Shown here: positions 1 to 56,544 of the stretch, piece after piece
Numbering within the stretch: the stretch's first letter is position 1
How the letters are laid out: every line of letters starts with the position of its first letter
Position numbers and translations under genes: made by a program
Origin: a virus
Taxonomy: Duplodnaviria > Caudoviricetes
DNA: 56,544 bases
Virus record (IMG/VR): IMGVR_UViG_3300027799_000001
Coordinates: 1 to 56,544 of that record
Strand: one strand, 5' to 3'
Notes under the pieces: generated by a model
Seen by the model: the letters and a program-made list of their open reading frames with translations, nothing else
What the model was told of the DNA's origin: nothing
Databases searched by the model: none

Positions 1-91
1 TGCAGCAAGGCAAACCTTTGGCGTTTTTTGGCTTTCAGTTAAGTGCCAAATTGCGTTCCCATTTTGCTTAACAGCCTCAAGGCAAATCTTT
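1..91. repeat. Terminal direct repeat, copy 1 (circular assembly overlap)
   Basis: nt 1-91 are identical to 56454-56544. Confidence 0.95.
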
Positions 92-624
92 GAAGTTCTT
101 TGTTTTTCAGTTAAATGAACAACAGCACAACCATTTTGCTTCACTGCTGCTAAACAAATCTGAGGTGTTCTTTGAGCTTCAGATAAAAACTTAATAGCAT
201 AACCATTCTCACACATTGCAGCAATGCAAACCTGATGTGTCCTATGTTCATCATTTAACCAATGAACAGCATAACCATTTTTATTAACTACTGATAAACA
301 TAATTCATGTGTACGAAGTTTATCCGGAATGAATTCCATTCCATCCCCATAATTTTCTGCTGTTATTATAGCCAATTCTAATAACTTTGGTTTTATTTTC
401 TCCATAAATCCTTCAACATCATCACCTACATAAACTTTAGAATCTATTTCCAAACCTTTGTTTTTACTATACTCATACTTGTTACATCTGTCCTCCCGAA
501 GCTTGAAAAAAGCACAGATCTGAGTGTGACTGTCAGGATTCTTAAGTAATTTCTTTTTGCGATCTTCTGCATTGATGTAATAGAAATTACCTTCATACGA
601 AACAAAGCTAAAAAAAAGACACAT
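1..624 (-). CDS. DUF4116-like repeat protein, copy I, 5' part (spans the origin; ~236 aa, 6 modules)
   Basis: Absent from the ORF track. AAGGAG RBS, ATG at 624, MCLFFSFVSYEGNFYYINAEDRKKKLLKNPDSHTQIC..., open to nt 1 and continuing in frame at 56453 to TAG at 56367-56369. Confidence 0.85.
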   Translation of the reverse strand, partial: MCLFFSFVSYEGNFYYINAEDRKKKLLKNPDSHTQICAFFKLREDRCNKYEYSKNKGLEIDSKVYVGDDVEGFMEKIKPKLLELAIITAENYGDGMEFIPDKLRTHELCLSVVNKNGYAVHWLNDEHRTHQVCIAAMCENGYAIKFLSEAQRTPQICLAAVKQNGCAVVHLTEKQRTSKICLEAVKQNGNAIWHLTESQKTPKVCLAA

Positions 625-628
625 TTTT

Positions 629-757
629 CTACTCCTTTACTTTTTTCAATACCTTCAACAACTCATCCAGAGTAATCAGTACAAAAAACACGCCAGACAA
701 AGTGAGTATTATGCATAATTCGAGTGTATTAGAAATTGTTATTGTTAATGTGTTCAT
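629..757 (-). CDS. 42-aa single-TM peptide
   Basis: AAGGAG RBS; MNTLTITISNTLELCIILTLSGVFFVLITLDELLKVLKKVKE; its stop overlaps the next RBS. Confidence 0.6.
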   Translation of the reverse strand: MNTLTITISNTLELCIILTLSGVFFVLITLDELLKVLKKVKE

Positions 758-784
758 TCTATTACTCCTTAGGTATACAGTTTT

Positions 785-1127
785 TTAACACAATATATCG
801 ACAGTACAATTCTGTTCGGAAGAATTGTTTTTATAGTAGTCAAACATTATATTGTAATTATCCCAAATCAAATTTTTAGCAAACTGTGCATCAAAGCCAT
901 AAACTTTTCTTACCACTCTTATCAAAGATTTAATATAGTAATACGGTTTTTTAGCCAAAACCAATTCTATGAATGTTTTAGAAGTTTTGTTATCCATAAC
1001 ATCACTAATCTCATCCCAAAAATTTACACAACACCAACTTTTTCTCTTCTTCACATTTTAATTCAATACTTCTGTACTCTTCTTCACATTTCAATTCAAT
1101 ACGCTTGTATTCTTCTTCTATATTCAT
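785..1127 (-). pseudogene. Frameshifted paralog of the 1132-1533 family (bL12 CTD-like motif)
   Basis: ATG at 1127 reads MNIEEEYKRIELKCEEEYRSIELKCEEEKKLVLCKFLG*; removing one G at 1015-1017 restores KFLDEI... as in the paralogs; 33-nt tandem duplication near the 5' end. Confidence 0.7.
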
Positions 1128-1131
1128 TCTA

Positions 1132-1533
1132 TTATCCTTTGTTGTGACATGACATGCATGTCCAGTTATAGTTTTCACCATTGTCCGCATAGACGCCTTC
1201 TATTGCTTCAGATTTTTTAACTACCTCACCGCATATCTCACATGTGCAATTTTGTTTTGAAGAGTTGTTTTTGTAATAATTCAAAATTGTATCGTAATAA
1301 GTACAAATTAAATTTTTGGCAAACAATAAACTAAAATTGTTTAACTGTCTAACTACTCTTATCAATAGTATCTTTGAAGTACATTGGTCTTTGGAAAGGA
1401 CTATCTCTCTGAATGTTTTTAATGTTTCTTTATCCTCAACGTGTCCAATTTTGTCCAAAAATTTGTGCAATAACAATTTTTTCTCTACTTGACTTCTGAA
1501 ATCGACCATAGCAAATTCTTTTTCCAGATTCAT
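1132..1533 (-). CDS. Early protein with L7/L12 C-terminal-like motif and C-terminal CxxC..CxxC zinc finger
   Basis: KILLIRVVRQLNNFSLLFAKNLI; CEIC...CMSC; paralog of 785, 2164 and 38908 ORFs. Confidence 0.55.
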   Translation of the reverse strand: MNLEKEFAMVDFRSQVEKKLLLHKFLDKIGHVEDKETLKTFREIVLSKDQCTSKILLIRVVRQLNNFSLLFAKNLICTYYDTILNYYKNNSSKQNCTCEICGEVVKKSEAIEGVYADNGENYNWTCMSCHNKG

Positions 1534-1554
1534 ACTATCTCCTTCCTTAAAAAA

Positions 1555-1776
1555 TTACAACAAATGTTTTACGAATTCAAGCTCGTTCTCGAGTAGTAGC
1601 TTAGCAGCTTCTTTGTTTTGTGTAATAGCAGCTACGCATATCTCTTGTGATCGTATATTGCATGGTACATACGATATATTTAATCCATTTTTAGTCACAA
1701 GAGCCAAGCAAAGTTCGTAAGTAAATTCTGATCTTGGCAACTTTCGTAAATCTAAGGTTTCAGTATTTAAAGACAT
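1555..1776 (-). CDS. Short DUF4116-like repeat protein, copy J (lacks the N-terminal domain)
   Basis: Likely start MSLNTET at 1776; TYELCLALVTKNGLNISYVP and SQEICVAAITQNKEA modules. Confidence 0.7.
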   Translation of the reverse strand: MSLNTETLDLRKLPRSEFTYELCLALVTKNGLNISYVPCNIRSQEICVAAITQNKEAAKLLLENELEFVKHLL

Positions 1777-1777
1777 T

Positions 1778-1966
1778 TTATATGTCCTTTCTTTTTTGTT
1801 CAATAAAAATAGTATTAACAATAAACTCATGCGATTTTCCAGCAAATAACCATCTTTTAAAAACTTTTTGAGCTTCATTGTTTTTTGATTTGCTGAGAGA
1901 ATCTATTATGTTCGCCAAAATGTCTACTTTTTCTTGTTCACTTAGTAAGCCATGTTTCGAATTCAT
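1778..1966 (-). CDS. Hypothetical early protein
   Basis: AAGGAA RBS; first ORF after the 2017-2045 promoter. Confidence 0.6.
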   Translation of the reverse strand: MNSKHGLLSEQEKVDILANIIDSLSKSKNNEAQKVFKRWLFAGKSHEFIVNTIFIEQKRKDI

Positions 1967-2016
1967 AATATATTCCTTTTTTGAAATTTGTTGTACCTAA
2001 TTAACAACGCTTAATA

Positions 2017-2045
2017 AGTATACAACTATTTTAGGAAATTGTCAA
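2017..2045 (-). promoter_or_regulatory. Sigma70-type early promoter
   Basis: TTGACA-17 nt-TATACT. Confidence 0.85.
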
Positions 2046-2054
2046 TATTTTCCG

Positions 2055-2150
2055 TTATGTTTTTAATTTGAAAAAAAGTATACTTAAAACATTGTGATCC
2101 ATAATTATAACTTTGTCGCTTGTTAGTCTAATTTTTTGGATTATTATTTT
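2055..2150 (-). pseudogene. Remnant paralog of the 38706-38891 gene
   Basis: IQKIRLTSDKVIIMDH vs IQKIRLTSGKVIIIDH; ATG replaced by ATA; nt ~2102-2185 nearly identical to ~38846-38929. Confidence 0.65.
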
Positions 2151-2163
2151 GGCTACCTTTGCT

Positions 2164-2439
2164 TTATACTTTAACTTTGTAATAATTAACCATTTCATCA
2201 TAATAATCGCAGATCCAATGTCTAGCAAATGATCTACTAAAACCATATGTTTGGCTTAGTACTCTATCCAATATTCTTTTTACATAATACCTTTCTTGGG
2301 TAAGAACTACTTCTTTGAATGTTTTCAATGTTCCTATATCTTCAACTTGTCCTACTCTATCAAAAAGTTTATACAATATAAATTTATTCTCTTCAAAACA
2401 TTTAAAATGAATGAGTTCACAATCTGTTACTATGTTCAT
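2164..2439 (-). CDS. Early protein, bL12 CTD-like paralog family
   Basis: AAGGAG RBS; aligns with 38908-39189, both ending YYKVKV. Confidence 0.7.
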   Translation of the reverse strand: MNIVTDCELIHFKCFEENKFILYKLFDRVGQVEDIGTLKTFKEVVLTQERYYVKRILDRVLSQTYGFSRSFARHWICDYYDEMVNYYKVKV

Positions 2440-2484
2440 ATTTTCTCCTTGTTAATTTTCAAGATACTTATTTCTTATATAATA

Positions 2485-2513
2485 ATTATACTATTTATTT
2501 AGAAAGTTGTCTA
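2485..2513 (-). promoter_or_regulatory. Sigma70-type early promoter
   Basis: TAGACA-17 nt-TATAAT; nt 2461-2491 identical to 39227-39257. Confidence 0.8.
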
Positions 2514-2610
2514 CAACATTCAATATATTTTTGGGGTTTTTAAAAACAAAAACCCTCAAGATATTAATTCTTAAGGGTCTTATAATAGGTGTTAAAATAT
2601 AAAAAAAATA

Positions 2611-2901
2611 TTATTTATTGATTATTTTTTCAAGGTTAGTAATTTTGTGTAAATTTTCAAGGTGGTTAATATTATTAATATCAATCCTTTGCGTCAAAGC
2701 ATCTATTTTTTGATACAAAGCCTTATTACTCTCAACCAAACCTCTGATACTTTCAGTTAGCGTGGCAACCCTTTCGACAAATATGTGATGCATTTCACAT
2801 GTTGATGTATGAGACTTTTTATACCAGTTGTTAATAAGCATTGTAACTACACCAATAACAAAACTGATTAAAATTGTCAATAGTTGATTACTACTAGGCA
2901 T
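2611..2901 (-). CDS. Holin-like membrane protein
   Basis: N-terminal TM helix plus coiled coil; last gene of the tail operon. Confidence 0.45.
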   Translation of the reverse strand: MPSSNQLLTILISFVIGVVTMLINNWYKKSHTSTCEMHHIFVERVATLTESIRGLVESNKALYQKIDALTQRIDINNINHLENLHKITNLEKIINK

Positions 2902-2910
2902 TGTATCTCC

Positions 2911-5900
2911 TTACGTTAATGGTATTACAGATATTTTACAGTTGTATGGATATGTTAATTTGTAAATAATTTTGGTTACTATTGATTGCAAATTTACACC
3001 CTCTGTTTGGTGAGGGAAATTTATATTAATCCTATCCAGCAAATCTATTGTATAACATTTATTTATGTGAACGTCAAAGCTAAAAATTCTATTATTCATA
3101 CATTGTACCCAGTAGTACAAATAATATTTAGCAATATCATAAGCATTAGGACCATTGACTAAATATAGGTCTGTCATATCGGCAGGTGGTTTATCAACAG
3201 ACTTAGTTTTTGAATACAAAGTGCGACACAAAGACCATATGTCAGCGGCAAGTGATGCATCAGCCACGTCAAAACCTTTGGTATAACTACTGTCATACGT
3301 CTCTTTGTTTGTATTAGTAATTTGTAACAAGCCTTGATATTGTCCCGAAGCAAAATCCTTATTATATCGTACAATTGGCATTGGATAGACATCAGTTGTT
3401 TCAGGCAATTGTATTGTTATGCTGTCGCGATTATATATATCCGACAATGTTATCGTAGTAGATGTTGCAAGTGAATTTTTATGCATAGCTTTAACACATT
3501 CATTACCATTTTTATCAGTCCAGTTGGCCAATCTAAACTGTTTGCACAAGTCTTTTTTGAGAGAATCTGTATAGGTTTTTGAATAATCGTCTACCACTGA
3601 ACCTATTTGATAACTCTTGATTGTGTTAAATGTAGAATCAGTAGTAACATCAAAACCGCCGTTAGACGTTATTGATACTTTAGCATAATTAGCATACTCT
3701 AAACCATAATTCTGTTGTGACAATGAAACTTCTGAATAATTTTGTAGTCTGCAAGTATGTTCTAATATATCAACAGGAGATGTAATTAAAGAAGCAGATA
3801 TTTTGCGTGATCCCCAAGTATTATTAAAAATTCGACCGCTAAATGGAGCGTACAATTCTTTTTTGCTTGATACCGTTCGTTTAAAAATTAAACATATTTC
3901 AAATATCCTAAAATCTTTTTGTAACCAAGTAGCATTAGTACTATTTACGTATTTGTGTTCATAAAATAAACTAAAAGAATTGTAACTATTATACTTTTTA
4001 ACATCTGAAATTATATCAGTAATATCGTAATATTCGTATCCTGTTAGGTTACTATCGTCGCTTACTTTTGCATAGAAATTTCTATTGTTTGTCTGCGGAC
4101 TGACATTGTAGTATTCGTCATTTATGCAATCATAAGTTGTATTCGTTAAATTAGTAGTAGTGTTTTGCAACTCTACTTTTTTAACGGAACCCATAAATCT
4201 TTTACTTAAAAAAAATAATTTTGTAAAATTATCAGTTGCAGGCTGATAACTATAGGTATTAATTATACTAGCTTTAATTCCTAAATACACGTTGCTATAA
4301 TCAAAGTTTTTTGGTACTGAAGGCATGGTTACATCAAATCCAAAAGCTAACCAATTTGAATAATAGTCTGGTACATCCAAAAAAATTCCATAATAAGTGC
4401 TATTGTTTTTGTCTATAACTTCGGAACCCGTACCAGTTATTGTAACTCCTGTAACGCTTGGCTGTACGCTAAAAATTCCATTTGAAACATCATACCATTG
4501 TATAGGAGGTGGAGCAAACTCAGTAGGATAACCCCACTTAGCTTGATATGTCTCATAATTTGATTGTGCTAATTCAAAACTATTAAGTGGTAGATTGATA
4601 AAACTATCTATACTATCTAAATTATTTGTACATTGCCTAAAATTAGCCTCAAGAGTATTGTTGTTACTACCTATTTTGACACTGTGTGAAGTATTTGGCA
4701 TGTATAAATAGTCAAAATTATTTTCTTGTACAATCGATTTAACATTTTCAGCCAATCCACTAACATCAATATCTATCTTTTTTTCGCTATCATAAACATA
4801 CAAATCAAAATTAGTCGATATTTCATTACCATTATTGTCTAACACTGATTTGCATGGTTGTATATCTGATTGATATTCTTTTTTAAGATTTATTATATTA
4901 ATCCAACTATTATCAGTTTCAGTAGCGGTTGCATTTCCTTTTAATGCTTCTTTGTAATAATCTTGCATGGTTAATTTTATAGTTTTTCCAGTTGGATCGT
5001 CATCAAGATCTATTATTGCGTTACTTATCTTTCTATATTCACCGTCACTTATACCCTCAACTACATAGGTGTAGCTTCCAACTAAATTCTCCATGTAGTG
5101 AGTCCCAGATGTTTGTAGGGTGTACAGAGTTCCAGACACAGAATACAATGATAACGAAGTTGAAGCAATACAAAATTTATAAGTATTAGTAGGTGCAGCA
5201 CCTACCAATCCAACGCATGGGAAAGTATAAACATCACTTTCAGGTGGTGAACCTGTTAAAAGATAATTATCTGATAGATCATAACATGGCAAATTAAATA
5301 CATAATCTGTTTGGCTATCAGCAGTACGAACAAATTTAGCATACCCAGACCAATTAGAATTAGGATATATTTTACCAAACGTAACTGGTATTGTACGTCC
5401 TATCAAATCTTTTGTAGCGTTAGGATAGTCAGTTTTGTTAATTTGTTTGGTTATATTAACATTTCTAGGATTAGGAATAAATGGTATGTTAATGGTTGTA
5501 GCATTCCAATGTATGTTGTCTATTTTATACGAACCTAATTGTGTTATTGTAGATGTATTGGTAAAATTCAAATACAAATCTAATAAATTACCATGTAAAT
5601 ATATACTATTTAGTTCTAACCACTGGGCAAATCCATCAGTGTTTTTTACATCAATACTACCACCAACTTTAATTTGTGTATTACCACCTCTTCTTATGTC
5701 GATATCCTTTGTGATATCCGATACATCTAACAATGAACCTATAGAAAAATTACCATAAATATTGGTATAATTTTGATACATACTGAAACCAAAATAATTC
5801 TCAATATATATACGGCCTGCGGCAGTTGTAAGTGCTTTTGTAGTTGGCTCTGTAAGATATAGAGTAAATCTTGAAGGACTTGTTTGTATAGTATATGAAG

Positions 5901-6138
5901 ATACTATTGCGTATTCGTAATCACCGGTATTATTATTGTATAATTTGATACGGCAACCAGCATGAAAATAAGTGAAATTATTAACACCGCTTGAATCTGT
6001 AACAACAATGCTTGTATTACCAATAGATATGTCTGAATATAGTGTTCTATATCCACCATAAAAACTTTTACTCGTTTGAGGTGATTTGGCCCACAAACCT
6101 GTATTAATACGTACAAACACATCTAATATATTTGACAT
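2911..6138 (-). CDS. Tail tip / baseplate hub protein
   Basis: 1075 aa, beta-rich, G.TIPVTFG motif, two genes downstream of the tape measure. Confidence 0.65.
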   Translation of the reverse strand: MSNILDVFVRINTGLWAKSPQTSKSFYGGYRTLYSDISIGNTSIVVTDSSGVNNFTYFHAGCRIKLYNNNTGDYEYAIVSSYTIQTSPSRFTLYLTEPTTKALTTAAGRIYIENYFGFSMYQNYTNIYGNFSIGSLLDVSDITKDIDIRRGGNTQIKVGGSIDVKNTDGFAQWLELNSIYLHGNLLDLYLNFTNTSTITQLGSYKIDNIHWNATTINIPFIPNPRNVNITKQINKTDYPNATKDLIGRTIPVTFGKIYPNSNWSGYAKFVRTADSQTDYVFNLPCYDLSDNYLLTGSPPESDVYTFPCVGLVGAAPTNTYKFCIASTSLSLYSVSGTLYTLQTSGTHYMENLVGSYTYVVEGISDGEYRKISNAIIDLDDDPTGKTIKLTMQDYYKEALKGNATATETDNSWINIINLKKEYQSDIQPCKSVLDNNGNEISTNFDLYVYDSEKKIDIDVSGLAENVKSIVQENNFDYLYMPNTSHSVKIGSNNNTLEANFRQCTNNLDSIDSFINLPLNSFELAQSNYETYQAKWGYPTEFAPPPIQWYDVSNGIFSVQPSVTGVTITGTGSEVIDKNNSTYYGIFLDVPDYYSNWLAFGFDVTMPSVPKNFDYSNVYLGIKASIINTYSYQPATDNFTKLFFLSKRFMGSVKKVELQNTTTNLTNTTYDCINDEYYNVSPQTNNRNFYAKVSDDSNLTGYEYYDITDIISDVKKYNSYNSFSLFYEHKYVNSTNATWLQKDFRIFEICLIFKRTVSSKKELYAPFSGRIFNNTWGSRKISASLITSPVDILEHTCRLQNYSEVSLSQQNYGLEYANYAKVSITSNGGFDVTTDSTFNTIKSYQIGSVVDDYSKTYTDSLKKDLCKQFRLANWTDKNGNECVKAMHKNSLATSTTITLSDIYNRDSITIQLPETTDVYPMPIVRYNKDFASGQYQGLLQITNTNKETYDSSYTKGFDVADASLAADIWSLCRTLYSKTKSVDKPPADMTDLYLVNGPNAYDIAKYYLYYWVQCMNNRIFSFDVHINKCYTIDLLDRININFPHQTEGVNLQSIVTKIIYKLTYPYNCKISVIPLT

Positions 6139-6140
6139 TT

Positions 6141-7901
6141 TTAAACCGTTTTGACAAATTTAAGATTGAAATTAATATCGTACAAACCCCTAAAATCTAT
6201 GTTTATTTTATTTGTAACCAGATAACAATTACTATGAGTTCCTGTCCCAAGCTCTTCGCCAAATAAATAGCCGCTACTGTCACCTATTGAATAGGTACTT
6301 GTTCTATTAGTGGTAATATAGTTTATAAGACGTTGTGCTTTCGGTAAATTACATGTTAAATTTATTTCACTTTCGTAAGTTTTGTAGTACAAATTTATAC
6401 GTTCAGTACTATATTGCCCTTGTAATTGAGTAAAACGATTACTAATTAATCTATTATTTCGATACATAGTTCTAGGGAATCGCAATCCTGACACTGAGCC
6501 AATAGACATATTACCTTCATTTTGATCAGTAACAAAACTATATGATGGAGGTAATGCTGTTAAAAACAATTCTAGTTCCATCTCAAAATTACCATAATAC
6601 TCTTCGCTCAAATAAGGAGCTTTAATAACACGCATCATAACAGTATAAGGGCCTACATTACTAAAATCAGGCCCGAAAGGATGAAACATGCTTAAAACGC
6701 CCATCTCAATCGTAAGACCATCTGTAGAATCCTGATCATATGGTATTAAAATGTCATTATTAAATTCATCTGCCTCTGTAGGTGTCATAATAAATCTACA
6801 TGTACATGATCTTTTATCGTATGATTGACCTCCATAACCATGGTCTACAATATTAACTGATTCATTTGGCATTTTCAAGAAATCCCAAGGATAGTCTATT
6901 GTGATGTTATAAGGCAAAATTGGTAAATATAAATCAGCATAATTTGTTTTATATGTAAATCTTATTTTTGATGGATTAATTGGTGGAAAATAATCATCAG
7001 AACCTATACTATAATATCCGTTATGAGGAGTAAAGTTTAATCGTATACCTAATATATTCCCAGATATTTGTGGAGTTGTTCCACCGTTAACTACATATAC
7101 ACTGCTTTGATTTACCTTGTAAAAGCCTGAATTAGATATAGATGTTGAGTTAAATTCAGGTGTATAATTTACGCTTGGAACATTACCGCTACCACCTGAT
7201 ACAAACAATGAATTAACCATATCAGACTTGTTAGATGTATTATTGTATCCATATAATATTACCGAAAAACCAACCCAAAATGTAGTTGTTCCAATTCCGG
7301 TTATATTAAAAACATTATTTCTGAAAGTGGCATTATTATTATTAGCTGATCTTATTAGTACAACACCTTTTAAATCAAATGTATTATTTTCAAAATAAAT
7401 AGTATTGTTTAAATCAATATCGATAGAGCTTCCATACGGACCAATATTACCAGTAATATTAAAAGTATTACGATAAATATAAGTTGTACATCTCCTAAAA
7501 TATAAATAATTTGTATTAATTGTAATTACACAATATTTAATTGTTGCGGTTGTATTAGCAGCAGTAGAATAACCATTAATATATAATGCGTTACATCTGA
7601 TACTTAAATTATATATTACTAATTTAGAATTTGAACTTTGAATAGTAAGACTAATGTTATACATGTATAATTTATAAGACGACGGAACATATCCATTATG
7701 ATATGTGTTTGACGTTATTGTTAACGTATATCCATTCATGTATATAGTTTTTGTATAATTAACTAAATCAGTTATATCGCTTATAAAAATTCCAGTAATA
7801 TCGCCATTAACTGAAGACGCTGATATATCATCACAAAAATTAACCAAATTAGCATAATCACCGCCAGAGCCTATAGTGTAAGAACCGGATGTTATAGCCA
7901 T
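6141..7901 (-). CDS. Tail protein: N-terminal beta-helix-like domain fused to a distal-tail-like region
   Basis: YTIGSGGDYANL start, N/T/I-rich repeats (RNTF, NNTF, NNVF); directly follows the tape measure. Confidence 0.55.
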   Translation of the reverse strand: MAITSGSYTIGSGGDYANLVNFCDDISASSVNGDITGIFISDITDLVNYTKTIYMNGYTLTITSNTYHNGYVPSSYKLYMYNISLTIQSSNSKLVIYNLSIRCNALYINGYSTAANTTATIKYCVITINTNYLYFRRCTTYIYRNTFNITGNIGPYGSSIDIDLNNTIYFENNTFDLKGVVLIRSANNNNATFRNNVFNITGIGTTTFWVGFSVILYGYNNTSNKSDMVNSLFVSGGSGNVPSVNYTPEFNSTSISNSGFYKVNQSSVYVVNGGTTPQISGNILGIRLNFTPHNGYYSIGSDDYFPPINPSKIRFTYKTNYADLYLPILPYNITIDYPWDFLKMPNESVNIVDHGYGGQSYDKRSCTCRFIMTPTEADEFNNDILIPYDQDSTDGLTIEMGVLSMFHPFGPDFSNVGPYTVMMRVIKAPYLSEEYYGNFEMELELFLTALPPSYSFVTDQNEGNMSIGSVSGLRFPRTMYRNNRLISNRFTQLQGQYSTERINLYYKTYESEINLTCNLPKAQRLINYITTNRTSTYSIGDSSGYLFGEELGTGTHSNCYLVTNKINIDFRGLYDINFNLKFVKTV

Positions 7902-9958
7902 TAGTTTTTAACTCCTATGCGGTTTAAAAATTTATCTAAACTACCACTTCTATGTGCGTCTACAAGTAAATTACCTATATCACCAGTTGATAATTGTTGT
8001 GAATTATTAACACTTCTACTATTATCTCCAACATTTAATGTAAGATTAATATTGTTATTAGAAACTCTTCTACCTGTATTACCAATATTTTGTAATATAT
8101 TCATAGCTTGACTAGGTGTGAAAACACCTTCGCCAGAATTAAGTAACGCTGGAACTTTATCTCCATTAAAACTATTACCACCAACAATACCTCCGTGCTG
8201 GAATTTAGTCGATGCAATTTTCGCCACATTAGCTATACCAGCTGCTATTGTAGTTGCCATAATAACAGGTGCAAGACTCCACCCAACAAAAGGTACAGTA
8301 GCAGCAGATTTAGATGCGGCCATTGCTGCAGCGTATGTATCCATTGTTGCTTGTGCTATTGCGGCGGCCTTATATATACCTGCCAATGTTTTGTTTCCGC
8401 TTGTTACTGTCATAATATTTTGCAATACTAATCTTCTTCCATCATCATTAGCTTGTTTCTGTTTTTCATATTTTGCTTTGCGTGTTGCATCTTCCATAGC
8501 CATTATTTTATTATTATGCTCTATCTCCAATATTTCTTTTGACATTAAATATTCATTTTCTAAATTTAGCAATATAGCTTTATTGTTTTGAGCGAGTAAT
8601 ATTTTCTGATTATACGACTCGTTTAATGCAGATAATTCTTCATCGAATAAAATTTTTTCTTTCTCGACTCCATCCGGTGTTTTCCCCAATAATAATGATT
8701 CTCTTAGAACCGTAAGTTTTGGTTTGAGGCTTTCAAGTCTTGCAATACCTTCTTGGTAGATCCTATAAGTTTTAACGTGAGCATCTCTCTGTTCTGTAAG
8801 TTTCTGTTCAGTCATTTTCAAATCACTATCAGTACCACCAATAGATAAAGGAGTTGGTTTTCCTGAAGTAGGTTGACTAATTACCATTTCCTTTGTCTTA
8901 TACGCATCTTTTATTTTAGAAAAAGAGGCCAAGGAAGCTTCCATTAAATCAGTTGATGTTGTGCCAATTGTTTTTTTAAATTCATTTAAATTTTTAGATG
9001 CATTTTTAATTGATTCAGACCATGAATCTGGTAATAACTTTTTAGGTAATGCATTGTTAATAACCAGAACTAAATTTAATATAGATGCTGATAGGCCAGA
9101 AAACATACTAATCAAATTAGTAACACCTGACGATAAAAAATTAATAATGCCAGCCAATATTCTATACGCTGCCACAAAAGAATTAGAAATTAACAAAACT
9201 GTTTTTTCAATAATTTCTCTGTTATTCATTAAAACATTTGCAAATTCATTAAGTGTTGGTATTAATTGAACGCCGACAGAATCTTTAATATCTGAAAAAG
9301 AATTAGCCATTTTTTGTAAAGGACCAATACCTGCCTCTGCCGCTGCTTTAGCCGATCCACCAACAACCTTATTAAGTTCGGTCTGTATGCTTTTTAATCT
9401 TTCGGCACTACCTGATACACCTTGTATATTCATTTTATATCTTCCAAAAGTATCAGAATTAGTTAAATACGCCCTGTTAACCATCTGAGCTGCAGAATTA
9501 AGATCTACTCCAAGCTTTGTGGATAAATCAGCTACAACTGGTATCATATTAGAAATTTCATCTTCATTTTTTATAAAAGCTGAGAGTAAATTTTCGGCTG
9601 ACAATATTTGATCATCAGTAAAAAGAGTGTTTTGTTGCATTTCTGAGGATAATTCAACTAATTTTTGAGAGTATTTACCGAGAGAATTTGTAAGTTTATT
9701 TATAGATACAGCTTCTTCATTAGCGCCTTTAATCGAGTCTTCAAAAAAAGATTTCAAACCGCCTAAAGCAGCTATACCAAAAATTAAATTTTTAAACTTT
9801 GATACAGCACTACCTAAACTTTCAAACGATTCTTGTTGCTCTTTGTTTTTTCTTTTAACATTTTCAGTAATTTTGTTAAAATTATTATTAATTTTTTCAA
9901 AATTATCACTCATGTAATCTTTGAGTCTTGCTTCTACTTCTAAAACATAGTCTGCCAT
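7901..9958 (-). CDS. Tail tape measure protein
   Basis: Helical, Ala-rich; C-terminal FQHGGIVGG...DKVPALLNSGEGV motif; follows the tail chaperones. Confidence 0.9.
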   Translation of the reverse strand: MADYVLEVEARLKDYMSDNFEKINNNFNKITENVKRKNKEQQESFESLGSAVSKFKNLIFGIAALGGLKSFFEDSIKGANEEAVSINKLTNSLGKYSQKLVELSSEMQQNTLFTDDQILSAENLLSAFIKNEDEISNMIPVVADLSTKLGVDLNSAAQMVNRAYLTNSDTFGRYKMNIQGVSGSAERLKSIQTELNKVVGGSAKAAAEAGIGPLQKMANSFSDIKDSVGVQLIPTLNEFANVLMNNREIIEKTVLLISNSFVAAYRILAGIINFLSSGVTNLISMFSGLSASILNLVLVINNALPKKLLPDSWSESIKNASKNLNEFKKTIGTTSTDLMEASLASFSKIKDAYKTKEMVISQPTSGKPTPLSIGGTDSDLKMTEQKLTEQRDAHVKTYRIYQEGIARLESLKPKLTVLRESLLLGKTPDGVEKEKILFDEELSALNESYNQKILLAQNNKAILLNLENEYLMSKEILEIEHNNKIMAMEDATRKAKYEKQKQANDDGRRLVLQNIMTVTSGNKTLAGIYKAAAIAQATMDTYAAAMAASKSAATVPFVGWSLAPVIMATTIAAGIANVAKIASTKFQHGGIVGGNSFNGDKVPALLNSGEGVFTPSQAMNILQNIGNTGRRVSNNNINLTLNVGDNSRSVNNSQQLSTGDIGNLLVDAHRSGSLDKFLNRIGVKN

Positions 9959-9960
9959 AA

Positions 9961-10341
9961 TTACCGCCCATCATTTTCAGCACTATATTCAGCACATTTT
10001 GCGTTGTAATATTTAAGCGCCGTTATATATCGTACACTAATATCATCTATATTTGGTAATTTTGCTCCTTCAAATAACTCTAATGTATTTTTAAGGTCTA
10101 TAAACTCTCTAATGCTGCGCCCTATAAATTTAGTGGGACAATTAAAATACCTATACTCTGTATCACCATCTATTTCTGTGTGCACATGCTTTCCAGATGT
10201 TGTCACACCTTCACAGCCCCATACTTTACGTAACACTTGATTTATTGTACACTCTCTACAGTCATATTTAGTTTTGTATTTTAAGTTTGATTCTTGGTTA
10301 TAAAAACTGCGAGAGTGGAAAGCGGCTACTATTCTAAACCC
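9961..10341 (-). CDS. Tail assembly chaperone, -1 frameshift extension (gpGT-like)
   Basis: The -1 frame is open from slippery G GGT TTA (10341-10335) through the 9961-10236 ORF. Confidence 0.75.
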   Translation of the reverse strand, partial: GFRIVAAFHSRSFYNQESNLKYKTKYDCRECTINQVLRKVWGCEGVTTSGKHVHTEIDGDTEYRYFNCPTKFIGRSIREFIDLKNTLELFEGAKLPNIDDISVRYITALKYYNAKCAEYSAENDGR

Positions 10342-10787
10342 ATCAACTCCTCTTCGGTTAAAATACTTCTTTCGCCAATAGCATTACACAATTCATGTAA
10401 CAATTCAGGCCTTAATGAGCTTATCTTGTCTGGTGAGTATACAATTTCTTCACCTGTTTCATCAAAAAAATTACTCCAAGAAATTATACCACACTTACAT
10501 GTAAGGAAAGTTATTCTACCCTGTTTGATTTTAAAAGTATTAAAATTTGATGAATTAATATCTATCTCACCAAGTAATTCATCTTCGAATTCTAACGCTT
10601 GTCTTCCATCTATTCCTTTTAAAATAAAGACTGGCCAAATTTCTTTTGGGAAAACAAACTCACCTTTTTCATTTTTTTCACGATAAGCTTTAGGAACATA
10701 TTTGTAATTATCAACAAGCTTAAAACCAAGAGAACTTTTAAGCTTCTTTTCCATTTCAGGTGTTAAAACAATATTCTTAATTTTCAT
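10329..10787 (-). CDS. Tail assembly chaperone (gpG-like)
   Basis: Between tail tube and tape measure; ends in a slippery heptamer. Confidence 0.8.
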   Translation of the reverse strand: MKIKNIVLTPEMEKKLKSSLGFKLVDNYKYVPKAYREKNEKGEFVFPKEIWPVFILKGIDGRQALEFEDELLGEIDINSSNFNTFKIKQGRITFLTCKCGIISWSNFFDETGEEIVYSPDKISSLRPELLHELCNAIGERSILTEEELMGLE

Positions 10788-10809
10788 AATCCCCCAATCC
10801 CCCCGTTAG

Positions 10810-10848
10810 AAAAAAACCGCGGTTTTTAGGGGGAATATTAAACCGCGG
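10810..10848 (-). terminator. Rho-independent terminator after the tail tube gene
   Basis: CCGCGGTTT / AAACCGCGG stem followed by T7 on the - strand. Confidence 0.75.
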
Positions 10849-10880
10849 CGCAGTGTTGATTACAGGCTCAACACAGCCTG

Positions 10881-11843
10881 TTATGTTTTACTACCGTGTA
10901 AGATTTCTAAGCAATCATCACCAGAACTTTTATTTAATATTAATTTCTTTTGATGAATATAATATCCCTCACGATCACCCACTTGATAAATTTGAGTATA
11001 CTGTGCTGCCGGTGCAGATATAACAATTGGCCCATCTATTTGAGCTACAAAAGCACCAGAAGTATTATTTATAGTACGTGCATAATCGCCTTGTAACGCA
11101 ACGGTTTTAAGCATTGGATCAAGTTCTATTGTTGGCATTCTATTAACCACATGAGCTCCACCATACCCTGTAGAATTGGTAGGGTCTGTGTACAATTCAA
11201 CCTGATTAGCCAAATCTACAGTAAAACTATTTATCTGCTGTCCTTCTCCAAACAATGTCACGCCAACACCTAGTACAACAGATGGGTGATATTCTGTATA
11301 TGTTGGTGTTATAAATTGACCAAAAGTTGTATCTGTTGGTGCAACTGCTATACCTTTAAATTCAAAACTCATTTTAATATAATCACCAACACCTGAGGTG
11401 GCAAGTTTAACACTTGACATACATCCATAACCAGCAAATTTTGTTACTGCTGCATTTGAACCTTCTTCGAGCAATTGAACCACTACAGTAATAGGTACAT
11501 TAGTAAGCTGTGAATCCGGAGTCATTGATACCCCCGTAGATCCATACTGTGTTTTTTCCATTGCACAAGCTTCTAACAGATCAAAATAAGCCGGAGCAGT
11601 TCCAGGTGTACCGGAATAGTACATAGGTACATCAAATGAAAATGATACTGATCTTTTGCCAGCCAATGAAAAAGAAGGTTCCAATTTATTTATTGCCAAG
11701 GGCACATCTTTAACAGGAATATCATACTTAAACGACACATTTTCAATTATGCAACCATTAGTACCTGTTAAAGACGTTTCTTGTGTATATGCTGTACTTT
11801 CTTTTTTCCATAATAAAACTGTTTTTTCTTTTAAAAAAGCCAT
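10881..11843 (-). CDS. Major tail tube protein
   Basis: K.ESTAY start, SG.PGTAP..LL.AC motif; position between terminator protein and chaperone. Confidence 0.8.
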   Translation of the reverse strand: MAFLKEKTVLLWKKESTAYTQETSLTGTNGCIIENVSFKYDIPVKDVPLAINKLEPSFSLAGKRSVSFSFDVPMYYSGTPGTAPAYFDLLEACAMEKTQYGSTGVSMTPDSQLTNVPITVVVQLLEEGSNAAVTKFAGYGCMSSVKLATSGVGDYIKMSFEFKGIAVAPTDTTFGQFITPTYTEYHPSVVLGVGVTLFGEGQQINSFTVDLANQVELYTDPTNSTGYGGAHVVNRMPTIELDPMLKTVALQGDYARTINNTSGAFVAQIDGPIVISAPAAQYTQIYQVGDREGYYIHQKKLILNKSSGDDCLEILHGSKT

Positions 11844-11858
11844 TGTATCTACTCCTAT

Positions 11859-12410
11859 TTATGACATTATAGTTGGATCTATTATACGTTGTCTATACCA
11901 CACATCAAATCTTACAGTTATCCCAACTACAGGCTCACCCAAAGACACACCCCATCTTTCACTACCTGTATAATAACAATGAGATGCAGTAGCTATACCT
12001 GAAGAATCTGGTATATAATAATTAACACCAAAAAATCTTTGTAAATCTGCACATGCGCAATCCATAATTGTTGTTACATCTTGAGTGCAGTTTAAAAAAA
12101 CCTCAAATCTCATACTAAATTTATTGTGCAACATTCCTGAGTTTTGATCTATTTGCACATTAGCGTTTGCGTTACTATTTTCAATATCGATAAACAAATT
12201 AATAGAAGGAAACTCAGAAAATGTCTCATAAGATCTTGGTGTGTCGTAACAATGAGGATATGACATGTAATAACCATAATCATCAATAATATTATTACCA
12301 GAATTACTATATCTAATAGTTTGACCGCCAGAAATTATTCGATTTTCAACAGAATAAACAACTGCTTTACGTATTCTAGTAATTACTGGTAATAATATTG
12401 GTGTTGTCAT
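11859..12410 (-). CDS. Tail terminator / completion protein
   Basis: FPSINL motif, beta-rich C-terminus, upstream of the tail tube. Confidence 0.6.
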   Translation of the reverse strand: MTTPILLPVITRIRKAVVYSVENRIISGGQTIRYSNSGNNIIDDYGYYMSYPHCYDTPRSYETFSEFPSINLFIDIENSNANANVQIDQNSGMLHNKFSMRFEVFLNCTQDVTTIMDCACADLQRFFGVNYYIPDSSGIATASHCYYTGSERWGVSLGEPVVGITVRFDVWYRQRIIDPTIMS

Positions 12411-12724
12411 TATCTGAATGCGATTATATCGTGATTGGTTATTGTTGATGCACCAGTAGCATAAATTTTTCTAAATGATATAGCGTACTGTATTCCTGCA
12501 ATAATCGGGAATGGAAATTTTTTACCTACTGCGTTACCAACAGGTTCTATAAAAACAGCTCCATCAACTTTAGAAATAAAACCGCGTGGATACATTGAAG
12601 ACACCCTATCGGGATTTGGAAAGTTCGGATTTGTATCTTCTATTAATATTTCTGAAGTGTCTGACAAGGTTACAGATATACCAGCTCTCCAAGCACAAAT
12701 TTTATCATCTTGATTAGACATCAT
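12410..12724 (-). CDS. Small virion protein resembling RcGTA head-spike base (Rcc01079-like)
   Basis: RGF...G.V...AG.....FRKIYATG pattern. Confidence 0.5.
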   Translation of the reverse strand: MMSNQDDKICAWRAGISVTLSDTSEILIEDTNPNFPNPDRVSSMYPRGFISKVDGAVFIEPVGNAVGKKFPFPIIAGIQYAISFRKIYATGASTITNHDIIAFR

Positions 12725-12794
12725 TACCTCTTTAAAACTTTAAATTATACTAAGCTATATAATATATATTATATACTAAATAGCTTGTATATTT

Positions 12795-13061
12795 TTATAA
12801 ATCACCATTGAGTAATGCATCTATATCTAGACCATTTAAATTATCAAACATTTTGCTTCTTACAATTTCGTTCTCGCTTTCACACAATTCTATTTGATCG
12901 TACTTAACTAAACCATCATCTGGAAAAATTACCTCATACATTATGTTACCCTTGTATAAGCAACAACCTATGATTACACCCTTGTTAATTTTATTGCAAT
13001 ATTTTTTATAGACTATATCTCCATAAGAATAATTAAATTCACATTTACAAAATTTTGCCAT
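12795..13061 (-). CDS. Hypothetical protein (SH3-like pattern)
   Basis: YSYGDIVY...GVI...YEV pattern. Confidence 0.45.
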   Translation of the reverse strand: MAKFCKCEFNYSYGDIVYKKYCNKINKGVIIGCCLYKGNIMYEVIFPDDGLVKYDQIELCESENEIVRSKMFDNLNGLDIDALLNGDL

Positions 13062-13776
13062 TATAATCCTCCATATTTTGAAAATAATGTTCGCAACCTG
13101 GTCTGATTTTGCCTCTATTTATAACCTCGCAATAAGGGATAGGTGGTTCACCAATATATGTATGTATTTTAACATTTCTATATCTTAATATTTCTGTACC
13201 AGTCAACTCATGATCCCAAGGAGTCCATCCACGCCATAAAGTACTTAGTAAAAAATCCTTATCCCATATAGAGGTTTGATGAGATACTAAATATTGCAAA
13301 TTATTATTATATTCATATATATCATAAAACCTATCATTGCTTTTACTATCGTCATTACTTTTAATACAATGTGTTTTTTTATTAATAAAAGGTTTTTTAT
13401 CTGGTTGATTATGTTCAGGAGAACCACTCCATGATCCACAAATCTTTAATAAATTGTAATTATTTTTAATAAATATATCCAATAAATCAAAAAACAACAC
13501 GTTGTTTGTATCACTTGTTAGAAAATAATCCTCATGAACATAGATTATATTGTCATATTTACAATATAAAAGCCAGTCAATTAATCCGTCAGACCAACTT
13601 TTGTTTTTACCGACACACTCTGTTTTAAAACCTTCCCAATTTTTGGTAATACTTTCAGTAAGTATTATTTTATCTAAACACATGTTTTTAAAATGTTTTT
13701 CATGATTTTCAACAAATTTATCAATAACCCAATCGTATTTATCACTAGCATGCACTAAATAAACAGTATTATTCAT
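13045..13776 (-). CDS. Glycosyltransferase-like protein (GT-A fold)
   Basis: SWSD.L, YVHEDYFL DxD-like motif, PWDHE; lies in the GT cluster. Confidence 0.6.
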   Translation of the reverse strand: MNNTVYLVHASDKYDWVIDKFVENHEKHFKNMCLDKIILTESITKNWEGFKTECVGKNKSWSDGLIDWLLYCKYDNIIYVHEDYFLTSDTNNVLFFDLLDIFIKNNYNLLKICGSWSGSPEHNQPDKKPFINKKTHCIKSNDDSKSNDRFYDIYEYNNNLQYLVSHQTSIWDKDFLLSTLWRGWTPWDHELTGTEILRYRNVKIHTYIGEPPIPYCEVINRGKIRPGCEHYFQNMEDYNGKIL

Positions 13777-13793
13777 AATTAAACCAACCTATT

Positions 13794-14189
13794 TTAAAAA
13801 GGTAAATCATCAATTTTTTCTTCAATTGTTTTTAATGGCTCAGTTACAATAATTTCAGCATTGTTATAATTAGCCTTATTCTTTTTTTCTGACACAACTA
13901 TTTTATTAACAAAAACAATGATTTTAAATATTTTTTCATTATTTTTATTAATATATTCATCAAAAATAACAGATCCAGAAATATCAACCAACCTACCTTT
14001 TAAAACATCGCTCTCAAAAGATGTTATAATCTTTTCATTTAAAACATTGCACTGAATCCATATCGTTTTATCTTCACCTGTTTTTTGTTTCTGCTTTGAT
14101 GCTACAGAAAACGAAGCCATTTTTTTACCAGATTTAGTTGTTAATATTTCTGGTTCTTTGCCAACTATTCCTTTAAAATTTAACTCCAT
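13794..14189 (-). CDS. ssb: Single-stranded DNA-binding protein
   Basis: OB-fold motifs (G.VGKEPE, FSVA, T.W), acidic DDLPF tail. Confidence 0.9.
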   Translation of the reverse strand: MELNFKGIVGKEPEILTTKSGKKMASFSVASKQKQKTGEDKTIWIQCNVLNEKIITSFESDVLKGRLVDISGSVIFDEYINKNNEKIFKIIVFVNKIVVSEKKNKANYNNAEIIVTEPLKTIEEKIDDLPF

Positions 14190-14206
14190 TGGAAAATACC
14201 TTTCTT

Positions 14207-14716
14207 TTAAGATTTTTTAAAACACGATTTAATTTCTTTGCACTCGCCTCTATATATACAATCTGGTACTAATACATCCTTTAAAATTGGATCTATTAGT
14301 TTTATAGAGTTAACAACCAATTCCCATGCATATCTTGTTTCTTGTGATGCATTTTTACATAAACGTTTACGTGATATGTTGATTATGGACTGTATATTTG
14401 CAACACACATGTGCTCAATTAACGCACCTTGTGGTAATTCAGCTCGCGAAACACCAGTCCTATCCTCTCGCTGTGAACGGACATAATGTTCAATTCCAAA
14501 TTTGTGCCTAACGAAATGAACACTTACATAATATGGTAAATCAATCCATTTCCATGCAAAGGTTAAACATCTTATAGGAGAATGCTCTGATTTTAAAAGT
14601 TTTATTTTAAATTCATCTGATAAATCAATAGCATTATGTTTATTAATTGTTGAAGCACAAGCAATTGATACGATATCCCAATCTATTAATTTTTTACAAA
14701 ATTCCAATGTAGTCAT
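14207..14716 (-). CDS. thyX: Flavin-dependent thymidylate synthase (ThyX-like)
   Basis: EHSP.R, VRHK...SQR, RLC..A..ETR, VP.C motifs. Confidence 0.75.
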   Translation of the reverse strand: MTTLEFCKKLIDWDIVSIACASTINKHNAIDLSDEFKIKLLKSEHSPIRCLTFAWKWIDLPYYVSVHFVRHKFGIEHYVRSQREDRTGVSRAELPQGALIEHMCVANIQSIINISRKRLCKNASQETRYAWELVVNSIKLIDPILKDVLVPDCIYRGECKEIKSCFKKS

Positions 14717-15516
14717 TTATTATACTCCAACAATATCTTTTTATTGCGTAATGTTTCTGGCAAGTCATTAATTTTAATTTTTTTAACAGATTCCCAACTC
14801 CATTCGTAACCAAGAGTTGTGTGTAAATTTTTAGCTGTTTCAATTTTCATCCATTTATGTTTAATCCAATTATCCATATTAACTAATTGCACATTTGGAT
14901 TATCATCTTTGTCGCCTGCATCACTAGTCCATATTTTTCTAAATACATCTTTTTCTTTGCTTCGCACATAAGTAAAATGATGCATATATATATCTTCAGG
15001 TATCAATAAAGGATTTACTCCATTACCACGTGTAGAATACATTCTTTCAAATATTGGCCGAAACAATATACATGGTTTACATGCCTCAATATTGGTTACA
15101 CGATAATATGGGCTTTTAAGATATGTGTACATTTTTATATGGATAGCATTAAACATGTGGCAATCAAATGAAAGTTTTAATAGTTTGTTTATATCACAAA
15201 TGCTAAACACCTCATCTGTATCTATTGACATTATCCAAACAGGATTAAACACATTTTTAATCCATGTATAAGCACTATCACACTGTTCTTTTTGTGATGG
15301 TATATTGTTCCACAAATGTATTATTTTGTTTTTTTTATCATTTTCTTTTTGCCACTTTTTAACAACTGGATAAACAGTATTAATACCTTTTTCGCCAAGC
15401 CAATTAACATCTGAATGAGAAAATACAATTTTATCTACACAAGAATAAATCGACTCAATACTAGCTTCTACAAATTCATCACCTGAAAATGTCTTATATA
15501 ACGCGCAAATATGCAT
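14713..15516 (-). CDS. Glycosyltransferase family 2-like
   Basis: SIESIY..VDKIV, IDTDE motif, HHFTYVR. Confidence 0.75.
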   Translation of the reverse strand: MHICALYKTFSGDEFVEASIESIYSCVDKIVFSHSDVNWLGEKGINTVYPVVKKWQKENDKKNKIIHLWNNIPSQKEQCDSAYTWIKNVFNPVWIMSIDTDEVFSICDINKLLKLSFDCHMFNAIHIKMYTYLKSPYYRVTNIEACKPCILFRPIFERMYSTRGNGVNPLLIPEDIYMHHFTYVRSKEKDVFRKIWTSDAGDKDDNPNVQLVNMDNWIKHKWMKIETAKNLHTTLGYEWSWESVKKIKINDLPETLRNKKILLEYNK

Positions 15517-15539
15517 TTCATCTCCAAGCTATAAAAATA

Positions 15540-16151
15540 TTATTTAACAAACCATTTTTGTCTAAATAAACTTCCAAAATATTGTATGTTTTCTTGATTG
15601 CATTTGTGATTATTGTGTATTAATTTGACTTTGTTATTTATCACATATATACCATTGTGTTTTCTGTTTAATTGCATACACATATCAGCATCTTCATAAC
15701 CAGAACCTTTGTTCTCGATAGTATAACGCTCATCAAATCTTAATTCTGGATCGTGTTTAAAAGCAACACAAGCTGAAGGTAAAGCATCATTAACAACTTG
15801 ATATTCTAATCCAAAATCTCTTTTGTGATTCATCATAATTGCGGCGCTTCCATCCTTATTCACCAATGATGCGCTGACCATAACACAATTTTTATACAAT
15901 TCAAACGGTTTAATTAAATTATCAGCCCATCCATTATAATAACCACTAATATCATCATCACACATAATTACATATCTTGGTTTAATAATATCAGCTTGTA
16001 ATAAACACCAATTTCTATTTGTTGGAGCTGATGCATTCAAGTTAGATATAACTATTTTGTGTCTTTTTCTGCAAGTTGTATTTAAAATATTTTTGTAAAT
16101 ATGTCTAGTTTCTTTTGCAGACAACAAAGTTGGAACGCAAATCAAATCCAT
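15540..16151 (-). CDS. Glycosyltransferase family 2
   Basis: RN.CL, MCDDD, FDE.Y, GYEDAD motifs. Confidence 0.8.
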   Translation of the reverse strand: MDLICVPTLLSAKETRHIYKNILNTTCRKRHKIVISNLNASAPTNRNWCLLQADIIKPRYVIMCDDDISGYYNGWADNLIKPFELYKNCVMVSASLVNKDGSAAIMMNHKRDFGLEYQVVNDALPSACVAFKHDPELRFDERYTIENKGSGYEDADMCMQLNRKHNGIYVINNKVKLIHNNHKCNQENIQYFGSLFRQKWFVK

Positions 16152-16159
16152 GTATTATT

Positions 16160-16813
16160 TTATCCTTTGTTTTTCAATAAAACATCACCACCAAAATCTT
16201 TTATTATGTCAAAATTTGGAAGCATCATTTTTATTTTTTCAAGATTAGGCTGACTTTTATACATTTCTATATTAGAATATTCTGTGTATATGTAAGACGT
16301 GTTTTCTAAAATTGTTTTTCCTCCAGAGAGGACCTTATCTTCAGCTCCTTGAACATCCATCCATATAAAATCTATATGATTTATATTAAAAAATTTAAGC
16401 GTATTGTTATAAAAGAAATCCAACGTTATAGTTTTTACACTTTTTTCACTGCTAAAAGTACACCATGAATGAAATAATTTATGACCTGTAGGTTCTTTGA
16501 TAGAACTTGAAAAATCCCAATCTTGTATATTGTGTGTAATATTTGTACCACTACTACAATACCAAGTTGTCTCACCGACACAGTCACTTATAGCAAAATC
16601 ACAAATATCCCATTGTCTTTTTTTGTGTTCACTTAACGATTTAAATTGTTCTGAAATTTTTTTAAGACATCGACTATCAGGCTCAAAGCTAAACAATTTT
16701 AGCTTGTCAAATGTATTTAAAAAATCTACGCTATCCTCACCATGATGTGCGCCTATTTCTATAATAACAACATTGTCACCAATTAGTTTTTTTATTTCTT
16801 TTTTATCCATCAA
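16160..16813 (-). CDS. FkbM-family methyltransferase
   Basis: IEIGAH.G, SFEP, TLD, IDFIWMDVQGAE. Confidence 0.9.
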   Translation of the reverse strand: MMDKKEIKKLIGDNVVIIEIGAHHGEDSVDFLNTFDKLKLFSFEPDSRCLKKISEQFKSLSEHKKRQWDICDFAISDCVGETTWYCSSGTNITHNIQDWDFSSSIKEPTGHKLFHSWCTFSSEKSVKTITLDFFYNNTLKFFNINHIDFIWMDVQGAEDKVLSGGKTILENTSYIYTEYSNIEMYKSQPNLEKIKMMLPNFDIIKDFGGDVLLKNKG

Positions 16814-16958
16814 AACAACCTTTCAGACATTGAAATAATAATTTATTTATTTCAAAAAAATATTTAATCATTATTTATAATATACAACAAAATTATTAAA
16901 TTGTGTCATGTTTTTAAATAATTTTATTTTAAATAATTGATTTGTTGTCTTGTGTTTT

Positions 16959-17888
16959 TCAATTAATCTCGTTGTAATAATTTTCAAATGTTTTATTTTG
17001 AACGTAATAATCTATTTGATTTCTAATCTCGTCATTTAATTCATCAATTTTAGACAATATTATATCAGGATGCTTTATTGTATCACATTTTATTGGGTAA
17101 CAATCACCCCTGAGTTCTGGTTTTAATTCATGCACACCACTATACTTTTTCTCAACAGATTTGTCACCGGTGATCCATGGCATATATATAGCATCAAAAT
17201 AATTGTTAATATAATTATTTTGTGGCATAAAAGACTTGTAGTATTCTATTTTTTCCCAAACTTTAATTGGAAAACAATACGAATAATTATACATTTCAAT
17301 ACCTTTATCCATAGAATGGTTAAAATCAAAATGTTCATCGAGTGTTGATGATTCTATTAAATCAGTATGTTTTATAATTGGTGGTCTATAAGATAGCCAT
17401 TTTGAACCTCTGAAGATTTTAAAAACTCTTTTTAATTCTATTGATCTTTCGTACCCAGTCAATGTGTGATACAAATCACCAAAAAATGTAATAGATTTAA
17501 ATCCACCGGATAAATAAGATCCATTCCAAAATAAATTTATAAATTTTTCCATTTCATTTGGTTTGTATATTTCGTAACTTCCTATTTGCCATAAAATATC
17601 GTTTTCATGCATTTGCAAATTAAATGCTGAAACACATTGTTCGTATTTTTCTATGTACTGACTGTGCAAAATTCTTATTTTATTCTGGTCATCTTCGTGT
17701 TTTAGTTTTTGCAATACCATATTTGTTTTGTCAAAACTTGTTCTGTATCCTTTTTTTTGCCAATAGGAAACAGGGCCCTCAGCAATAACTATTTCATTAG
17801 CTATATCATATACACTTTTAATTGAATCATACAAAATAGAATCACCGTTAAAAACAATCACTTGAAAACATATATTAGGTTTTTTCAT
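16959..17888 (-). CDS. Glycosyltransferase family 2-like (DxD degenerate)
   Basis: IVFNG..L..SI.SVY..A.EIVIAEG; WQIGSYE at the expected DxDE site. Confidence 0.6.
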   Translation of the reverse strand: MKKPNICFQVIVFNGDSILYDSIKSVYDIANEIVIAEGPVSYWQKKGYRTSFDKTNMVLQKLKHEDDQNKIRILHSQYIEKYEQCVSAFNLQMHENDILWQIGSYEIYKPNEMEKFINLFWNGSYLSGGFKSITFFGDLYHTLTGYERSIELKRVFKIFRGSKWLSYRPPIIKHTDLIESSTLDEHFDFNHSMDKGIEMYNYSYCFPIKVWEKIEYYKSFMPQNNYINNYFDAIYMPWITGDKSVEKKYSGVHELKPELRGDCYPIKCDTIKHPDIILSKIDELNDEIRNQIDYYVQNKTFENYYNEIN

Positions 17889-17889
17889 A

Positions 17890-18366
17890 TCATTTTTTCT
17901 TTTTATATATTTTACTCAATTGTTTTGATATTGAATCTTCTATTATTTTTTTGCCATTTTCTTTCCACTCTTCATAGACATACAATCTTTTTGGTACAAA
18001 AACTTTTAGTAAATAAAAAATTTTGTCTTTTATAAAAAACTTTAATGTTTTTTTGTTTTTAGGATATATGAAACCATCAAAATTATCATGCTGGTGTACC
18101 TTGCCATACCATACACGGTTCCGCATTAACACTTTAAAATCTTTCGAATCAACATTTTCTTTTTCAACAAAAAATCCATTAGCTAATTGACCTGACACTC
18201 TATTAAGACTAGTATTATCTTTTTTTCTTCCAGATAATTGAGTTTTGACAATATGAGTTTTGAATAGCTCCACACCAATGTATATGCCATGTTTAATAGC
18301 ATCAATACTATTTTTTTTGTTTTTATTTAAAAACTTTGAAAAATCATCAAAATTATTTTTGTTCAT
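17890..18366 (-). CDS. Neck / tail completion protein (HK97 gp10-like)
   Basis: Basic protein with LNRVSGQL and YG.VH motifs. Confidence 0.5.
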   Translation of the reverse strand: MNKNNFDDFSKFLNKNKKNSIDAIKHGIYIGVELFKTHIVKTQLSGRKKDNTSLNRVSGQLANGFFVEKENVDSKDFKVLMRNRVWYGKVHQHDNFDGFIYPKNKKTLKFFIKDKIFYLLKVFVPKRLYVYEEWKENGKKIIEDSISKQLSKIYKKKK

Positions 18367-18967
18367 AATATTTTTTTAATGCTCCAACAAAGCAATCGGT
18401 TTGTTCGTTTATTTTTTTAACTACAACCCTTCTATCAGAAGTATTAATTTTTATTATGTAACATTCAATTTGTTTGCCAGAAACTTCATTTTTATAATTT
18501 TCCTCAATTAAAATTTTATAAGCACCTAATTGATGCTCTATACCAACACTTTTGTGTCCTGTTTTAATATCTGCGATAATTATTTTATCTTTTGATATAA
18601 CAAATCTATCTATAGTTCCAGCAAATTTGTATTTTTGTGAATAAAGTTGTTCTTCTATATAGAGTTGCCCTCGATAGATCTTGTTTGTTTTATCCAAATA
18701 TAGTTTATAAATATCACCATACTCACAAAACTCTTCTACATCACATATTAACGAGTCTATTTTTTCTGTTTCTCTATGTATGCGTTCTCCTTTATTACGT
18801 GCAATTTCCAATATAACAGGATCTATACAATTAAAATCTTGCACCAAGCCACCAAATTTTAAAATTTGAGTTACGCTTGGTACAACTGAACCGCACCATT
18901 CATATTTATGATATTTTTTATTGAACGTCAGCATTTGAATCTGATTCTTGTTCAGACAAGATAACAT
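18353..18967 (-). CDS. PD-(D/E)XK exonuclease
   Basis: H.Y...VPSVTQIL, G..IH, AGTID, DIKTG, QL.AY; true start probably near 18934. Confidence 0.85.
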   Translation of the reverse strand: MLSCLNKNQIQMLTFNKKYHKYEWCGSVVPSVTQILKFGGLVQDFNCIDPVILEIARNKGERIHRETEKIDSLICDVEEFCEYGDIYKLYLDKTNKIYRGQLYIEEQLYSQKYKFAGTIDRFVISKDKIIIADIKTGHKSVGIEHQLGAYKILIEENYKNEVSGKQIECYIIKINTSDRRVVVKKINEQTDCFVGALKKYYEQK

Positions 18968-19856
18968 TAATTCTATTTAAAACTTGCTTTAATTTCGTAA
19001 GATCATCTTTGTGTTTTTGAACATACTCTTTAATTTCTTTGGCTTTATTTTCTTCCAATTTTGTAGTAAGTTCTGTTATTTCTGCTATGTTTTTTCTACA
19101 ATCTTCAATATACGATTCATCAGTTTTAGATCTATCAATATAGTTAAAAACAATTTTTGGATCTAACGGCAATCGTTTTGGCATATTGAATCGATTTTTA
19201 GCTTCAAATCCTGGTTGTCTCTGTGTATAGACTACATGTTCACCACCCTTAGCTTTCCCTTTACCACTTTTTGAAGTTTTAACCACATTAAGATCATATG
19301 TGGCAAACAGAAGAGCATCTGATTTTTCTTTAAGTAAAGCAGCTAAAACATCTTTGATTTTTATTTCGTATCTTTCGTAACTCTCGCGTAATGGATCGTT
19401 GAATGTCTTTACTTGGCTATGCGCAGTAATCAATATATTGATTGATTTTTTTTCACATATTTCTTCCATCAAACAAAAAACATTATACATTTCAACTTTG
19501 GCTAATTTATAGCCAGAATTATAGCCAAAAGTTTCTATATTTTTTTGATCATTTTCTAAACTGATGTGGGTATACAATAAATTCTCCAACCCATCAATTG
19601 TGTCAATCACAATTGTTTTATAATCAAATTGTTCATTCAAAATAAAATTTAATATTTCTTTGAATTCTTGCCAACTATTAGGAGTTACATTACTAACATC
19701 AGAAAATGATTCTCCAACCATTCCATTTTCACCACATATAAAAAATGGTTTTTCACATCCTGCACCAAACGTTGACTTACCAACACCCTCAACACCGTAA
19801 AGGGTTATTATGTAACCTTTTTTATTAAACCCCTTTTTAATATTAATCTTCATCAA
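18918..19856 (-). CDS. AAA_24 / Sak4-like recombination ATPase
   Basis: YGVEGVGKST Walker A, IVIDT, AH, AKNR motifs; next to the exonuclease. Confidence 0.85.
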   Translation of the reverse strand: MMKINIKKGFNKKGYIITLYGVEGVGKSTFGAGCEKPFFICGENGMVGESFSDVSNVTPNSWQEFKEILNFILNEQFDYKTIVIDTIDGLENLLYTHISLENDQKNIETFGYNSGYKLAKVEMYNVFCLMEEICEKKSINILITAHSQVKTFNDPLRESYERYEIKIKDVLAALLKEKSDALLFATYDLNVVKTSKSGKGKAKGGEHVVYTQRQPGFEAKNRFNMPKRLPLDPKIVFNYIDRSKTDESYIEDCRKNIAEITELTTKLEENKAKEIKEYVQKHKDDLTKLKQVLNRINVILSEQESDSNADVQ

Positions 19857-20244
19857 AACCCCCTAGTTTAGTAAATAAATAACGTCTATATTCATTTCGA
19901 TGTAATTCGCAATATTTTGGATATTTAAATAATAAAGGATTATACATTATTTTATAATAATTATTACATCCTTTAAGTTCACATTTTAATTCCAATGTTT
20001 CAACAACTTTTGAACCTTTTTTAATTTTTTTAACTCCCTGATCATATTTTTTTGGGATTATTATTCTATTTTTGTACAGTTTATGCTTTTCACAATACTT
20101 ACTTACTTTTAATCCAAAGTATTCAACGCCGCAATTATCATAAGAACAGCATTTTTTAACAATTTTTTGTTTGCGGTTTTTGCTGCTTTTATCGTAATTT
20201 GGGTTATTAAACGTCATGAACTGAGGTATTTTTTTTGTTTCCAT
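19843..20244 (-). CDS. Zinc-binding protein with two C-x4-C...YCxxH units
   Basis: CSYDNC...KYCEKH and CELKGC...KYCELH. Confidence 0.6.
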   Translation of the reverse strand: METKKIPQFMTFNNPNYDKSSKNRKQKIVKKCCSYDNCGVEYFGLKVSKYCEKHKLYKNRIIIPKKYDQGVKKIKKGSKVVETLELKCELKGCNNYYKIMYNPLLFKYPKYCELHRNEYRRYLFTKLGGFDED

Positions 20245-20314
20245 GATTATAATATACTTTTTTTAAAAGAAAATGTATCATTTTTAATTAAAAAAAATTA
20301 TATTTATAGAAAAG

Positions 20315-21418
20315 GTGGTGATGATGGATAAAAATAATCAAAGTATTATTAACAACATTTTGTATGATATAGTATCAAGTGGTGAAAAAAATATAACAAT
20401 TAATGACTTGTCTCAAATAATTAATTTGAAAAATAACAAACAAATGGTATCAACTATAGCTGAAATTATTGAAAATGAAACCGCTAAAAATTCGAGTTTA
20501 GAAGTAATATCGCAAAAAATAAACGATGTCATTTCTAATACAAAATTTGCTGATAGCAATCAAAGCATACAGCACTGTTCATATGATGTTGCCGAAAATT
20601 TGACATTGGCATATAAAAGATCAATTGGAGAAGATATAAACAATGGGAAAATAATTACTGGCCTCAAAGGTTTGGATGATATCATAGATTCAATTGCATC
20701 GACAGATATGGTAGTAATAGCTGCAAGATCAGGACATGGTAAATCGAGTCTGGCATTGTCTATAGCTCTTAATGTCGTTAATGAAAATAATGGTGTGATT
20801 TTTATCACACTAGAAATGTCACGCAAACAATTGATAGATCGTGCCATAAGTGTAGACACGATGATACCGCACAGACAGATTAAAACAGGATTATTAAATC
20901 AAGAAGAAATAAATTGTGTAGCTAAAAGTATTGTAAAATTAAAATCGAAGCCTCTATATATCAGTGATGGTTGTTCTTTGACTATAAACAATATTAGAAA
21001 TCAAATAAAAAAAATTTCAAACAGAACAAAAATTTCATTAATAATTATAGACTATATACAATTGATTAAAACTGAAAAAGATAGAGAAAATAGGCAGGTT
21101 GAAGTATCAAACATTAGCCATGCAATCAAAAAAATGTCTAAAGAATTAGCCATACCTGTTATAGTTTTAGCCCAATTAAATCGAGCTGTAGATTATAGAA
21201 TAGATAAAAGACCAATAGTTGCTGATCTACGCGAATCGGGTGACATTGAAAATGATGCTGATATGATATTTTTTATATACAGAGAAGGAAAATACAATTT
21301 AGATAAACCTGAACTTAAAGATAAAACAGAAATTATAGTGGCTAAAAATAGAAGTGGTCAATGCGGTTCTACAGAAATAGGCTTCGACGAAAATACTACC
21401 AAATTTTTTAATCTTTAA
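20315..21418 (+). CDS. dnaB: DnaB-like replicative helicase (short N-terminus)
   Basis: AARSGHGKS, IIDYIQL, LAQLNR, DLRESGDIENDAD, AKNRSG. Confidence 0.95.
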   Translation: MVMMDKNNQSIINNILYDIVSSGEKNITINDLSQIINLKNNKQMVSTIAEIIENETAKNSSLEVISQKINDVISNTKFADSNQSIQHCSYDVAENLTLAYKRSIGEDINNGKIITGLKGLDDIIDSIASTDMVVIAARSGHGKSSLALSIALNVVNENNGVIFITLEMSRKQLIDRAISVDTMIPHRQIKTGLLNQEEINCVAKSIVKLKSKPLYISDGCSLTINNIRNQIKKISNRTKISLIIIDYIQLIKTEKDRENRQVEVSNISHAIKKMSKELAIPVIVLAQLNRAVDYRIDKRPIVADLRESGDIENDADMIFFIYREGKYNLDKPELKDKTEIIVAKNRSGQCGSTEIGFDENTTKFFNL

Positions 21419-21745
21419 CAAAAACAAAAATAAAATTTAATATTTGAACACACGTTTAAAAACATGTTCTTATTTAAGCGCTTAAATAAAATTATAGTTA
21501 AATTGGAAATGTTTTTTTATTCTTATTGTTTTTTTTGTTTTTTTTCTTTTTTATCTTCTATAAATATTTAACCTTTAAAAACTTAACGCATAATAATTTA
21601 ATCTAAAAACTAACTGTATAAGATAATCTATCTTATTGTACTGACTAGTAATTTTTTCTTTTCTATTAGCATGTTTTAGTATTGATTCTTATGCAATAGG
21701 ATAAAGAGTAGATTGTAAATGTAAGATATTTATACAAGATAATTT

Positions 21746-22183
21746 CAACCCCGCACTTTGAAAGTGCTACAAAGCGCTAAGGAAGCCCCCCCCCTATCCC
21801 CCCCCATGAAAATTGACTACTGTCAATATCATGGTGTGGATAGCATGCCCCCCTCGGGTTAAGGTTCCCCGAGTACCACATGGAATCCCAACGTTTTATT
21901 GATCTATCAAATCGTGCATCCTACCGTTGTTTTATTGATCACGCACCACCAGTTTTGTGCGTATGTTGTGCTATGTATTCGCTTGGGTTGAGGTACTGCT
22001 TCCCCAATTTCTCCCAGCTTATGGATAATGCAATACAAACATAACACAACTTATTTGGATTGCATGTTGCATTGTGAGCTTTTGTAGCCTATATAATCAA
22101 TATTATCATGACTTTACGCTTTTACCACTTCATCCCTACTCATCCATATAGGACGGCGCGGGGTTCGCCTGCAACTGGCGCAC
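21746..22183 (-). ncRNA. Putative ~440-nt structured non-coding RNA / origin element
   Basis: ORF-free GC-rich island; closing stem 22156-22165 with 21747-21756; several hairpins; G-U pairs favour the - strand; TATAAT 7 nt upstream of G22183. Confidence 0.6.
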
Positions 22184-22287
22184 TATATATATTATAGACA
22201 TTTTTTTATTTGATGTATCACTTTTTTGATTCTTTTTTTAAAAAAAATATTATATTTAACATATACTTTGTCAATTGGATGGATAGT

Positions 22288-22812
22288 ATGAATAAAAAAA
22301 GATGTGTGTCTAATCCTAAAGGTGGTTTTAATAAAACATACAAATTGTCTGTTATTTATACTGATGGGTCGTGCCTTGGTAATGGCAAGTCTAATAATGT
22401 AGGAGGGTGGGCTTACATTATTAATAATAATGGTGTGAGGAATTGTAATAGTGGACGTGTTTTCAACACAACTAATCAGGTTATGGAGCTTACGGCTTGT
22501 TTAGAAGCGTTAAAGTCAGTTCCACCTGACACAACTAATGTAGATATTTATTCAGATAGCGCATACTTGATTAATTGCATGCTGTATAAGTGGTACGAAA
22601 AATGGATTCGCAAAAATTGGATAAATTCTACAGGTGGAAAAGTTGTTAATAGAGATTTGTGGGAACAGATATTACAATATAATAATATTTATATTGTTAG
22701 GTATAAAAAGGTTCACGCTCATTCTGGTGATTTGAATAACGAACGTGTAGATAAAATGGCTAGGGATGCAGCTAAAGGAACAAACTTAGAATACAAGGTG
22801 TGTATATTTTGA
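22288..22812 (+). CDS. rnhA: Ribonuclease HI
   Basis: YTDGSC.GN, TTNQ.MEL.A, IYSDSAY, N.DLW, KV.AHSG...NE.VD..A; start codon uncertain (22210-22288). Confidence 0.95.
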   Translation: MNKKRCVSNPKGGFNKTYKLSVIYTDGSCLGNGKSNNVGGWAYIINNNGVRNCNSGRVFNTTNQVMELTACLEALKSVPPDTTNVDIYSDSAYLINCMLYKWYEKWIRKNWINSTGGKVVNRDLWEQILQYNNIYIVRYKKVHAHSGDLNNERVDKMARDAAKGTNLEYKVCIF

Positions 22813-22824
22813 TGAGGAGAATAT

Positions 22825-23301
22825 ATGATAATAATATGTCCACATTGTGCTACTAAAATAAATGCACGAGACTTGAAATTAGAAACAACGCAAGAATCGG
22901 ATTCGCTTGGTTTGATTAATGAAATAGTTTCATACTGGAATAGTAAAAATATTTTGGGCAAAATACGAAAACCACATACTGCATTACAATTGTCTATAAT
23001 CAAATCTGTTGAAAGATACAACAAGGAGGATGTTAAAAGAAGTATAGATAATTACAATGAAATAATGATGCATCCTGAAACGTACTGGTATAGTTACAGA
23101 TGTAATATGTTAGGATTTTTTCAAATAAGAAAAACTAAAAATTCAATATACGAAGTTTTTTTAGACGAAAATAAGCCACTTGAAAATTTTTCGAGAAGCA
23201 ATACTAGGAGTTTTAGTAGGAAGCAGAGCCGTGGTTGTCTTAATTTACTCGGTGAAATATGTGTTGATTCTAAACCTATCAACAATGGAGGTGACCATTA
23301 A
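22825..23301 (+). CDS. Putative replication initiator-like protein with N-terminal CxxC
   Basis: GAGGAG RBS; CPHC; EIVSYWN...IDNY pattern reminiscent of phage replisome organisers. Confidence 0.45.
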   Translation: MIIICPHCATKINARDLKLETTQESDSLGLINEIVSYWNSKNILGKIRKPHTALQLSIIKSVERYNKEDVKRSIDNYNEIMMHPETYWYSYRCNMLGFFQIRKTKNSIYEVFLDENKPLENFSRSNTRSFSRKQSRGCLNLLGEICVDSKPINNGGDH

Positions 23302-23809
23302 TAAAGATTTGTTTGTTGTTGAATTTGATAAGATGTTAAGATATTATAATCATACAATAGATAATGATATTATAATTAGTGATTATATGCCTTGTTTTGA
23401 AGGTTTAGATGATAGTGAAATGGTTGAGGTGTGTAATATATCAAAAAGAACATTTTTAAAATTTCCACTTTTACCTCAAATAAATGAAACTAAAAGCATT
23501 GTTATTAAAAACAGGACTTGTATTAAAAACAGGATTATTTGCTCAACATTTGAGAACTCAAAAGACATTAAAAATATTATAGATTTTGTTAAAAAAATTG
23601 ATTTGTTTTGTGAGAAAAATGAGTATATTATTATTAAAGACAAGAAGTTTGATTTTGTACCTGGTTCAAAAAATAATTTTTTTAATTATGTTTTAGATTC
23701 TTTTGAAAAGTGGAGTGCCAAAACTGGAAATACTTTTACAAAATATTTAGAAAATTGGATAGATTTTATAGAGGTTCCTAAAAATGAAGAAAAAAACAAA
23801 GGTGTATGA
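23285..23809 (+). CDS. Putative helicase loader/inhibitor-like protein
   Basis: Follows the initiator-like ORF; ..KFP..PQI pattern; start uncertain (ATG 23285 or ATT after GGAGG). Confidence 0.35.
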   Translation: MEVTINKDLFVVEFDKMLRYYNHTIDNDIIISDYMPCFEGLDDSEMVEVCNISKRTFLKFPLLPQINETKSIVIKNRTCIKNRIICSTFENSKDIKNIIDFVKKIDLFCEKNEYIIIKDKKFDFVPGSKNNFFNYVLDSFEKWSAKTGNTFTKYLENWIDFIEVPKNEEKNKGV

Positions 23810-23954
23810 TTATGAAAAAAATGATCCAAAAGAAATACTTGCAGATTGTCTAATTAAAATTGTAGGATACCCTGAAAAACATAATCAGCGTTTAAAGATT
23901 TTAAAACAGATTGAACAACTTAAAATTGAAATAGAGGCACAAATTGGAAGGTAA
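23784..23954 (+). CDS. 56-aa hypothetical protein
   Basis: GAGG RBS; MKKKTKVYDYEKNDPKEILADC...; fills the gap between neighbours. Confidence 0.5.
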   Translation: MKKKTKVYDYEKNDPKEILADCLIKIVGYPEKHNQRLKILKQIEQLKIEIEAQIGR

Positions 23955-24852
23955 GCGCATAGTAAATAATACAAAATTTAATGAAAAAAATTATTTGTAT
24001 TTTATTGGTGATACTCATTTGTCGAATATAAATTGCGATACAGATTTTTTGATCAAAACTATAAAGTATATAGCAAAACAATCTGAGTCAAAAAATGTTT
24101 TTGTTTTTTTAATGGGCGACTTATCTGATTTTATTTCTAATATTGATGATAAGAGGTTTGATTTTAATTCAGTTGGTACTCGTTATAAAATAAGGGATTT
24201 AAAAGATTTTATTCCGTTGCAGGTTGAGGAGATAGTTGATATTTTTAGTCCGATTAAAAAAAATATAGTATCTGCTATATGTGGTAATCATGAGGAAAAA
24301 ATAATACTCAAAACAAACAATAACATATATTGTGGAGCTAATGGTTATTGTACTAAATTAAAAATAACACCAATAGGCAATGTTGGTATGGTTCAAATAC
24401 AAAACTTAATTAATAACAGTCATACCAGAATGACCTATACTATTGCTATGAGTCACGGTTTTGGTGGTGGTTCACATTTGCCAGGTTCAGCGATTAATAA
24501 TTGTGTCAGATTTTATGAGACAATGTTTGGAAATATAGACCTGGGTGTAATGGGGCATATGCATAAATTGTGTCACACTAAACGTAATTATATAGAATTT
24601 ACTGAATCTAGATCTGCTGATAAAGAATTGGTTAATACTGTCCAAGTTCATTACGCAGTTTCAGGGACTTATTTGCAAAAAAGTTTAATAGGTACACACA
24701 ATTACTTCGAAGGAAAACCAGGTGGAAATACTGGAATAGGATGTCTTGAGGTTGCATATCAAATTCATCGCAAAACAATACATAGAAAAGAAACTTTGGT
24801 AAAAAATACAGTCATAAGGTATTTGGATTCGTTGGAGTCATTAAATGAATAA
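23944..24852 (+). CDS. Calcineurin-like metallophosphoesterase
   Basis: GDTH, MGD..D, GNHE, HG, GH.H motifs. Confidence 0.9.
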   Translation: MEGKRIVNNTKFNEKNYLYFIGDTHLSNINCDTDFLIKTIKYIAKQSESKNVFVFLMGDLSDFISNIDDKRFDFNSVGTRYKIRDLKDFIPLQVEEIVDIFSPIKKNIVSAICGNHEEKIILKTNNNIYCGANGYCTKLKITPIGNVGMVQIQNLINNSHTRMTYTIAMSHGFGGGSHLPGSAINNCVRFYETMFGNIDLGVMGHMHKLCHTKRNYIEFTESRSADKELVNTVQVHYAVSGTYLQKSLIGTHNYFEGKPGGNTGIGCLEVAYQIHRKTIHRKETLVKNTVIRYLDSLESLNE

Positions 24853-25498
24853 AAAAAGTAAAAATATTAAAAAAGATAGCATCGATAAATCATTTAAATC
24901 CTTGTCAGCGTTTTGTTGTACAAAAGATAGTTTGGTTTTAAAAAACATTAAATTCGCTACGTATATGGCGAGCAGGAATTATAGATCATCATCAATACCA
25001 TTGGAAGATGCTATAATGGTTGCAATATACGGTATGCTTAAAGCTGAAAAAAAATTTGATGAAAAGTGTGGTGTAAAATTTACAACATTTTCTGCTAATT
25101 ATATTCTAGTTGAATTGAAGGATTATTATTACAGAAATAAACATGTTGTTTGTTTACGCCGCAGTGATATAGAAACAGAAAAAAAATTAACAAGTTCAAC
25201 CTTGAATGATGATGTTAGTTTGGATTTTGAGAATATTGGACATTTTAATATGGTTGAGTGTGATAATAGTAATTATGGCGCTTGTATCGATCAGAATTTC
25301 TTTAAGCTAATTGAAATATGTGAGTATGTTGAAGGATTATCTGATCTTAGTAATGAAGAAAAAGATATTTTAAAAAATATAAAATATGAAGGGCTTGGTA
25401 AAAACAAACTTAAAACAAAATTAATAAAAGATTTATTGGAAAAAGTTAAATCAAAAATAACAAATAAATTTAATATATTAGGTTTGAGTGATATATAA
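24845..25498 (+). CDS. RNA polymerase sigma factor-like protein (region 2)
   Basis: L..N..FA...A..Y, ED.I...G..KA..KFD...G.KF.TF. Confidence 0.85.
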   Translation: MNKKSKNIKKDSIDKSFKSLSAFCCTKDSLVLKNIKFATYMASRNYRSSSIPLEDAIMVAIYGMLKAEKKFDEKCGVKFTTFSANYILVELKDYYYRNKHVVCLRRSDIETEKKLTSSTLNDDVSLDFENIGHFNMVECDNSNYGACIDQNFFKLIEICEYVEGLSDLSNEEKDILKNIKYEGLGKNKLKTKLIKDLLEKVKSKITNKFNILGLSDI

Positions 25499-25500
25499 TT

Positions 25501-25914
25501 ATGGAAAAGATTAAATTTGATCCTGAAGTTTTTAAGAATTTGTGTGCAATGTGTTGCACAACTATTGAAATTTGTTCGGTGATGGGTTTGTCTAAAACAA
25601 CTTTATCCAAGTATTGCAAAGAAATTTTTGGGATGGGTTTGTTAGAATCGCAAAAAATATTTAGAAGCATTGGATATACAAAGCTTCGCAGTGCTGGTTA
25701 TCAAATGGCTTTAGACAATCCCCAGATGTGGAAATTTTTTGCAACGAATTACTTGGTCAATTGTGAAACAGGCAAATTAATGACTGATAAACAATCAATA
25801 GATGTTACAACTGATGGAGAAAAGTTAGGAAGTAAAATTGATGAGTTAACAGACGAACAGAAAATGAAAATTGTTGAAGATTTAAAAGAAAAGGGTATAG
25901 ACATAACTGAATAA
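25501..25914 (+). CDS. Terminase small subunit (putative)
   Basis: N-terminal HTH (CT..EIC...G.S..TL), DKQ.IDVTT.G..L C-terminus. Confidence 0.7.
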   Translation: MEKIKFDPEVFKNLCAMCCTTIEICSVMGLSKTTLSKYCKEIFGMGLLESQKIFRSIGYTKLRSAGYQMALDNPQMWKFFATNYLVNCETGKLMTDKQSIDVTTDGEKLGSKIDELTDEQKMKIVEDLKEKGIDITE

Positions 25915-25925
25915 TAGGGGATTGT

Positions 25926-27140
25926 ATGCTTAGTGTCAATGTAATGTGCACATATGGTGAACATGATATTTTGGTTCGTTGTATTAAATCTGTTTTAGAG
26001 GCTCAGGTTTTTGAATCAATACACATATTGTTACCTACTAATTATTGCAAAGATAATCTTTTGTTTGATGCGGTTGAAAATTGTAATACATTAATTGTTG
26101 ATTCAAATATTAAAATTTATACACATGAATATGAGTGGAATAATGATTTTTCACAAGCAAGGAATTTTTTACTATCTAAAACTAATGAAAAGTATGTTTT
26201 GTGGCTTGATTGTGATGATATAATATCTAAGTTAAATATAGATAAATGGAATGAAATTAAATCACTTGTTAGTTTTCATTGTCCGGATGTTTTGTGTCTT
26301 ACGCATGATTGTTATGATAATATTGGTGTGTTTGATTGTTCACACAAAAGTGGAAAATTAATTAATAAATATACAATGAAATTTGATGGTAAAATACATG
26401 AAGAGCCTGTTAGTATTAAAATGGGAAGTAAAATAAAAACTATTTTTGTGCGTGGGATATCAATAGAACACAGGCCGATTAAAGAACCGTCAAAGAGCAC
26501 AATAAGAAACTATGAAATATTAAAACAAATAAGAAATAATTGCCAAAGTAATGAATCAGACAAGTATGATTTTTTTTATATACGTGAATGTAGTTTGTTA
26601 GGTTACGATGATGAATGTTTGGATCTTAGTATTGATTTTATACTTAATAGGCGCGGCAACACTGTTATGCAATATACTGTTGCTTGTTATTTGAGCTGTT
26701 ATTATCTTGGGCAATATATTAAAATAAAAGAGAATGAAAAATTTATTTCATTAGCAGAAACATATGCGCGAATTGCAATGAGCTATTGTTCAGAAATGGC
26801 TGAGCCTTATGTCTATCTTGGGAGGATTTATATTTTTAAAGGTTTATATAAAGAAGCAATTGATTTTTTAAACAAAGCCTTATCTTCTAATATTGATATT
26901 AATTTTCCTGCGCCCCAAAAAATAAAAATGTACAAAGAAATACCATCTATAATTTTAGCAGAGATTTATTGTGAAATTGAAAATTTTGAAAATGCATTGT
27001 TATATCTTAAATACGCCATGGAAACTAATCGTGATAACAATTTAATTGAGTTAAATACTTATGCATTGCAAAAAATAATTAGTAAAAACATTTCTGCCAA
27101 AACGGTGAGTTGTGATTTTAAAACATTAATACAACAGTAA
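25926..27140 (+). CDS. GT2 glycosyltransferase with TPR repeats
   Basis: WNNDFS.ARN, WLDCDD, G.IHE, helical TPR-like C-terminal half. Confidence 0.85.
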   Translation: MLSVNVMCTYGEHDILVRCIKSVLEAQVFESIHILLPTNYCKDNLLFDAVENCNTLIVDSNIKIYTHEYEWNNDFSQARNFLLSKTNEKYVLWLDCDDIISKLNIDKWNEIKSLVSFHCPDVLCLTHDCYDNIGVFDCSHKSGKLINKYTMKFDGKIHEEPVSIKMGSKIKTIFVRGISIEHRPIKEPSKSTIRNYEILKQIRNNCQSNESDKYDFFYIRECSLLGYDDECLDLSIDFILNRRGNTVMQYTVACYLSCYYLGQYIKIKENEKFISLAETYARIAMSYCSEMAEPYVYLGRIYIFKGLYKEAIDFLNKALSSNIDINFPAPQKIKMYKEIPSIILAEIYCEIENFENALLYLKYAMETNRDNNLIELNTYALQKIISKNISAKTVSCDFKTLIQQ

Positions 27141-27178
27141 TTTTTTTTGTATATAATATAATATATATAGGAGTTAAT

Positions 27179-29350
27179 TTGGAAGACAAAAACAAAGATA
27201 TTGAACAAAAAATAGCTAGCACATTAAATTTGGATCGTGATTTTTTTATTACGACTCCATACGGGAAAAATCTGTCTGTAAATGACATTACTGAGAATCC
27301 ATATAATTATCAATATTGGATTTTCTCAATGTGCAAAACTATTTGTCTTAATTGTTTGAAAATTGATTGGAAAATATGCGATAAAAAAAACAAGAATTTG
27401 TTTTTAGATGATCATGAAGTGACGGAATTGTTGGAATGTCCAAATCCATGGCTTTCAGAGACGGCATTTAAAGAGATGATCATATTGGGTTTATTATTAT
27501 CATCTGGTAAGAATTTCGAAGATACAGGCGGACAAGTTTTTATAGTAGGTGAGAAGAAAAAGGGCAAAGGAAATTTTTGTTTTTTCGACAAGGGTGAAAT
27601 ACCACAAAATTTGTTTTGTTATTGGGAAAAACGTCAACAATATTCTTTCGGAGCTAAATTAGATAAAAATGGAAGTTTTTCACACTGGTGTCTCGAATGG
27701 AATGATAATTGTAAAACAAAAATAGATTTTGAGCCCGGACAAGTTATTAGAGTGAATTTTTTAAATCCGAATAACTGGTACAGAGGCTTGTCATGGTTTA
27801 CTCCAGCCGGTAACCAAACATATCAAGATATTTTGAGTGATGTGTACAATTCAATGTTTTTTGAAAATGACGGTCGTGTTGCTGGTATTTTGAAATTTAA
27901 AGATGAGATGACCGAAGAGCAGTTAAGGCTATCAATGCAACGTTGGAATCAGAATTATGGATCTGCGGGTAGAAATGGCAAAATAGCTGCTCTAGACAAT
28001 GGTGCTGAATATCAACAGTTTTCTCCTACCCACTCTGATATGCAATTTAAAGATTTGAAAGATTTGACGCATTCAAATCTTCTTGCATGTTTTGGATTGA
28101 ATAAAATAGCTTTGGGAAATTATGAGAGTATAAATTTTGCTACTATTAAAGAGGGACGCAGAATGTTATACCATGACACTTATATACCTTTGGTTAAAAT
28201 AATTTTATCTGCATTTAACAATCAATGGATAAGGCACATTGGTAACGGTAATTTAAGATTGGTATATGATGTTTCTAATGTTGATGCAATGATGCCTGAT
28301 TATTCTAATTTACCCGGCCCTTATCAAGCTTTAATAAATTCAGGTGTTCCTCCAGTTGTTGCGGCTAGAAAATTAGGTGTATCATTCACAGAGTCGGAAA
28401 TTGAAGAATACCCTTGGTTAAATGAAAGAGTAAATAATAGTTCATTTGTTTTAAACAAACCGAATAAAGAAAATATAAAAAATGAAGATGAAACTGATGA
28501 TGAAAAAGATGGAAAAAAAAATACCGATAAAATAATTAAAAAAACATTAGATCAAAAAATAGAAAAAAATAGGGTTTATAATAAAAAATTTCAAGATGAA
28601 GAGATGCGACCTATTGAAGAAAGTTTTTTGAATAGATTGTATAAAACGAATGAATGGTTGAATGATCGTTTAGTGGATAAAGTAAATAATTATTACACCA
28701 ATTTAAATTCTAAGAATATTAGTAGTATTGTTATTAAAAGTGACAAAATTGATCCAGAAGAATTCATGCCAAATTTTAAACTTTATAAAATAAAGTTTTT
28801 GGATGATTATAAAAAAATGGTAAAAGATGTTACCGATAAATTGTCAGTAACCTTACCAAATGAAACTAATGGTATTGTTGTTTGGGATAGCAATCCGGAA
28901 AAATGGAAGAGGTACGTTGCTCTTAGAAAAAAACAAATAGAAGAAATACATACTACTACATTTGAAAAGTATAGAGAAAAAATAGGCGAAGCATTAAAAG
29001 AATCGATGGAAAACGATTTGATTTTATCAGAACAAAGGGAATTGATATTAGAGGCGATTTCTGAAACTGGTGAAATCAGAAAAAATCAATCAGTAACAAT
29101 AGCTAGAACAGAAGTTGGTACAGTCACATCTCAAGAAAGGTACGATAGTTATGTAGAAAATGATGTTGAAATGGTTGAATGGTCTGCCTATCATGATGAC
29201 GCTACACGTGACTCACATATAGCTTGTGAACAAGAAGGTCCAATTAGATTGGGAGATAGATTTTCTAATGGTTTGCTACATCCTGGTGATCCTAATGGTG
29301 ATCCTAGTGAAGTAATAAATTGTCGTTGCACATTATTAGTTACACAATAA
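27179..29350 (+). CDS. Portal protein fused to a Mu gpF-like minor head domain
   Basis: HK97-type portal motifs (P.P..S, RGLS, N.GK...L..G); C-terminal IARTE...W....D..TR.SH...PGDP...INCRC. Confidence 0.9.
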   Translation: MEDKNKDIEQKIASTLNLDRDFFITTPYGKNLSVNDITENPYNYQYWIFSMCKTICLNCLKIDWKICDKKNKNLFLDDHEVTELLECPNPWLSETAFKEMIILGLLLSSGKNFEDTGGQVFIVGEKKKGKGNFCFFDKGEIPQNLFCYWEKRQQYSFGAKLDKNGSFSHWCLEWNDNCKTKIDFEPGQVIRVNFLNPNNWYRGLSWFTPAGNQTYQDILSDVYNSMFFENDGRVAGILKFKDEMTEEQLRLSMQRWNQNYGSAGRNGKIAALDNGAEYQQFSPTHSDMQFKDLKDLTHSNLLACFGLNKIALGNYESINFATIKEGRRMLYHDTYIPLVKIILSAFNNQWIRHIGNGNLRLVYDVSNVDAMMPDYSNLPGPYQALINSGVPPVVAARKLGVSFTESEIEEYPWLNERVNNSSFVLNKPNKENIKNEDETDDEKDGKKNTDKIIKKTLDQKIEKNRVYNKKFQDEEMRPIEESFLNRLYKTNEWLNDRLVDKVNNYYTNLNSKNISSIVIKSDKIDPEEFMPNFKLYKIKFLDDYKKMVKDVTDKLSVTLPNETNGIVVWDSNPEKWKRYVALRKKQIEEIHTTTFEKYREKIGEALKESMENDLILSEQRELILEAISETGEIRKNQSVTIARTEVGTVTSQERYDSYVENDVEMVEWSAYHDDATRDSHIACEQEGPIRLGDRFSNGLLHPGDPNGDPSEVINCRCTLLVTQ

Positions 29351-29364
29351 ATAAAGGGGCTTAA

Positions 29365-29769
29365 ATGTCTACGTATACATTTCCGCAAAGAAGAGCGGTA
29401 GAACAAAACAAACCCAATAGTGAAGTTTTAACATCTACATATGCCAATACTCCATTACATGATGTTTTGCCTATTGTTTTAGGTAAAATAGGTTCTGATG
29501 TTCTCAATGAGACATTGACAATAGATACTGTAATAAATAGTGGTGTATCTTTCACAATGCGAAGTAAGGGAGTTACTGATAGACAACTATTGGAATTTGG
29601 GAGACGAGCTTTGCGTGGTATGCTAAATAGTCAAATGACACACATAATAATGGACGAGCCTTCGTTTGATAATATAATGGACGGTTCAACCGATGCCATA
29701 AAGGATAATAGATATTATAACACTATGTTGCGTGTTGTGTGGGTTATAGCTAAGGATATTATAGTATAA
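29365..29769 (+). CDS. Hypothetical virion-module protein
   Basis: ORF with RBS inside the head operon. Confidence 0.55.
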   Translation: MSTYTFPQRRAVEQNKPNSEVLTSTYANTPLHDVLPIVLGKIGSDVLNETLTIDTVINSGVSFTMRSKGVTDRQLLEFGRRALRGMLNSQMTHIIMDEPSFDNIMDGSTDAIKDNRYYNTMLRVVWVIAKDIIV

Positions 29770-29787
29770 AAAACGAAAGGCTTTAAT

Positions 29788-30837
29788 ATGGCACTGCCTG
29801 CTGGAACTAAATACTATGTAAAACTTACTATTAATCAAAGTTTGTTGGGTGAAAATAATGACAGCTTTTTGTTTTGTTTTCTTTTGGGTAATGTTAATAG
29901 TGATTTATTTTGGGGTGAGATAACAAATCAAAACAATTTGGCTGTTGTTGATGCAATTAGTGAGAATTTGTGTAATAAATCTACACTTGGATTTGTAGAT
30001 AAAGGTAGTAAAGAAGGTATTTTGTATTGGCATGGTAATACTCATTCCAATGCAGAATTTTATTTATGTGTAGGATCACAGTTAAATAACAGTGATACAA
30101 ATGTAACATTTAGTGACGCTGGTGTCGTACAATTATATCCTTGTTGTGATGCTTATGGAAGCACAACTATAAAAGGTGTCTCAAGTGATGCTACTATTGT
30201 TGGAAGTGATATATTCCTTGGTAGTACATGGTTTTATAGAGGAATAATTAGGCCTTCTGTAACTAACACATCATATATAATAGATAACACGGCATCTTTA
30301 CCATCTGGTGATCGTACAATAGAGTACATATTTTATTTAGACTCTATTCTTGATGTTTCTAATCCTATTATGTATACTGATGGTCAGATGACTCAATGGA
30401 TATCAGCTTATGTATCACCGACACGTGGTTTAATGTCAAAAAATACACCATCACAAGCTATATATAACAAATCGTCGGACTCGGCTTTTAATAGTGGTAG
30501 TTTATATCATGTAGCCGAAACAATCAAAACAGATGGAAAGGTTACTTTTGTAATTGATGGTTCTGTTTCTGGCGTGGTAGATCAAGTAGGTGATGTTCTA
30601 TTGGCCGGTTCTTATATAAAAATGTGGGAAGCCAAAAATTTGATTTGGAACAGGATTGCGGGTTACATGGAACAAATAACTTTTTGGAATTATAATTTGA
30701 CTCCAGGACATTTAATGTCGCGAAATTATATGTTTTCAAGTAATGCGTTGTTTTTTGGAAATGATTTTACTTTATTATCAGCCGGCAAAAAACTTGTTAA
30801 AAACAGAGTGAATATGATCATGAGCAACTGTATGTAA
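29788..30837 (+). CDS. LamG / concanavalin A-like domain virion protein
   Basis: TIE..F, YHVA.T...V....DG, G.M.....WN..LT. Confidence 0.65.
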   Translation: MALPAGTKYYVKLTINQSLLGENNDSFLFCFLLGNVNSDLFWGEITNQNNLAVVDAISENLCNKSTLGFVDKGSKEGILYWHGNTHSNAEFYLCVGSQLNNSDTNVTFSDAGVVQLYPCCDAYGSTTIKGVSSDATIVGSDIFLGSTWFYRGIIRPSVTNTSYIIDNTASLPSGDRTIEYIFYLDSILDVSNPIMYTDGQMTQWISAYVSPTRGLMSKNTPSQAIYNKSSDSAFNSGSLYHVAETIKTDGKVTFVIDGSVSGVVDQVGDVLLAGSYIKMWEAKNLIWNRIAGYMEQITFWNYNLTPGHLMSRNYMFSSNALFFGNDFTLLSAGKKLVKNRVNMIMSNCM

Positions 30838-30863
30838 TATAATTTGTATATAATATATATAAG

Positions 30864-31220
30864 GTGGACATAATGGAAAGTAAAAAAAATTTTTCTCTTA
30901 AAAAAGAGGAAGGAACACCATACGCCTTTTTGGTTATGGCAAATAGAGAAGAGGTTTTAAAAGTATACGTTAAAACTAAAATTGTTATTACTGAAAAAAA
31001 ACCAGTGCCACGCAAAAGCGATGATGATCCAATAGAATATAAAAATAAAGATGTTGTTAAAGAAGTTGAAAATGTATTAATGATTGCGGCCAATGTTAAT
31101 TATGTCGATTATTTGGGTCAAAAAAATATAAAATATACATACACAACACCGTTGATACAAATAAATAATTTAGTTGATGCAAATTGTGATAATGGTGTTG
31201 TTTACTTTCTTTATTTGTAG
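30864..31220 (+). CDS. Hypothetical protein
   Basis: ORF in the head operon. Confidence 0.55.
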   Translation: MDIMESKKNFSLKKEEGTPYAFLVMANREEVLKVYVKTKIVITEKKPVPRKSDDDPIEYKNKDVVKEVENVLMIAANVNYVDYLGQKNIKYTYTTPLIQINNLVDANCDNGVVYFLYL

Positions 31221-31226
31221 GTTTAA

Positions 31227-32117
31227 ATGCAAAAAATTTTATGTAAAGAGTATGTAGCTAACACTAGGAGCGTGTTTGTAACTAAAGATGAGGCAATGCG
31301 TCTTTGCTCAACTATTGGCTTAGAGTACCATGATGGATTGGAAAAAAGGATATTACAGCATACAATAACAGATGCAACCCAAGATCATTCAGGTGATGTT
31401 GTAATTCCAGACGGTGTAGATTTTTCTGATTTTTTTCCTAAAAATCCCGTTGTAATGGGTTTTCATGATTATCATAATATGCCGATTGGTAGTTGTGTTA
31501 AGATCTGGTTGGATAAGAGATTTGGTAAACTTAATGCTTGGACATTATTTTATGATAATATAATTGATCCAACCGGAAAATCTGATGCTATGTATAAAAT
31601 GTATAGCTCTGGTGCTATAAAGGGAGTTAGTATAGGTTTTCATGGAATAGATGTTATTTACCCTAAAAATGAAAAAGAGAGAGAAGAGCTTGGTGTAGGT
31701 GAACATGGAAGATATATCAAATCTTGTAAATTGGTTGAGTATAGCCTTGTTCCAATACCTTGTAATCCAAACGCCTTGACAATGTATGAGGCTATAGGTG
31801 TAGATATAAAATCAATTTTAGTTGGAGATACTGTTGATTTTGTTGAAGATATTGAAAGTAAAATTAATAGTTATATACATTCAAAAAATATCGGTACAAT
31901 GGATGATGAGGAAAGTATGGCAATTAATGAATTGGTTAGTAAGTTAGTTTTGGAGATAGATAGTTTAAAAAAGATTGTTGAGGCACTAACAATAGAATTT
32001 AAAAATTTTAATGATGCTTCTAGTAAAGAAGAGCAAGAACTTAAAAATGCTGAGATAGAAAAAAAGAAAAAAGATGCGATTGAGGCAATAAAAAAAATAT
32101 TTAACTGTAAGGGGTAA
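31227..32117 (+). CDS. Prohead protease (HK97 family)
   Basis: D..GDV..P.G, NPV....H, PIG, SIGF, L.EYS.V.IP.NP.A. Confidence 0.9.
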   Translation: MQKILCKEYVANTRSVFVTKDEAMRLCSTIGLEYHDGLEKRILQHTITDATQDHSGDVVIPDGVDFSDFFPKNPVVMGFHDYHNMPIGSCVKIWLDKRFGKLNAWTLFYDNIIDPTGKSDAMYKMYSSGAIKGVSIGFHGIDVIYPKNEKEREELGVGEHGRYIKSCKLVEYSLVPIPCNPNALTMYEAIGVDIKSILVGDTVDFVEDIESKINSYIHSKNIGTMDDEESMAINELVSKLVLEIDSLKKIVEALTIEFKNFNDASSKEEQELKNAEIEKKKKDAIEAIKKIFNCKG

Positions 32118-32120
32118 GAT

Positions 32121-32237
32121 ATGGATTTTTCTAAATTTTTGTCTGTTGTTAAAAAGGTTGTGCAGATCGTCACTGCAATACTTGCAGTGCTTGAAACACA
32201 AACTGGTAGTGTTGTAAAGAAAATTTTAAAAAAATAA
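32121..32237 (+). CDS. 38-aa amphipathic cationic peptide
   Basis: AAGGGG RBS; MDFSKFLSVVKKVVQIVTAILAVLETQTGSVVKKILKK. Confidence 0.55.
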   Translation: MDFSKFLSVVKKVVQIVTAILAVLETQTGSVVKKILKK

Positions 32238-32251
32238 TAAGGAGTTTTGAG

Positions 32252-33556
32252 ATGGAGCTTGAATTAAAAAGTATAGTGAGTGAGTTGCAGAATTACAAGA
32301 ATAAAATTGAGAGTGATATTAAAGGTTATTCAGATAGTAATTCGGCTGAAATTAAAAAATTGAAAGACCAACTCGATGAAATCAATAAACAAATAGCTTC
32401 GGTAAATGATGCTATTAAAGCACGTGATTTAAAAACCATACCAGGTTTTGATGATATTAAATCGGAGCGTGAGAAATTTTCTATTCGAAATTTCATTTTT
32501 GCATGCGCTGAAGCAGCGTCAAGAGGCTGTCACTGGAAAGATATAGCACCTTACGAGTATGAGGTTATATCGAAAATCAACCCGCCTGGACGTGTTATTA
32601 CAAAAGGTTCTACAGCTTCAAATAGCGAAGGTATGGGATATTTAATTCCAAATTCTTTGTCTGATGAGATAATTGAGTTGATGGTTCCAAAAATGCCAAT
32701 GTTATCTCTTGGCGCAACTGTTCTTAAAGGCTTAGTTGGTAATTTGTATCTTAATAAACACACACAACGTAATACCGGTTACTGGATTGGAGAGACTGAG
32801 ACACCTACTCCTAGTGGAAACTTGTTACAACAGATTCAGTTGTCACCAAAACGTTTAGGTGTTGTTGATGCACTATCACGCACTTTGTCACAACAATCAC
32901 GTGGTGTTGCCGATACTTTTATCAAGCAGCAGATGGCTATTGAGGCAGCGCGTACTTTTAACGCTGGAATGATTTCGGGTACTGGGTCTCTTCGGCAGCC
33001 TAAAGGTATACTTAATGACAAATATTCATTAACTAGTGCGCCAGGTCAAGCTCCAAATGGTCAACGGCTTAAAGTTAATGACGCGGCTTGTATGGTACAA
33101 GCACTCGACAATCTTGATGAATTGATTGATAGCGGTAGATTCGGGTTTTTGATGCATCCACAAGCTTTGTGGGCACTCAAAAAAGAACGGGTATCTTTGT
33201 ATTCGGGTCAACCTTTAGGAACTGGCCTTCCTATTGGTGGTTTTTTAAATTCAATTTTAACCGATGAACAAGTAAAGCAATCGATGGGTTATCCTATTGC
33301 AACTACAACTTTAATGCCTAAAAATTTGACTTGTGGTACTTCTTCGACTTGTTCAAATGTTGTTTTTGGTAATTTTGCACAAGCATTTATCGGTTTTTGG
33401 AATGAACTTGAAATTAGAACTTCTGACACTGCCGGTAATGCATTTGTTAATGATATGATTTATATGGTCGCTTTTCATACGGTTGATTTTCAAATTGGAA
33501 GAGAAAGTGCATTCTGTAAACGTTCTGACATTGAGACAAACGAGGCTAATTGGTAA
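32252..33556 (+). CDS. Major capsid protein (HK97 fold)
   Basis: Coiled-coil delta domain, GYLIP, WIGE, G.G...P.GI, FGNF. Confidence 0.95.
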   Translation: MELELKSIVSELQNYKNKIESDIKGYSDSNSAEIKKLKDQLDEINKQIASVNDAIKARDLKTIPGFDDIKSEREKFSIRNFIFACAEAASRGCHWKDIAPYEYEVISKINPPGRVITKGSTASNSEGMGYLIPNSLSDEIIELMVPKMPMLSLGATVLKGLVGNLYLNKHTQRNTGYWIGETETPTPSGNLLQQIQLSPKRLGVVDALSRTLSQQSRGVADTFIKQQMAIEAARTFNAGMISGTGSLRQPKGILNDKYSLTSAPGQAPNGQRLKVNDAACMVQALDNLDELIDSGRFGFLMHPQALWALKKERVSLYSGQPLGTGLPIGGFLNSILTDEQVKQSMGYPIATTTLMPKNLTCGTSSTCSNVVFGNFAQAFIGFWNELEIRTSDTAGNAFVNDMIYMVAFHTVDFQIGRESAFCKRSDIETNEANW

Positions 33557-33561
33557 TAATT

Positions 33562-33584
33562 AAGGGTGATATTATTCACCCTTT
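33562..33584 (+). terminator. Hairpin/terminator after the capsid gene
   Basis: AAGGGTGA ... TCACCCTT stem with downstream T runs. Confidence 0.6.
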
Positions 33585-33618
33585 CAAATTTTTAAATTAG
33601 AAAAAAATGGAGAAATAA

Positions 33619-34116
33619 ATGTATAATGGCAATTTAAAAGGAGCGATAACACAGCAAGTATTGCATAGTTTGAATCAGTCTAGTACTGAGGCAACTTTGT
33701 ATAATGGTAGTGTTGTTGCTGTTACAGGCAACGGTTTTGACACAACTAATTACGATGAAATGCTGGTGTATTGTGTTACAGGTAGTTCGCATACTGGAGC
33801 TATAAAAGTGGATTTTGTACATTCGGATACAAACGATCCAGCTACTGCTATTCAGATTGTTAGCTTAGCGCCTATGTCACCAACACAATATGGTCAATCA
33901 GCAAGTACTGCAGCTTTTGGCACTATTACATCTGCGTCTGCAATTGGGGTTGGTTCTTTAAGATCAAAAAATGCATGCAAAAGGTATATGTGGTCACGTG
34001 TCTATCAGACAGCTACTACTTGCCAGTTTTTTATATATGCTATAGCTGGTGCTTCTGATAAAAAACCTCTTAATACTTTGATAGGTACAAATCTTGTCTT
34101 TGATGCAGGTTATTAA
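33619..34116 (+). CDS. Capsid decoration/cement protein (putative)
   Basis: G.G.DT..YD, HSD, KRY pattern; directly after the capsid gene. Confidence 0.6.
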   Translation: MYNGNLKGAITQQVLHSLNQSSTEATLYNGSVVAVTGNGFDTTNYDEMLVYCVTGSSHTGAIKVDFVHSDTNDPATAIQIVSLAPMSPTQYGQSASTAAFGTITSASAIGVGSLRSKNACKRYMWSRVYQTATTCQFFIYAIAGASDKKPLNTLIGTNLVFDAGY

Positions 34117-34159
34117 TAATAATATTAGGCTGGTTTAACCACCAGCCTATGGGGCTACA

Positions 34160-35005
34160 ATGAACCTTACATCCTACGAGCGCATGCGTCGATACGCTGC
34201 ATCAATCAACGATAATAAAATAAATGATAATACTTCTTTTAGACGCGGTATATTGTCTCAAATACCTGTTGTAAGCAGTGATATTGAGGGTTATATTAAT
34301 CGTAAATGTGAGACAGGTCAATATACAGAGTACTACGATGTAACGTACAATCAACGCTTGTATCAAGTTCAGAATTATCCTATATCAACAATAGATGAGA
34401 TATCACTTGATATAGAAGGGCAATTTGATGGATACGAACAAGTATTGTCTTCAAGTGATTACACGTATGATGAATATAGAAGTGGTATAGTTCTATTGTG
34501 TTCACAATGGTGGACTGGTTTTAGATCAATAAAAATTAAGTATGTTGGTGGTTTAGCGAGTAGCGCTATTAATTCGGTTTACACTTTGTCATCTGTAAGT
34601 GGCACTATAACACCTGGATTATATTGCATTGGTGACAGTTCGTTATCATGCGGTATTGTTCGATCTACAAGTGCTACAGTGCCATCTGTTAATGTAGAGG
34701 TGTTATATGGTGTGTATACAGTTGGTGAAGGACTGAATTTTTATTCTAGTGAAGACGGATCTGGAACATATTTAGCAAGCTCTATTTTGCAGTCCAAGAC
34801 TTCTATTGCTTTATGCGAAAGTCATCCTTCGATTGTTAATGCAGCCGAAGTAGAAGTGTATTACAGATACAGGCATAAGGGTAACTTTGAAAATGTATCT
34901 ACTCAAAAAGATGGTACTAGTGTTCGTACTCAAGGTGAAGCCTGTTTGAGACCTGAAACAAAAAATCTTCTTAAAAAATATAGACGCATTGCAATGGGGA
35001 AATGA
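34160..35005 (+). CDS. Head-tail connector (gp6/gp15-like) with inserted beta domain
   Basis: IE.Y.NR, YP...I, I.Y.GG, LL..YRR; S/T/G-rich central insert. Confidence 0.75.
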   Translation: MNLTSYERMRRYAASINDNKINDNTSFRRGILSQIPVVSSDIEGYINRKCETGQYTEYYDVTYNQRLYQVQNYPISTIDEISLDIEGQFDGYEQVLSSSDYTYDEYRSGIVLLCSQWWTGFRSIKIKYVGGLASSAINSVYTLSSVSGTITPGLYCIGDSSLSCGIVRSTSATVPSVNVEVLYGVYTVGEGLNFYSSEDGSGTYLASSILQSKTSIALCESHPSIVNAAEVEVYYRYRHKGNFENVSTQKDGTSVRTQGEACLRPETKNLLKKYRRIAMGK

Positions 35006-35532
35006 TGAATTATCCATTCGATTTTTTGAGTGCGCTTAAAATCACACTTAAATTTGAAGGTGGGTTAAATAACGATCCTAAAGATTCGGGTGGTTTGACA
35101 AATTTTGGGATTACTCAAAGTGTATATAATACATATCGTAACTTTAAAAAGAAAAATTTACAAAGCGTTGAGTTAATAACACCTGAAGAATATAAAGAAA
35201 TATACTATAAAAATTATTGGCAAGCCGGATATTGCTACGACAGTTCGTTTAGTTCACCGCTTAATTATTTGCATTTTGACACATGTGTTAATTTAGGTCC
35301 CAAACGCGGCATTATGATTTTGCAAGAGGCAGTAGGTGCAGTCCAAGACGGTGTATTTGGCTACGAGACTAAGTCAAAGATTATTTGTAAGTCTTATGAG
35401 TTATCAATATTGGATTATGTGAGTTCAAGAAAAAGATTTTATGTTTTTTTAGCGCAAAAAAAACCAGAAAAATACGATTGTTTTCTTAAGGGATGGATTC
35501 GTAGGGCTAATTATTTTTTAGGTTTAATATAG
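35002..35532 (+). CDS. Endolysin, glycoside hydrolase family 108
   Basis: EGG..NDP.D.GG.TNFGIT, Y...YW, FD..VN.G, DG..G..T, F..GW..R. Confidence 0.92.
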   Translation: MMNYPFDFLSALKITLKFEGGLNNDPKDSGGLTNFGITQSVYNTYRNFKKKNLQSVELITPEEYKEIYYKNYWQAGYCYDSSFSSPLNYLHFDTCVNLGPKRGIMILQEAVGAVQDGVFGYETKSKIICKSYELSILDYVSSRKRFYVFLAQKKPEKYDCFLKGWIRRANYFLGLI

Positions 35533-35568
35533 GTGCAGCAGTATTAGAGTACTGAAACCACTGCACTT
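35532..35568. terminator. Hairpin between convergent transcription units
   Basis: GGTGCAG...CTGCACT stem between the endolysin and SLOG genes. Confidence 0.5.
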
Positions 35569-35578
35569 ATTGTATTAC

Positions 35579-35932
35579 TCAAAAATTACACACAATAACT
35601 GGTATGTTTTTATCTTTTGAAATTTTTATCATAGATTTTGTGCCATTTCCTCCTTTGAATGCAATGCATAGATCAGCAACCTCAGCCATTTTATAATTTC
35701 TTAAATAACCCGCGGCTTTACCGTGTTTTTCCCATTCAGCTCTGTATTCCATTACTGGGAGATTTAATTCTTTGGCTATTTGATAACCGAACATATCAGC
35801 CCCTTTTGCCATACCACATATTATGCATTTGACATTTAAAAGTTGTATTGTTTCAACAAGCCAAAGTTTGTGATCGTTATTTGGTATAAAATCTCTACCA
35901 CCACAAATTATAGCTTTTGTTATTTTGTCCAT
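35579..35932 (-). CDS. SLOG family protein (DUF2493/YspA-like)
   Basis: IICGGRDF, G.A.GAD, A.W..HG.AAG..RN..M, AF.GG.GT..M. Confidence 0.9.
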   Translation of the reverse strand: MDKITKAIICGGRDFIPNNDHKLWLVETIQLLNVKCIICGMAKGADMFGYQIAKELNLPVMEYRAEWEKHGKAAGYLRNYKMAEVADLCIAFKGGNGTKSMIKISKDKNIPVIVCNF

Positions 35933-35956
35933 ATTTATTTACACTTTCGAAACATA

Positions 35957-36604
35957 TTATGCATAAGAATCAACACATTCGATTTTACAAACACAACTTA
36001 TAGTGAATATTGAGCTTGAATTATAAAAATTGTGTTCTTTGACAAAATGGTTATATGGTGTATCATTGTTTGATACTAAAAAACAAGTCATGCCTTTGTC
36101 TACACCTTCTATTACTGTTTCAGCTCTGTCTTCAACCAAAATTTTTATTCCATGATCAATACAATAATCGATTTTGTTTTTTGTAAGAACTAACTGTATT
36201 GTATTGTTATCAAGTTCGTCGGAAGGGTCAAGTGATAATTTGGTACCAATTTTATCAGTTATATTGTTTTTTATAGATTCAAATGTTGATTCTTCAGTTA
36301 CTTTTTCTCTTGCAGTTATTATATAAATCTTGAATCTTTTCATTAGATTTAACAACAGACTGTTAACGCACGGATAGTATTCTAGATCATTAATTATTTT
36401 GGGGTCGCGGATAAGTTTTTTGAATTCAGCTCTTATATGTTCGTTTATATCGGACATGTCGTATTTTTTTGATGTTGTATTACTAAAAAATACAGCATTG
36501 CTCAAATCATCACCTTTTTTTATAATGTTTTCTTTAGCCATAAGAATCAAGTTACTTTTAAATTTACATAGCACTCCGTCCATATCAAACGCTATTTTTT
36601 TCAT
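35957..36604 (-). CDS. HAD-superfamily 5'(3')-nucleotidase-like protein
   Basis: IAFDMDGVL, ITAR, K, VED. Confidence 0.85.
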   Translation of the reverse strand: MKKIAFDMDGVLCKFKSNLILMAKENIIKKGDDLSNAVFFSNTTSKKYDMSDINEHIRAEFKKLIRDPKIINDLEYYPCVNSLLLNLMKRFKIYIITAREKVTEESTFESIKNNITDKIGTKLSLDPSDELDNNTIQLVLTKNKIDYCIDHGIKILVEDRAETVIEGVDKGMTCFLVSNNDTPYNHFVKEHNFYNSSSIFTISCVCKIECVDSYA

Positions 36605-36629
36605 TGTATATCCTTTCTATTTTATGATG

Positions 36630-36827
36630 TTATTCACTTCCAACGACATTGCAATGACATATATTGCATTTTGTTGGACAGTGGCAATAAATTCTTATAT
36701 TCGCCTGATCTTTGTTTATTTTTTCGATTTCTTTTTGTATGTACTTAGATAAGTTTCTTTCCATCAGCTCTTTGTTTGATTTTACTGTCAAAGAATCTTT
36801 TGCTAATATTTTTTTGTTTTTTTTCAT
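36630..36827 (-). CDS. Hypothetical protein
   Basis: Co-oriented ORF with Cys-rich C-terminus. Confidence 0.5.
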   Translation of the reverse strand: MKKNKKILAKDSLTVKSNKELMERNLSKYIQKEIEKINKDQANIRIYCHCPTKCNICHCNVVGSE

Positions 36828-36837
36828 ATTTTGTGTC

Positions 36838-37131
36838 CTATGTTATTTTTTGAAAATTTTTAACATCATCGAAAACATTAAAACCGTCTTTGGATGAGAT
36901 GAAAATCATTGTATCACCAGTTGGTAGATTCCAAAAAAAGGGTAAATTAATATTTGGAAAGTATTTTAAAGCCCACATTTTGATTTGATCTCTAGTTCCT
37001 TTATAGTATGTATTAGCTATGTCTCCATCCCAGTGATAAGTTATTAACTCAAATATTTCTTCTCCGAAAAAATTTTTTTTGTCTGTTTTGGTAATGTACA
37101 AATTTAATGGGTTTTTACTTTTTTTAAACAT
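36838..37131 (-). CDS. Hypothetical protein
   Basis: AAGGA RBS; tightly packed with neighbours. Confidence 0.55.
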   Translation of the reverse strand: MFKKSKNPLNLYITKTDKKNFFGEEIFELITYHWDGDIANTYYKGTRDQIKMWALKYFPNINLPFFWNLPTGDTMIFISSKDGFNVFDDVKNFQKIT

Positions 37132-37145
37132 AGTTTTTCCTTTTA

Positions 37146-37523
37146 TTATTTGTTTACCAAGCTACTGTTATCGACTCTATTTTTTAGTTCAGTTAAAGGA
37201 ATTATTGTAATTTTAGGGCCAACAAGTATATGTGAGTTATTAATAAACTCGACAGAATCGTACTTGTCAATTCCGATTAAAAGATATTGATTCAATTTTG
37301 TCGAGTACAGAATTTTTTTGCATAGAGCCATGCACTTGACATTGAAATCCCCTGAAGACCATTCTACTATTATTATGTAGTCATCCGGTGCTGCTTCTAA
37401 GATATTAAATTGATAATACTTTTTAATATCCATATCTTTTGCACTCAAATCGAAACAAGACAATAGTATGCAAAAAACTATCCATGACCATATGCCTGTA
37501 AATAACACTGCTGTTTTGTTCAT
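37146..37523 (-). CDS. Hypothetical protein with signal peptide or TM helix
   Basis: AAGGAG RBS; hydrophobic N-terminus. Confidence 0.6.
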   Translation of the reverse strand: MNKTAVLFTGIWSWIVFCILLSCFDLSAKDMDIKKYYQFNILEAAPDDYIIIVEWSSGDFNVKCMALCKKILYSTKLNQYLLIGIDKYDSVEFINNSHILVGPKITIIPLTELKNRVDNSSLVNK

Positions 37524-37542
37524 AAAAACTCCTTTTGAAAAA

Positions 37543-37896
37543 TTATATTAATTTTAAAAAATCATCTATCGACTTTGTGTCTTCCAATGACTTTCTTATT
37601 TTCTCTATGTCTATTCCTTTACCTCCTTCAGGTTCTTTTGTGTTATGAACATCATTTTCAACAGATGGAAGCGCATTGTAGAAGTAAGGTTGTATATTGT
37701 CTTCATATATTTCTAAACGGTGGATGTACACTTTGCGTGCTGCGTCTGGCATAACGTATACAACTCGGTATAAATCATTATGGATTTTAATTGCTACTAT
37801 TTCCGTTCCTTTTGACAGCGTAACATTTTTTTTGACGTTTTTTTGATCGGTAAATGTTACAATGGTATCATATTTTAGTGTGATTATACATAGCAT
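37543..37896 (-). CDS. Hypothetical protein
   Basis: GGAGG RBS; start overlaps the upstream stop. Confidence 0.6.
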   Translation of the reverse strand: MLCIITLKYDTIVTFTDQKNVKKNVTLSKGTEIVAIKIHNDLYRVVYVMPDAARKVYIHRLEIYEDNIQPYFYNALPSVENDVHNTKEPEGGKGIDIEKIRKSLEDTKSIDDFLKLI

Positions 37897-38141
37897 TACA
37901 TGTCCTCCTTTTGTTTTGATTTACCAAACAACCTAGCGGTGGAAATATATATTATAATCCATGTTATCAATGATAACATAAGGATTAACAATCCCTTGTA
38001 TAGTTGTATTAGTCCGACATCATTGAAAGAAATAACATAAACTACAATTGGAGCAATCACCATCACAATCAAAGCTGTTATTATTTGTATAATTGTTCCT
38101 AAAATATCCAATGTTTCTTCGCTTGGTTTCATTGTACCCAT
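37896..38141 (-). CDS. Two-TM membrane protein
   Basis: Two hydrophobic helices. Confidence 0.6.
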   Translation of the reverse strand: MGTMKPSEETLDILGTIIQIITALIVMVIAPIVVYVISFNDVGLIQLYKGLLILMLSLITWIIIYISTARLFGKSKQKEDM

Positions 38142-38146
38142 CCTTG

Positions 38147-38344
38147 TTATATTGATTTCACGTTTCTAAAAAAATTTGCATGTTTTTGCAATGTTTTGTT
38201 ATTGATAAATATATCATTTCCAATTATTTTTATTTCACTTTTATGAATGATTATGTACTCAGTTGTTGTCCACACCTTCTTTTTTAGTTCGATATAACAT
38301 CCTGTTTTTTGATTGATAGTGAAGATTTTTGTTAATTTTGTCAT
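38147..38344 (-). CDS. Hypothetical early protein
   Basis: AAGGAGG RBS just after a promoter. Confidence 0.6.
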   Translation of the reverse strand: MTKLTKIFTINQKTGCYIELKKKVWTTTEYIIIHKSEIKIIGNDIFINNKTLQKHANFFRNVKSI

Positions 38345-38367
38345 TTCGTCCTCCTTGTTATATATAA

Positions 38368-38396
38368 ATTATACAACTTTTTCAGGGAAGAGTCAA
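38368..38396 (-). promoter_or_regulatory. Sigma70-type early promoter
   Basis: TTGACT-17 nt-TATAAT. Confidence 0.8.
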
Positions 38397-38409
38397 TACT
38401 TTTGATTAA

Positions 38410-38541
38410 TTATTTTTCTATTTGTTCCAATACCTTGTTAAATCCATTGTTATAGTTGTTGACTGTATTTTGAAAACTTTTGAACGTAAAAAAACCTATT
38501 ATCATTGTGATTGTTATTATTGTGATTATTATTGTTTTCAT
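38410..38541 (-). CDS. 43-aa single-TM peptide
   Basis: AAGGGG RBS; MKTIIITIITITMIIGFFTFKSF... Confidence 0.55.
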   Translation of the reverse strand: MKTIIITIITITMIIGFFTFKSFQNTVNNYNNGFNKVLEQIEK

Positions 38542-38590
38542 TTTTTACCCCTTTTTTGTATTTGTTGTGTCTCATTACTACTGTATAATA

Positions 38591-38619
38591 AGTATACCAC
38601 TGATTCATGATATTGTCAA
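38591..38619 (-). promoter_or_regulatory. Sigma70-type early promoter
   Basis: TTGACA-17 nt-TATACT. Confidence 0.85.
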
Positions 38620-38647
38620 TAATATTTTATATGTTTTTTAATCTTAA

Positions 38648-38690
38648 AATACAAAACCCATAAAAATAAACGGTTTATGGGTTTTGTATT
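38648..38690 (-). terminator. Rho-independent terminator
   Basis: AATACAAAACCCATAAA / TTTATGGGTTTTGTATT inverted repeat. Confidence 0.75.
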
Positions 38691-38705
38691 AATATCAGTG
38701 TTTTT

Positions 38706-38891
38706 TTAATTTTTAATCTCAGCAAATATAGCACCATAATAATCATGATCTACAACTTTGTAACATTTTATGTTATTTGAATATTTCTTGTAAGCCATTG
38801 TAAATTTTTCACCATTTTGGCCGATTTTGTCTTCGATATGATCAATAATTATAACTTTGCCGCTTGTTAGTCTAATTTTTTGGATTTTCAT
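38706..38891 (-). CDS. Hypothetical early protein (intact member of the MKxQxIRL family)
   Basis: MKIQKIRLTSGKVIIIDH; degenerate copies at 2055-2150 and 44374-44451. Confidence 0.65.
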   Translation of the reverse strand: MKIQKIRLTSGKVIIIDHIEDKIGQNGEKFTMAYKKYSNNIKCYKVVDHDYYGAIFAEIKN

Positions 38892-38907
38892 TTTGACCAC
38901 CTTTGCT

Positions 38908-39189
38908 TTATACTTTAACTTTGTAATAAGTTAAAATAGCATCGTAATTATCATAGATTAAGTGTTTAGCAAACCACAAATCAAAACCATATTTCTTCAT
39001 GACCATTCTAGTCAATGTTATTTTTGATGTTTCACCAGAAAAAACTAATTCTTTGAACGTTTTCAAAGTTTCCAAATCTATTTCATATTCAATCTCATCC
39101 AGAAACTTAAACAACAGTAATCTTTTCTCGCAATCACACTCTGCTTTATATCTCAAATCAATAAGTTCATATTCGTGTTTCAAGTCCAT
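38908..39189 (-). CDS. Early protein, bL12 CTD-like paralog family
   Basis: KITLTRMVMKKYGFDLWFAKHLI; AAGGAG RBS. Confidence 0.7.
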   Translation of the reverse strand: MDLKHEYELIDLRYKAECDCEKRLLLFKFLDEIEYEIDLETLKTFKELVFSGETSKITLTRMVMKKYGFDLWFAKHLIYDNYDAILTYYKVKV

Positions 39190-39250
39190 ATCAGTCTCCT
39201 TTGTTAAAACATTTTAAACATTACCTAAGATACTTATTTCTTATATAATA

Positions 39251-39279
39251 ATTATACAACCCAATATTAATGTTGTCAA
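39251..39279 (-). promoter_or_regulatory. Sigma70-type early promoter
   Basis: TTGACA-17 nt-TATAAT. Confidence 0.9.
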
Positions 39280-39323
39280 TAATATTTTGATTTGTTTTTT
39301 TAAAAAAATATTATATTGTTAAT

Positions 39324-40445
39324 ATGAACGTTAAATATTTGAAATCAAAAATAGATATTATCGAAGTGGTTGAAAAATATACAGTTATATATAAGGTAGG
39401 GAAAGATTGCAGATGCAAATGCATTTTACACAAAGATTCAAATCCATCTATGCATATCTATGTTGATAATACTTGGTATTGCTTTGGATGTCGTCGCGGT
39501 GGAGATGTTATATCATTTGTTCAACTTGTTGAAAATATTAATTTTACAGAGGCGTGTAAACTACTTGCCCAACAATACAATATTAATATAAGTATATCTG
39601 GTGGAGACTATAAACCATATAATATAGTGTATCCATTGGCTTTAGACGGTACTTGGCATGATTATCTTAGGCGTAGACGTATATCTGATACTACAATCAA
39701 TCAGTGGGGGCTTGGCTATGACTGCAATACATCATCAATATGCATACCAATACGTAATAGTTTCGGTGCAACAATAGCCCACGCCTATAGGTATATTGGA
39801 CATAATAATACAATATCCAAGTACCGTAATGCCAATGGAAATGTGTACAATAAGAGTAGTACACTGTTTGGGTTGGATAAAGCTAAAAAATATATAGACA
39901 CATCTAATTATTGCATTATTGTAGAGGGATATTTTGATTGTATTTCTCTTCATCAAGCCGGAATACGTAATGTTGTAGCTATTTGTGGAGTAGCCTTGAC
40001 TCAACAAATGATAGACATTATTAAAAGACATACCAAGAATGTTGTATTTTGTTATGATAATGATACGGCAGGAATAAATGCAACAGTTGATAGTATAACT
40101 AAGTCTATAGGGCAAGATTTTTGTATTAAAGTTTTAGAGGTGTGTGATTATCATGATATAGACGAGCTTGTTGTTGGGAGTACACCAGAACAATTACATA
40201 AATTTTTGTGTAGTAAAATACATTGGATAGATTTTATGTACAAAAATATGCCACAGAATATTATACAATGTTTATGCAGTGTCGGCGATATATCATATAT
40301 GATTGGATGTGTTGATCGATTGTCAGAAATATCTAATGTGTCTGCAGATATAATTTTTTGTAAAATGATTAAAAAAATAAATAAAACATCACGTTTATAT
40401 AGTGATTTTGTTAAATTTATTAAAAATGGAGGTATCAATGGATAA
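39324..40445 (+). CDS. dnaG: DNA primase (DnaG, CHC2 zinc finger plus TOPRIM)
   Basis: C.LH.D..PS, CFGC..GGD, KY.N, IVEGYFD, YD.D.AG. Confidence 0.95.
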   Translation: MNVKYLKSKIDIIEVVEKYTVIYKVGKDCRCKCILHKDSNPSMHIYVDNTWYCFGCRRGGDVISFVQLVENINFTEACKLLAQQYNINISISGGDYKPYNIVYPLALDGTWHDYLRRRRISDTTINQWGLGYDCNTSSICIPIRNSFGATIAHAYRYIGHNNTISKYRNANGNVYNKSSTLFGLDKAKKYIDTSNYCIIVEGYFDCISLHQAGIRNVVAICGVALTQQMIDIIKRHTKNVVFCYDNDTAGINATVDSITKSIGQDFCIKVLEVCDYHDIDELVVGSTPEQLHKFLCSKIHWIDFMYKNMPQNIIQCLCSVGDISYMIGCVDRLSEISNVSADIIFCKMIKKINKTSRLYSDFVKFIKNGGING

Positions 40446-40710
40446 TTTAATTTATCATTCGACAGATGGGCGTTTTTCAGAAGCCGCATTATTAGAATGC
40501 AAAAATGGTGTATCATTTCTTAGCGATAAAAAACAAATGGATTTGATTTATAACCATGAAACTAAAAAATATACTATAGTTGCAAGTCATTCATTATGCA
40601 ATATATTTGAGAGACGTATTAATTTTGAAGGTCTTGGACAATATGATCTTTTTTGTATTTACAATTTAATAGGTTATTTTATAAGGCAAAATGGTGGTGA
40701 GGTTTTATAA
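40438..40710 (+). CDS. Hypothetical protein
   Basis: GGAGG RBS before ATG at 40438. Confidence 0.55.
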   Translation: MDNLIYHSTDGRFSEAALLECKNGVSFLSDKKQMDLIYNHETKKYTIVASHSLCNIFERRINFEGLGQYDLFCIYNLIGYFIRQNGGEVL

Positions 40711-40712
40711 TA

Positions 40713-42392
40713 ATGGATAGCCAATTAATTGATAATCTTGTTAATGGTTATCATAGAGCCAAATACATAAATTTTATCAAGTATTGTTGGTTGTATACTA
40801 ATCGACCATTTTTGATAGGGTACCACACAAAAATAATATCGGATGAGATCGATTTGGCGCTTAAGAGATACAAAGACGGTCAATCATCTTATTTGATGTT
40901 TTTGTGTTGTTTTAGGTCGGGGAAAACCGAGTTGACATCTCGGTTTTTGCCTGTCAGATTTTTGGCTCAAAATCCAGATGATGAGGTTTTAATAGTATCT
41001 CACAGACAAGATAAAGCTAATCAATTTAGTCGGTATAGCCAAATGATTGCATCTTCTAAAAATTTTAAAAAATTGTATCCAGATTTAGCCATTGGAAAAG
41101 CTTCTGTGCAGGAATGGGGTTTTGATAATCATTTGGGGTCTTGCCAGTATATAGGTATAGATACTGGATCGGCAGGTATGGGGGCTAATCTATTAATACT
41201 TGATGACTATTATGGTGGTATAGAAGATGCGCTATCACAAACTATAGAAGAAAAAAGATGGAACGCATTTAGTTCAAATTTGCTGACCAGGCTTGGCAGT
41301 CCGCATATAGTAGCGATATGTGTTACACCCTGGACTACGTCTGATATAGTTGCACGAATACAACAAGAAATGATTAAAACCAAAGACTATCCGCAATATA
41401 AAATTTTACGATTTCCCGGAATAGATGAGTCATATCCGTCAGGTTATCTTTTCCCTGAAAAATACCCTGAGTCATGGTATATTGCTCAAAAAGCTACCCT
41501 TAGTAAATATGAGTTTCACTCTTTGATGCAGGCACAACCATTACCACGTGACGCGGGTGTATTCAAAACTTCTAAAATTAAATACTATGATGATATAAGT
41601 GATGTTATTGATGACCCAGAGTCAATTATATGGATTAGGGCATGGGATATAGCTGCATCAGTTAAAGAATTAATTAAGAGTGATCCAGACTGGACTGTCG
41701 GCGTCAAAATGTTTGTCAAAAAATATGAAAGCAATGTTGATGGTTACTATGTACACACGGTGTATATAGATGATATAATAAGGGTTCGTTTTGAGGCACC
41801 TGAGCGCGATAGGCTTATACTGAGTACGGCTTTGGCAGAAAGTAATACCATAGTAGGGGTAGAGTCATTTGGGGTTCAGAAGGACGTCTACAGCAACGTA
41901 CGCAAGCTTCTACAGGGCAAACGTATAATACGCAAGTTCCCTGATGGAAAAGATCCTCGTGGAGATTTGTTATCAAGATCGTTTGCTTTACAAACTGCGT
42001 GTGAAAGCGGTAACCTTTATGTCAAACGTGCCGATTGGAACGAGGCTCTAATCAATGAGTTGGCGTGTTTTCCAGGCTCAAAACATGATGATATTATAGC
42101 TGCAATGGTCGTAGGATTTTACGTTGGACAACGTAGCGGAACCGGTGTAGGTGTGATGGTTGACACACACAGTATTGAGGTAGAGCGTGAAAATAAATGG
42201 GGCGTGATATTAGGGCAGATAATCGATGGATATGAGCCTACGATAAGTCAGACGGATTATATACGCTTTGTAAGGTATAGGCTTGTTGAGCATGCTGGTA
42301 AGGAGGAGAATAGTGCGGTGGTAGAGTTGATGAATTCTATCATCAAAAAGTTAGATATAGAATACGATTATGAATCGTTTAAAGTGGTGTAA
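40713..42392 (+). CDS. terL: Terminase large subunit
   Basis: RSGKT Walker A, LILDD Walker B, AWD.A, D.T.G, FP...HDD nuclease motifs. Confidence 0.93.
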   Translation: MDSQLIDNLVNGYHRAKYINFIKYCWLYTNRPFLIGYHTKIISDEIDLALKRYKDGQSSYLMFLCCFRSGKTELTSRFLPVRFLAQNPDDEVLIVSHRQDKANQFSRYSQMIASSKNFKKLYPDLAIGKASVQEWGFDNHLGSCQYIGIDTGSAGMGANLLILDDYYGGIEDALSQTIEEKRWNAFSSNLLTRLGSPHIVAICVTPWTTSDIVARIQQEMIKTKDYPQYKILRFPGIDESYPSGYLFPEKYPESWYIAQKATLSKYEFHSLMQAQPLPRDAGVFKTSKIKYYDDISDVIDDPESIIWIRAWDIAASVKELIKSDPDWTVGVKMFVKKYESNVDGYYVHTVYIDDIIRVRFEAPERDRLILSTALAESNTIVGVESFGVQKDVYSNVRKLLQGKRIIRKFPDGKDPRGDLLSRSFALQTACESGNLYVKRADWNEALINELACFPGSKHDDIIAAMVVGFYVGQRSGTGVGVMVDTHSIEVERENKWGVILGQIIDGYEPTISQTDYIRFVRYRLVEHAGKEENSAVVELMNSIIKKLDIEYDYESFKVV

Positions 42393-42440
42393 TTAGTTGT
42401 TTCACATAATTTTTTGGTTTAAAATCACAAAGGAGTTTTT

Positions 42441-42782
42441 ATGGATAATGAGACAAAGAAATTGTTGATCGAAGAACTTAAGGACAGAAAAGAAGAATTG
42501 TTGGACAAGATATCAGATATAAAAACTTTTTGCAAGGAGCAGCTCGAATGTCATTTTAATGATTTTTTAGATTCTTGTTATCCTACCATAGAGATAGCTG
42601 ATAGGGAGTTTAGGCCAAGCAAAGTTTTAGCTAAACTAGATTCTGTTGCTTATGAAATGGATTTTGAATCGTGGCTTGATGATTTAACCCATAATGATCT
42701 TAAAAAGATTGATATATTTTCCGAATTGATTGAAAAACTTGAAAAAACAGTATCGTTATTAATCACGCTTGAAAAAGAGTAG
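42441..42782 (+). CDS. Acidic hypothetical protein
   Basis: AAGGAG RBS; D/E-rich. Confidence 0.65.
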   Translation: MDNETKKLLIEELKDRKEELLDKISDIKTFCKEQLECHFNDFLDSCYPTIEIADREFRPSKVLAKLDSVAYEMDFESWLDDLTHNDLKKIDIFSELIEKLEKTVSLLITLEKE

Positions 42783-42972
42783 AATTGTAGACATTGCAAA
42801 TTGTTAACCAAAAGTAAAAATGTGATTTGAGTCACGGTCTATAATTAGTCAAGCCATACTAAAGTATGGTTTTGATTATAATCGAACCCTGGGCTTATTA
42901 GGGGCCTTATAGACAATGTTGTATTTAAAACACACTTCAGAGGAAAAATAAAATAAAAATATAAGATTGATC

Positions 42973-43001
42973 TTGACATCTTTTGTGAATTGTTGTATAC
43001 T
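42973..43001 (+). promoter_or_regulatory. Sigma70-type early promoter
   Basis: TTGACA-17 nt-TATACT. Confidence 0.85.
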
Positions 43002-43049
43002 TTTTATATGATGAATTAATAGTTAGACAATATGAACAAAGGAGTCTGT

Positions 43050-43523
43050 ATGAGTACCATGTTAGTAAAAGATTTAGATAAGAATTTAGCCTTACTTACG
43101 AAAGGGATAGAAATTCGAACCACAATGAGAAAGATCGGGTACAGCAACATTGAATATGGTTTCAATTTTCTTTTTGTGAAATATAAAAACAAAAAGAAAA
43201 CACAGATTCTTTCTGTGTTTGGTGGTGAGGATTTGATACCTTTTCTACAAATAGATGTAGTCGGTTACCTGCAAGATAAGAAAGTAATTGAGCTTAAAAA
43301 CAAAAAAGTGCTTGAAGAGGAGGTACCGCCATCTATATGTATCCTTCTCTGGACTCTTTTAATTTCTTCAGCAACGGCGCTAATAAGTGCCTCTTTGGAG
43401 TCATTTGGTTTGAAAGATTTGTCTTTCAATATATGGGTTGTATCGATGATCGAAATGGGTGTAGGTTTGGCGTTAGGCATTGTAATTGATTGGATTTACA
43501 TGTATAAAAACAGAATAAAATAA
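43050..43523 (+). CDS. Membrane protein (two C-terminal TM helices), paralog 1
   Basis: AAGGAG RBS before MSTMLVKDLDK; aligns with 43865-44305. Confidence 0.7.
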   Translation: MSTMLVKDLDKNLALLTKGIEIRTTMRKIGYSNIEYGFNFLFVKYKNKKKTQILSVFGGEDLIPFLQIDVVGYLQDKKVIELKNKKVLEEEVPPSICILLWTLLISSATALISASLESFGLKDLSFNIWVVSMIEMGVGLALGIVIDWIYMYKNRIK

Positions 43524-43526
43524 TTC

Positions 43527-43555
43527 TTGACAACTTTGGCGAATTGTTGTATACT
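43527..43555 (+). promoter_or_regulatory. Sigma70-type early promoter
   Basis: TTGACA-17 nt-TATACT. Confidence 0.85.
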
Positions 43556-43595
43556 TAGATAGTAATAATTACCAACCCTAAAATAGAGGTGACTT

Positions 43596-43817
43596 ATGAT
43601 AACAAATAAAGAAACCTATAAGACAAAATGTGATTATTGTAATAATGAATTTGATATTAAGGATTTGTATTCAACAGGTGGCTCAGAAGTTTTGTGCGAA
43701 GATTGCCTCGATCAAAATTATCCTTTTGAATGCTCAGGATGTGGGGGGCGATATAAAGAGTCTGAAATTACCTTTATAAAAGGATCGGAAGCTTTATGTG
43801 AAGGGTGTAATGTTTAG
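43596..43817 (+). CDS. Small protein with four CxxC motifs
   Basis: CDYC, CEDC, CSGC, CEGC. Confidence 0.7.
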   Translation: MITNKETYKTKCDYCNNEFDIKDLYSTGGSEVLCEDCLDQNYPFECSGCGGRYKESEITFIKGSEALCEGCNV

Positions 43818-43864
43818 TTTTTAGTACAACACTATTGTCAAATTTCATGAACAAAGGAATACGT

Positions 43865-44305
43865 ATGAATACATTGTTAGTGAAAGATTTAGATAAGGAT
43901 CTAGTTTTAGTTCAAAATAACAGCGAAATACAAAAAATAATGGAGGCAATCGGCTACGATAACAATATATACGAATTCGATTTTATTTTCGTCAAAACAC
44001 AAAAAAAACAGATTGTTTCGGTGTTTGGTGGAAAAGGTATTATGCCTTTCGACCTAAAAGAAGTAACAGAGCTTAAAGCCAAGAAAAAAGAGTACCAAGT
44101 TATCAAGGGCGATTATCCATCAGCAGTGCATATACTTATCGGTACATTTTTTGTTTCTTGGTTTACTGGTTTTATAAGCGCTTTTTTCTCGCTATTCTGT
44201 TTAGAAGATCTATCCTTTAAGATATTTATTGTATCGATGATCGAAATAGCCGCCGGATTACTGTTGTCTTTAGTTATTGCTTTAATTGAAATTTTCAAAA
44301 ACTAA
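43865..44305 (+). CDS. Membrane protein, paralog 2
   Basis: MNTLLVKDLDK...DLSF.I..VSMIE. Confidence 0.7.
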   Translation: MNTLLVKDLDKDLVLVQNNSEIQKIMEAIGYDNNIYEFDFIFVKTQKKQIVSVFGGKGIMPFDLKEVTELKAKKKEYQVIKGDYPSAVHILIGTFFVSWFTGFISAFFSLFCLEDLSFKIFIVSMIEIAAGLLLSLVIALIEIFKN

Positions 44306-44316
44306 TAAAATAATTA

Positions 44317-44345
44317 TTGACAGCTTTTGAGAATTGTGATATACT
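44317..44345 (+). promoter_or_regulatory. Sigma70-type early promoter
   Basis: TTGACA-17 nt-TATACT. Confidence 0.85.
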
Positions 44346-44373
44346 TAGATAGTAACAAGCAAAGGATCCGAAA

Positions 44374-44451
44374 ATGAAGCCTTAAAGAATCAGATTAGTT
44401 AACGGAGAGATTGTAATTGTCGATCATGTTCAAGAACAAGAAGATAATTAA
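44374..44451 (+). pseudogene. Remnant of the MKxQxIRL family
   Basis: MKP*RIRLVNGEIVIVDHVQE; TAA where the paralog has Gln. Confidence 0.55.
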
Positions 44452-44461
44452 AGGATATGTT

Positions 44462-44665
44462 ATGAATAATTTAACCGATTGTCCAGTATGTGGTTCTACA
44501 GAAATGAAACGAGTAACTCATAATGAAACCTTCATCTACAAAGGACGTGAAATACAGATTAAAGACTATACAATTTATCAATGCAATAATTGTGGGGAAG
44601 GTTTCGCTGATCCAGAAAGTAGGAAAAAAGAAGAGAGTTTACTTCAAGATGAGCAACTAAGTTGA
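44462..44665 (+). CDS. Stand-alone MqsA/YgiT-type zinc finger
   Basis: CPVCG...ETF.YKG....I......C..CGE; no HTH follows. Confidence 0.8.
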   Translation: MNNLTDCPVCGSTEMKRVTHNETFIYKGREIQIKDYTIYQCNNCGEGFADPESRKKEESLLQDEQLS

Positions 44666-44694
44666 TTTAATAAACACAATTGAGGGAGGCTGAT

Positions 44695-44841
44695 ATGGTT
44701 GTTAATCAAAAGTTAATGTATCATGTCATCAATTTGCGCAACAAAATAACACAAGCAATATCTAACCATAATTATACTTCAGCTAAGGCATTGACACACA
44801 AGTTAGTTACATATTGCAAGAAAAATAAAATCAAAATTTAG
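44695..44841 (+). CDS. 48-aa basic hypothetical protein
   Basis: GGAGG RBS; MVVNQKLMYHVINLRNKI... Confidence 0.55.
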   Translation: MVVNQKLMYHVINLRNKITQAISNHNYTSAKALTHKLVTYCKKNKIKI

Positions 44842-44870
44842 TTAACAATTTCGTTGAAATTGTGTATATT
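44842..44870 (+). promoter_or_regulatory. Sigma70-type promoter upstream of the + strand paralog array
   Basis: TTAACA-17 nt-TATATT followed by TAGATAGTA, as at the 43527 and 44317 promoters. Confidence 0.65.
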
Positions 44871-45093
44871 TAGATAGTACATTGAAAATGGTGTACGTTA
44901 CACATCAACCTGTTACACTAACAATATAACAACATGATAACAAATATTCGAACAGTTGTTATTTGACCGAGACGTTAAAAAGTATAGAAGTGTAGCGTCC
45001 ACCACTAATTTATGTTATTGTATTAACAAATCGACCCTCTTAGGCCCCCGTCAAACTCTTTTTGGCGGGGTTGTGGCAAGTAGTTAAAAGATT

Positions 45094-45328
45094 AAACAAA
45101 GGAGTAGAAAAATGAGAGCAATAGTATTAGATGTATCTGTAGGTACGGAAGAGCATGCAGGTGGTATTATGTGTAGTTTCGATGAGGACTGCGCAAGATA
45201 CATAGGGCAGACTATAGAAGTCCAGCATATGTTTACTGATTGTTTACGATGGTATACCTTGAAAGGAAAATCTACAATTAAGCCTGAAGTAATTTTCCAT
45301 AAAAATTGGTTAGAATTTGTACAATAAA
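45094..45328 (+). repeat. 235-nt inverted repeat, arm 1
   Basis: Reverse complement of 56146-56380; no mismatch seen by eye. Confidence 0.92.
45112..45327 (+). CDS. 71-aa hypothetical protein, copy 1
   Basis: Identical protein at 56147-56362. Confidence 0.8.
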   Translation: MRAIVLDVSVGTEEHAGGIMCSFDEDCARYIGQTIEVQHMFTDCLRWYTLKGKSTIKPEVIFHKNWLEFVQ

Positions 45329-45383
45329 AGTATGTTTATAGTGTATGAGGTGGTCAATAGATTTGTAACAAAGGAGTAGAAAA

Positions 45384-46166
45384 ATGTCGAGAAAATTCAG
45401 AGTGAACGAGAAAGTAAGGAAGTCACCGCCTGAATTCACAAAAGAAAAAAAATGTATAGGTAAAGTTTTAGAATTTGACGACAATGCCTTTTGCAATGGT
45501 TGTTATAAGATTAGGCCCAAAGGTTCTTTTGATTTACTCATGTTTCATGGGTCTTGGCTTGATGATGTGCATGAGGACACTCCTGTAGACGATTTACGTA
45601 CTATTTTAGAGAAAGCAGAAAAGACAAATATAGAAAAATTAGATGAAACACCTATAATGTTTCAGAAATCTTGGCTTGATGAGGTGTATGAGGACACCCT
45701 TGTAGACGATTTACACACTATTTTGGGGAAAACAGAAGAACCAAAGTCAGACTATCACAAAGCAAAATATGACAAAGGAAAATATCAACCAAGATACATT
45801 CCGGTGATAGCTGAAGAGTTGGCGGCCAGGGTGTTTGAGTTTGGCGGTTGTAAAAACTATGGTTTCTTCTCTTTCCAAGATGTACCGGAAGCTATGGACA
45901 GATACATGGATGCACTGAAGCGTCATTATGATGTTCTCATGCTGCATAAACAACAAAATGGAAATTATGATATCAATGAGTCAGAATCACAAATACCAGA
46001 GATAGCTTTTATTCTTTCAAACGCTATGATGCTGGTTCATGTATATGTTAGGGAGGCGGCAAAAGCCAAAGGTATGACAATGAGAGAGTATGTTGATAAG
46101 GAAATTAATCCGGGCATGTTTACTGCTTTTGATGCGGTAAAAGAAAAATATAATACGAAAAGTTGA
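45384..46166 (+). CDS. Fusion: small N-terminal domain plus DUF5664-like dATP/dGTP diphosphohydrolase
   Basis: KYD.GK....IP, A.V.EFG..KNYG, RY.DA..RH, ES; N-terminus paralogous to 55858-56109; internal ~39-aa duplication. Confidence 0.75.
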   Translation: MSRKFRVNEKVRKSPPEFTKEKKCIGKVLEFDDNAFCNGCYKIRPKGSFDLLMFHGSWLDDVHEDTPVDDLRTILEKAEKTNIEKLDETPIMFQKSWLDEVYEDTLVDDLHTILGKTEEPKSDYHKAKYDKGKYQPRYIPVIAEELAARVFEFGGCKNYGFFSFQDVPEAMDRYMDALKRHYDVLMLHKQQNGNYDINESESQIPEIAFILSNAMMLVHVYVREAAKAKGMTMREYVDKEINPGMFTAFDAVKEKYNTKS

Positions 46167-46231
46167 AATTTTTTATACTTTTTTGCACATTTTGTATTAT
46201 ATTTGTAAATAACTTTTAATAAGGAGTAAAT

Positions 46232-46408
46232 ATGATACTTAAAATCATAGTGTATAGTATGTGTGTAGCCTTATTTACAGGTTTGCATATTGCAGCAATA
46301 GTTAAATTTAAACGCTGGTTTAGCTGGCAAAAATATTTACAAATTATAGGCTTAGGTCTTATAGTATTTGCAGTGTCACTATTCACTCTATGTGCTATTC
46401 TTGGATAA
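46232..46408 (+). CDS. 58-aa two-TM protein
   Basis: AAGGAG RBS; MILKIIVYSMCVALFTGLH...SWQKYLQIIGLGLIV. Confidence 0.7.
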   Translation: MILKIIVYSMCVALFTGLHIAAIVKFKRWFSWQKYLQIIGLGLIVFAVSLFTLCAILG

Positions 46409-46417
46409 GGAGTAATT

Positions 46418-46585
46418 ATGGAACTTAAATTCCTTATATCTGTTTTGTGTTTGGCCCTAACTGTGTTTCATACTGTTATTATGTATAACAAACCACTTCA
46501 GATAAATAAACACGTACAAGATTTAAGATGGAGTCTTACTATCTTTTTGCTTTCATTATTAGTATACATTAACGTATCCCAATAA
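46418..46585 (+). CDS. 55-aa two-TM protein
   Basis: AAGGAG RBS; MELKFLISVLCLALTVFH... Confidence 0.7.
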   Translation: MELKFLISVLCLALTVFHTVIMYNKPLQINKHVQDLRWSLTIFLLSLLVYINVSQ

Positions 46586-46591
46586 AATGAG

Positions 46592-46777
46592 TTGTTATGG
46601 AACTCAAAAACATATTTCTTAATATGTGGCATTTTATCTCTTTTAAATCTTGTATTATGCATTGATATACTTTTTGATTTTGATTTTAAAAATTGGAAAG
46701 ATTATTTGCAAAGGATAAGTTTATACTTTGTTATATCAATATTGTTTATAGTCCTACAACATACCAATTTTCAATAA
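46592..46777 (+). CDS. Two-TM protein, possibly frameshifted at the 5' end
   Basis: ATG GAA CTC AAA (MELK) at 46597 is one A out of frame with TYFLICG...NWKDYLQ. Confidence 0.55.
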   Translation: MLWNSKTYFLICGILSLLNLVLCIDILFDFDFKNWKDYLQRISLYFVISILFIVLQHTNFQ

Positions 46778-46788
46778 AGGATAAAAAA

Positions 46789-47337
46789 ATGTGTGAATTT
46801 TTTAGTTTTGTCTCATATAACAATGTTTTTTATTATTTTAATGCCAAGGACAGGGAAAAAAGGTTAGTTCCCAACCCAGATGACCATGAACGAATTTGTA
46901 AGTATTTTAAGATTAATGAATATAAGTGTAATAAATACTCATATATTAGAGGGAAACTTAAAACATATGATAAACAATATAAAGGTGACCACCCCAAAAA
47001 ATTTATTAAAAAGTTAAAACCAAAATTTAGCGAATTATGTTTGGCTGCTGTACAATTTTATGGTTCAAGCATTGGTGGAGTTCCAAACAAATACAGAACT
47101 CCAGAGCTTTGTATGTCATCAGTACAACAAGACGGAAGTGCAGTTTATTATTTGACTTCTAAACAAAGGACTAGATGTGTTTGTTTAGCAGCAATACAGC
47201 AAGACAGTTGGGCTATTGATTACTTAAATGATGAGCAAAGAACGCCACAGGTTTGTGAAGCGGCCGTTAGACAAGATGCATCAGCGGCCGATTTTTTAAC
47301 CAAAGAACAAAGAAAATTTGTAGAGTATTTATTATAA
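46789..47337 (+). CDS. DUF4116-like repeat protein, copy A (4 modules, divergent)
   Basis: Start MCEFFSFVSY at 46789 after AAGGA; 24-aa modules. Confidence 0.85.
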   Translation: MCEFFSFVSYNNVFYYFNAKDREKRLVPNPDDHERICKYFKINEYKCNKYSYIRGKLKTYDKQYKGDHPKKFIKKLKPKFSELCLAAVQFYGSSIGGVPNKYRTPELCMSSVQQDGSAVYYLTSKQRTRCVCLAAIQQDSWAIDYLNDEQRTPQVCEAAVRQDASAADFLTKEQRKFVEYLL

Positions 47338-47352
47338 GAAAAGGAGTAAAAC

Positions 47353-47877
47353 ATGTGCCTTTTTTTTAGCTTTGTATCTTATGACGGCAATTTTTACTAT
47401 ATCAATGCAGAAGATAGAAAAAAGAAGTTACTTAAGAATCCTGACAGTCACACTCAGATATGTACTTTTTTCAAACTTCGGGAGGACATGTGTAATAAAT
47501 ACGAGTATACGAAAGAGAAAGGTTTGGTAATAGATTCCGAAGTTTATGTAGGTGATGATGTTGAAGGATTTATAAAGAAAACACTTCCAAAATTAGTAAA
47601 AATAGCTATTGTGACAGTGGTGAATTACGGTAAAGGCATTACCTTTGTTCCAGAAGAAGCACGTACATCAAAGTTTTGTTTAGCTGCAGTGAACCAAAAT
47701 GGTTCTGCTGTTGTTCATTTAACTGAAAAACAAAGAACTTCAAAGATTTGCCTTGAGGCTGTTAAGCAAAATGGGAACGCAATTTGGCACTTAACTGAAA
47801 GCCAAAAAACGCCAAAGGTTTGCCTTGCTGCAGTACTACAGAATAAAGATGCTTATAATTATCTGACTGATTCTTAG
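47353..47877 (+). CDS. DUF4116-like repeat protein, copy B (4 modules; premature TAG in the C-cap)
   Basis: TAG at 47875 aligns with CAG in copy I; KKRVDLALENKKQ continues in frame after it. Confidence 0.85.
   Translation: MCLFFSFVSYDGNFYYINAEDRKKKLLKNPDSHTQICTFFKLREDMCNKYEYTKEKGLVIDSEVYVGDDVEGFIKKTLPKLVKIAIVTVVNYGKGITFVPEEARTSKFCLAAVNQNGSAVVHLTEKQRTSKICLEAVKQNGNAIWHLTESQKTPKVCLAAVLQNKDAYNYLTDS
47706..47868 (+). repeat. 163-nt inverted repeat shared by copies B and I
   Basis: Reverse complement of 56418-56453 joined to 1-127. Confidence 0.88.
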
Positions 47878-47930
47878 AAAAAAAGAGTAGATTTAGCATT
47901 AGAAAATAAAAAACAGTAGAAAGGTAGAAT

Positions 47931-48737
47931 ATGTGCTGCTTTTTCGGTTTTGTCTCGTATGACAATGTTTTCTATTACATCAACGCAGAAGATAGGAAAA
48001 AGAAGTTACTTAAAAATCCTGACAGTCATACTCAGATCTGTTCCTTTTTCAATCTGCCTGAAGACAGATGCAATAAATACGAGTTTTCTGCAGATTTTGG
48101 CATTACAGCAGATGCCTTAGAATATAAAGATGACGACCCTGAAGGATTTATAAAAAAAATGTTGCCAAAATTAGTAGAAATGGCTATTGCGACAATTAAA
48201 ACTTATGGAGAAGGCATTGAGTTTTTATCAGACGAGGAACGCACTCAAGAAATATGTTTGGCTTTGGTTAAAAAGAATTGTGATGCAATAAGACACTTAA
48301 CTGATAAGCAGCGCACACCTGAGGTTTGTATCGCTGCAGTTAAGAAAGACGGCAACGCCATTGTCTATCTAACGAATAAACAGCGAACGCCAATGGTTTG
48401 CCTGGCCGCTGTTCAAAAAAATGGTGATGCTATTAGGTTCCTAACTGCTAAACAACGCACACCAAAAGTATGTAAGGAAGCAGTGAAGAAAGCTGGTTGG
48501 ACTATTACTTATTTAACAAATGAACAAAAGACTCTAGGACTTTGTATGTTATCTGTGGAAAAGAGTGGTACTAATATCGAGTATGTTCCTAATGAGCTAA
48601 GGACACCAAAGCTTTGCTTGACGGCAGTGTTAAAAGACAAGGCGGCTTTTAAATTTCTCAATTATATTCAAAAAGAAGAAGTGGCTATGGCTCTGCTAAA
48701 GCGAGTAAAAGCATGCAAAAAATCCGGAACAAAGTAA
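47931..48737 (+). CDS. DUF4116-like repeat protein, copy C (7 modules)
   Basis: MCCFFGFVSYD N-domain plus RTPxVCxAAVxxxGxAIxxLT repeats. Confidence 0.85.
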   Translation: MCCFFGFVSYDNVFYYINAEDRKKKLLKNPDSHTQICSFFNLPEDRCNKYEFSADFGITADALEYKDDDPEGFIKKMLPKLVEMAIATIKTYGEGIEFLSDEERTQEICLALVKKNCDAIRHLTDKQRTPEVCIAAVKKDGNAIVYLTNKQRTPMVCLAAVQKNGDAIRFLTAKQRTPKVCKEAVKKAGWTITYLTNEQKTLGLCMLSVEKSGTNIEYVPNELRTPKLCLTAVLKDKAAFKFLNYIQKEEVAMALLKRVKACKKSGTK

Positions 48738-48761
48738 AAATCTGAAATAAAGGAGTAAAAA

Positions 48762-49712
48762 ATGGGTGGCTTTTTTAGTTTTGTATCGCACAAAAATACG
48801 TTTTATTATATTGACGTAAATGGGCGTAAAAACAAGATACTTGAAGATCCTGACAACCATACACAGATATGCGCATATTTCAAACTTCCTGAGAAGCAAT
48901 GTAATAAGTATGAGTATGTAAAATATGAGTTTTCTTCAGAAGATCCTAACGAGGAAGACGTTAGAGCTGAAAAGATAGTGTACGAAGGCGACGATCCATT
49001 TGATTTTATGGAAAAAATACGTCCTATTTTTACAGAATTGTGCATAACAACAGTTATTAATTATGGTAATGGAATCGAGTTCTTAAAGGGCTATCAACGG
49101 ACACCTGAAATTTGTTTAGCTTCTATTAAAAATAAGCCAGAGTCTATAGAATATTTGACTGATGAACAAAAAACACCACAGGTTTGTTTGGCAGCAGCGA
49201 AGAAAAATTGGGAAACTCTTGAGCACATGAATAACAAGCAGAGAACACCTGAAGTTTGTTTAGCGGCTCTTTTGCAAAATATCGAAGCAGCCAGAATATT
49301 GACGGCTGAACAGATAACTCCAGAGATTTTACTTGCTACTGCTCAAAAAAATGGAGAAATAATAAAAATTTTATGGTCAAGTCACTTCAGAACACCTGAA
49401 GTTTGTCTTGCTGCTATTAAACAAAATTGGATGCTTATTAGTAGTTTGGCTGACGACCAAATAACATTGGATATTTGTATTGAAGCGGTATCACAAAACA
49501 AAGAAGCTTATGCTTATGTGCCTTTATCTATGAGAAGAAGACTTCATTCAAAGGTATCAAAAAAATTAAAGAAATTTTTTGAACAAAAAGATGAAGAAAG
49601 AATACGTGTAATAGAAGCTCGTGAAAAAGAAGATAAACGCAGGTTAGCTGCTCGGGAAAAGAAAAATGAAATTAAGAAGGCTCTTCGGTTTTTGTTAAAG
49701 CAAATAGATTAG
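48762..49712 (+). CDS. DUF4116-like repeat protein, copy D (7 modules plus charged coiled-coil tail)
   Basis: MGGFFSFVS N-domain; K/R/E-rich C-terminus. Confidence 0.85.
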   Translation: MGGFFSFVSHKNTFYYIDVNGRKNKILEDPDNHTQICAYFKLPEKQCNKYEYVKYEFSSEDPNEEDVRAEKIVYEGDDPFDFMEKIRPIFTELCITTVINYGNGIEFLKGYQRTPEICLASIKNKPESIEYLTDEQKTPQVCLAAAKKNWETLEHMNNKQRTPEVCLAALLQNIEAARILTAEQITPEILLATAQKNGEIIKILWSSHFRTPEVCLAAIKQNWMLISSLADDQITLDICIEAVSQNKEAYAYVPLSMRRRLHSKVSKKLKKFFEQKDEERIRVIEAREKEDKRRLAAREKKNEIKKALRFLLKQID

Positions 49713-49747
49713 TCTTCAATCTTTTTTGTAAGAATAGGATACAAAAA

Positions 49748-49951
49748 ATGCAACTTAAAGATCCTGAATTCAAGAAAATGATTGGAGACCGCATGCTAGA
49801 CAATGGCGGTTTTACCTACGTCTACGGCGCAGTAAAAGACGGCTCTTCTGTCAGACCTGCTACTGCCTCTACTAAAAGGCGCAAAAGAAACGATAAAAGA
49901 TCAGTGAAACAAGCTGTTTTGAAAAGAATTTTCAGAGAAGAATTAGAATAG
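49748..49951 (+). CDS. Basic hypothetical protein
   Basis: AGGA RBS; K/R-rich C-terminal half. Confidence 0.55.
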   Translation: MQLKDPEFKKMIGDRMLDNGGFTYVYGAVKDGSSVRPATASTKRRKRNDKRSVKQAVLKRIFREELE

Positions 49952-50002
49952 TTGTATGTATAAAATATCAAAAAAAGAACAGGTTTAATCAAAGGTTTTT
50001 TT

Positions 50003-50590
50003 ATGAAATATAAAATTGCTATTGATTTAGATGGAGTTAGTTGGAACTTTAGAACACACCCTTCTTCTTATGCTTGGTTTAAATTTGGATATAGTTTAGC
50101 TACGTTTCCTAAAAAATTCAGATACGATATGTCAGATTTTCCAAAGAATGTTCAAGAAGAAGCTAAAAAGTATTTGGTTGATGAAAAAAGAATGTCAGAT
50201 GTGATACCTGTTACGTGTCTTGTAAGTGTTGTAAATGACTTACAAGACAATTACGAAGTAATATTTTTAACAACAAGAGATCCTAAATTGAAATGCACTT
50301 CTGAAAAACTTAAGGAAATATTTCAAAAATATTCTTGCAACGTTCCTGAGTTAGTTTACAGTACAGACAAAATAAAATTCTGCGAAGAGCATAGCGAAGT
50401 AACAGCTATAGTAGAAGACTGCGCCGAGACTCTCATGAAGGTAACTTTAAATAAAAAGATTAAACATATAAGATGTTTTTTAGTTATTAATGAACATACC
50501 AAAGCCTATAACGGTTTCATAGAAAACCATAATATTCCTAGAATAACAAAAATGAAATGTTTGTGTGATATTTTGACAAACATTTATTAA
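50003..50590 (+). CDS. HAD-superfamily nucleotidase-like protein, paralog of 35957-36604
   Basis: IAIDLDGV, YDMSD, LTTR, K, IVED.AET. Confidence 0.8.
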   Translation: MKYKIAIDLDGVSWNFRTHPSSYAWFKFGYSLATFPKKFRYDMSDFPKNVQEEAKKYLVDEKRMSDVIPVTCLVSVVNDLQDNYEVIFLTTRDPKLKCTSEKLKEIFQKYSCNVPELVYSTDKIKFCEEHSEVTAIVEDCAETLMKVTLNKKIKHIRCFLVINEHTKAYNGFIENHNIPRITKMKCLCDILTNIY

Positions 50591-50675
50591 TAATTATTTA
50601 AAATAACACATCTGATACCATTTTAAGCTTTTATAGTATATTAATACAAACAGTATTTAAATAAATGGAGCAATT

Positions 50676-51059
50676 ATGAAAAAATACATACTTTTAGAAA
50701 ATGATACAAAAAACTTCGAATGTCGTATATTACATAGAATAAAAGCTGTACGTGATTTTGGTCACATAAGAGATGGTGACATTGGAGGTTATTTAGAATC
50801 TGAAAGAAATCTTAGTCATAAAGGTAATTGTTGGGTTTACGATGAAGCTATGGTTTTTGAAGATGCTACTGTTACAGACAAATCAATGATATTTGATAAA
50901 GCTATTATTTATGGCACGGTAAAAATTTGTGGAAAATCTATTGTTTGTGGCAACACAATGATTAGTGGTAATGTAAAAATATACAACAATTCAGTTGTGT
51001 CTGAGTTTGTACACATGTTAGAAGCAAAAACAAATCAAAATATACACAAAGGAGAGTAA
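50676..51059 (+). CDS. Phage protein with hexapeptide-like repeats
   Basis: RIKA.RDFG....GD.GG..E.E.NLS..GNCWV...A.V. Confidence 0.8.
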   Translation: MKKYILLENDTKNFECRILHRIKAVRDFGHIRDGDIGGYLESERNLSHKGNCWVYDEAMVFEDATVTDKSMIFDKAIIYGTVKICGKSIVCGNTMISGNVKIYNNSVVSEFVHMLEAKTNQNIHKGE

Positions 51060-51062
51060 ATA

Positions 51063-51215
51063 ATGAATAATTTTTTAATCAAAAACTTATGTGCTTTGTT
51101 GGTTGTGGTGTTATTTTTAGGACAAGCCGTAGTTTCGATGTTTCAGCGTAATGTGCCTTTGGCTGTATATTTTGCTTTAGCTGCTGCCATTAATTTCGCT
51201 GTTTTGTTTGTTTGA
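51063..51215 (+). CDS. 50-aa two-TM protein
   Basis: AGGAG RBS; MNNFLIKNLCALLVVVLFLGQAVV... Confidence 0.6.
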   Translation: MNNFLIKNLCALLVVVLFLGQAVVSMFQRNVPLAVYFALAAAINFAVLFV

Positions 51216-51229
51216 TAAAGGAGTAAAAA

Positions 51230-52093
51230 ATGTGTAACTTTTTTAGCTTTGTTTCGTATGACGGTCATTTCTATTACATCAACGCTGAAGACCGCAAAAA
51301 AGAAATACTTGAGAATCCTGACAGTCACACTCAGATATGTTCATTCTTCAATCTGCCTGAAGATAGGTGTAATAAGTACGAGTATACGAAAGAGAAAGGT
51401 TTGGTAATAGATTCCAAAGTTTATGTAGGTGATGATGTTGAAGGATTTATGGACAAAATATATTCAAAATTAGTAGAATTGGCTATAATAACAGCAGAAA
51501 ATTATGGGGATGGAATGGAATTCATTCCGGATAAACTTCGTACATCAGAGCTTTGTTTGGCAGTGGTTAAGAAAAATGGAAATGCGATCAAATATTTATC
51601 TTTAGAGCAGAGAACTCCAAATGTTTGTTTAGCGGCGGTGAAGCAGGATGGTTATGCTGTTTGTTGGCTAACAGAGGATCAAAGAACGCCTCAAGTTTGT
51701 TTGGCAGCAGTAATGCAAAATGGTAGTGCTATTGGGTATTTAACTTTCAAACAAAAAACTCCTGAAATTTGTTTGGCTGCTGTTAAGCAAAATGGTGGCG
51801 CTATCATGGTTTTATCTGAGGAGCATGCCACACCAGAAGTTTGTAGGGCTGCTATTAACAACAATCCTTATTCCGTGGCAAGCATACCCGACAAATTGCG
51901 TACTCAAGATCTTTGTTTGATGGCTGTTAAAAAAGATGGGACTGTTGTTAAATATTTATTGGATGAAGAGAGAACGCTGGATATTTGTTTAGCGGCAGTG
52001 AGGCAAAATAAAAATACTCGTAAATATTTGACTGAAGATCAGAAAAAAGCAGTAGATTTAGCATTAGAAAATAAAAATAAAACAAAAGGATAG
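51230..52093 (+). CDS. DUF4116-like repeat protein, copy E (8 modules)
   Basis: MCNFFSFVSYD N-domain; C-cap DQKKAVDLAL. Confidence 0.88.
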   Translation: MCNFFSFVSYDGHFYYINAEDRKKEILENPDSHTQICSFFNLPEDRCNKYEYTKEKGLVIDSKVYVGDDVEGFMDKIYSKLVELAIITAENYGDGMEFIPDKLRTSELCLAVVKKNGNAIKYLSLEQRTPNVCLAAVKQDGYAVCWLTEDQRTPQVCLAAVMQNGSAIGYLTFKQKTPEICLAAVKQNGGAIMVLSEEHATPEVCRAAINNNPYSVASIPDKLRTQDLCLMAVKKDGTVVKYLLDEERTLDICLAAVRQNKNTRKYLTEDQKKAVDLALENKNKTKG

Positions 52094-52098
52094 AAAAA

Positions 52099-52260
52099 AT
52101 GTGTCATTTTTTTAGCTTTGTATCTTATGACAATGTTTTCTATTACATCAATGCCGAAGATAGAAAAAAGAAATTACTTAAGAATCCTGACAGTCATACT
52201 CAGATATGTTCCTTTTTCAATCTGCCTTTGAATATTACAATTTTCAGCAGCAAACAATAA
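52099..52260 (+). pseudogene. Copy F: truncated N-terminal domain joined out of frame to an ankyrin gene
   Basis: MCHFFSFVSYDNVFYYINAEDRKKKLLKNPDSHTQICSFFNLP, then unrelated LNITIFSSKQ*. Confidence 0.85.
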
Positions 52261-52267
52261 CATAAAC

Positions 52268-52699
52268 ATGCTTAAACTATCAATAAAAGAAGGTGGAAAT
52301 GTGAATGCTAATGAAGGTTTTGCATTGCGCCGAGCAATAGAATTAAATAATGTTAAAATGGTCGCTCTGTTATTAAAAAATGGAGCAGACCCCAATGTAT
52401 ATAGACATTCATCAATACGACTTGCAGTACGACATAATAATACAAAAATTGCTAAGTTATTAATAGATGCTGGTGCTGATATTAATGAAGAAAATGGTTT
52501 TTCCTTGCTATTTGCCGCTATAAATGGTAATGTGGAAATGGTTAAAATTTTAATATCGCCAAATAATAAGGGCAAAAATATAAAAAAGAAAGTTTTACGT
52601 TCAACTATTAAAAGTATTCATGGGTATTCTTTGATACCAAATAATGCTAATAAATACACAGAAATTATTAATGTTTTAACAAATAAATTGAAAGGATAA
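52268..52699 (+). CDS. Ankyrin-repeat protein (5' truncated)
   Basis: AL..A...NN...V.LLL..GAD.N repeats; the first repeat (ILQFSAANNNIN) starts upstream of the ATG, from 52232. Confidence 0.85.
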   Translation: MLKLSIKEGGNVNANEGFALRRAIELNNVKMVALLLKNGADPNVYRHSSIRLAVRHNNTKIAKLLIDAGADINEENGFSLLFAAINGNVEMVKILISPNNKGKNIKKKVLRSTIKSIHGYSLIPNNANKYTEIINVLTNKLKG

Positions 52700-52727
52700 T
52701 ATGAAACACTATGTAAAACACAACATA

Positions 52728-53240
52728 TCAAACAATATAGTTTGGTATGTTGAATTTGTTTAAAATCTCTACCTTTTCAGCACTTTGTTTTTTTCGCATT
52801 GTTTTATACCATTCGCAAGGTATTTTACACAAAACAAAACCGCCTTTCTTGCGACTATATCTTTTCTGTTGTGGGATACATGAGCAATCGCTTAGTCCGA
52901 ATAGAAGTATTTCCAGTCTATCACCTGTATTCGGGTGTTTTAAATTGGCAAGATAATAATTGAAACTCTTTTTTACATGTGTGTTTTGTTTGATATAATG
53001 GCAAAAATAAAATCTAACGCTTCTGAGCCATGTTATCAATACTCTTTTTGTTATATCCTTATAAATTATCAAACCCTTGTGCACAACGCTGTATCTCCTA
53101 CAACCGCAATACACACTGCCTGACAAAACTATTTTGTACAAATGCTCTTTGCATCTATGATGGACTTTATCGATCCTATTTATCCCGCTATCCATTCCAG
53201 TACGTAATTCATACCACATATGGGATTTTATACACCTCAA
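52728..53240 (-). CDS. Hypothetical basic protein
   Basis: 170-aa ORF co-oriented with DUF1064; start uncertain. Confidence 0.45.
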   Translation of the reverse strand: MRCIKSHMWYELRTGMDSGINRIDKVHHRCKEHLYKIVLSGSVYCGCRRYSVVHKGLIIYKDITKRVLITWLRSVRFYFCHYIKQNTHVKKSFNYYLANLKHPNTGDRLEILLFGLSDCSCIPQQKRYSRKKGGFVLCKIPCEWYKTMRKKQSAEKVEILNKFNIPNYIV

Positions 53241-53589
53241 TAATATTTATTTTATGTACAGCATACATTAGTTTCTTTTTGAGCTTATACTCAGGTGTAA
53301 GTAACTTTTGGGATGCTTTAACATCATATACTATACTCTGTCCGTCATTATATGTTACAACAAAATCAGTTACATAATCACATATGCGTACATTATTTAC
53401 TTCGATTGGATATCTTTTGTGTACTTCAATCGATTCTATATTACCTCTATTTTTAAGCATTTCAAGAAATAAATAAAATTTATATTCCTTTTTTGAGTCG
53501 AATGTATATCCACCATATACAATACGCTTATGCATGTATCTACCAGTTTTTGACTTGAATTTTTTGTAACAAACTGGATAACTCGGCAT
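53209..53589 (-). CDS. DUF1064-family nuclease
   Basis: G..FDSKKE, Y..DF, DVK, TPEY.LKKKL; GGAG RBS before ATG at 53589. Confidence 0.85.
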   Translation of the reverse strand: MPSYPVCYKKFKSKTGRYMHKRIVYGGYTFDSKKEYKFYLFLEMLKNRGNIESIEVHKRYPIEVNNVRICDYVTDFVVTYNDGQSIVYDVKASQKLLTPEYKLKKKLMYAVHKINIIEVYKIPYVV

Positions 53590-53696
53590 TAAAACTCCAT
53601 TAAGTACAACATTGTATTGTATATAATATAATACAATAATAATAAATTGTATCAAAAAAATATTATTTTTTTAAAAAAATAATTGTTCAACTAAAC

Positions 53697-53927
53697 TCAT
53701 CTCAATATTTGTTTGTAGGCTTCGTAAATCTGGCGGGAAAAAAGCTCATCTGTTTTTTTCATCTCTTCAATTATGCTGTATATTGTATCATTTGGATTAA
53801 TTACACACTCATAACTATATTGGTCACATGCTTCTTCATTGGTTTCTTTCTTAATCAAATACTTAGTATTCAATTTGCCGCCTTTGTAAAAGTTTGTTGA
53901 TTGCATAGTTATTAAATAATATATCAA
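53697..53927 (-). CDS. Hypothetical protein
   Basis: Co-oriented ORF; start uncertain. Confidence 0.4.
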   Translation of the reverse strand: MIYYLITMQSTNFYKGGKLNTKYLIKKETNEEACDQYSYECVINPNDTIYSIIEEMKKTDELFSRQIYEAYKQILR

Positions 53928-53935
53928 AAGTGTAA

Positions 53936-54106
53936 TTACAACATGTTTCTGTCCTTTAATAATATATTAATTCGGTCATAATAGTCCTCTTTTTTTTGTC
54001 TTTCTATTTCCAACAATACGTCTACCGCCTCATAAATATTATATCCAACGCGACACAGTTTAATCAATTCATCAGAATAATCACTTGAATCACTTGTATT
54101 TATCAA
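53936..54106 (-). CDS. 56-aa protein, tandem paralog 2
   Basis: TTG start; DYSDELIKLCRVGYNI. Confidence 0.6.
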   Translation of the reverse strand: MINTSDSSDYSDELIKLCRVGYNIYEAVDVLLEIERQKKEDYYDRINILLKDRNML

Positions 54107-54222
54107 TTAATTATCCATTTCGTTAAAATGTTGATTGTTTTGATATATTTATTAAAATCGAATTCGATTGTAAATCATTGTTTGTATTTTTTACTCAATA
54201 ATACTGAATCAACAAAATATAA

Positions 54223-54399
54223 TCATAACGCATCTTTATCTTTTATAAATTTGTCAATTTCATTTTTGTGCTCCTCTTTCTTTTTTTTGATTTCTGATAT
54301 TATGTTTAATGACTCATTAATATTGTACCCTGCTTTAAACAGTTTGATTAATTCGTCTGAATAATCTTCTAAATCATCTAAATAACATGTGTTAAACAT
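54223..54399 (-). CDS. 58-aa protein, tandem paralog 1
   Basis: ATG start; DYSDELIKLFKAGYNI. Confidence 0.65.
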   Translation of the reverse strand: MFNTCYLDDLEDYSDELIKLFKAGYNINESLNIISEIKKKKEEHKNEIDKFIKDKDAL

Positions 54400-54474
54400 T
54401 TAATTATCCATTTCTTCAGAATGTTAATGATTTGAATATGTTTATTACAATAGAATTCGATTTTAAATTATTGT

Positions 54475-55326
54475 TTAATTTTTACTTTCCAATGCTAAAT
54501 CTACTGCTTTTTTCTGATCTTGAGTCAAAAAATTATAAGCATTTTTATTCTGCAGTACCGCGGCCAAGCAAATCTGAGGTTCTCTTTGCTCATCAGTTAA
54601 ATAATAAATAGCAGTACCATTTTGCTTAACCGCAGCAAAACATATCTCCGGAGTTTTTTGCCTATAAGATAAATGTCTAACTGCTCTACCGTTTTGCATT
54701 ACTGCTGCTAAACAAATATCTGGAGTTTTATCTTTATCAAGTAAAAAATTAATAACATCTCCATGTTTTTTAACAGCCATCAAACAAAGATCTTGAGTAC
54801 GCAATTTGTCATGCATATAGGCTACAGAACAAGGGTTATTGTTAATAGCAGCAATACAAACTTCCAGTGTTTGCTGTTTTTCAGATAAATATTCTATAGC
54901 CTTACCATTTTGGTTCACTGCTGCCAAGCAAATCTGAGATGTCTTATGTTCATCATTTAACCAACGAACAGCATGTCCTTTTTTACTAACTACTGATAAA
55001 CATAATTCATGTGTACGAAGTTTATCTGGAATGAATTCAATTCCATTCCCATAATTTTCTGCTGTTATTATAGCCAATTCTACTAATTTTAAATATATTT
55101 TGTCCATAAATCCTTCAACATCATCACCTACATAAACTTTAGAATCTATTACCAAACCTTTCTCTTTCGTATACTCATACTTATTACATCTATCTTCAGG
55201 AAGCTTGAAAAAAGCACAAATTTGAGTGTGACTATCTGGATCCTCAAGTATTTTGTTTTTTCTATCTTCGGCATTGATGTAATAGAATGTATTATCATAA
55301 GATACAAAGCTAAAAAAATGACACAT
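54475..55326 (-). CDS. DUF4116-like repeat protein, copy G (8 modules)
   Basis: MCHFFSFVSYD N-domain; C-cap DQKKAVDLALESKN. Confidence 0.88.
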   Translation of the reverse strand: MCHFFSFVSYDNTFYYINAEDRKNKILEDPDSHTQICAFFKLPEDRCNKYEYTKEKGLVIDSKVYVGDDVEGFMDKIYLKLVELAIITAENYGNGIEFIPDKLRTHELCLSVVSKKGHAVRWLNDEHKTSQICLAAVNQNGKAIEYLSEKQQTLEVCIAAINNNPCSVAYMHDKLRTQDLCLMAVKKHGDVINFLLDKDKTPDICLAAVMQNGRAVRHLSYRQKTPEICFAAVKQNGTAIYYLTDEQREPQICLAAVLQNKNAYNFLTQDQKKAVDLALESKN

Positions 55327-55344
55327 TTTTTCTATTCCTTTTGT

Positions 55345-55836
55345 TTAATTTTTACTTTCCAATACCAAATCTACTGCTTTTTTCTGATCTTGAGTCAAAT
55401 GATAATAAGAATTTTTGTTTTGCATTACAGCCTTTAAACATACCTCAGGTGACCGCTGTTCGTCAGTAAAATACTTTATAGCATATCCATATTTTTCGAC
55501 TATCGCCAAGCAAATTTCAGGTGTGAGTTGAAAACCTTTTAAAAACTCATTTCCTTTACCATAATTCATAATTGTCACTATGCATAGTTCTTCAAATTTC
55601 GGCATTAATTTTTCAATGAAGCCTTCTGGATCATCGCCTTTATACTCAAAAGCATCAGTCATAATTCCATCATATTTATAATACTCATATTTATTACATC
55701 GGTCTTCAGGCAGATTGAAGAATGAACAGATCTGAGTGTGACTGTCAGGATTTTTAAGTAACTTCTTTTTGCGATCTTCGGCATTGATATAGTAAAAATG
55801 GCCGTCATACGAAACAAAGCTAAAAAAATGGCACAT
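55345..55836 (-). CDS. DUF4116-like repeat protein, copy H (3 modules)
   Basis: Same N-domain and C-cap. Confidence 0.88.
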   Translation of the reverse strand: MCHFFSFVSYDGHFYYINAEDRKKKLLKNPDSHTQICSFFNLPEDRCNKYEYYKYDGIMTDAFEYKGDDPEGFIEKLMPKFEELCIVTIMNYGKGNEFLKGFQLTPEICLAIVEKYGYAIKYFTDEQRSPEVCLKAVMQNKNSYYHLTQDQKKAVDLVLESKN

Positions 55837-55857
55837 GTTTTACTCCTTTTGTTCCTA

Positions 55858-56109
55858 TTATTTTAGGTCATCTATTTCATTGACAACAGGGTATACATCA
55901 TCTGCTGGAGTGTCATCTGGGACAGAATCAAGCCAATATTTTTGAAATACAAAAAAGTAGGGATTGTATTTAGTTCCAATAACATAACAACCATTGCGAA
56001 TATATTTTTCATCAAAGGCTAAAACTTTACCAACTAATTTTTTTTCTCTCGAGAAATACCGTAAAGTACAATCCAATACATTCTCATTTACTCTAAATTT
56101 TTTCAGCAT
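55858..56109 (-). CDS. Stand-alone paralog of the N-terminal domain of 45384-46166
   Basis: KFRVNE.V...EKK..GKVL.FD....NGCY...WLD.V..DTP.DD shared. Confidence 0.75.
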   Translation of the reverse strand: MLKKFRVNENVLDCTLRYFSREKKLVGKVLAFDEKYIRNGCYVIGTKYNPYFFVFQKYWLDSVPDDTPADDVYPVVNEIDDLK

Positions 56110-56145
56110 TTTTTCACTCTTTTGTTAAAAATTTATTAACAATTA

Positions 56146-56380
56146 TTTATTGTACAAATTCTAACCAATTTTTATGGAAAATTACTTCAGGCTTAATTGT
56201 AGATTTTCCTTTCAAGGTATACCATCGTAAACAATCAGTAAACATATGCTGGACTTCTATAGTCTGCCCTATGTATCTTGCGCAGTCCTCATCGAAACTA
56301 CACATAATACCACCTGCATGCTCTTCCGTACCTACAGATACATCTAATACTATTGCTCTCATTTTTCTACTCCTTTGTTT
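56146..56380 (-). repeat. 235-nt inverted repeat, arm 2
   Basis: Reverse complement of 45094-45328. Confidence 0.92.
56147..56362 (-). CDS. 71-aa hypothetical protein, copy 2
   Basis: Identical to 45112-45327. Confidence 0.8.
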   Translation of the reverse strand: MRAIVLDVSVGTEEHAGGIMCSFDEDCARYIGQTIEVQHMFTDCLRWYTLKGKSTIKPEVIFHKNWLEFVQ

Positions 56381-56544
56381 TGCTTATATCTAAATCTACT
56401 CTTTTTTTCTGAGAATAAGTCAGATAATTATAAGCATCTTTATTCTGTAGTACTGCAGCAAGGCAAACCTTTGGCGTTTTTTGGCTTTCAGTTAAGTGCC
56501 AAATTGCGTTCCCATTTTGCTTAACAGCCTCAAGGCAAATCTTT
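56367..56544 (-). CDS. DUF4116-like repeat protein, copy I, 3' part
   Basis: ...VLQNKDAYNYLTYSQKKRVDLDISKTKE*, in frame with 1-624 across the overlap. Confidence 0.8.
   Translation of the reverse strand, partial: KICLEAVKQNGNAIWHLTESQKTPKVCLAAVLQNKDAYNYLTYSQKKRVDLDISKTKE
56454..56544. repeat. Terminal direct repeat, copy 2
   Basis: Identical to 1-91. Confidence 0.95.

Follow-up and report, generated by a model that had tools for sequence, protein, structure and literature searches.

A double G-run box beside a phage dnaB gene as part of a candidate replication-origin region

Described systems and the locus

The origin of phage lambda lies in gene O and consists of iterons followed by an AT-rich region, and we know of no G7-ACTATA-G7 box in lambda-type origins. 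Among large structured RNAs, GOLLD and ROOL are Rfam families. In human mitochondria, the G-quadruplex of CSB II is reported to stimulate both termination and the formation of primers, and RNase H1 to direct origin-specific initiation (PMC3488243, PMC6317783). The herpesvirus element pac1 has been depicted as a T-rich core flanked by G-rich sequence that is capable of quadruplex formation (PMC13595911).

The locus considered here belongs to a complete virus record of 56,544 bp (31% GC, with a 91-bp terminal repeat), the whole of which is referred to as the window. It represents a tailed phage, the gene set of which includes an HK97-type capsid protein, a tail tube protein and a portal fused to a Mu-F domain. 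Judged by its sequence this phage is an orphan: in a collection of 5.8 billion proteins all relatives of its DnaB, its own protein (100%) aside, are at most 43% identical to it, its large terminase (TerL) reaches no more than 50% identity to any relative and no more than 28% to any isolate, and searches of IMG/VR anchored on DnaB and on the portal retrieved no related phages. Only one public DNA sequencing run, from freshwater sediment and perhaps the source of the record, contains this stretch, with no RNA run listed, and no sequence variants were seen among the contigs of that run. The features of the locus and the relevant genes are collected in Table 1.

Table 1. Positions of the sequence features and genes discussed in the text, numbered from the first letter of the window.
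Feature	Position	Strand	Basis or remark
DnaB-type replicative helicase gene	20315-21418	+	PF03796, 4e-82; stop 368 nt from G8-ATA-G9 box
AT-rich stretch, proposed unwinding region	21419-21745	.	16-19% GC; directly 3' of box on G strand
Perfect 20-bp palindrome	21470-21489		within AT-rich stretch
9-nt T-tract repeat, about 5 copies	21512-21557		within AT-rich stretch
33-nt inverted arms	21551-21583 and 21710-21742		within AT-rich stretch
GC-rich ORF-free island, candidate transcript from G22183 to 3' strand of closing helix	21746-22183	-	composition, fold
3' hairpin domain	21775-21875	-	imperfect inverted repeat plus CUCGGG/CCCGAG hairpin
Double G-run box G8-ATA-G9	21786-21805	-	run scan, motif scan
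CCAUGA/UCAUGG and AUUGAC/GUCAAU helices	21834-21804	-	pair probability 0.98-0.99
CUCGGG/CCCGAG helix	21873-21868 with 21858-21853	-	pair probability 0.98
GATCAATAAAAC, two exact copies 36 nt apart	21929-21940 and 21893-21904	-	exact-repeat search
12-bp helix	22050-22039 with 21976-21965	-	pair probability 0.98
UACGCAC/GUGCGUG helix		-	pair probability 0.88
10-bp closing helix AACCCCGCGC/GUGCGGGGUU	22165-22156 with 21756-21747	-	pair probability 0.98
5' hairpin CGCC/GGCG	22180-22177 with 22169-22166	-	pair probability 0.99
TATAAT hexamer	22191-22196	-	consensus match; 7 nt before G22183
Promoter-like TTGACA-16-TAATAT	22274-22247	-	consensus scan; 57 nt upstream of the TATAAT hexamer
RNase H gene	22210-22812	+	PF00075, 2e-32; divergent from island
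DnaG primase gene	39324-40445		
Large terminase (TerL) gene	40713-42392		19 kb from G8-ATA-G9 box

Compared with these systems, the likeness to lambda-type origins consists in this phage of the box, the AT-rich stretch and the adjacency to dnaB, and it extends to loci elsewhere (numbered with the prefix L) in which a dnaB-adjacent ORF contains the box (L153, L154, L147, L146, L152 and L038); in L153 tandem repeats and an AT-rich run stand beside it. In contrast to lambda, no ORF covers the site in this phage and no initiator was recognised. With ColE1 RNA II and CSB II the locus has in common a promoter-like site, a foldable leader, non-template G runs, AT-rich DNA and an RNase H gene alongside, a likeness in the arrangement of sequence features for which no sequence similarity is claimed; it differs in that DnaB and DnaG are both encoded by the phage, so that there is no obvious need for a transcript primer. 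The resemblance to pac1 lies in the order of a G run, a short T/A-rich core and a second G run, and in two phage families in which the box stands beside terminase genes; it is architectural only, and here the box is found beside dnaB and far from the terminase. Finally, the island resembles GOLLD and ROOL in being a large, GC-rich, ORF-free and foldable element of a phage genome, but it belongs to no Rfam family at threshold and no homologue of it was found.

The GC-rich island and the fold of its minus strand

A first-pass annotation, made from the letters of the sequence, had described positions 21746-22196 as an ORF-free GC-rich island in an AT-rich genome, which is borne out, the longest stop-free frame inside being 66 codons. 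The genome's highest-GC 150-nt windows fall in the island (0.51 versus 0.31 overall), and runs of seven or more G or C occur in the island only within the whole genome. The gap between dnaB and the RNase H gene measures about 860 nt, with all frames interrupted many times, and the approximately 380 nt on the upstream side of the box reach 40-50% GC in a genome of 31% GC. The listed RNase H ORF begins with a TTG (22210), and the ATG codons at 22279 and 22288 are the likelier translation starts.

The same annotation had proposed that the island is a transcribed, folded RNA of no recognised class. As regards the class, searches with Rfam 15 and ARAGORN likewise ended without assignment: Rfam gave no match at gathering thresholds over the whole window, ARAGORN reported no tRNA or tmRNA gene, and at E of 10 or less the region 21400-22400 gave three chance-level Rfam matches (two snoRNA models and one CRISPR repeat model; E 1.8-9.2). 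As regards the fold, the minimum-energy structure of the minus strand from 22190 to 21740 (-144.9 kcal/mol) contains every helix that had been named, and the palindrome GCACTTT-C-AAAGTGC is present on that strand at 21767-21753. About ten pairs of this fold, counted manually, are G-U pairs possible on the minus strand only. In the 3' hairpin domain the inverted repeat is made up of CUAUCC/GGAUAG, CCAUGA/UCAUGG and AUUGAC/GUCAAU, with the G runs sitting in internal loops; folded alone (21875-21775), this domain has an energy of -41.8 kcal/mol (z -4.60), with none of 200 shuffles as good.

How exceptional this fold is depends on the control. Against shuffled versions of itself, the island has a z of -3.65 on the minus strand (0 of 100 shuffles as good) and of -2.24 on the plus strand, so that the minus strand out-folds the plus strand when each is judged against its own shuffles. 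A second control consisted of 87 windows of 451 nt across the same genome, on both strands and with 16 shuffles each; their mean z was -0.63 (sd 1.48) and 4 of the 87 fell below -4.1. Thus, none of the 100 shuffles of the island matches it, but four windows of the same genome have a lower z, and the candidate is in about the top 6% of its own genome's windows and no outlier. For individual elements, the 12-bp helix is present in 45% of island shuffles, a helix closing the ends with the observed strength arises in 1.8% of 500 shuffles (P 0.018), and 42 stems of at least 8 bp are present where the shuffles have 26.9 on average (P 0.006). The thermodynamic case for a structured RNA is no more than suggestive.

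These data bear on the possibility that the island encodes a structured RNA of about 440 nt that stands alone and acts in trans on a host or phage target; it would start downstream of the TATAAT, be closed by the 10-bp helix and represent a new class. Such an RNA would be consistent with the GC-rich composition of an ORF-free gap in an AT-rich genome, with the strand difference and the G-U pairs exclusive to the minus strand, with the closing helix and the excess of long stems, and with the stability of the 3' domain. On the other hand, besides the Rfam result and the four lower-scoring windows, the transcription signals argue against it. The hexamer at 22196-22191, which had been put forward as a promoter, is indeed there, but an acceptable -35 element is absent by the rule of the promoter scan, which therefore did not list it, and a consensus scan found no intrinsic terminator for the candidate transcript. 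Homology searches point the same way: the island had no blastn match among 50,697 phage records (INPHARED), three exact scans of IMG/VR with sub-sequences of the island gave none, local blastn and nhmmer found no homologue beyond the box in 30 fetched loci, and the 16 contigs retrieved by a metagenome scan have the box in common with the island and nothing more. As far as these searches reach, the double G-run box is the only part of the island with relatives elsewhere, and this sole conserved part seems to act in other replicons as a DNA element, as discussed below. We therefore regard a stand-alone RNA as unlikely.

The two copies of GATCAATAAAAC, which have no further exact copy in the window, occupy the least well-defined part of the fold (pair probabilities 0.19-0.67). 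This 12-mer pair was also tried as a marker of island homologues and rejected, its IMG/VR matches being two jumbo-phage fragments only, in which it appears as a gene-upstream signal; these fragments carry ATAAAACGTTAGR upstream of genes in 22 and 25 copies, on one strand.

Recurrence and gene neighbourhood of the box

In this genome, the G8-ATA-G9 box is the sole match on either strand of the 56.5 kb to the G-quadruplex motif of four runs of at least three G separated by 1-7 nt. A first pattern derived from it, CATG-G7+-N0-3-ATA-G7+, matched 28 contigs of IMG/VR, which fall into three sequence families unrelated to one another, and a looser scan for two G7 runs 3-8 nt apart matched at least 111 stretches, 80 loci being returned. 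Among the matches listed there were 82 double-G7 sites, with unrelated flanks of 0.40 to 0.67 GC; the spacer was exactly ACTATA in seven of them, and other spacers included ATTATA, ATATA, TATA, ATGATA and, once (L091), ATA. The ATA spacer of this phage was thus seen again in L091, as well as in metagenome contigs, while ACTATA is the commonest elsewhere. CATG was discarded as a component of the box, since it preceded the first G run in none of the 82 sites listed and is an artefact of the first pattern chosen.

The exact 20-mer G7-ACTATA-G7 was found at 37 loci in bacterial and archaeal assemblies of a one-genome-per-species collection, distributed over many phyla (among them Planctomycetota, Chloroflexota, Clostridia, Prevotellaceae, Alphaproteobacteria, Gemmatimonadota and a Haloarcula), whereas we estimate that 596 Gb would contain a random 20-mer about once. 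On this estimate, the box type recurs far above chance. Five other virus records that were checked contain exactly one double-G7 site each; a second such site with a different spacer lies nearby in L038 and L060. By eye, about 14 of the 37 genome loci have a C run ahead of the box; this phage lacks it, which counts against an origin reading. The box and its variants, searched as strings, gave no match in the full-text literature covered, to which subscription journals mostly do not belong, and the box may perhaps be undescribed so far.

To what extent the box is associated with replication genes was assessed with a DnaB profile built from 120 homologues of the phage DnaB and run on the 37 genome loci. 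Seven DnaB genes were found, the distance to the box being 197-618 nt in every case, and no further one in the remainder of the loci; the other 30 loci have no DnaB near the box, which counts against an origin reading. When the 101 ORFs no more than 1 kb from the box at these loci are tallied by Pfam family, DnaB_C ranks first (7); HTH_36 (2), Prim-Pol (1) and Phage_rep_org_N (1), a domain of phage replisome organisers, also occur. In comparison, the 123 ORFs at 2 kb or more from the box include terminases and portals, and DnaB_C is not among the 25 families listed for them, indicating that many of the 37 loci are phage or prophage DNA and that the linkage to helicase genes is local to the box. 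Among viral loci whose neighbouring ORFs were scanned, the choice of which was not blind, DnaB_C lies 350 nt from the box in L038, an AAA_25 helicase 170 nt from it in L101, an IstB/DnaA-ATPase-like protein 210 nt from it in L094 and a primase-helicase 1.8 kb from it in L060. In another viral locus, L111, a DnaB-profile match lies about 290 nt from a G7-CCGC-G7 site. Against an origin reading, DnaB_C is absent altogether from four of the five motif-bearing virus records.

Not all viral neighbourhoods are of this kind, and two families that have the box beside terminase genes likewise count against an origin. In L081, as in viral family A, a T7-type large-terminase gene ends shortly before the box (its stop is 20 nt away in L009); after the box come about 550 nt of non-coding DNA with a promoter-like TTGACA and then the next genes. 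The neighbour of the box in viral family B is a small-terminase-like gene. It could be argued from these families that the box is a DNA packaging or terminus signal, a phage counterpart of pac1, whose T-rich core between G runs is reported to have quadruplex potential (PMC13595911), and terminase genes are also present 2 kb or more from the box in at least three genome loci (Terminase_6N 3, Terminase_3 2, GpA 1; these families may overlap). In this phage, however, the large-terminase gene is 19 kb away, the box adjoins dnaB both here and in at least seven other loci, and the ends of the assembled contig, with their 91-bp terminal repeat, do not coincide with the box. A packaging function by analogy with pac1 is consequently highly improbable.

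In the six loci in which the box lies within the dnaB-adjacent ORF, five of which are among the 37, the ORF encodes 234-454 aa and the box is translated as PPIVPP, PPYSPPP or GGDYRGG within a low-complexity stretch; the ORF of L147 matches HTH_36 (8.5e-9). The length of these ORFs is similar to that of the dnaB-RNase H gap of this phage, which, together with fold statistics that are unexceptional for this genome, would be in line with an island that has no function, either arisen by chance or left as a recently acquired non-coding remnant, for instance of a decayed initiator gene, with a coincidental box. Nevertheless, tblastn of the six box-containing ORFs against the gap found nothing better than E 0.2, its frames are all broken many times, a decaying remnant would be expected to drift toward 31% GC, and a box type that recurs far above chance is difficult to regard as coincidental. 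Absence of function is accordingly very unlikely.

In L153, L154, L147 and L146 the sense strand of the box-containing gene is the C-rich strand of the box; in L152 and L038 it is the G-rich one. Over 53 sites, GC content is 5.8 points lower in the 100 nt on the 3' side of the G strand, with no fall on the 5' side. This combination of variable gene orientation and a regular 3' dip in GC fits an element acting at the level of DNA better than one acting at the level of RNA. In L153, a 12-nt tandem repeat of 6.8 copies (886-967), an AT-rich run (979-1027) and the box (1030-1049) abut, and inspection by eye showed tandem-repeat arrays beside the box in L145, L148, L149, L157, L162, L165 and L091. 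In this phage, the repeats near the box are limited to the 9-nt T-tract repeat, two 12-mers and inverted repeats. The helicases encoded next to the box are 23-37% identical to each other, with one pair at 76%, whereas the box is identical, and it is therefore far better conserved than its neighbours.

The orientation data also bear on a cis-acting pre-primer RNA of the ColE1 RNA II or mitochondrial CSB II type. A structured transcript would enter the box, G8-AUA-G9 would form a quadruplex or R-loop, and cleavage by RNase H would yield a primer extending into the AT-rich stretch; we consider this sequence of events rather doubtful. The order of elements is as such a model would predict, namely a promoter-like site, 380 nt of foldable RNA, non-template G runs and AT-rich DNA, with the RNase H gene immediately upstream and divergent and dnaB immediately downstream, and with neither a terminator nor a recognisable initiator protein found. 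A precedent is provided by human CSB II and RNase H1, as reported (PMC3488243, PMC6317783). Yet genes of other replicons read through the box in either direction, a misfit with a general mechanism based on G-rich RNA; a transcript stopping at the box would preclude the closing helix, which lies 30-60 nt further on; and RNase H is not among the 25 families listed, of 47, for the ORFs within 1 kb of the box at the genome loci. A pre-primer RNA of this type is thus quite unlikely for this phage, and there is similarly little probability that a structured transcript of roughly 400 nt acts in this way and that G7-(AC)TATA-G7 is then a shared and not yet described origin determinant of phages and prophages across many bacterial and archaeal phyla.

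The box and AT-rich DNA as a candidate origin

The box class is defined here as two runs of at least seven G separated by a TATA-like spacer of 3-6 nt, and G8-ATA-G9 belongs to it. As in the five other virus records checked, it is present in this phage in single copy; a helicase gene, dnaB, lies within about 1 kb, its stop being 368 nt off; and AT-rich DNA follows on the 3' side of the G strand. In successive 100-nt bins 3' of the box GC content is 0.33, 0.22, 0.13 and 0.21, whereas the two bins immediately on its 5' side have 0.45-0.46, and the AT-rich stretch 21419-21745 is among the two lowest-GC stretches of the genome. The uniqueness of the box, its recurrence, its linkage to helicase genes, the origin-like layout at other loci and the occurrence of the same features here together lead us to an origin reading. 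The best reading of the box end of the island and the AT-rich DNA is a replication-origin region, possibly transcribed, a proposal in which our confidence is evenly balanced. Specifically, the 3' quarter of the candidate and the adjoining AT-rich DNA are most likely a cis-acting DNA site, the phage origin, and on sequence context the span 21419-21875 has in our judgement about an equal chance of being that region or not.

Under this origin reading, the signature would be a pair of long G runs, separated by a short TATA-like spacer, beside the gene for the replicative helicase. The easily melted, repeat-bearing AT-rich DNA 3' of the G runs would open first, and the G-rich strand of the box might then fold into a G-quadruplex or, alternatively, the box might serve as a GC clamp bounding the bubble. 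The effect in either case would be a region that stays open, onto which the phage DnaB could be loaded. The other 380 nt of GC-rich sequence, upstream of the box, could give rise to a transcript that starts at a sigma-70-like promoter and runs toward the box; it may activate or prime the origin and be trimmed by the neighbouring RNase H.

Several observations count against an origin, in addition to the loci without DnaB and those with terminase genes. The spacer in this phage is ATA rather than ACTATA, and domain searches of the phage proteins recognised no initiator. Neither DnaA boxes (28 versus 23 expected) nor the TTATCTTNTATAA repeat (5 versus 2.8 expected) are enriched. The cumulative G-C minimum lies at 20200, but this skew minimum coincides with a switch in gene orientation and is therefore not independent evidence for an origin. 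Moreover, an origin alone leaves unexplained the 380 nt of 40-50% GC and the pairing of the ends (P 0.018); this upstream sequence may be a transcript that activates or primes the origin, or it may be an independent RNA.

If the box does mark origins, a 20-nt signature would make it possible to locate replication origins in uncultured phages and prophages, in which they are almost never annotated, by means of a sequence conserved letter for letter beside helicases of only 23-37% identity. It would also raise the mechanistic question of whether a G-quadruplex or a GC clamp next to an unwinding region aids the loading of DnaB-type helicases. What appeared in this window to be a new class of RNA is in this way recast as an origin model, with the GC-rich leader as a possible primer or activator transcript.

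A different function was considered for the box itself, the spacer and following G's of which we take to resemble promoters of the T7 class. This candidate was set aside on account of the single copy of the box per genome; P-SCSP2 carries GGACACTATAGGAGA at the matching spot.

Settings of the G-run box

Contigs of T7-like cyanopodoviruses carry the G-run box, two G runs around a short TATA-like spacer, 20 nt past the stop of the large-terminase gene (L009, 3135-3154, compared with L032, 1750-1790), and this terminase-side position is likely to be the genome end. Prochlorococcus phage P-SCSP2 carries GGACACTATAGGAGA at the matching position and lacks the G runs. In another viral locus (L038, 10828-10918) two double-G7 sites are inverted, G7-ACTATA-G8 and, on the opposite strand, G7-CCTTTT-G7, and enclose about 50 nt of A-rich sequence, the whole being situated within an ORF just upstream of the DnaB gene.

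Among the bacterial and archaeal loci with the exact G7-ACTATA-G7 box (L144-L180), in L144, L155, L169 and approximately 11 more the first G run is preceded, at a distance of 2-5 nt, by a run of 5-8 C (as in GTCCCCCCCCTT followed by G7), which could pair with either G run; no such C run precedes the first G run at the window's own box.

Possible DNA modification and other features of the phage

The phage encodes a protein with a dATP/dGTP diphosphohydrolase N-terminal domain. This domain is also found in one of the bacterial or archaeal box loci (L145, 1207-1662; 6.2e-20), less than 400 nt from the box. The occurrence of PF18909 proteins in the phage and near the L145 box is a hint that the DNA may contain modified purines; these, if present, would have a bearing on quadruplex formation by the G runs. 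Four phage proteins are made up of DUF4116 repeats (up to seven stretches, E as low as 2.4e-38), an expansion that is unusual for a 56-kb phage. Four control windows from the same genome fold with a lower z than the candidate RNA (16 shuffles each).

Control windows and phage genes in the window
Feature	Position (strand)	Detail
Control window	1585-2035 (-)	z -6.2
Control window	19575-20025 (+)	z -4.5
Control window	10580-11030 (+)	z -4.2
Control window	52985-53435 (-)	z -4.1
Portal protein PF04860 fused with Mu F-like head-morphogenesis domain PF04233	27179-29350	single 723-aa ORF
dATP/dGTP diphosphohydrolase N-terminal domain protein	45384-46166	PF18909, 3.4e-12
DUF4116-repeat protein	47931-48737	
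DUF4116-repeat protein	48762-49712	
DUF4116-repeat protein	51230-52093	
DUF4116-repeat protein	54475-55326	

A repeated motif in jumbo-phage fragments

The motif ATAAAACGTTAGR is spread throughout two jumbo-phage fragments that are 14-16% complete (L002 and L003, from records G001 and G002). One strand carries 22 and 25 copies of it, which precede the starts of genes by anything from a few nucleotides to about 25 nt. Two tRNA genes have a cluster of nine copies, facing both ways, next to them (L003, 1700-2110). The motif resembles a promoter or leader element specific to the phage. The window's GC-rich island holds one copy at 21887-21901, identical at 12 of 13 bases.

Follow-up and report, generated by a model that had tools for sequence, protein, structure and literature searches.

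A ten-gene family of head-and-repeat proteins in a tailed-phage genome: a possible repertoire of target-specific host-takeover or anti-defence proteins

The window, 56,544 nucleotides in all, is the record of a complete 56.4-kb tailed-phage genome. Within it is a family of ten paralogous genes that together take up 6237 bp, or 11% of the 56453 non-redundant bp, close to the 6 kb estimated in an initial annotation made from the letters alone. A head of about 80 amino acids (MCxFFSF…DSH…NKYEY) opens nine of the ten, and the tenth consists of repeats only. The family and its modular anatomy are genuine. I propose that its members form a repertoire of host-takeover or anti-defence proteins, each specific for its own target, with a common, putatively catalytic head, a reading to which I give a probability of about 0.45.

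The genes occupy the far ends of two gene arms, which run toward each other and meet near 52.7 kb, the meeting point being marked by a terminator-like hairpin with a 13-bp stem (52721-52752, + strand). All ten, A through J, are found where the initial annotation had put them. On the + strand, copies A (46789-47337) and B (47353-47877) each carry a head and four repeat units, copies C (47931-48737) and D (48762-49712) a head and seven, and copy E (51230-52093), the one used for modelling, a head and eight. Copy F (52099-52260) is a 5' remnant with no units at all, a stump of 53 aa in which head codons 1-43 give way to unrelated sequence and a stop; it matches no family. Seven nt past that stop begins an ankyrin-repeat gene (52268-52699, + strand; Ank_2, E 1.3e-14), a second kind of repeat scaffold within the same block, which also matches the PADLOC candidate model PDC-M72A (E 5e-13). 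On the - strand, copy G (54475-55326) has eight units and copy H (55345-55836), the shortest complete copy, three. Copy I, also on the - strand, has its head and first units at 1-624 and runs on across the end overlap of the record to its last units and C-cap at 56367-56453 (listed as 56367-56544, where 56454-56544 repeats 1-91); with the ends joined it comes to 236 aa and six units. Gene J (1555-1878, or 1555-1776 if an internal ATG is used, - strand) has no head and two units, one internal and one C-cap, and its C-terminus resembles that of copy A. These counts include the N-cap and C-cap. They were obtained by cutting the tails with a 24-aa period, and those for copies A to I reproduce the earlier ones exactly. 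A few copies have peculiarities: B lacks the SQKK..VDL tail, and D has a linker 9 aa longer, one unit of 25 aa and a charged helix at its C-terminus. The end overlap of 91 bp lies in an exact inverted repeat of 163 bp common to copies B and I (47706-47868, with its partner at 56418-56453 plus 1-127), inside which the ends of the record fall, and so the assignment of these tails to B or to I is the assembler's choice.

The repeat had been likened to DUF4116, and a search with PF13475 (gathering score 24.9 bits) bears this out. Seven copies score above the cut-off, at 33-130 bits (E 4e-8 to 2e-38): A (5.1e-12), B (6.8e-14), C (2.9e-22), D (6.1e-14), E (2.4e-38), G (1.2e-35) and H (4.3e-8). Gene J, at 22.2 bits, falls below it. 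A six-frame scan of the genome picks up the tail of copy I as well and gives 33 matches in the phage, as against none in 14 control genomes. No member of DUF4116 has a known function: a full-text literature search turned up four papers with the term, and none of them deals with what the proteins do. In the AF2 model of copy E (mean pLDDT 82.7, above 90 across residues 110-210) there is one helix pair per 24-aa unit, at unit positions 1-10 and 12-17. The tails are thereby predicted to form an alpha-solenoid of two-helix units, and the contact-based model of the DUF4116 family in PMC8078820 is an alpha-solenoid too. Foldseek with copy E gave only weak matches, mainly to helical-repeat proteins (best E 0.37).

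The general build foreseen by the initial annotation, a constant N-domain followed by an N-cap, variable internal modules and a C-cap, is confirmed. Its more specific claim, that the residue after NG and the pair before L vary widely, holds in part. Over 31 internal units, entropy is highest at positions 13 (3.58 bits, 14 residue types) and 16 (3.65 bits, 15 types), but position 17 is only moderately variable (2.23 bits, chiefly Y/H/F/W); Cys4 is invariant. Structure prediction, suggested at the time, places positions 13 and 16 on the second helix of the unit in the model of E. The Pseudoalteromonas phage vB_PtuP_Slicky01 (OQ508958.1) has three neighbouring DUF4116 genes whose products vary at the same unit positions, so the variability of positions 13 and 16 may mean no more than that, of the surface sites in any DUF4116 repeat, these are the least constrained. 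The Slicky01 proteins have no MCxFFSF head, unlike the nine head-bearing copies of the window with their distinct N-cap and C-cap units.

Heads and tails have had different histories. Over head codons 1-52 of copies B, C, E, G, H and I, pS is 0.5-1.0, pN 0.03-0.10 and dN/dS 0.02-0.12: the heads within this phage are under strong purifying selection, with synonymous sites saturated, and therefore the copies are old and each has been kept functional. Despite their saturated heads, E, G and I are near-identical over codons 53-105 (pS 0-0.15), and the last 68 codons of B (107-174) are 97% identical in DNA to codons 155-222 of I. The tails are mosaic, through recent recombination. The excess of non-synonymous change to be expected of variable binders is not evident in the tails overall, where the recently exchanged tracts have dN/dS of 0.4-1.4 from small counts, values that relaxed constraint could explain as well as diversifying selection could. 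It does appear as a site-specific signal: position 13 differs in seven of nine independent pairs of closely related units (randomisation P 0.0013 for position 13, 0.033 for any position).

The head is the new part of the family. A search with the head of copy E alone, another check proposed beforehand, found 112 proteins at E <= 1e-3, and in nearly all of them the match begins at residue 1 of the protein. The window heads thus belong to an unnamed MCxFFSF family of about 110 cluster representatives (50% identity), which also occurs on 81 viral contigs, the present phage included. Across 110 heads, Ser6 is present in all, Cys2 in 108 (one exception has Ser), Asp31 and His33 in 109 each, Ser32 in 107, Arg22, Asp45 and Asn48 in 106 each, Glu51 in 105 and Lys49 in 101. 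The description of the head as containing Cys and His is apt for Cys2 and His33 but not for the other two Cys, found in only 58 and 54 of the 110. In the window, copies B, C, E, G, H and I hold every near-invariant residue (Cys2, Ser6, Arg22, Asp31-Ser32-His33, Asn48-Lys49-x-Glu51). Copy A, the most divergent of the heads that retain Cys2, begins MCEFF and has DDH and NKYSY. Most copies have the conserved MCxFFSF start that was reported, but D begins MGG, lacks the N-terminal Cys and has DNH. That its frame is nevertheless intact agrees with the head not being catalytic, or with D being a decoy.

Homology searches tie the head to no known function. The heads of E and B match no Pfam family at E <= 10, that of H yields one weak and unrelated row (Csd3_N2, E 0.24), NCBIfam has no match, and the best among PDB sequences has E 0.27. 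Nor does PADLOC-DB 2.0 match E, the head of E or seven other head-bearing proteins. In the AF2 model of E, the head has strands at 5-10 and 13-15, helices at 19-23 and 33-39, strands at 48-53 and 57-62 and a long helix at 70-92; modelled by itself it reaches a pLDDT of 89.9 and a pTM of 0.81. There is no convincing fold match: Foldseek found nothing at E <= 0.001, and the best VIA match has a Z of 4.9. In motif spacing and topology the head may resemble the GIY-YIG nucleases, a candidate for which the Pfam search with the heads of E and B gave no family HMM match; no GIY-YIG chain is among the rows listed by Foldseek or VIA, an absence that does not exclude the fold. The Cys directly after the initiator Met, in 108 of 110 heads, is placed as in N-terminal-nucleophile hydrolases and SRAP proteins. 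Pfam gives no match to these, no such chain is in the Foldseek and VIA lists, and the b-b-a-a-b-b-a head of 80 aa is far smaller than the four-layer Ntn and SRAP folds.

Elsewhere the head is fused to at least seven classes of tail, mainly repeats. Clustering of the 95 head-bearing proteins with a C-terminal part of at least 40 aa gave 32 with SVxxSV repeats, 25 with DUF4116, 9 with a small domain, 5 with another 24-aa repeat, 4 with LRV/HEAT, 4 Imm5-like, 3 LRR-like and 13 singletons; pentapeptide tails also occur. The idea of one head coupled to exchangeable binders, put forward in the initial annotation, fits a superfamily built in this way. In 80 other viral loci, 75 have one copy of the head, four have two and one has three, and a crude motif count over their head-bearing ORFs finds the SVxxSV tail in 54 of 86 and a DUF4116-like tail in just 2 of 86. 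Among what was found, the nine-copy, DUF4116-tailed expansion is peculiar to the present phage. In the other phages the head gene lies within replication and recombination modules, adjoining methylase and Lar-like genes. Within 5 kb of it, in the 80 loci, are SSB (22), a replication organiser (19), a Vsr-like endonuclease (15), RecT (13) and a DNA methylase (11). Phages with the head span GC contents of 0.25-0.55, and the head pattern matches only eight times in 185,579 species genomes, always in MAG contigs that are phage-sized or tiny fragments.

Each full member of the family is built of an alpha/beta head of about 80 aa, starting from residue 1, a long connecting helix that leads into the N-cap unit, and a DUF4116 solenoid of three to eight two-helix units closed by a C-cap. 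In the reading that I propose, different tails would bind different target proteins, most likely proteins of the host, through residues exposed on helix two of each unit (positions 13, 16 and 17). The head would then act in the same way in every copy, either on the protein that the tail has bound or beside it. I favour a catalytic action, in which the N-terminal Cys, freed by removal of Met, would work along with Asp31-Ser32-His33, Arg22, Asn48-Lys49 and Glu51. Diversity would be kept up by recombination, which shuffles modules among the copies, and by substitution at exposed positions. A bolder version makes the head a new, phage-restricted enzyme domain whose free N-terminal Cys, with His33 and Asp31, modifies or cleaves the protein captured by the tail, a prokaryotic-virus counterpart of the F-box/PRANC adaptors, with a recombining repertoire of nine members set against many host (perhaps defence) proteins; this is a speculation that I regard as rather doubtful. 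Early expression, once supposed, is not indicated, because the genes are distal in both arms and one of the arms is downstream of the tail genes. Promoter-like sites are not in excess over shuffled sequences either (75 vs 65.4 +/- 6.6), and the listed sequencing runs included none of RNA.

It is possible, though I would not bet on it, that the proteins act only as stoichiometric inhibitors, forming a phage array for polyimmunity in which each tail blocks a different toxin or nuclease domain (of a defence effector or a polymorphic toxin) and the head is a non-enzymatic module for docking, localisation or stability. Four of 110 head-bearing proteins do have an Imm5-like tail, others HEAT/LRV, LRR-like or pentapeptide tails, headless tails exist (gene J and the three Slicky01 proteins), and the frame of copy D has stayed open without Cys2. 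Zhang et al. 2012 (PMC3482391) describe Imm5 as mostly alpha-helical and immunity genes in tandem arrays with no adjoining toxin; the window family likewise places paralogous binder genes in tandem, their products mostly alpha-helical or built of repeats, and has no toxin gene next to it. It differs from those loci in residing on a phage rather than a bacterial chromosome and in its conserved head, which immunity proteins do not have. The window copies match no Imm family, DUF4116 being their only Pfam match, and at least ten near-invariant polar residues in 80 aa, together with an obligatory start at residue 1, exceed what a passive module usually needs. Less probable still is phage-borne defence or superinfection exclusion, with the tail sensing some protein made by a competing phage or mobile element and the head acting as effector. 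Many bacterial immune sensors are organised in this way, pairing a small, conserved, effector-like domain with a variable sensor of repeats, and several differently tailed copies per genome would broaden recognition. But neither the head nor the full proteins match PADLOC, no NTPase or other switch domain is present, the head is nearly absent from cellular genomes, and counter-defence genes are more usual than defence genes in the company that it keeps in other phages.

The remaining alternatives seem to me more remote. That a eukaryotic cell housing the bacterial host is the target, as for the phage-borne ankyrin genes of symbionts, is suggested by the ankyrin-repeat gene in the same block, whose best-scoring models in NCBIfam, Legionella Dot/Icm Ank effectors, are matched far below cut-off, and by the presence of DUF4116 in eukaryote-associated contexts, such as a figure-legend label in a preprint on viral gene transfer in Symbiodiniaceae. 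This is nonetheless very unlikely, given that no secretion signal was identified, that the head occurs in phages of such diverse GC content with genes of DNA metabolism as neighbours, and that the only runs containing the present phage are labelled freshwater sediment. It is just as hard to believe that the head serves as a signal for packaging or ejection, the proteins travelling in the virion and entering the cell along with the DNA. Capsid-targeting sequences do follow this logic, a constant N-terminal part carrying variable cargo, as in the internal proteins of T4, and copies G-J share a strand with the tail genes, but the other 80 loci place the gene among replication and recombination genes, not structural ones, and a short targeting peptide would not look like a folded domain of 80 aa in which so many polar residues are invariant. 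Least credible of all is that the copies are functionless, decaying duplicates or selfish repeats. The stump F and the missing C-terminal tail of B would be natural products of decay; eight long open frames are intact, however, and the low dN/dS of the heads at saturated synonymous sites already contradicts it.

There are precedents for the architecture that I propose. The ankyrin/PRANC-F-box proteins of poxviruses and the bro proteins of baculoviruses also combine a small conserved domain with variable modules, repeats or other binders, in many paralogues that often lie near genome ends, and are presumed to manipulate the host. The window head bears no relation to them in sequence or fold, its constant domain is N-terminal, obligatorily from residue 1, and the presumed hosts are not known to have ubiquitin-type machinery. 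The lamprey VLRs, to which the repeats had been compared, are an analogy only: VLRs and diversity-generating retroelements likewise focus variation on a few positions of a fixed scaffold, but the window contains neither an LRR nor an assembly mechanism, and a reverse transcriptase is absent as well (PF00078 has 0 matches in the whole record, as against matches in 3 of 14 control genomes), nor is there a template repeat. Its diversity is instead germline-encoded, in separate genes, by way of substitution and recombination.

If the proposal is true, the MCxFFSF head marks out a widespread and as yet unnamed class of modular proteins in phages, which couples one conserved action to swappable binder tails and would be a new source of host-takeover or anti-defence mechanisms. 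DUF4116 would gain its first functional handle, as a natural binder scaffold with its recognition positions already marked. The present phage is the best entry point, since its nine paralogues allow different tails on the same constant head to be compared within a single genome. No close relatives of it were found. In run X1, 33 of 38 contigs are at least 99% alike, with no differences in any of the eight listed pieces, and the depth is about 86-97x in most bins, falling toward the far end.

Nine genes in the window open with the same domain, as the ORF listing and its translation make plain, six of them (copies A-F) on the + strand and three (G-I) on the - strand. I call this domain of about 80 amino acids (MCxFFSF…DSH…NKYEY) the head and whatever follows it the tail. 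A tenth gene, J, consists of repeats without a head. Cut at a period of 24 amino acids, the proteins show their parts in the order head, linker helix, N-cap unit (consensus xELAIxTxxNYGxGxEFxxxxxRT), internal units (PxxCLAAVxQNGxAIxxLTxxQRT) and C-cap unit (…LQNKxAYxxLTxDQKKAVDLxLExKN). The same period reproduces the 4, 4, 7, 7, 8, 8, 3 and 6 units that the initial annotation had counted in copies A-E and G-I, and its estimate of about 6 kb for the family agrees with a gene total of 6,237 bp (11%). The resemblance to DUF4116 that it reported holds as well: PF13475 matches the tails with E values from 4e-8 to 2e-38, with J slightly below the Pfam cut-off and F without a match. A six-frame scan counts 33 DUF4116 matches in the window, as against none in any of 14 genomes used as controls.

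Copy F is a remnant, 43 codons like those of the other heads and then divergence to a stop. An ankyrin-repeat gene (52268-52699, +; Ank_2, E 1.3e-14) starts 7 nt past that stop. The idea that the two are one frameshifted gene was rejected: with the head ending at codon 43, its last two strands are missing, and no fusion of the two would have a foldable head. Among PADLOC models the ankyrin gene matches PDC-M72A, a candidate model (E 5e-13), and NCBIfam models of Legionella Ank effectors match it weakly, far below their cut-offs.

The window's tails are ordinary DUF4116 members. It is the head that appears to be the more interesting half of these proteins and, judging by sequence comparison, an orphan family. 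Searched by word index, 5.8 billion proteins yielded only the window's own copies of the head, so the family came to light only through exhaustive HMMER, which found 112 proteins at E <= 1e-3 among 1.84 billion cluster representatives. The match begins at residue 1 in nearly all of them. Pfam offers nothing credible for the head even with the threshold at E <= 10, NCBIfam and PADLOC offer no match, and a profile and sequence search of the PDB gave nothing better than E 0.27.

The head of copy E and 109 of the 112 proteins were aligned, leaving out P0010 (a 1,254-aa repeat protein matched over query residues 21-72 only), P0036 (926 aa) and P0089 (542 aa, with two heads in a single frame). Among the 110 sequences, the residues kept are Met1 (108), Cys2 (108, with one Ser), Phe4 (104), Phe5 (102), Ser6 (110), Arg22 (106), Asp31 (109), Ser32 (107), His33 (109), Ile36 (103), Asp45 (106), Asn48 (106), Lys49 (101), Glu51 (105) and Asp61 (100). 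The remaining two cysteines of the window's heads are poorly kept (58/110 and 54/110). This conserved head has to stand at the N-terminus; its Cys2 is invariant, and invariant polar residues are densely placed in it. P0089 carries two full head-plus-tail units in its one open frame; the first head starts MSNFFSF after a probable mis-called start, while the second, CNFFSF, directly follows …YRDR with no Met and no intervening stop. Either gene calling has merged two genes, one of them with an unusual start, or the protein needs cleavage before the Cys.

The AlphaFold2 (AF2) model of copy E, built on the 110-row alignment, has a mean pLDDT of 82.7. In it the head is predicted to be a small alpha/beta domain (strands 5-10 and 13-15, helices 19-23 and 33-39, strands 48-53 and 57-62), connected to the N-cap by a long helix, 70-92. 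Modelled alone, the head reaches a pLDDT of 89.9 and a pTM of 0.81; a homodimer prediction scored 0.03, which speaks neither way. Foldseek against the PDB gave nothing at E <= 0.001, the best VIA-wide match (Z 4.9, to RNase PH-like and gelsolin-like domains) lies below that tool's meaningful level, and the ESM Atlas gave no usable match. The only match in BFVD is A0A6J5R2L7, an uncharacterised protein of an uncultured phage (E 0.012, prob 1.0). A GIY-YIG nuclease, suggested by topology and motif spacing, was dropped as unsupported: neither the Pfam matches at E <= 10 nor the chains listed by Foldseek and VIA-wide include one.

What follows the head differs widely from protein to protein. Pfam finds DUF4116 in 23 of the 110 head-bearing proteins, LRV in 4, Imm5_like in 4 and HEAT in 2, with single cases of VRR_NUC, pentapeptide, DUF6745 and others. 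Clustering by C-terminal part took in the 95 proteins in which that part has at least 40 aa; 32 tails proved to be short SVxxSV repeats with a conserved end domain and 25 to be DUF4116, followed by a small non-repeat domain (9), another 24-aa repeat, DAYxYC (5), LRV/HEAT (4), Imm5-like (4), LRR-like (3) and 13 singletons. The head is thus a constant module set on exchangeable, mostly repeat, tails. Four of the other loci (L019 at 8444-10717, L058, L060 and L062) hold tandem or nearby head paralogues with SVxxSV tails, differing mainly in the number of 4-aa repeats and in their pattern of W, R, G, N and D; variation of tails between paralogues thus extends beyond the DUF4116 class.

Scanning IMG/VR by pattern turned up 81 relatives, of which 80 loci (GC 0.25-0.55) were retained. 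By head HMM within 10 kb on either side, 75 of them have one head, four have two and one has three, as against nine in the window. A crude motif count over their 86 head-bearing ORFs gave 54 SVxxSV-tailed and 2 DUF4116-like. Neighbours within 5 kb, grouped by BLAST and named by Pfam, include SSB (22 loci), a DnaB_2/DnaD-type replication organiser (19), a Vsr-like endonuclease (15), RecT (13), N6/N4 DNA methylase (11) and, weakly, Lar-like proteins. In these loci the head gene sits in a replication/recombination module. Only 8 matches came from 185,579 species genomes scanned with a motif pattern, all 8 on MAG contigs, one of which equals an IMG/VR contig in length. Three of these MAG contigs (L081, L087 and L088) measure 1.0-1.6 kb and belong to one MAG, each with a match to the head motif, as would be expected were another multi-copy genome breaking its assembly. 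No match was found in 50,697 GenBank phage records by tblastn with the head of E and with the head-bearing protein P0015. The family is one of phage DNA-metabolism modules, beside methylase, Lar-like and recombination genes, and is near-absent from cellular genomes; from these searches the head looks phage-restricted and known from uncultured phages only.

The initial annotation had named three variable positions in the 24-aa unit. Per-position entropy over 31 internal units, with the caps and the 25-aa fifth unit of copy D excluded, puts two of them highest, 13 (3.58 bits) and 16 (3.65 bits), but the third, 17, is only moderately variable. Cys4 is invariant, and the conserved framework comprises positions 3, 5-8, 12, 14, 15 and 18, of which 14, 15 and 18 are hydrophobic. 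The model of E has one helix pair per unit, positions 1-10 and 12-17, so 13, 16 and 17 fall at i, i+3 and i+4 of the second helix and, from helical periodicity, the variable residues should lie on one exposed stripe of the solenoid. Foldseek matches of the tail are weak (best E 0.37) and mostly to helical-repeat proteins; they and the model agree with the alpha-solenoid as which DUF4116 is modelled in PMC8078820.

Head and tails have had different histories. Over head codons 1-52 of B, C, E, G, H and I, pS is 0.48-0.93 and pN 0.03-0.10, so that dN/dS, where computable, is 0.02-0.12 with synonymous differences at or near saturation, from which it follows that the copies are old and that every head is selectively maintained. 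Beyond the head, E, G and I are near-identical over codons 53-105 (pS 0-0.15), with G and I close up to codon 149; codons 107-174 of B and 155-222 of I are 97% identical in DNA; units 6-7 of E correspond to units 4-5 of G, and unit 2 of G to unit 2 of I. These mosaic tracts and corresponding units mean that modules have been exchanged between copies by recombination. An excess of non-synonymous change had been put forward as a check. The exchanged tracts do lie far above the head, with dN/dS of 0.82 for G/I over codons 53-149 (30 non-synonymous, 9 synonymous), 1.39 for B/I (5 and 1), 0.41-0.44 for E/G and E/I and 0.35 for units E6-7/G4-5, but a clean excess over 1 is not there. Of 9 independent pairs of closely related units, 7 differ at position 13 (randomisation P 0.0013 for position 13, 0.033 for any position). 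The head, in short, is under strong purifying selection and the tails are mosaic and faster-changing. Hypermutation of the DGR type was rejected; the genome has no reverse transcriptase, which excludes a diversity-generating retroelement.

I propose that the tails would be binders with their specificity on the second-helix face, that the head would carry out one common action, and that the targets would be host proteins, plausibly defence effectors. As a single reading I give this a probability of about 0.45. The action of the head would more likely be catalytic than purely structural, to judge by its conserved residues. Three features characteristic of nucleophile sites favour a catalytic head: an N-terminal 1,2-aminothiol that would be free, Ser in place of Cys in the sole exception, and the DSH motif.

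The main rival to binders with a common action is an array that is purely inhibitory, like the polyimmunity loci described by Zhang et al. 2012 (PMC3482391). It would account for Imm5-like tails within the head family, for a copy D that is intact without the Cys and for the headless J; I hold it to be less likely than the binder reading. Bacterial polyimmunity loci and viral adaptor-plus-repeat multigene families share a similar logic, but the window family is a member of neither. Less likely still are phage-borne defence, effectors directed at eukaryotes, cargo of the virion, and junk, the last of which is contradicted by the selection that maintains every head.

A full-text literature search on DUF4116 turned up no reported function. 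A small phage repertoire of it is not unique, since the cultured Pseudoalteromonas phage Slicky01 (OQ508958.1, 7691-10003) has three neighbouring DUF4116-only paralogues. They have a common short N-terminus, MITLEHVK…, and lie a few genes upstream of annotated ribose-phosphate pyrophosphokinase and nicotinate phosphoribosyltransferase genes. No precedent was found in the libraries and literature searched for the head family, for the rule of one head with many tails or for a recombining expansion to nine copies. The novelty thus lies in a new domain family, the head, on tails already known as DUF4116.

Its PHROG matches mark the window as a tailed-phage genome: tape-measure protein (7901-9958, -), DnaB-like helicase (20315-21418, +), portal (27179-29350, +), major head protein (32252-33556, +), primase (39324-40445, +) and large terminase (40713-42392, +), besides RNase H, a repair exonuclease and a head-tail adaptor. 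Taken 2 kb at a time, its GC content ranges over about 0.27-0.36. The gene arms diverge from about 20.3 kb on both strands and meet at about 52.7 kb, at a terminator-like hairpin with a 13-bp stem. Promoter-like sites are no more frequent than in shuffled sequence, and neither Rfam families nor tRNAs were found in the window. Megablast of the 10.5-kb family block found no close relatives among the 50,697 GenBank phages, the large terminase has matches at <=28% identity only, and a pattern scan of IMG/VR gave no relative of the capsid protein.

The 56,544-bp record is classed as having direct terminal repeats. Its ends overlap exactly by 91 bp, which leaves a non-redundant genome of 56,453 bp. 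That overlap falls within a 163-bp exact inverted repeat common to B and I (47706-47868 against 56418-56544 and 1-127). Since the record ends inside this repeat, how the circle is closed, and which of the two different C-terminal tails goes with B and which with I, depend on the assembler; recombination across it would invert the intervening segment of about 8.6 kb and swap those tails.

All runs containing the phage are labelled freshwater sediment metagenome, and there is no RNA run among those listed. Run X1 has 0.96 of the window's words, with 33 of 38 aligned contigs at least 99% alike; most bins have a depth of about 86-97x, and at the far end it is lower. The 8 listed pieces are all without differences, and pieces break inside the family repeats; one opposite-strand joint between B (47353-47877, +) and G (54475-55326, -) and five differing letters in G come from a single contig cross-mapping the two. 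These data support a single genome carrying every copy. No polymorphism was seen at the variable unit positions in the Logan contigs of X1, which drop rare variants. A second run, X2, also from freshwater sediment, has 0.09 of the window's words at a depth of 2-7. Over 45000-56544 it gives exact pieces of 151-261 nt from non-family genes, and low-support joints and loose ends within family genes. A related strain with a different arrangement of the family is hinted at, with support too weak to claim.

The window also has other small sets of similar genes. The N-terminal 70 or so amino acids of a MazG-like protein (phrog_801; 45384-46166, +) resemble by eye (MxxKFRVNExV…GKVLxFD…WLD…DTPxDD) an 83-aa ORF (55858-56109, -) beside copy H (55345-55836, -), and a 71-aa ORF adjoining it (56147-56362, -) ends in a similar NWLEF motif; with members on both arms, the three are possibly another small family of paralogues. 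Between J and the tail-fibre gene, the ORFs at 785-1054, 1132-1533 and 2164-2439 (all -) form a further small paralogous family, with a common C-terminal motif (…KTFxExVLxxxxxY…RVVRxxxxFxxxFAKNLIxxYYDxxxNYYKNNSS); the one member compared with PHROG had no match. Finally, phrog_420, of unknown function, is matched by both 50003-50590 (+) and 35957-36604 (-), the former within the block of copies A-F.

Follow-up and report, generated by a model that had tools for sequence, protein, structure and literature searches.

The uncultured siphovirus-like phage analyzed here carries a family of nine paralogous helical-repeat genes, eight whole and one stub, with a mosaic pattern of segments shared between copies, some of them shifted out of register. 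The family has probably grown by duplication, with its mosaic state maintained by ectopic homologous recombination among the copies, a likely phage example of concerted evolution accompanied by exchange of repeats. Such trading of segments and whole units among paralogs is unusual in a phage, and the mechanism is most likely ordinary homologous recombination rather than one of a new kind. The window, 56,544 nt in length, is the virus record IMGVR_UViG_3300027799_000001, which was assembled from a metagenome and holds a genome of 56.45 kb. Its last 91 nt (56454-56544) duplicate its first 91 nt (1-91), and copy I therefore runs across the record junction (624..1, then 56453..56367). The paralogs are placed in an accessory region where two convergent transcription arms end, outside the tail module.

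46789..47337, plus strand: copy A, head domain and four DUF4116 units; divergent copy
47353..47877, plus strand: copy B, head and units R0-R3; stops early compared with I, homology to the I tail continuing to 47922
47931..48737, plus strand: copy C, head and units R0-R6
48762..49712, plus strand: copy D, head, seven units and a charged C-terminal extension; divergent copy
51230..52093, plus strand: copy E, head and units R0-R7; INNNP/MAVKK block is units 5-6
52099..52260, plus strand: copy F, a stub with head residues 1-43, then unrelated sequence; has 32-nt exact tracts in common with G and I
52268..52699, plus strand: ankyrin-repeat ORF, 3' of copy F, which it truncates
54475..55326, minus strand: copy G, head and units R0-R7; INNNP/MAVKK block is units 3-4
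55345..55836, minus strand: copy H, head and units R0-R2
1..624, minus strand: copy I, 5' part, with head, R0-R3 and part of R4; mosaic
56367..56453, minus strand: copy I, 3' part, beyond the record junction

The family architecture consists of a conserved, unannotated head of about 85 aa, matched nine times in the record, followed by 3-8 DUF4116 alpha-solenoid units of 24 aa and a cap unit. An RBS (AAAGGAG-type) and an own ATG start are present in all nine copies, and the frame, start codon, RBS and 72-nt register are preserved in all eight full ones. Seven of the nine proteins scanned (E, G, C, D, B, H, and I) scored above the Pfam cut-off for DUF4116, as did copy A with its neighbours in a six-frame search. 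Pfam DUF4116 (PF13475) is described as a predicted alpha-solenoid (PMC8078820). The repeat region here fits the Pfam profile, and in the AF2 prediction (pLDDT 87.6 overall, about 98 in the repeats) copy E is likewise an alpha-solenoid, each unit being composed of helix-10, helix-6 and a turn. However, joining to this head is rare in the DUF4116 family: the best 150 of 480 hits gave 148 representatives from outside the window, and an HMM made from the window's own units recognized the fusion in 3 of them. Across 31 internal units, the entropy was 3.5-3.6 bits at positions 13 and 16 and 0.2-1.0 bits at the core positions C4, L18, and T24. A modelled alpha-solenoid in which each unit has two hypervariable positions is compatible with a putative binding surface. 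Searches of the PDB gave no fold match: the head reached at best a Foldseek E of 1.1 and a VIA Z of 5.0, and the best E of the whole protein was 0.08. In six copies, a +1-frame ORF is open over head codons 1-58 (nt ~20-178).

Long exact tracts are shared between the copies. The 45 nt at 51890-51934 in copy E are the reverse complement of 54766-54810 in copy G (45/45 nt). Copy I had been described in the first-pass annotation as a patchwork of three donors, and all three matches proved exact: 310-380 is the reverse complement of E 51474-51544 (71/71 nt), 285-324 equals G 54987-55026 (40/40 nt), and the B tract 47706-47868 recurs reverse-complemented at 56418-56453 plus 1-127 (163/163 nt). The B-like tract had been given as the last 163 nt of copy I; it lies at nt 498-660 of 711, and 51 nt including the stop codon come after it. 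Along copy I, a scan found nt 235-290 E-like, 290-380 G-like, 397-460 unique, and 469-650 B-like with a shift of 144 nt. Copy I reads as B plus two units, and its unit I2 is only 67% identical to the closest unit in the genome. The B-I 163-nt and E-G 45-nt tracts are both off register by exactly two units (144 nt). Two inverted repeats stand out by length.

47706..47868, plus strand: 163-nt exact inverted repeat R, common to B and I; the other arm (56418-56453 plus 1-127) contains both record ends
45094..45328, plus strand: left arm of a 235-nt exact inverted repeat (RBS and 71-aa gene)
56146..56380, minus strand: right arm of the 235-nt repeat

Because assemblers can merge near-identical copies, the arms of the 163- and 235-nt repeats may in fact differ slightly. 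Read-level data came from the k=31 contigs of runs X1 (the main holder) and X2. Both repeats exceed reads of about 150 nt, a length suggested by the 151-nt contigs of run X2.

The statistical tests support exchange of sequence between copies through homologous recombination, also out of register. When mismatches were placed at random (50,000 simulations per pair), five of six pairs gave P values of 2e-5 to 4e-3: 6e-5 for the 45-nt run, 2e-5 for the 71-nt run, 2e-5 for the 163-nt run, 0.004 for an E-G run of 49 nt, and 0.001 for a B-E run of 39 nt. The G-I exact run of 48 nt was not significant (P = 0.08). A Sawyer-type permutation test on B, E, G, and I (130 polymorphic sites) bore out the gene conversion suspected earlier, with a run of 27 sites between E and I (global P 0.0002) and one of 18 sites between G and I (global P 0.011); in this four-sequence test B-E, B-G, and B-I had no global significance. 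The informative sites form three incompatible partitions (BE|GI 15, BG|EI 7, BI|EG 10), which are clustered spatially along the gene. In addition, dS between B and I was 0.57 in the head and 0.046 in the repeats, a difference of about 10-fold (Fisher P 3e-5); E-G dS was 0.64 in the head and 0.065 in R0 (P 0.011), and the two G-I values were 0.455 and 0.076 (P 0.08). Could the copies simply have diverged after whole-gene duplication, with identical stretches held by purifying selection? The head is indeed under strong purifying selection (dN/dS 0.06-0.27), and the +1 ORF could constrain synonymous sites there. However, the key tracts all lie outside that ORF (E-I nt 245-315, G-I nt 301-340, the B-I 163 nt and the E-G 45 nt), synonymous divergence falls about 10-fold within one gene pair, and the incompatible partitions are clustered. 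Selection on aligned positions is no explanation for two tracts exactly 144 nt off register, and divergence without recombination is scarcely credible.

Recombination among the copies would also account for differences in unit order, as seen between copies E and G.

51833..51976, plus strand: units E5-E6 (INNNP and MAVKK block), homologous to G3-G4; holds the 45-nt tract 51890-51934
54724..54867, minus strand: units G3-G4 (INNNP and MAVKK block); holds the 45-nt tract 54766-54810
51689..51832, plus strand: units E3-E4 (VMQNG, VKQNG), proposed counterparts of G5-G6
54580..54723, minus strand: units G5-G6 (VMQNG, VKQNG)

The first-pass annotation had read these orders as a permutation of modules. 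The protein orders are as it quoted them, and the shift of the INNNP/MAVKK block is robust: E5 and G3 (78% DNA identity) and E6 and G4 (82%) are each other's best hits, the background being 55-68%, and a tree of 38 units unites E5 with G3 (support 100/99) and E6 with G4 (100/98). The block is therefore offset by 144 nt, lying further along in E. The other half of the permutation is weaker. The E3+G5 clade has moderate support (94/91), yet the best hit of E3 is I3 (81%); E4 and G6 (69%) are only tentative counterparts, the best hit of G6 being I3 (74%). When the six internal units were arranged in all 720 possible orders, the collinear arrangement ranked 691 and the one first proposed ranked 17, and E5 to G3 and E6 to G4 were kept in all six best. 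The start of G5 had been suspected of being a hybrid junction, but it was not distinctive, with 15/18 identity to four different units. Other pairs in the unit tree were G1+I1 (99/98) and B1+I3 (97/78), and B2 equals I4. Unequal crossover or off-register conversion of tandem units can relocate a block of two units or permute a block of four cyclically; this suffices for the permuted order, and special shuffling is not needed.

The record is metagenome-derived, and the mosaics might be chimeric joins or collapsed strain variants of the assembly. Both record ends fall within the 163-nt B/I repeat, the 163- and 235-nt repeats are longer than the likely reads, and every shared tract of at least 31 nt interrupts the k=31 contigs. 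Nevertheless, a chimeric join presupposes a shared exact tract and cannot make one, and tracts of 40-71 nt fit well inside one read. One unbranched X1 contig spans the G-like, unique and B-like junctions of copy I at a depth of 80.7, compared with 76-96 in its neighbours. Depth was about doubled (136-160) solely in bins with shared tracts, as expected of true two-copy sequence, and frame, start codon, RBS and register are intact in the full copies. If the assembler had taken the wrong path at either long repeat (163 or 235 nt), only the orientation of the intervening segment would change and the patchwork would remain. The eight listed X1 pieces showed no differences from the window, an agreement that is not independent because X1 is probably the sample behind the record's assembly. 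Taken together, these results make an assembly artefact very unlikely.

Homologous recombination among the copies has candidate agents in the genome, where the Sak4-like protein and SSB named in the earlier annotation were confirmed by profile matches.

18918..19856, minus strand: Sak4-like recombinase (AAA_24; phrog_124 E 9.9e-41; PF13479 2.2e-38)
18353..18967, minus strand: PD-(D/E)XK exonuclease, adjoining the Sak4-like gene
13794..14189, minus strand: SSB (PF00436 1e-12; OB fold; C-terminal tail ...IDDLPF)
53209..53655, minus strand: DUF1064/Holliday-junction-resolvase-like gene, within the paralog region

Sak4 has been reported to have single-strand annealing activity that is stimulated by its cognate SSB (PMC5928155), and phage annealing proteins such as Sak4 are described as recombining diverged DNA, with phage mosaicism via annealing recombinases being well known (PMC5499656). 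The phage's own Sak4 module is a plausible agent of exchange, but it is not singled out because host RecA would be expected to produce identical traces. If one copy suffered a break or a stalled fork, the PD-(D/E)XK exonuclease might resect the DNA, and Sak4/SSB or host RecA would then anneal or pair the single strand with another copy, from which a patch would be copied. Short-patch gene conversion has probably left the exact tracts of 40-235 nt, while annealing shifted by one or two units, for which the conserved core common to all units gives the opportunity, has probably added, removed or relocated units. Variants with new solenoid surfaces could be retained since the repeats would recognise host or rival targets, and the common function would be carried by the head.

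The same observations might suggest a programmed or continuously active diversity generator, in which the recombination module keeps exchanging units among the expressed genes and inverts the DNA that lies between the long exact inverted repeats. The phage population would then hold many arrangements and represent a counterpart of a diversity-generating retroelement or shufflon free of reverse transcriptase. The head domain is present in nine copies here and as a single copy in all five other phage records that have it, exchanges were very recent (converted segments have dS values of 0.05-0.08, and exact tracts reach 235 nt), and the convergent terminus is flanked by two long exact inverted repeats. 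The resolvase-like gene within the region, the Sak4, SSB and exonuclease genes elsewhere, and the hypervariable repeat positions also agree with such a device. However, no alternative junction was found in the X1 contigs (about 85x; share running on unlike sequence 0.02), although this is not evidence of absence because rare variants are lost from k=31 contigs. Neither a serine nor a tyrosine recombinase was found in the record, nor was a reverse transcriptase anywhere in it, as first annotated, and general homology only, with no specific recombination sites, was seen. The gene pairs are mostly old (head dS 0.45-2.2), so turnover looks evolutionary rather than per-infection. A dedicated generator is thus unlikely.

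Diversity-generating retroelements of phages vary a binding protein by mutagenic retrohoming with a reverse transcriptase. Ectopic recombination among the paralogs would likewise be a phage-borne route to variation of a putative binding protein, but it proceeds without that enzyme and by exchange of pre-existing segments. In shufflons and invertase switches (R64 Rci, Mu Gin, P1 Cin), a recombinase inverts DNA at short specific sites. Inverted repeats in or beside the present genes could also yield alternative gene ends or orders via inversion, although inversion here is hypothetical, the repeats are 163-235 nt of general homology, and a serine or tyrosine recombinase is lacking. Cassette-based antigenic variation at Borrelia vls and Neisseria pilE/pilS uses silent cassettes and a single expression site. 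Mosaics arise there too through segmental gene conversion among paralogous copies, whereas neither silent cassettes nor a single expression site occur here, the RBS and start codon being present in 9/9 copies.

The segments might instead have come from co-infecting phages rather than from within one genome. Mosaicism through annealing recombinases is well known in phages (PMC5499656), unit I2 has no close donor in the genome (best 67%), and run X2 contains low-depth DUF4116 fragments of other organisms. However, the tracts join paralogs of one genome, two of them inverted and two out of register, which replacement of orthologues would not give. In addition, no close relative of the phage was found: its TerL was at most 28% identical to those of cultured phages, and MCP and TerL gave no close relative in IMG/VR. 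An origin in co-infecting phages is therefore distinctly unlikely.

Exchange among paralogs of one genome has a parallel in fungal high-internal-conservation NLR genes, for which exchange of repeats between distinct genes has been described and shuffling proposed to give new binding specificities (Ament-Velasquez and Saupe, 2026, PMC13449251). Paralogs with a conserved head and superstructure-forming repeats, and exchange of repeats between genes, are found in both. However, those genes, as described there, belong to eukaryotes and ours to a 56-kb phage genome; units here are 55-82% identical, short of high internal conservation, and the phage head does not correspond to any known effector domain and has no recognised immune role. 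Relocation of the INNNP/MAVKK block also resembles DOMO, the domain movement within a gene reported for Type I R-M specificity subunits (Furuta et al., 2011, PMC3077401). In that account, alleles of one locus differ across strains and a DNA target-recognition domain moves, whereas paralogs of one genome and two solenoid units are concerned here. A recognisable block stands at different positions in homologous genes in both systems, flanking repeats are the likely recombination substrate, and the number of units also goes up and down.

One gene is present in nine copies in this phage, and the family takes up about 6 kb of the 56-kb genome. The paralogs, lettered A to I, are located as follows:

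46789-47337, plus strand, copy A
47353-47877, plus strand, copy B
47931-48737, plus strand, copy C
48762-49712, plus strand, copy D
51230-52093, plus strand, copy E
52099-52260, plus strand, copy F, a stub in which head residues 1-43 are followed by unrelated sequence
54475-55326, minus strand, copy G
55345-55836, minus strand, copy H
624 to 1 and across the record junction to 56367, minus strand, copy I

An ATG and an AAAGGAG-type ribosome-binding site (RBS) were found in all the copies (9/9). The full copies consist of a conserved head of about 85 aa, with the N-terminal motif MCxFFSFV, followed by tandem 24-aa (72-nt) units matching the Pfam family DUF4116 (PF13475). Seven of the nine scanned proteins passed the gathering score of 24.9 bits (E, 129.9; G, 121.2; C, 78.4; I, 68.7; D, 51.7; B, 51.6; H, 33.0), and copy A passed the PF13475 cut-off jointly with its neighbours in a six-frame search. 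Homology also extends over the gene-to-gene junctions, with E tail/F head resembling H tail/G head and B tail/C head, a pattern to be expected if the array grew by tandem duplication. These are accessory genes at the far ends of two convergent gene arms, which meet near 52.7 kb. In the stub F, the head breaks off after residue 43, and 32-nt exact tracts are still shared with G and I; after it comes an ankyrin-repeat ORF (Ank_2, E 1.3e-14) with its own ATG in another frame, the stub and this ORF together covering 52099-52699. In addition, an ORF at 1555-1878 (minus strand) codes for a DUF4116-like unit and a cap without the head; it scored 22.2 bits, below the PF13475 cut-off, and showed no DNA-level match to the nine copies.

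In the AF2 model of copy E, the repeats have a pLDDT of about 98, and each 24-aa unit is modelled as a 10-residue helix, a 6-residue helix and a turn. The DUF4116 units are predicted from this model to form an alpha-solenoid, which agrees with the contact-based trRosetta model published for the family (PMC8078820). No solved structure was found for DUF4116, and the solenoid of the literature is likewise a prediction. A whole-protein Foldseek search returned a designed armadillo repeat protein as its best match (E 0.08, not significant). Across the 31 internal units compared, the short helix contains two hypervariable positions, 13 and 16 (3.5-3.6 bits), and Cys4, Leu18 and Thr24 were nearly fixed.

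The nine copies share long exact tracts. The first-pass annotation had listed four, and all were recovered at full length: 45/45 nt between E and G, 71/71 between E and I, 40/40 between G and I, and 163/163 between B and I. It had also described copy I as a patchwork of three donors ending in the B-like tract; the successive E-like, G-like and B-like stretches stood, but the 163-nt tract covers nt 498-660 of the 711 nt of I and thus stops 51 nt before its end. A scan along copy I showed a match to E over nt 235-290 (36/36 in each scan window), a best match to G over nt 290-380, no close match among the copies for nt 397-460 (unit I2), and a match to B at a shift of 144 nt over nt 469-650. Altogether there were 32 exact matches of at least 24 nt among the copies, two long ones of which were out of register, the B-I tract of 163 nt and the E-G tract of 45 nt, each displaced by exactly two units. 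Two short matches to the tail of H (33 and 25 nt) have a five-unit shift, which only reflects the shorter length of H.

The order of the units also differs between E and G, and the orders quoted in the first-pass annotation were read correctly. At the DNA level, unit E5 is 78% identical to G3 and E6 is 82% identical to G4; these are reciprocal best matches against a background of 55-68%. In a tree of 38 units, which omits eight degenerate R0 units (the first position) and the 66-nt B3, the E5+G3 clade had support of 100/99 and the E6+G4 clade 100/98, while E3+G5 reached 94/91 and the pairing of E4 with G6 had no resolution. When the 720 orderings of the six internal units were ranked, the collinear order came 691st and the permuted order of the first-pass annotation 17th, and the top six all kept E5 with G3 and E6 with G4. 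Thus, the displacement by two units of the INNNP/MAVKK block, which is E5-E6 (51833-51976) in one gene and G3-G4 (54724-54867) in the other, is solid, and the further claim that the other two units (E3-E4, G5-G6) traded places with it is moderately supported. A suspected hybrid junction at the start of G5, where 'PDIC' is like the cap units E7 and D6, was uninformative, since I3, E7, E2 and D1 all share 15/18 nt with the opening of that unit.

Four lines of evidence agree that the copies exchanged sequence by recombination. The first is the length of the exact runs. When the mismatches of each pair were placed at random and the longest exact run was compared, five of six pairs had improbable runs (P <= 0.004): E-I, 71 nt (P 2e-5); B-I, 163 nt (P 2e-5); E5E6/G3G4, 45 nt (P 6e-5); B-E, 39 nt (P 0.001); and E-G, 49 nt (P 0.004). 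The 48-nt run of G-I was not improbable in this test (P 0.08). The second is a Sawyer-type test, in which the polymorphic sites within the first 387 nt of six copies were permuted (A, D and F being too divergent or truncated); E-I was globally significant (P 1e-4). Copies C and H have a different middle segment that inflates the runs among the others, so the test was repeated on B, E, G and I (130 polymorphic sites). A 27-site run of E-I (global P 0.0002) and an 18-site run of G-I (P 0.011) were significant there, and pairs with B reached no global significance.

The third line is the conflict among sites. In B, E, G and I, 32 informative sites supported three incompatible splits (BE|GI, 15; BG|EI, 7; BI|EG, 10), and each split was concentrated in a separate part of the gene. 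Together with the unit tree and the scan along I, these partitions show that different gene segments support different trees. The fourth is synonymous divergence, which was 0.57 in the head versus 0.046 in B1-3/I3-5 for B-I (Fisher P 3e-5), 0.64 in the head versus 0.065 in R0 for E-G (P 0.011), and 0.455 in the head versus 0.076 in R1 for G-I (P 0.08). The contrast within a gene pair is roughly ten-fold, and protein-level selection cannot produce it.

An alternative is that the mosaics are chimeras of the assembly. Two public sequencing runs were compared with the window as Logan k=31 contigs, which do not bridge shared tracts of at least 31 nt and from which rare variants are dropped. Of the sampled words, 96% were in run X1, labelled as a freshwater sediment metagenome and probably the sample behind the record, and 9% in run X2. 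In X1, 34 of 38 contigs were at least 99% alike to the window, eight listed pieces had 0 differences, and depth was 76-96 where bins were unique and 136-160 where they included shared tracts. The contigs stop at the shared tracts. The sole joint in X1 was one contig (depth 80.7), partly G (54928-55017) and partly B (47675-47736) on opposite strands, which ends 31 nt into the 40-nt G/I tract and 31 nt into the 163-nt repeat. These end positions indicate that it is copy I's own unbranched contig, and the G-like, unique and B-like parts of copy I are contiguous in the reads at k=31. Moreover, misassembly cannot create the exact tracts, since a chimeric join requires a shared exact tract that already exists.

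The path through the longest repeats is uncertain. A perfect inverted repeat of 235 nt (45094-45328 vs 56146-56380) covers the RBS and the entire gene for a 71-aa protein, and identity falls to about 70% directly after the stop codon of that gene; both this repeat and the 163-nt inverted repeat are stretches of gene homology. The 151-nt contigs of X2 suggest reads of about 150 nt, shorter than the 163- and 235-nt repeats, and both record ends fall within the 163-nt repeat. The other path would invert the segment between the arms and keep the patchwork. The 235-nt repeat and the 163-nt inverted repeat (47706-47868 vs 56418-127) bracket the convergence point of the two transcription arms; inversion at either would flip 8.5-10.8 kb with all genes staying co-oriented with their arm, and two genome isomers are conceivable. 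Neither an alternative junction nor an inverted form was observed in the X1 contigs, from which rare variants would be dropped, so the ongoing shuffling proposed in the first-pass annotation may or may not occur. In X2, low-depth joints (depth 2-7) with extra letters between the two sides were found at 46841>49584, 51075>56391 and 51795>49101; they are too weak to read and may derive from other organisms. The contig joining 51075 to 56391 has 2x depth and three extra letters; if this joint were real, it would represent a variant without E, F, the ankyrin gene, G, H and the second 71-aa gene.

The phage codes for recombination functions of its own. The first-pass annotation had spoken of a Sak4-like module of the phage, and profile matches place a Sak4-type module with a single-stranded DNA-binding protein (SSB) in the genome, its annealing activity being predicted. 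The Sak4-like protein matches phrog_124 (E 9.9e-41) and PF13479 AAA_24 (E 2.2e-38), and its gene adjoins a PD-(D/E)XK exonuclease gene. The SSB gene (13794-14189, minus strand; PF00436, E 1e-12; tail ...IDDLPF) lies 4.7 kb from the Sak4-like gene and is not adjacent to it, and a DUF1064/Holliday-junction-resolvase-like gene is located in the middle of the paralog region. Sak4 has an annealing activity that is stimulated by its cognate SSB, and annealing proteins of this kind recombine diverged DNA, as two reports state (PMC5928155; PMC5499656). The paralogy, the mosaic structure, the register shifts and the presence of recombination genes are features of this genome, and the part assigned to Sak4 in the first-pass annotation is an interpretation: the footprints are equally compatible with Sak4/SSB or with host RecA.

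In the proposed mechanism, ends or gaps would arise within one copy and be resected, and the resected copy would then be annealed or paired with another, from which a short patch is copied. Since all units share a core, pairing could occur one or two units off register, by which units would be added, deleted or relocated. Between E and G, either a two-unit block has moved or, if E3E4 corresponds to G5G6, a four-unit block has been cyclically permuted. Both outcomes follow from unequal crossover or off-register conversion, and dedicated shuffling machinery is unneeded. We consider it improbable that the array is a working diversifier, in which the phage's own Sak4, SSB, exonuclease and resolvase would, in each round of replication, move units and short patches among eight expressed copies and flip the 8.5-10.8-kb segment between the 163- and 235-nt inverted repeats. 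If this were true, the genomes in a lysate would differ from one another in their binding surfaces, and the array would be an analogue, in a virus, of diversity-generating retroelements (DGRs) or of lamprey VLR assembly, free of reverse transcriptase and of recombinase sites.

Several known diversification systems were considered and rejected. For DGRs, the reverse transcriptase family PF00078 had 0 matches in the record, as the first-pass annotation had held, and the same search found PF00078 in 3 of 14 control genomes. For a shufflon or an invertase switch, the site-specific serine and tyrosine recombinase families PF00239 and PF00589 had 0 matches each; no integrase, serine recombinase or reverse transcriptase was found in the whole record. 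Antigenic variation from silent cassettes involves promoterless or start-less donor cassettes and one expression site, and here all nine copies have an ATG and an AAAGGAG-type RBS. Among described phenomena, two come closest. Repeat exchange between genes has been proposed as a source of new binding specificities in fungal NLR genes (PMC13449251), and the specificity genes of restriction-modification (R-M) systems undergo 'domain movement' (DOMO) by recombination at flanking repeats (PMC3077401). The case of E5-E6 versus G3-G4 is similar to DOMO in that the same block occurs at another position, with a shift of 144 nt, and every unit has the conserved core. However, DOMO concerns alleles of one locus across strains, and here the exchange is among paralogs of a single genome. 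No phage example of gene conversion or concerted evolution among paralogs or repeat proteins was present among the literature matches listed, which is weak evidence of absence. The array is a new example of a known process, concerted evolution with exchange of repeats within a multigene family, here in a phage and with an undescribed head domain. As its footprints show, plain homologous recombination between tandem-repeat paralogs can relocate units and create new unit combinations in a virus, by the same route as proposed for fungal NLRs and R-M specificity subunits. Should exchange prove common among the genomes of a lysate, phages would have a new type of diversity generator in this array; the data fall short of showing that.

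The head is under purifying selection (dN/dS 0.06-0.27) and belongs to a large family without annotation that deserves description. In a library of 1.84 billion proteins, 480 cluster representatives matched it at E <= 0.001 and 308 at E <= 1e-10, with the head starting at residue 1 in almost all of them. It was also found in 103 ORFs at 99 loci of viral and metagenome contigs (not de-duplicated). The head has the outline MCNFFSFV ... DSH ... CNKYEY, and its invariant residues are M1, F4, F5, F7, V8, R22, D31 and H33. The commonest tail on the heads of the relatives has SVxx repeats of four residues and, after them, a conserved C-terminal domain; other tails are repeats of about 21 aa, non-repeat domains, a 'GWN...WSIS' domain and DUF4116. 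Judged with an HMM built from the window's own units, DUF4116-like units occurred in 3 of 148 non-window representatives among the best 150 of 480. The head had no Pfam or PHROGs match and no usable match in the ESM Atlas, and a word-indexed search with residues 1-85 returned two matches, both of them the window's own paralogs. Its AF2 model (pLDDT 82.9) gave nothing convincing with Foldseek against the PDB (best E 1.1), and the best hit of a wide VIA-align search, an RNase-PH-like C-terminal domain (Z 5.0), is within the tool's stated noise range.

Each of five other phage records with this head (5/5) has a single copy, an extra match being a terminal-repeat duplicate, and the present one has nine. 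Paralog families are uncommon in phages, whose genomes are compact. The expenditure of about 6 kb on nine copies, against a single copy in the five other records, points to a strong pressure to maintain a set of variants of a single recognition protein, as would suit a role in host range, takeover or anti-defence. From the architecture, the genome position and the hypervariable positions, we give about an even chance to a division of labour in which the head supplies an activity or partner common to the family and the solenoid supplies variable recognition, with the proteins at work inside the host cell on targets from the host or from competitors. In B, C, E, G, H and I (47372-47530, 47950-48120 and 51249-51407; on the minus strand, 55149-55307, 55659-55817 and 444-605), a +1-frame ORF of 52-56 aa with a TTG start runs without interruption across the initial 58-62 codons; it is broken in A and D. 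The chance of this openness was 0.02-0.15 per copy by synonymous resampling; as the copies are not independent, the ORF is no more than a hint of an overlapping gene or of a constraint on synonymous sites.

The window, of 56,544 nt and 31% GC, is a complete virus record that codes for a portal, major capsid protein (MCP), head-tail adaptor, large terminase (TerL), tape measure, DnaB-like helicase and primase, and in which no tRNA was found. TerL showed at most 28% identity to cultured phages, with no close relative among them. Searches of IMG/VR gave no relatives with MCP and TerL and 0 matches with the 45-mer, and copy E matched sequences in IMG/VR, JGI metagenomes and GTDB contigs through the head domain alone (35-58%); all these searches may omit records very near the window. 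The source database classes the record as having direct terminal repeats, with an estimated completeness of 100%; the first 91 nt equal the last 91 nt, leaving a unique length of 56,453 nt. This terminal repeat (1-91/56454-56544) sits entirely within the 163-nt repeat common to copies B and I, so it may have arisen where the assembly overlapped at a repeat present in two copies, and not mark a physical end of the genome.

Duplication is general across the accessory region, in which there are three further small paralog pairs with 65-71% DNA identity (43032-43568/43847-44358, 1270-1544/2176-2450 and 53985-54213/54272-54504). Other genes of the record are listed below; the ThyX-, glycosyltransferase- and methyltransferase-like genes hint that the DNA may be modified.

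45384-46166, plus strand, dATP/dGTP diphosphohydrolase-like gene (PF18909, E 3.4e-12), after one copy of the 71-aa gene
55858-56109, minus strand, short paralog of the N-terminal part of the diphosphohydrolase-like gene, after the other copy of the 71-aa gene
14207-14716, ThyX-like gene
13-18 kb and 25.9-27.1 kb, several glycosyltransferase- and methyltransferase-like genes
44417-44665, plus strand, small zinc-ribbon protein matching the N-terminal domain of the MqsA antitoxin (E 1.1e-9)
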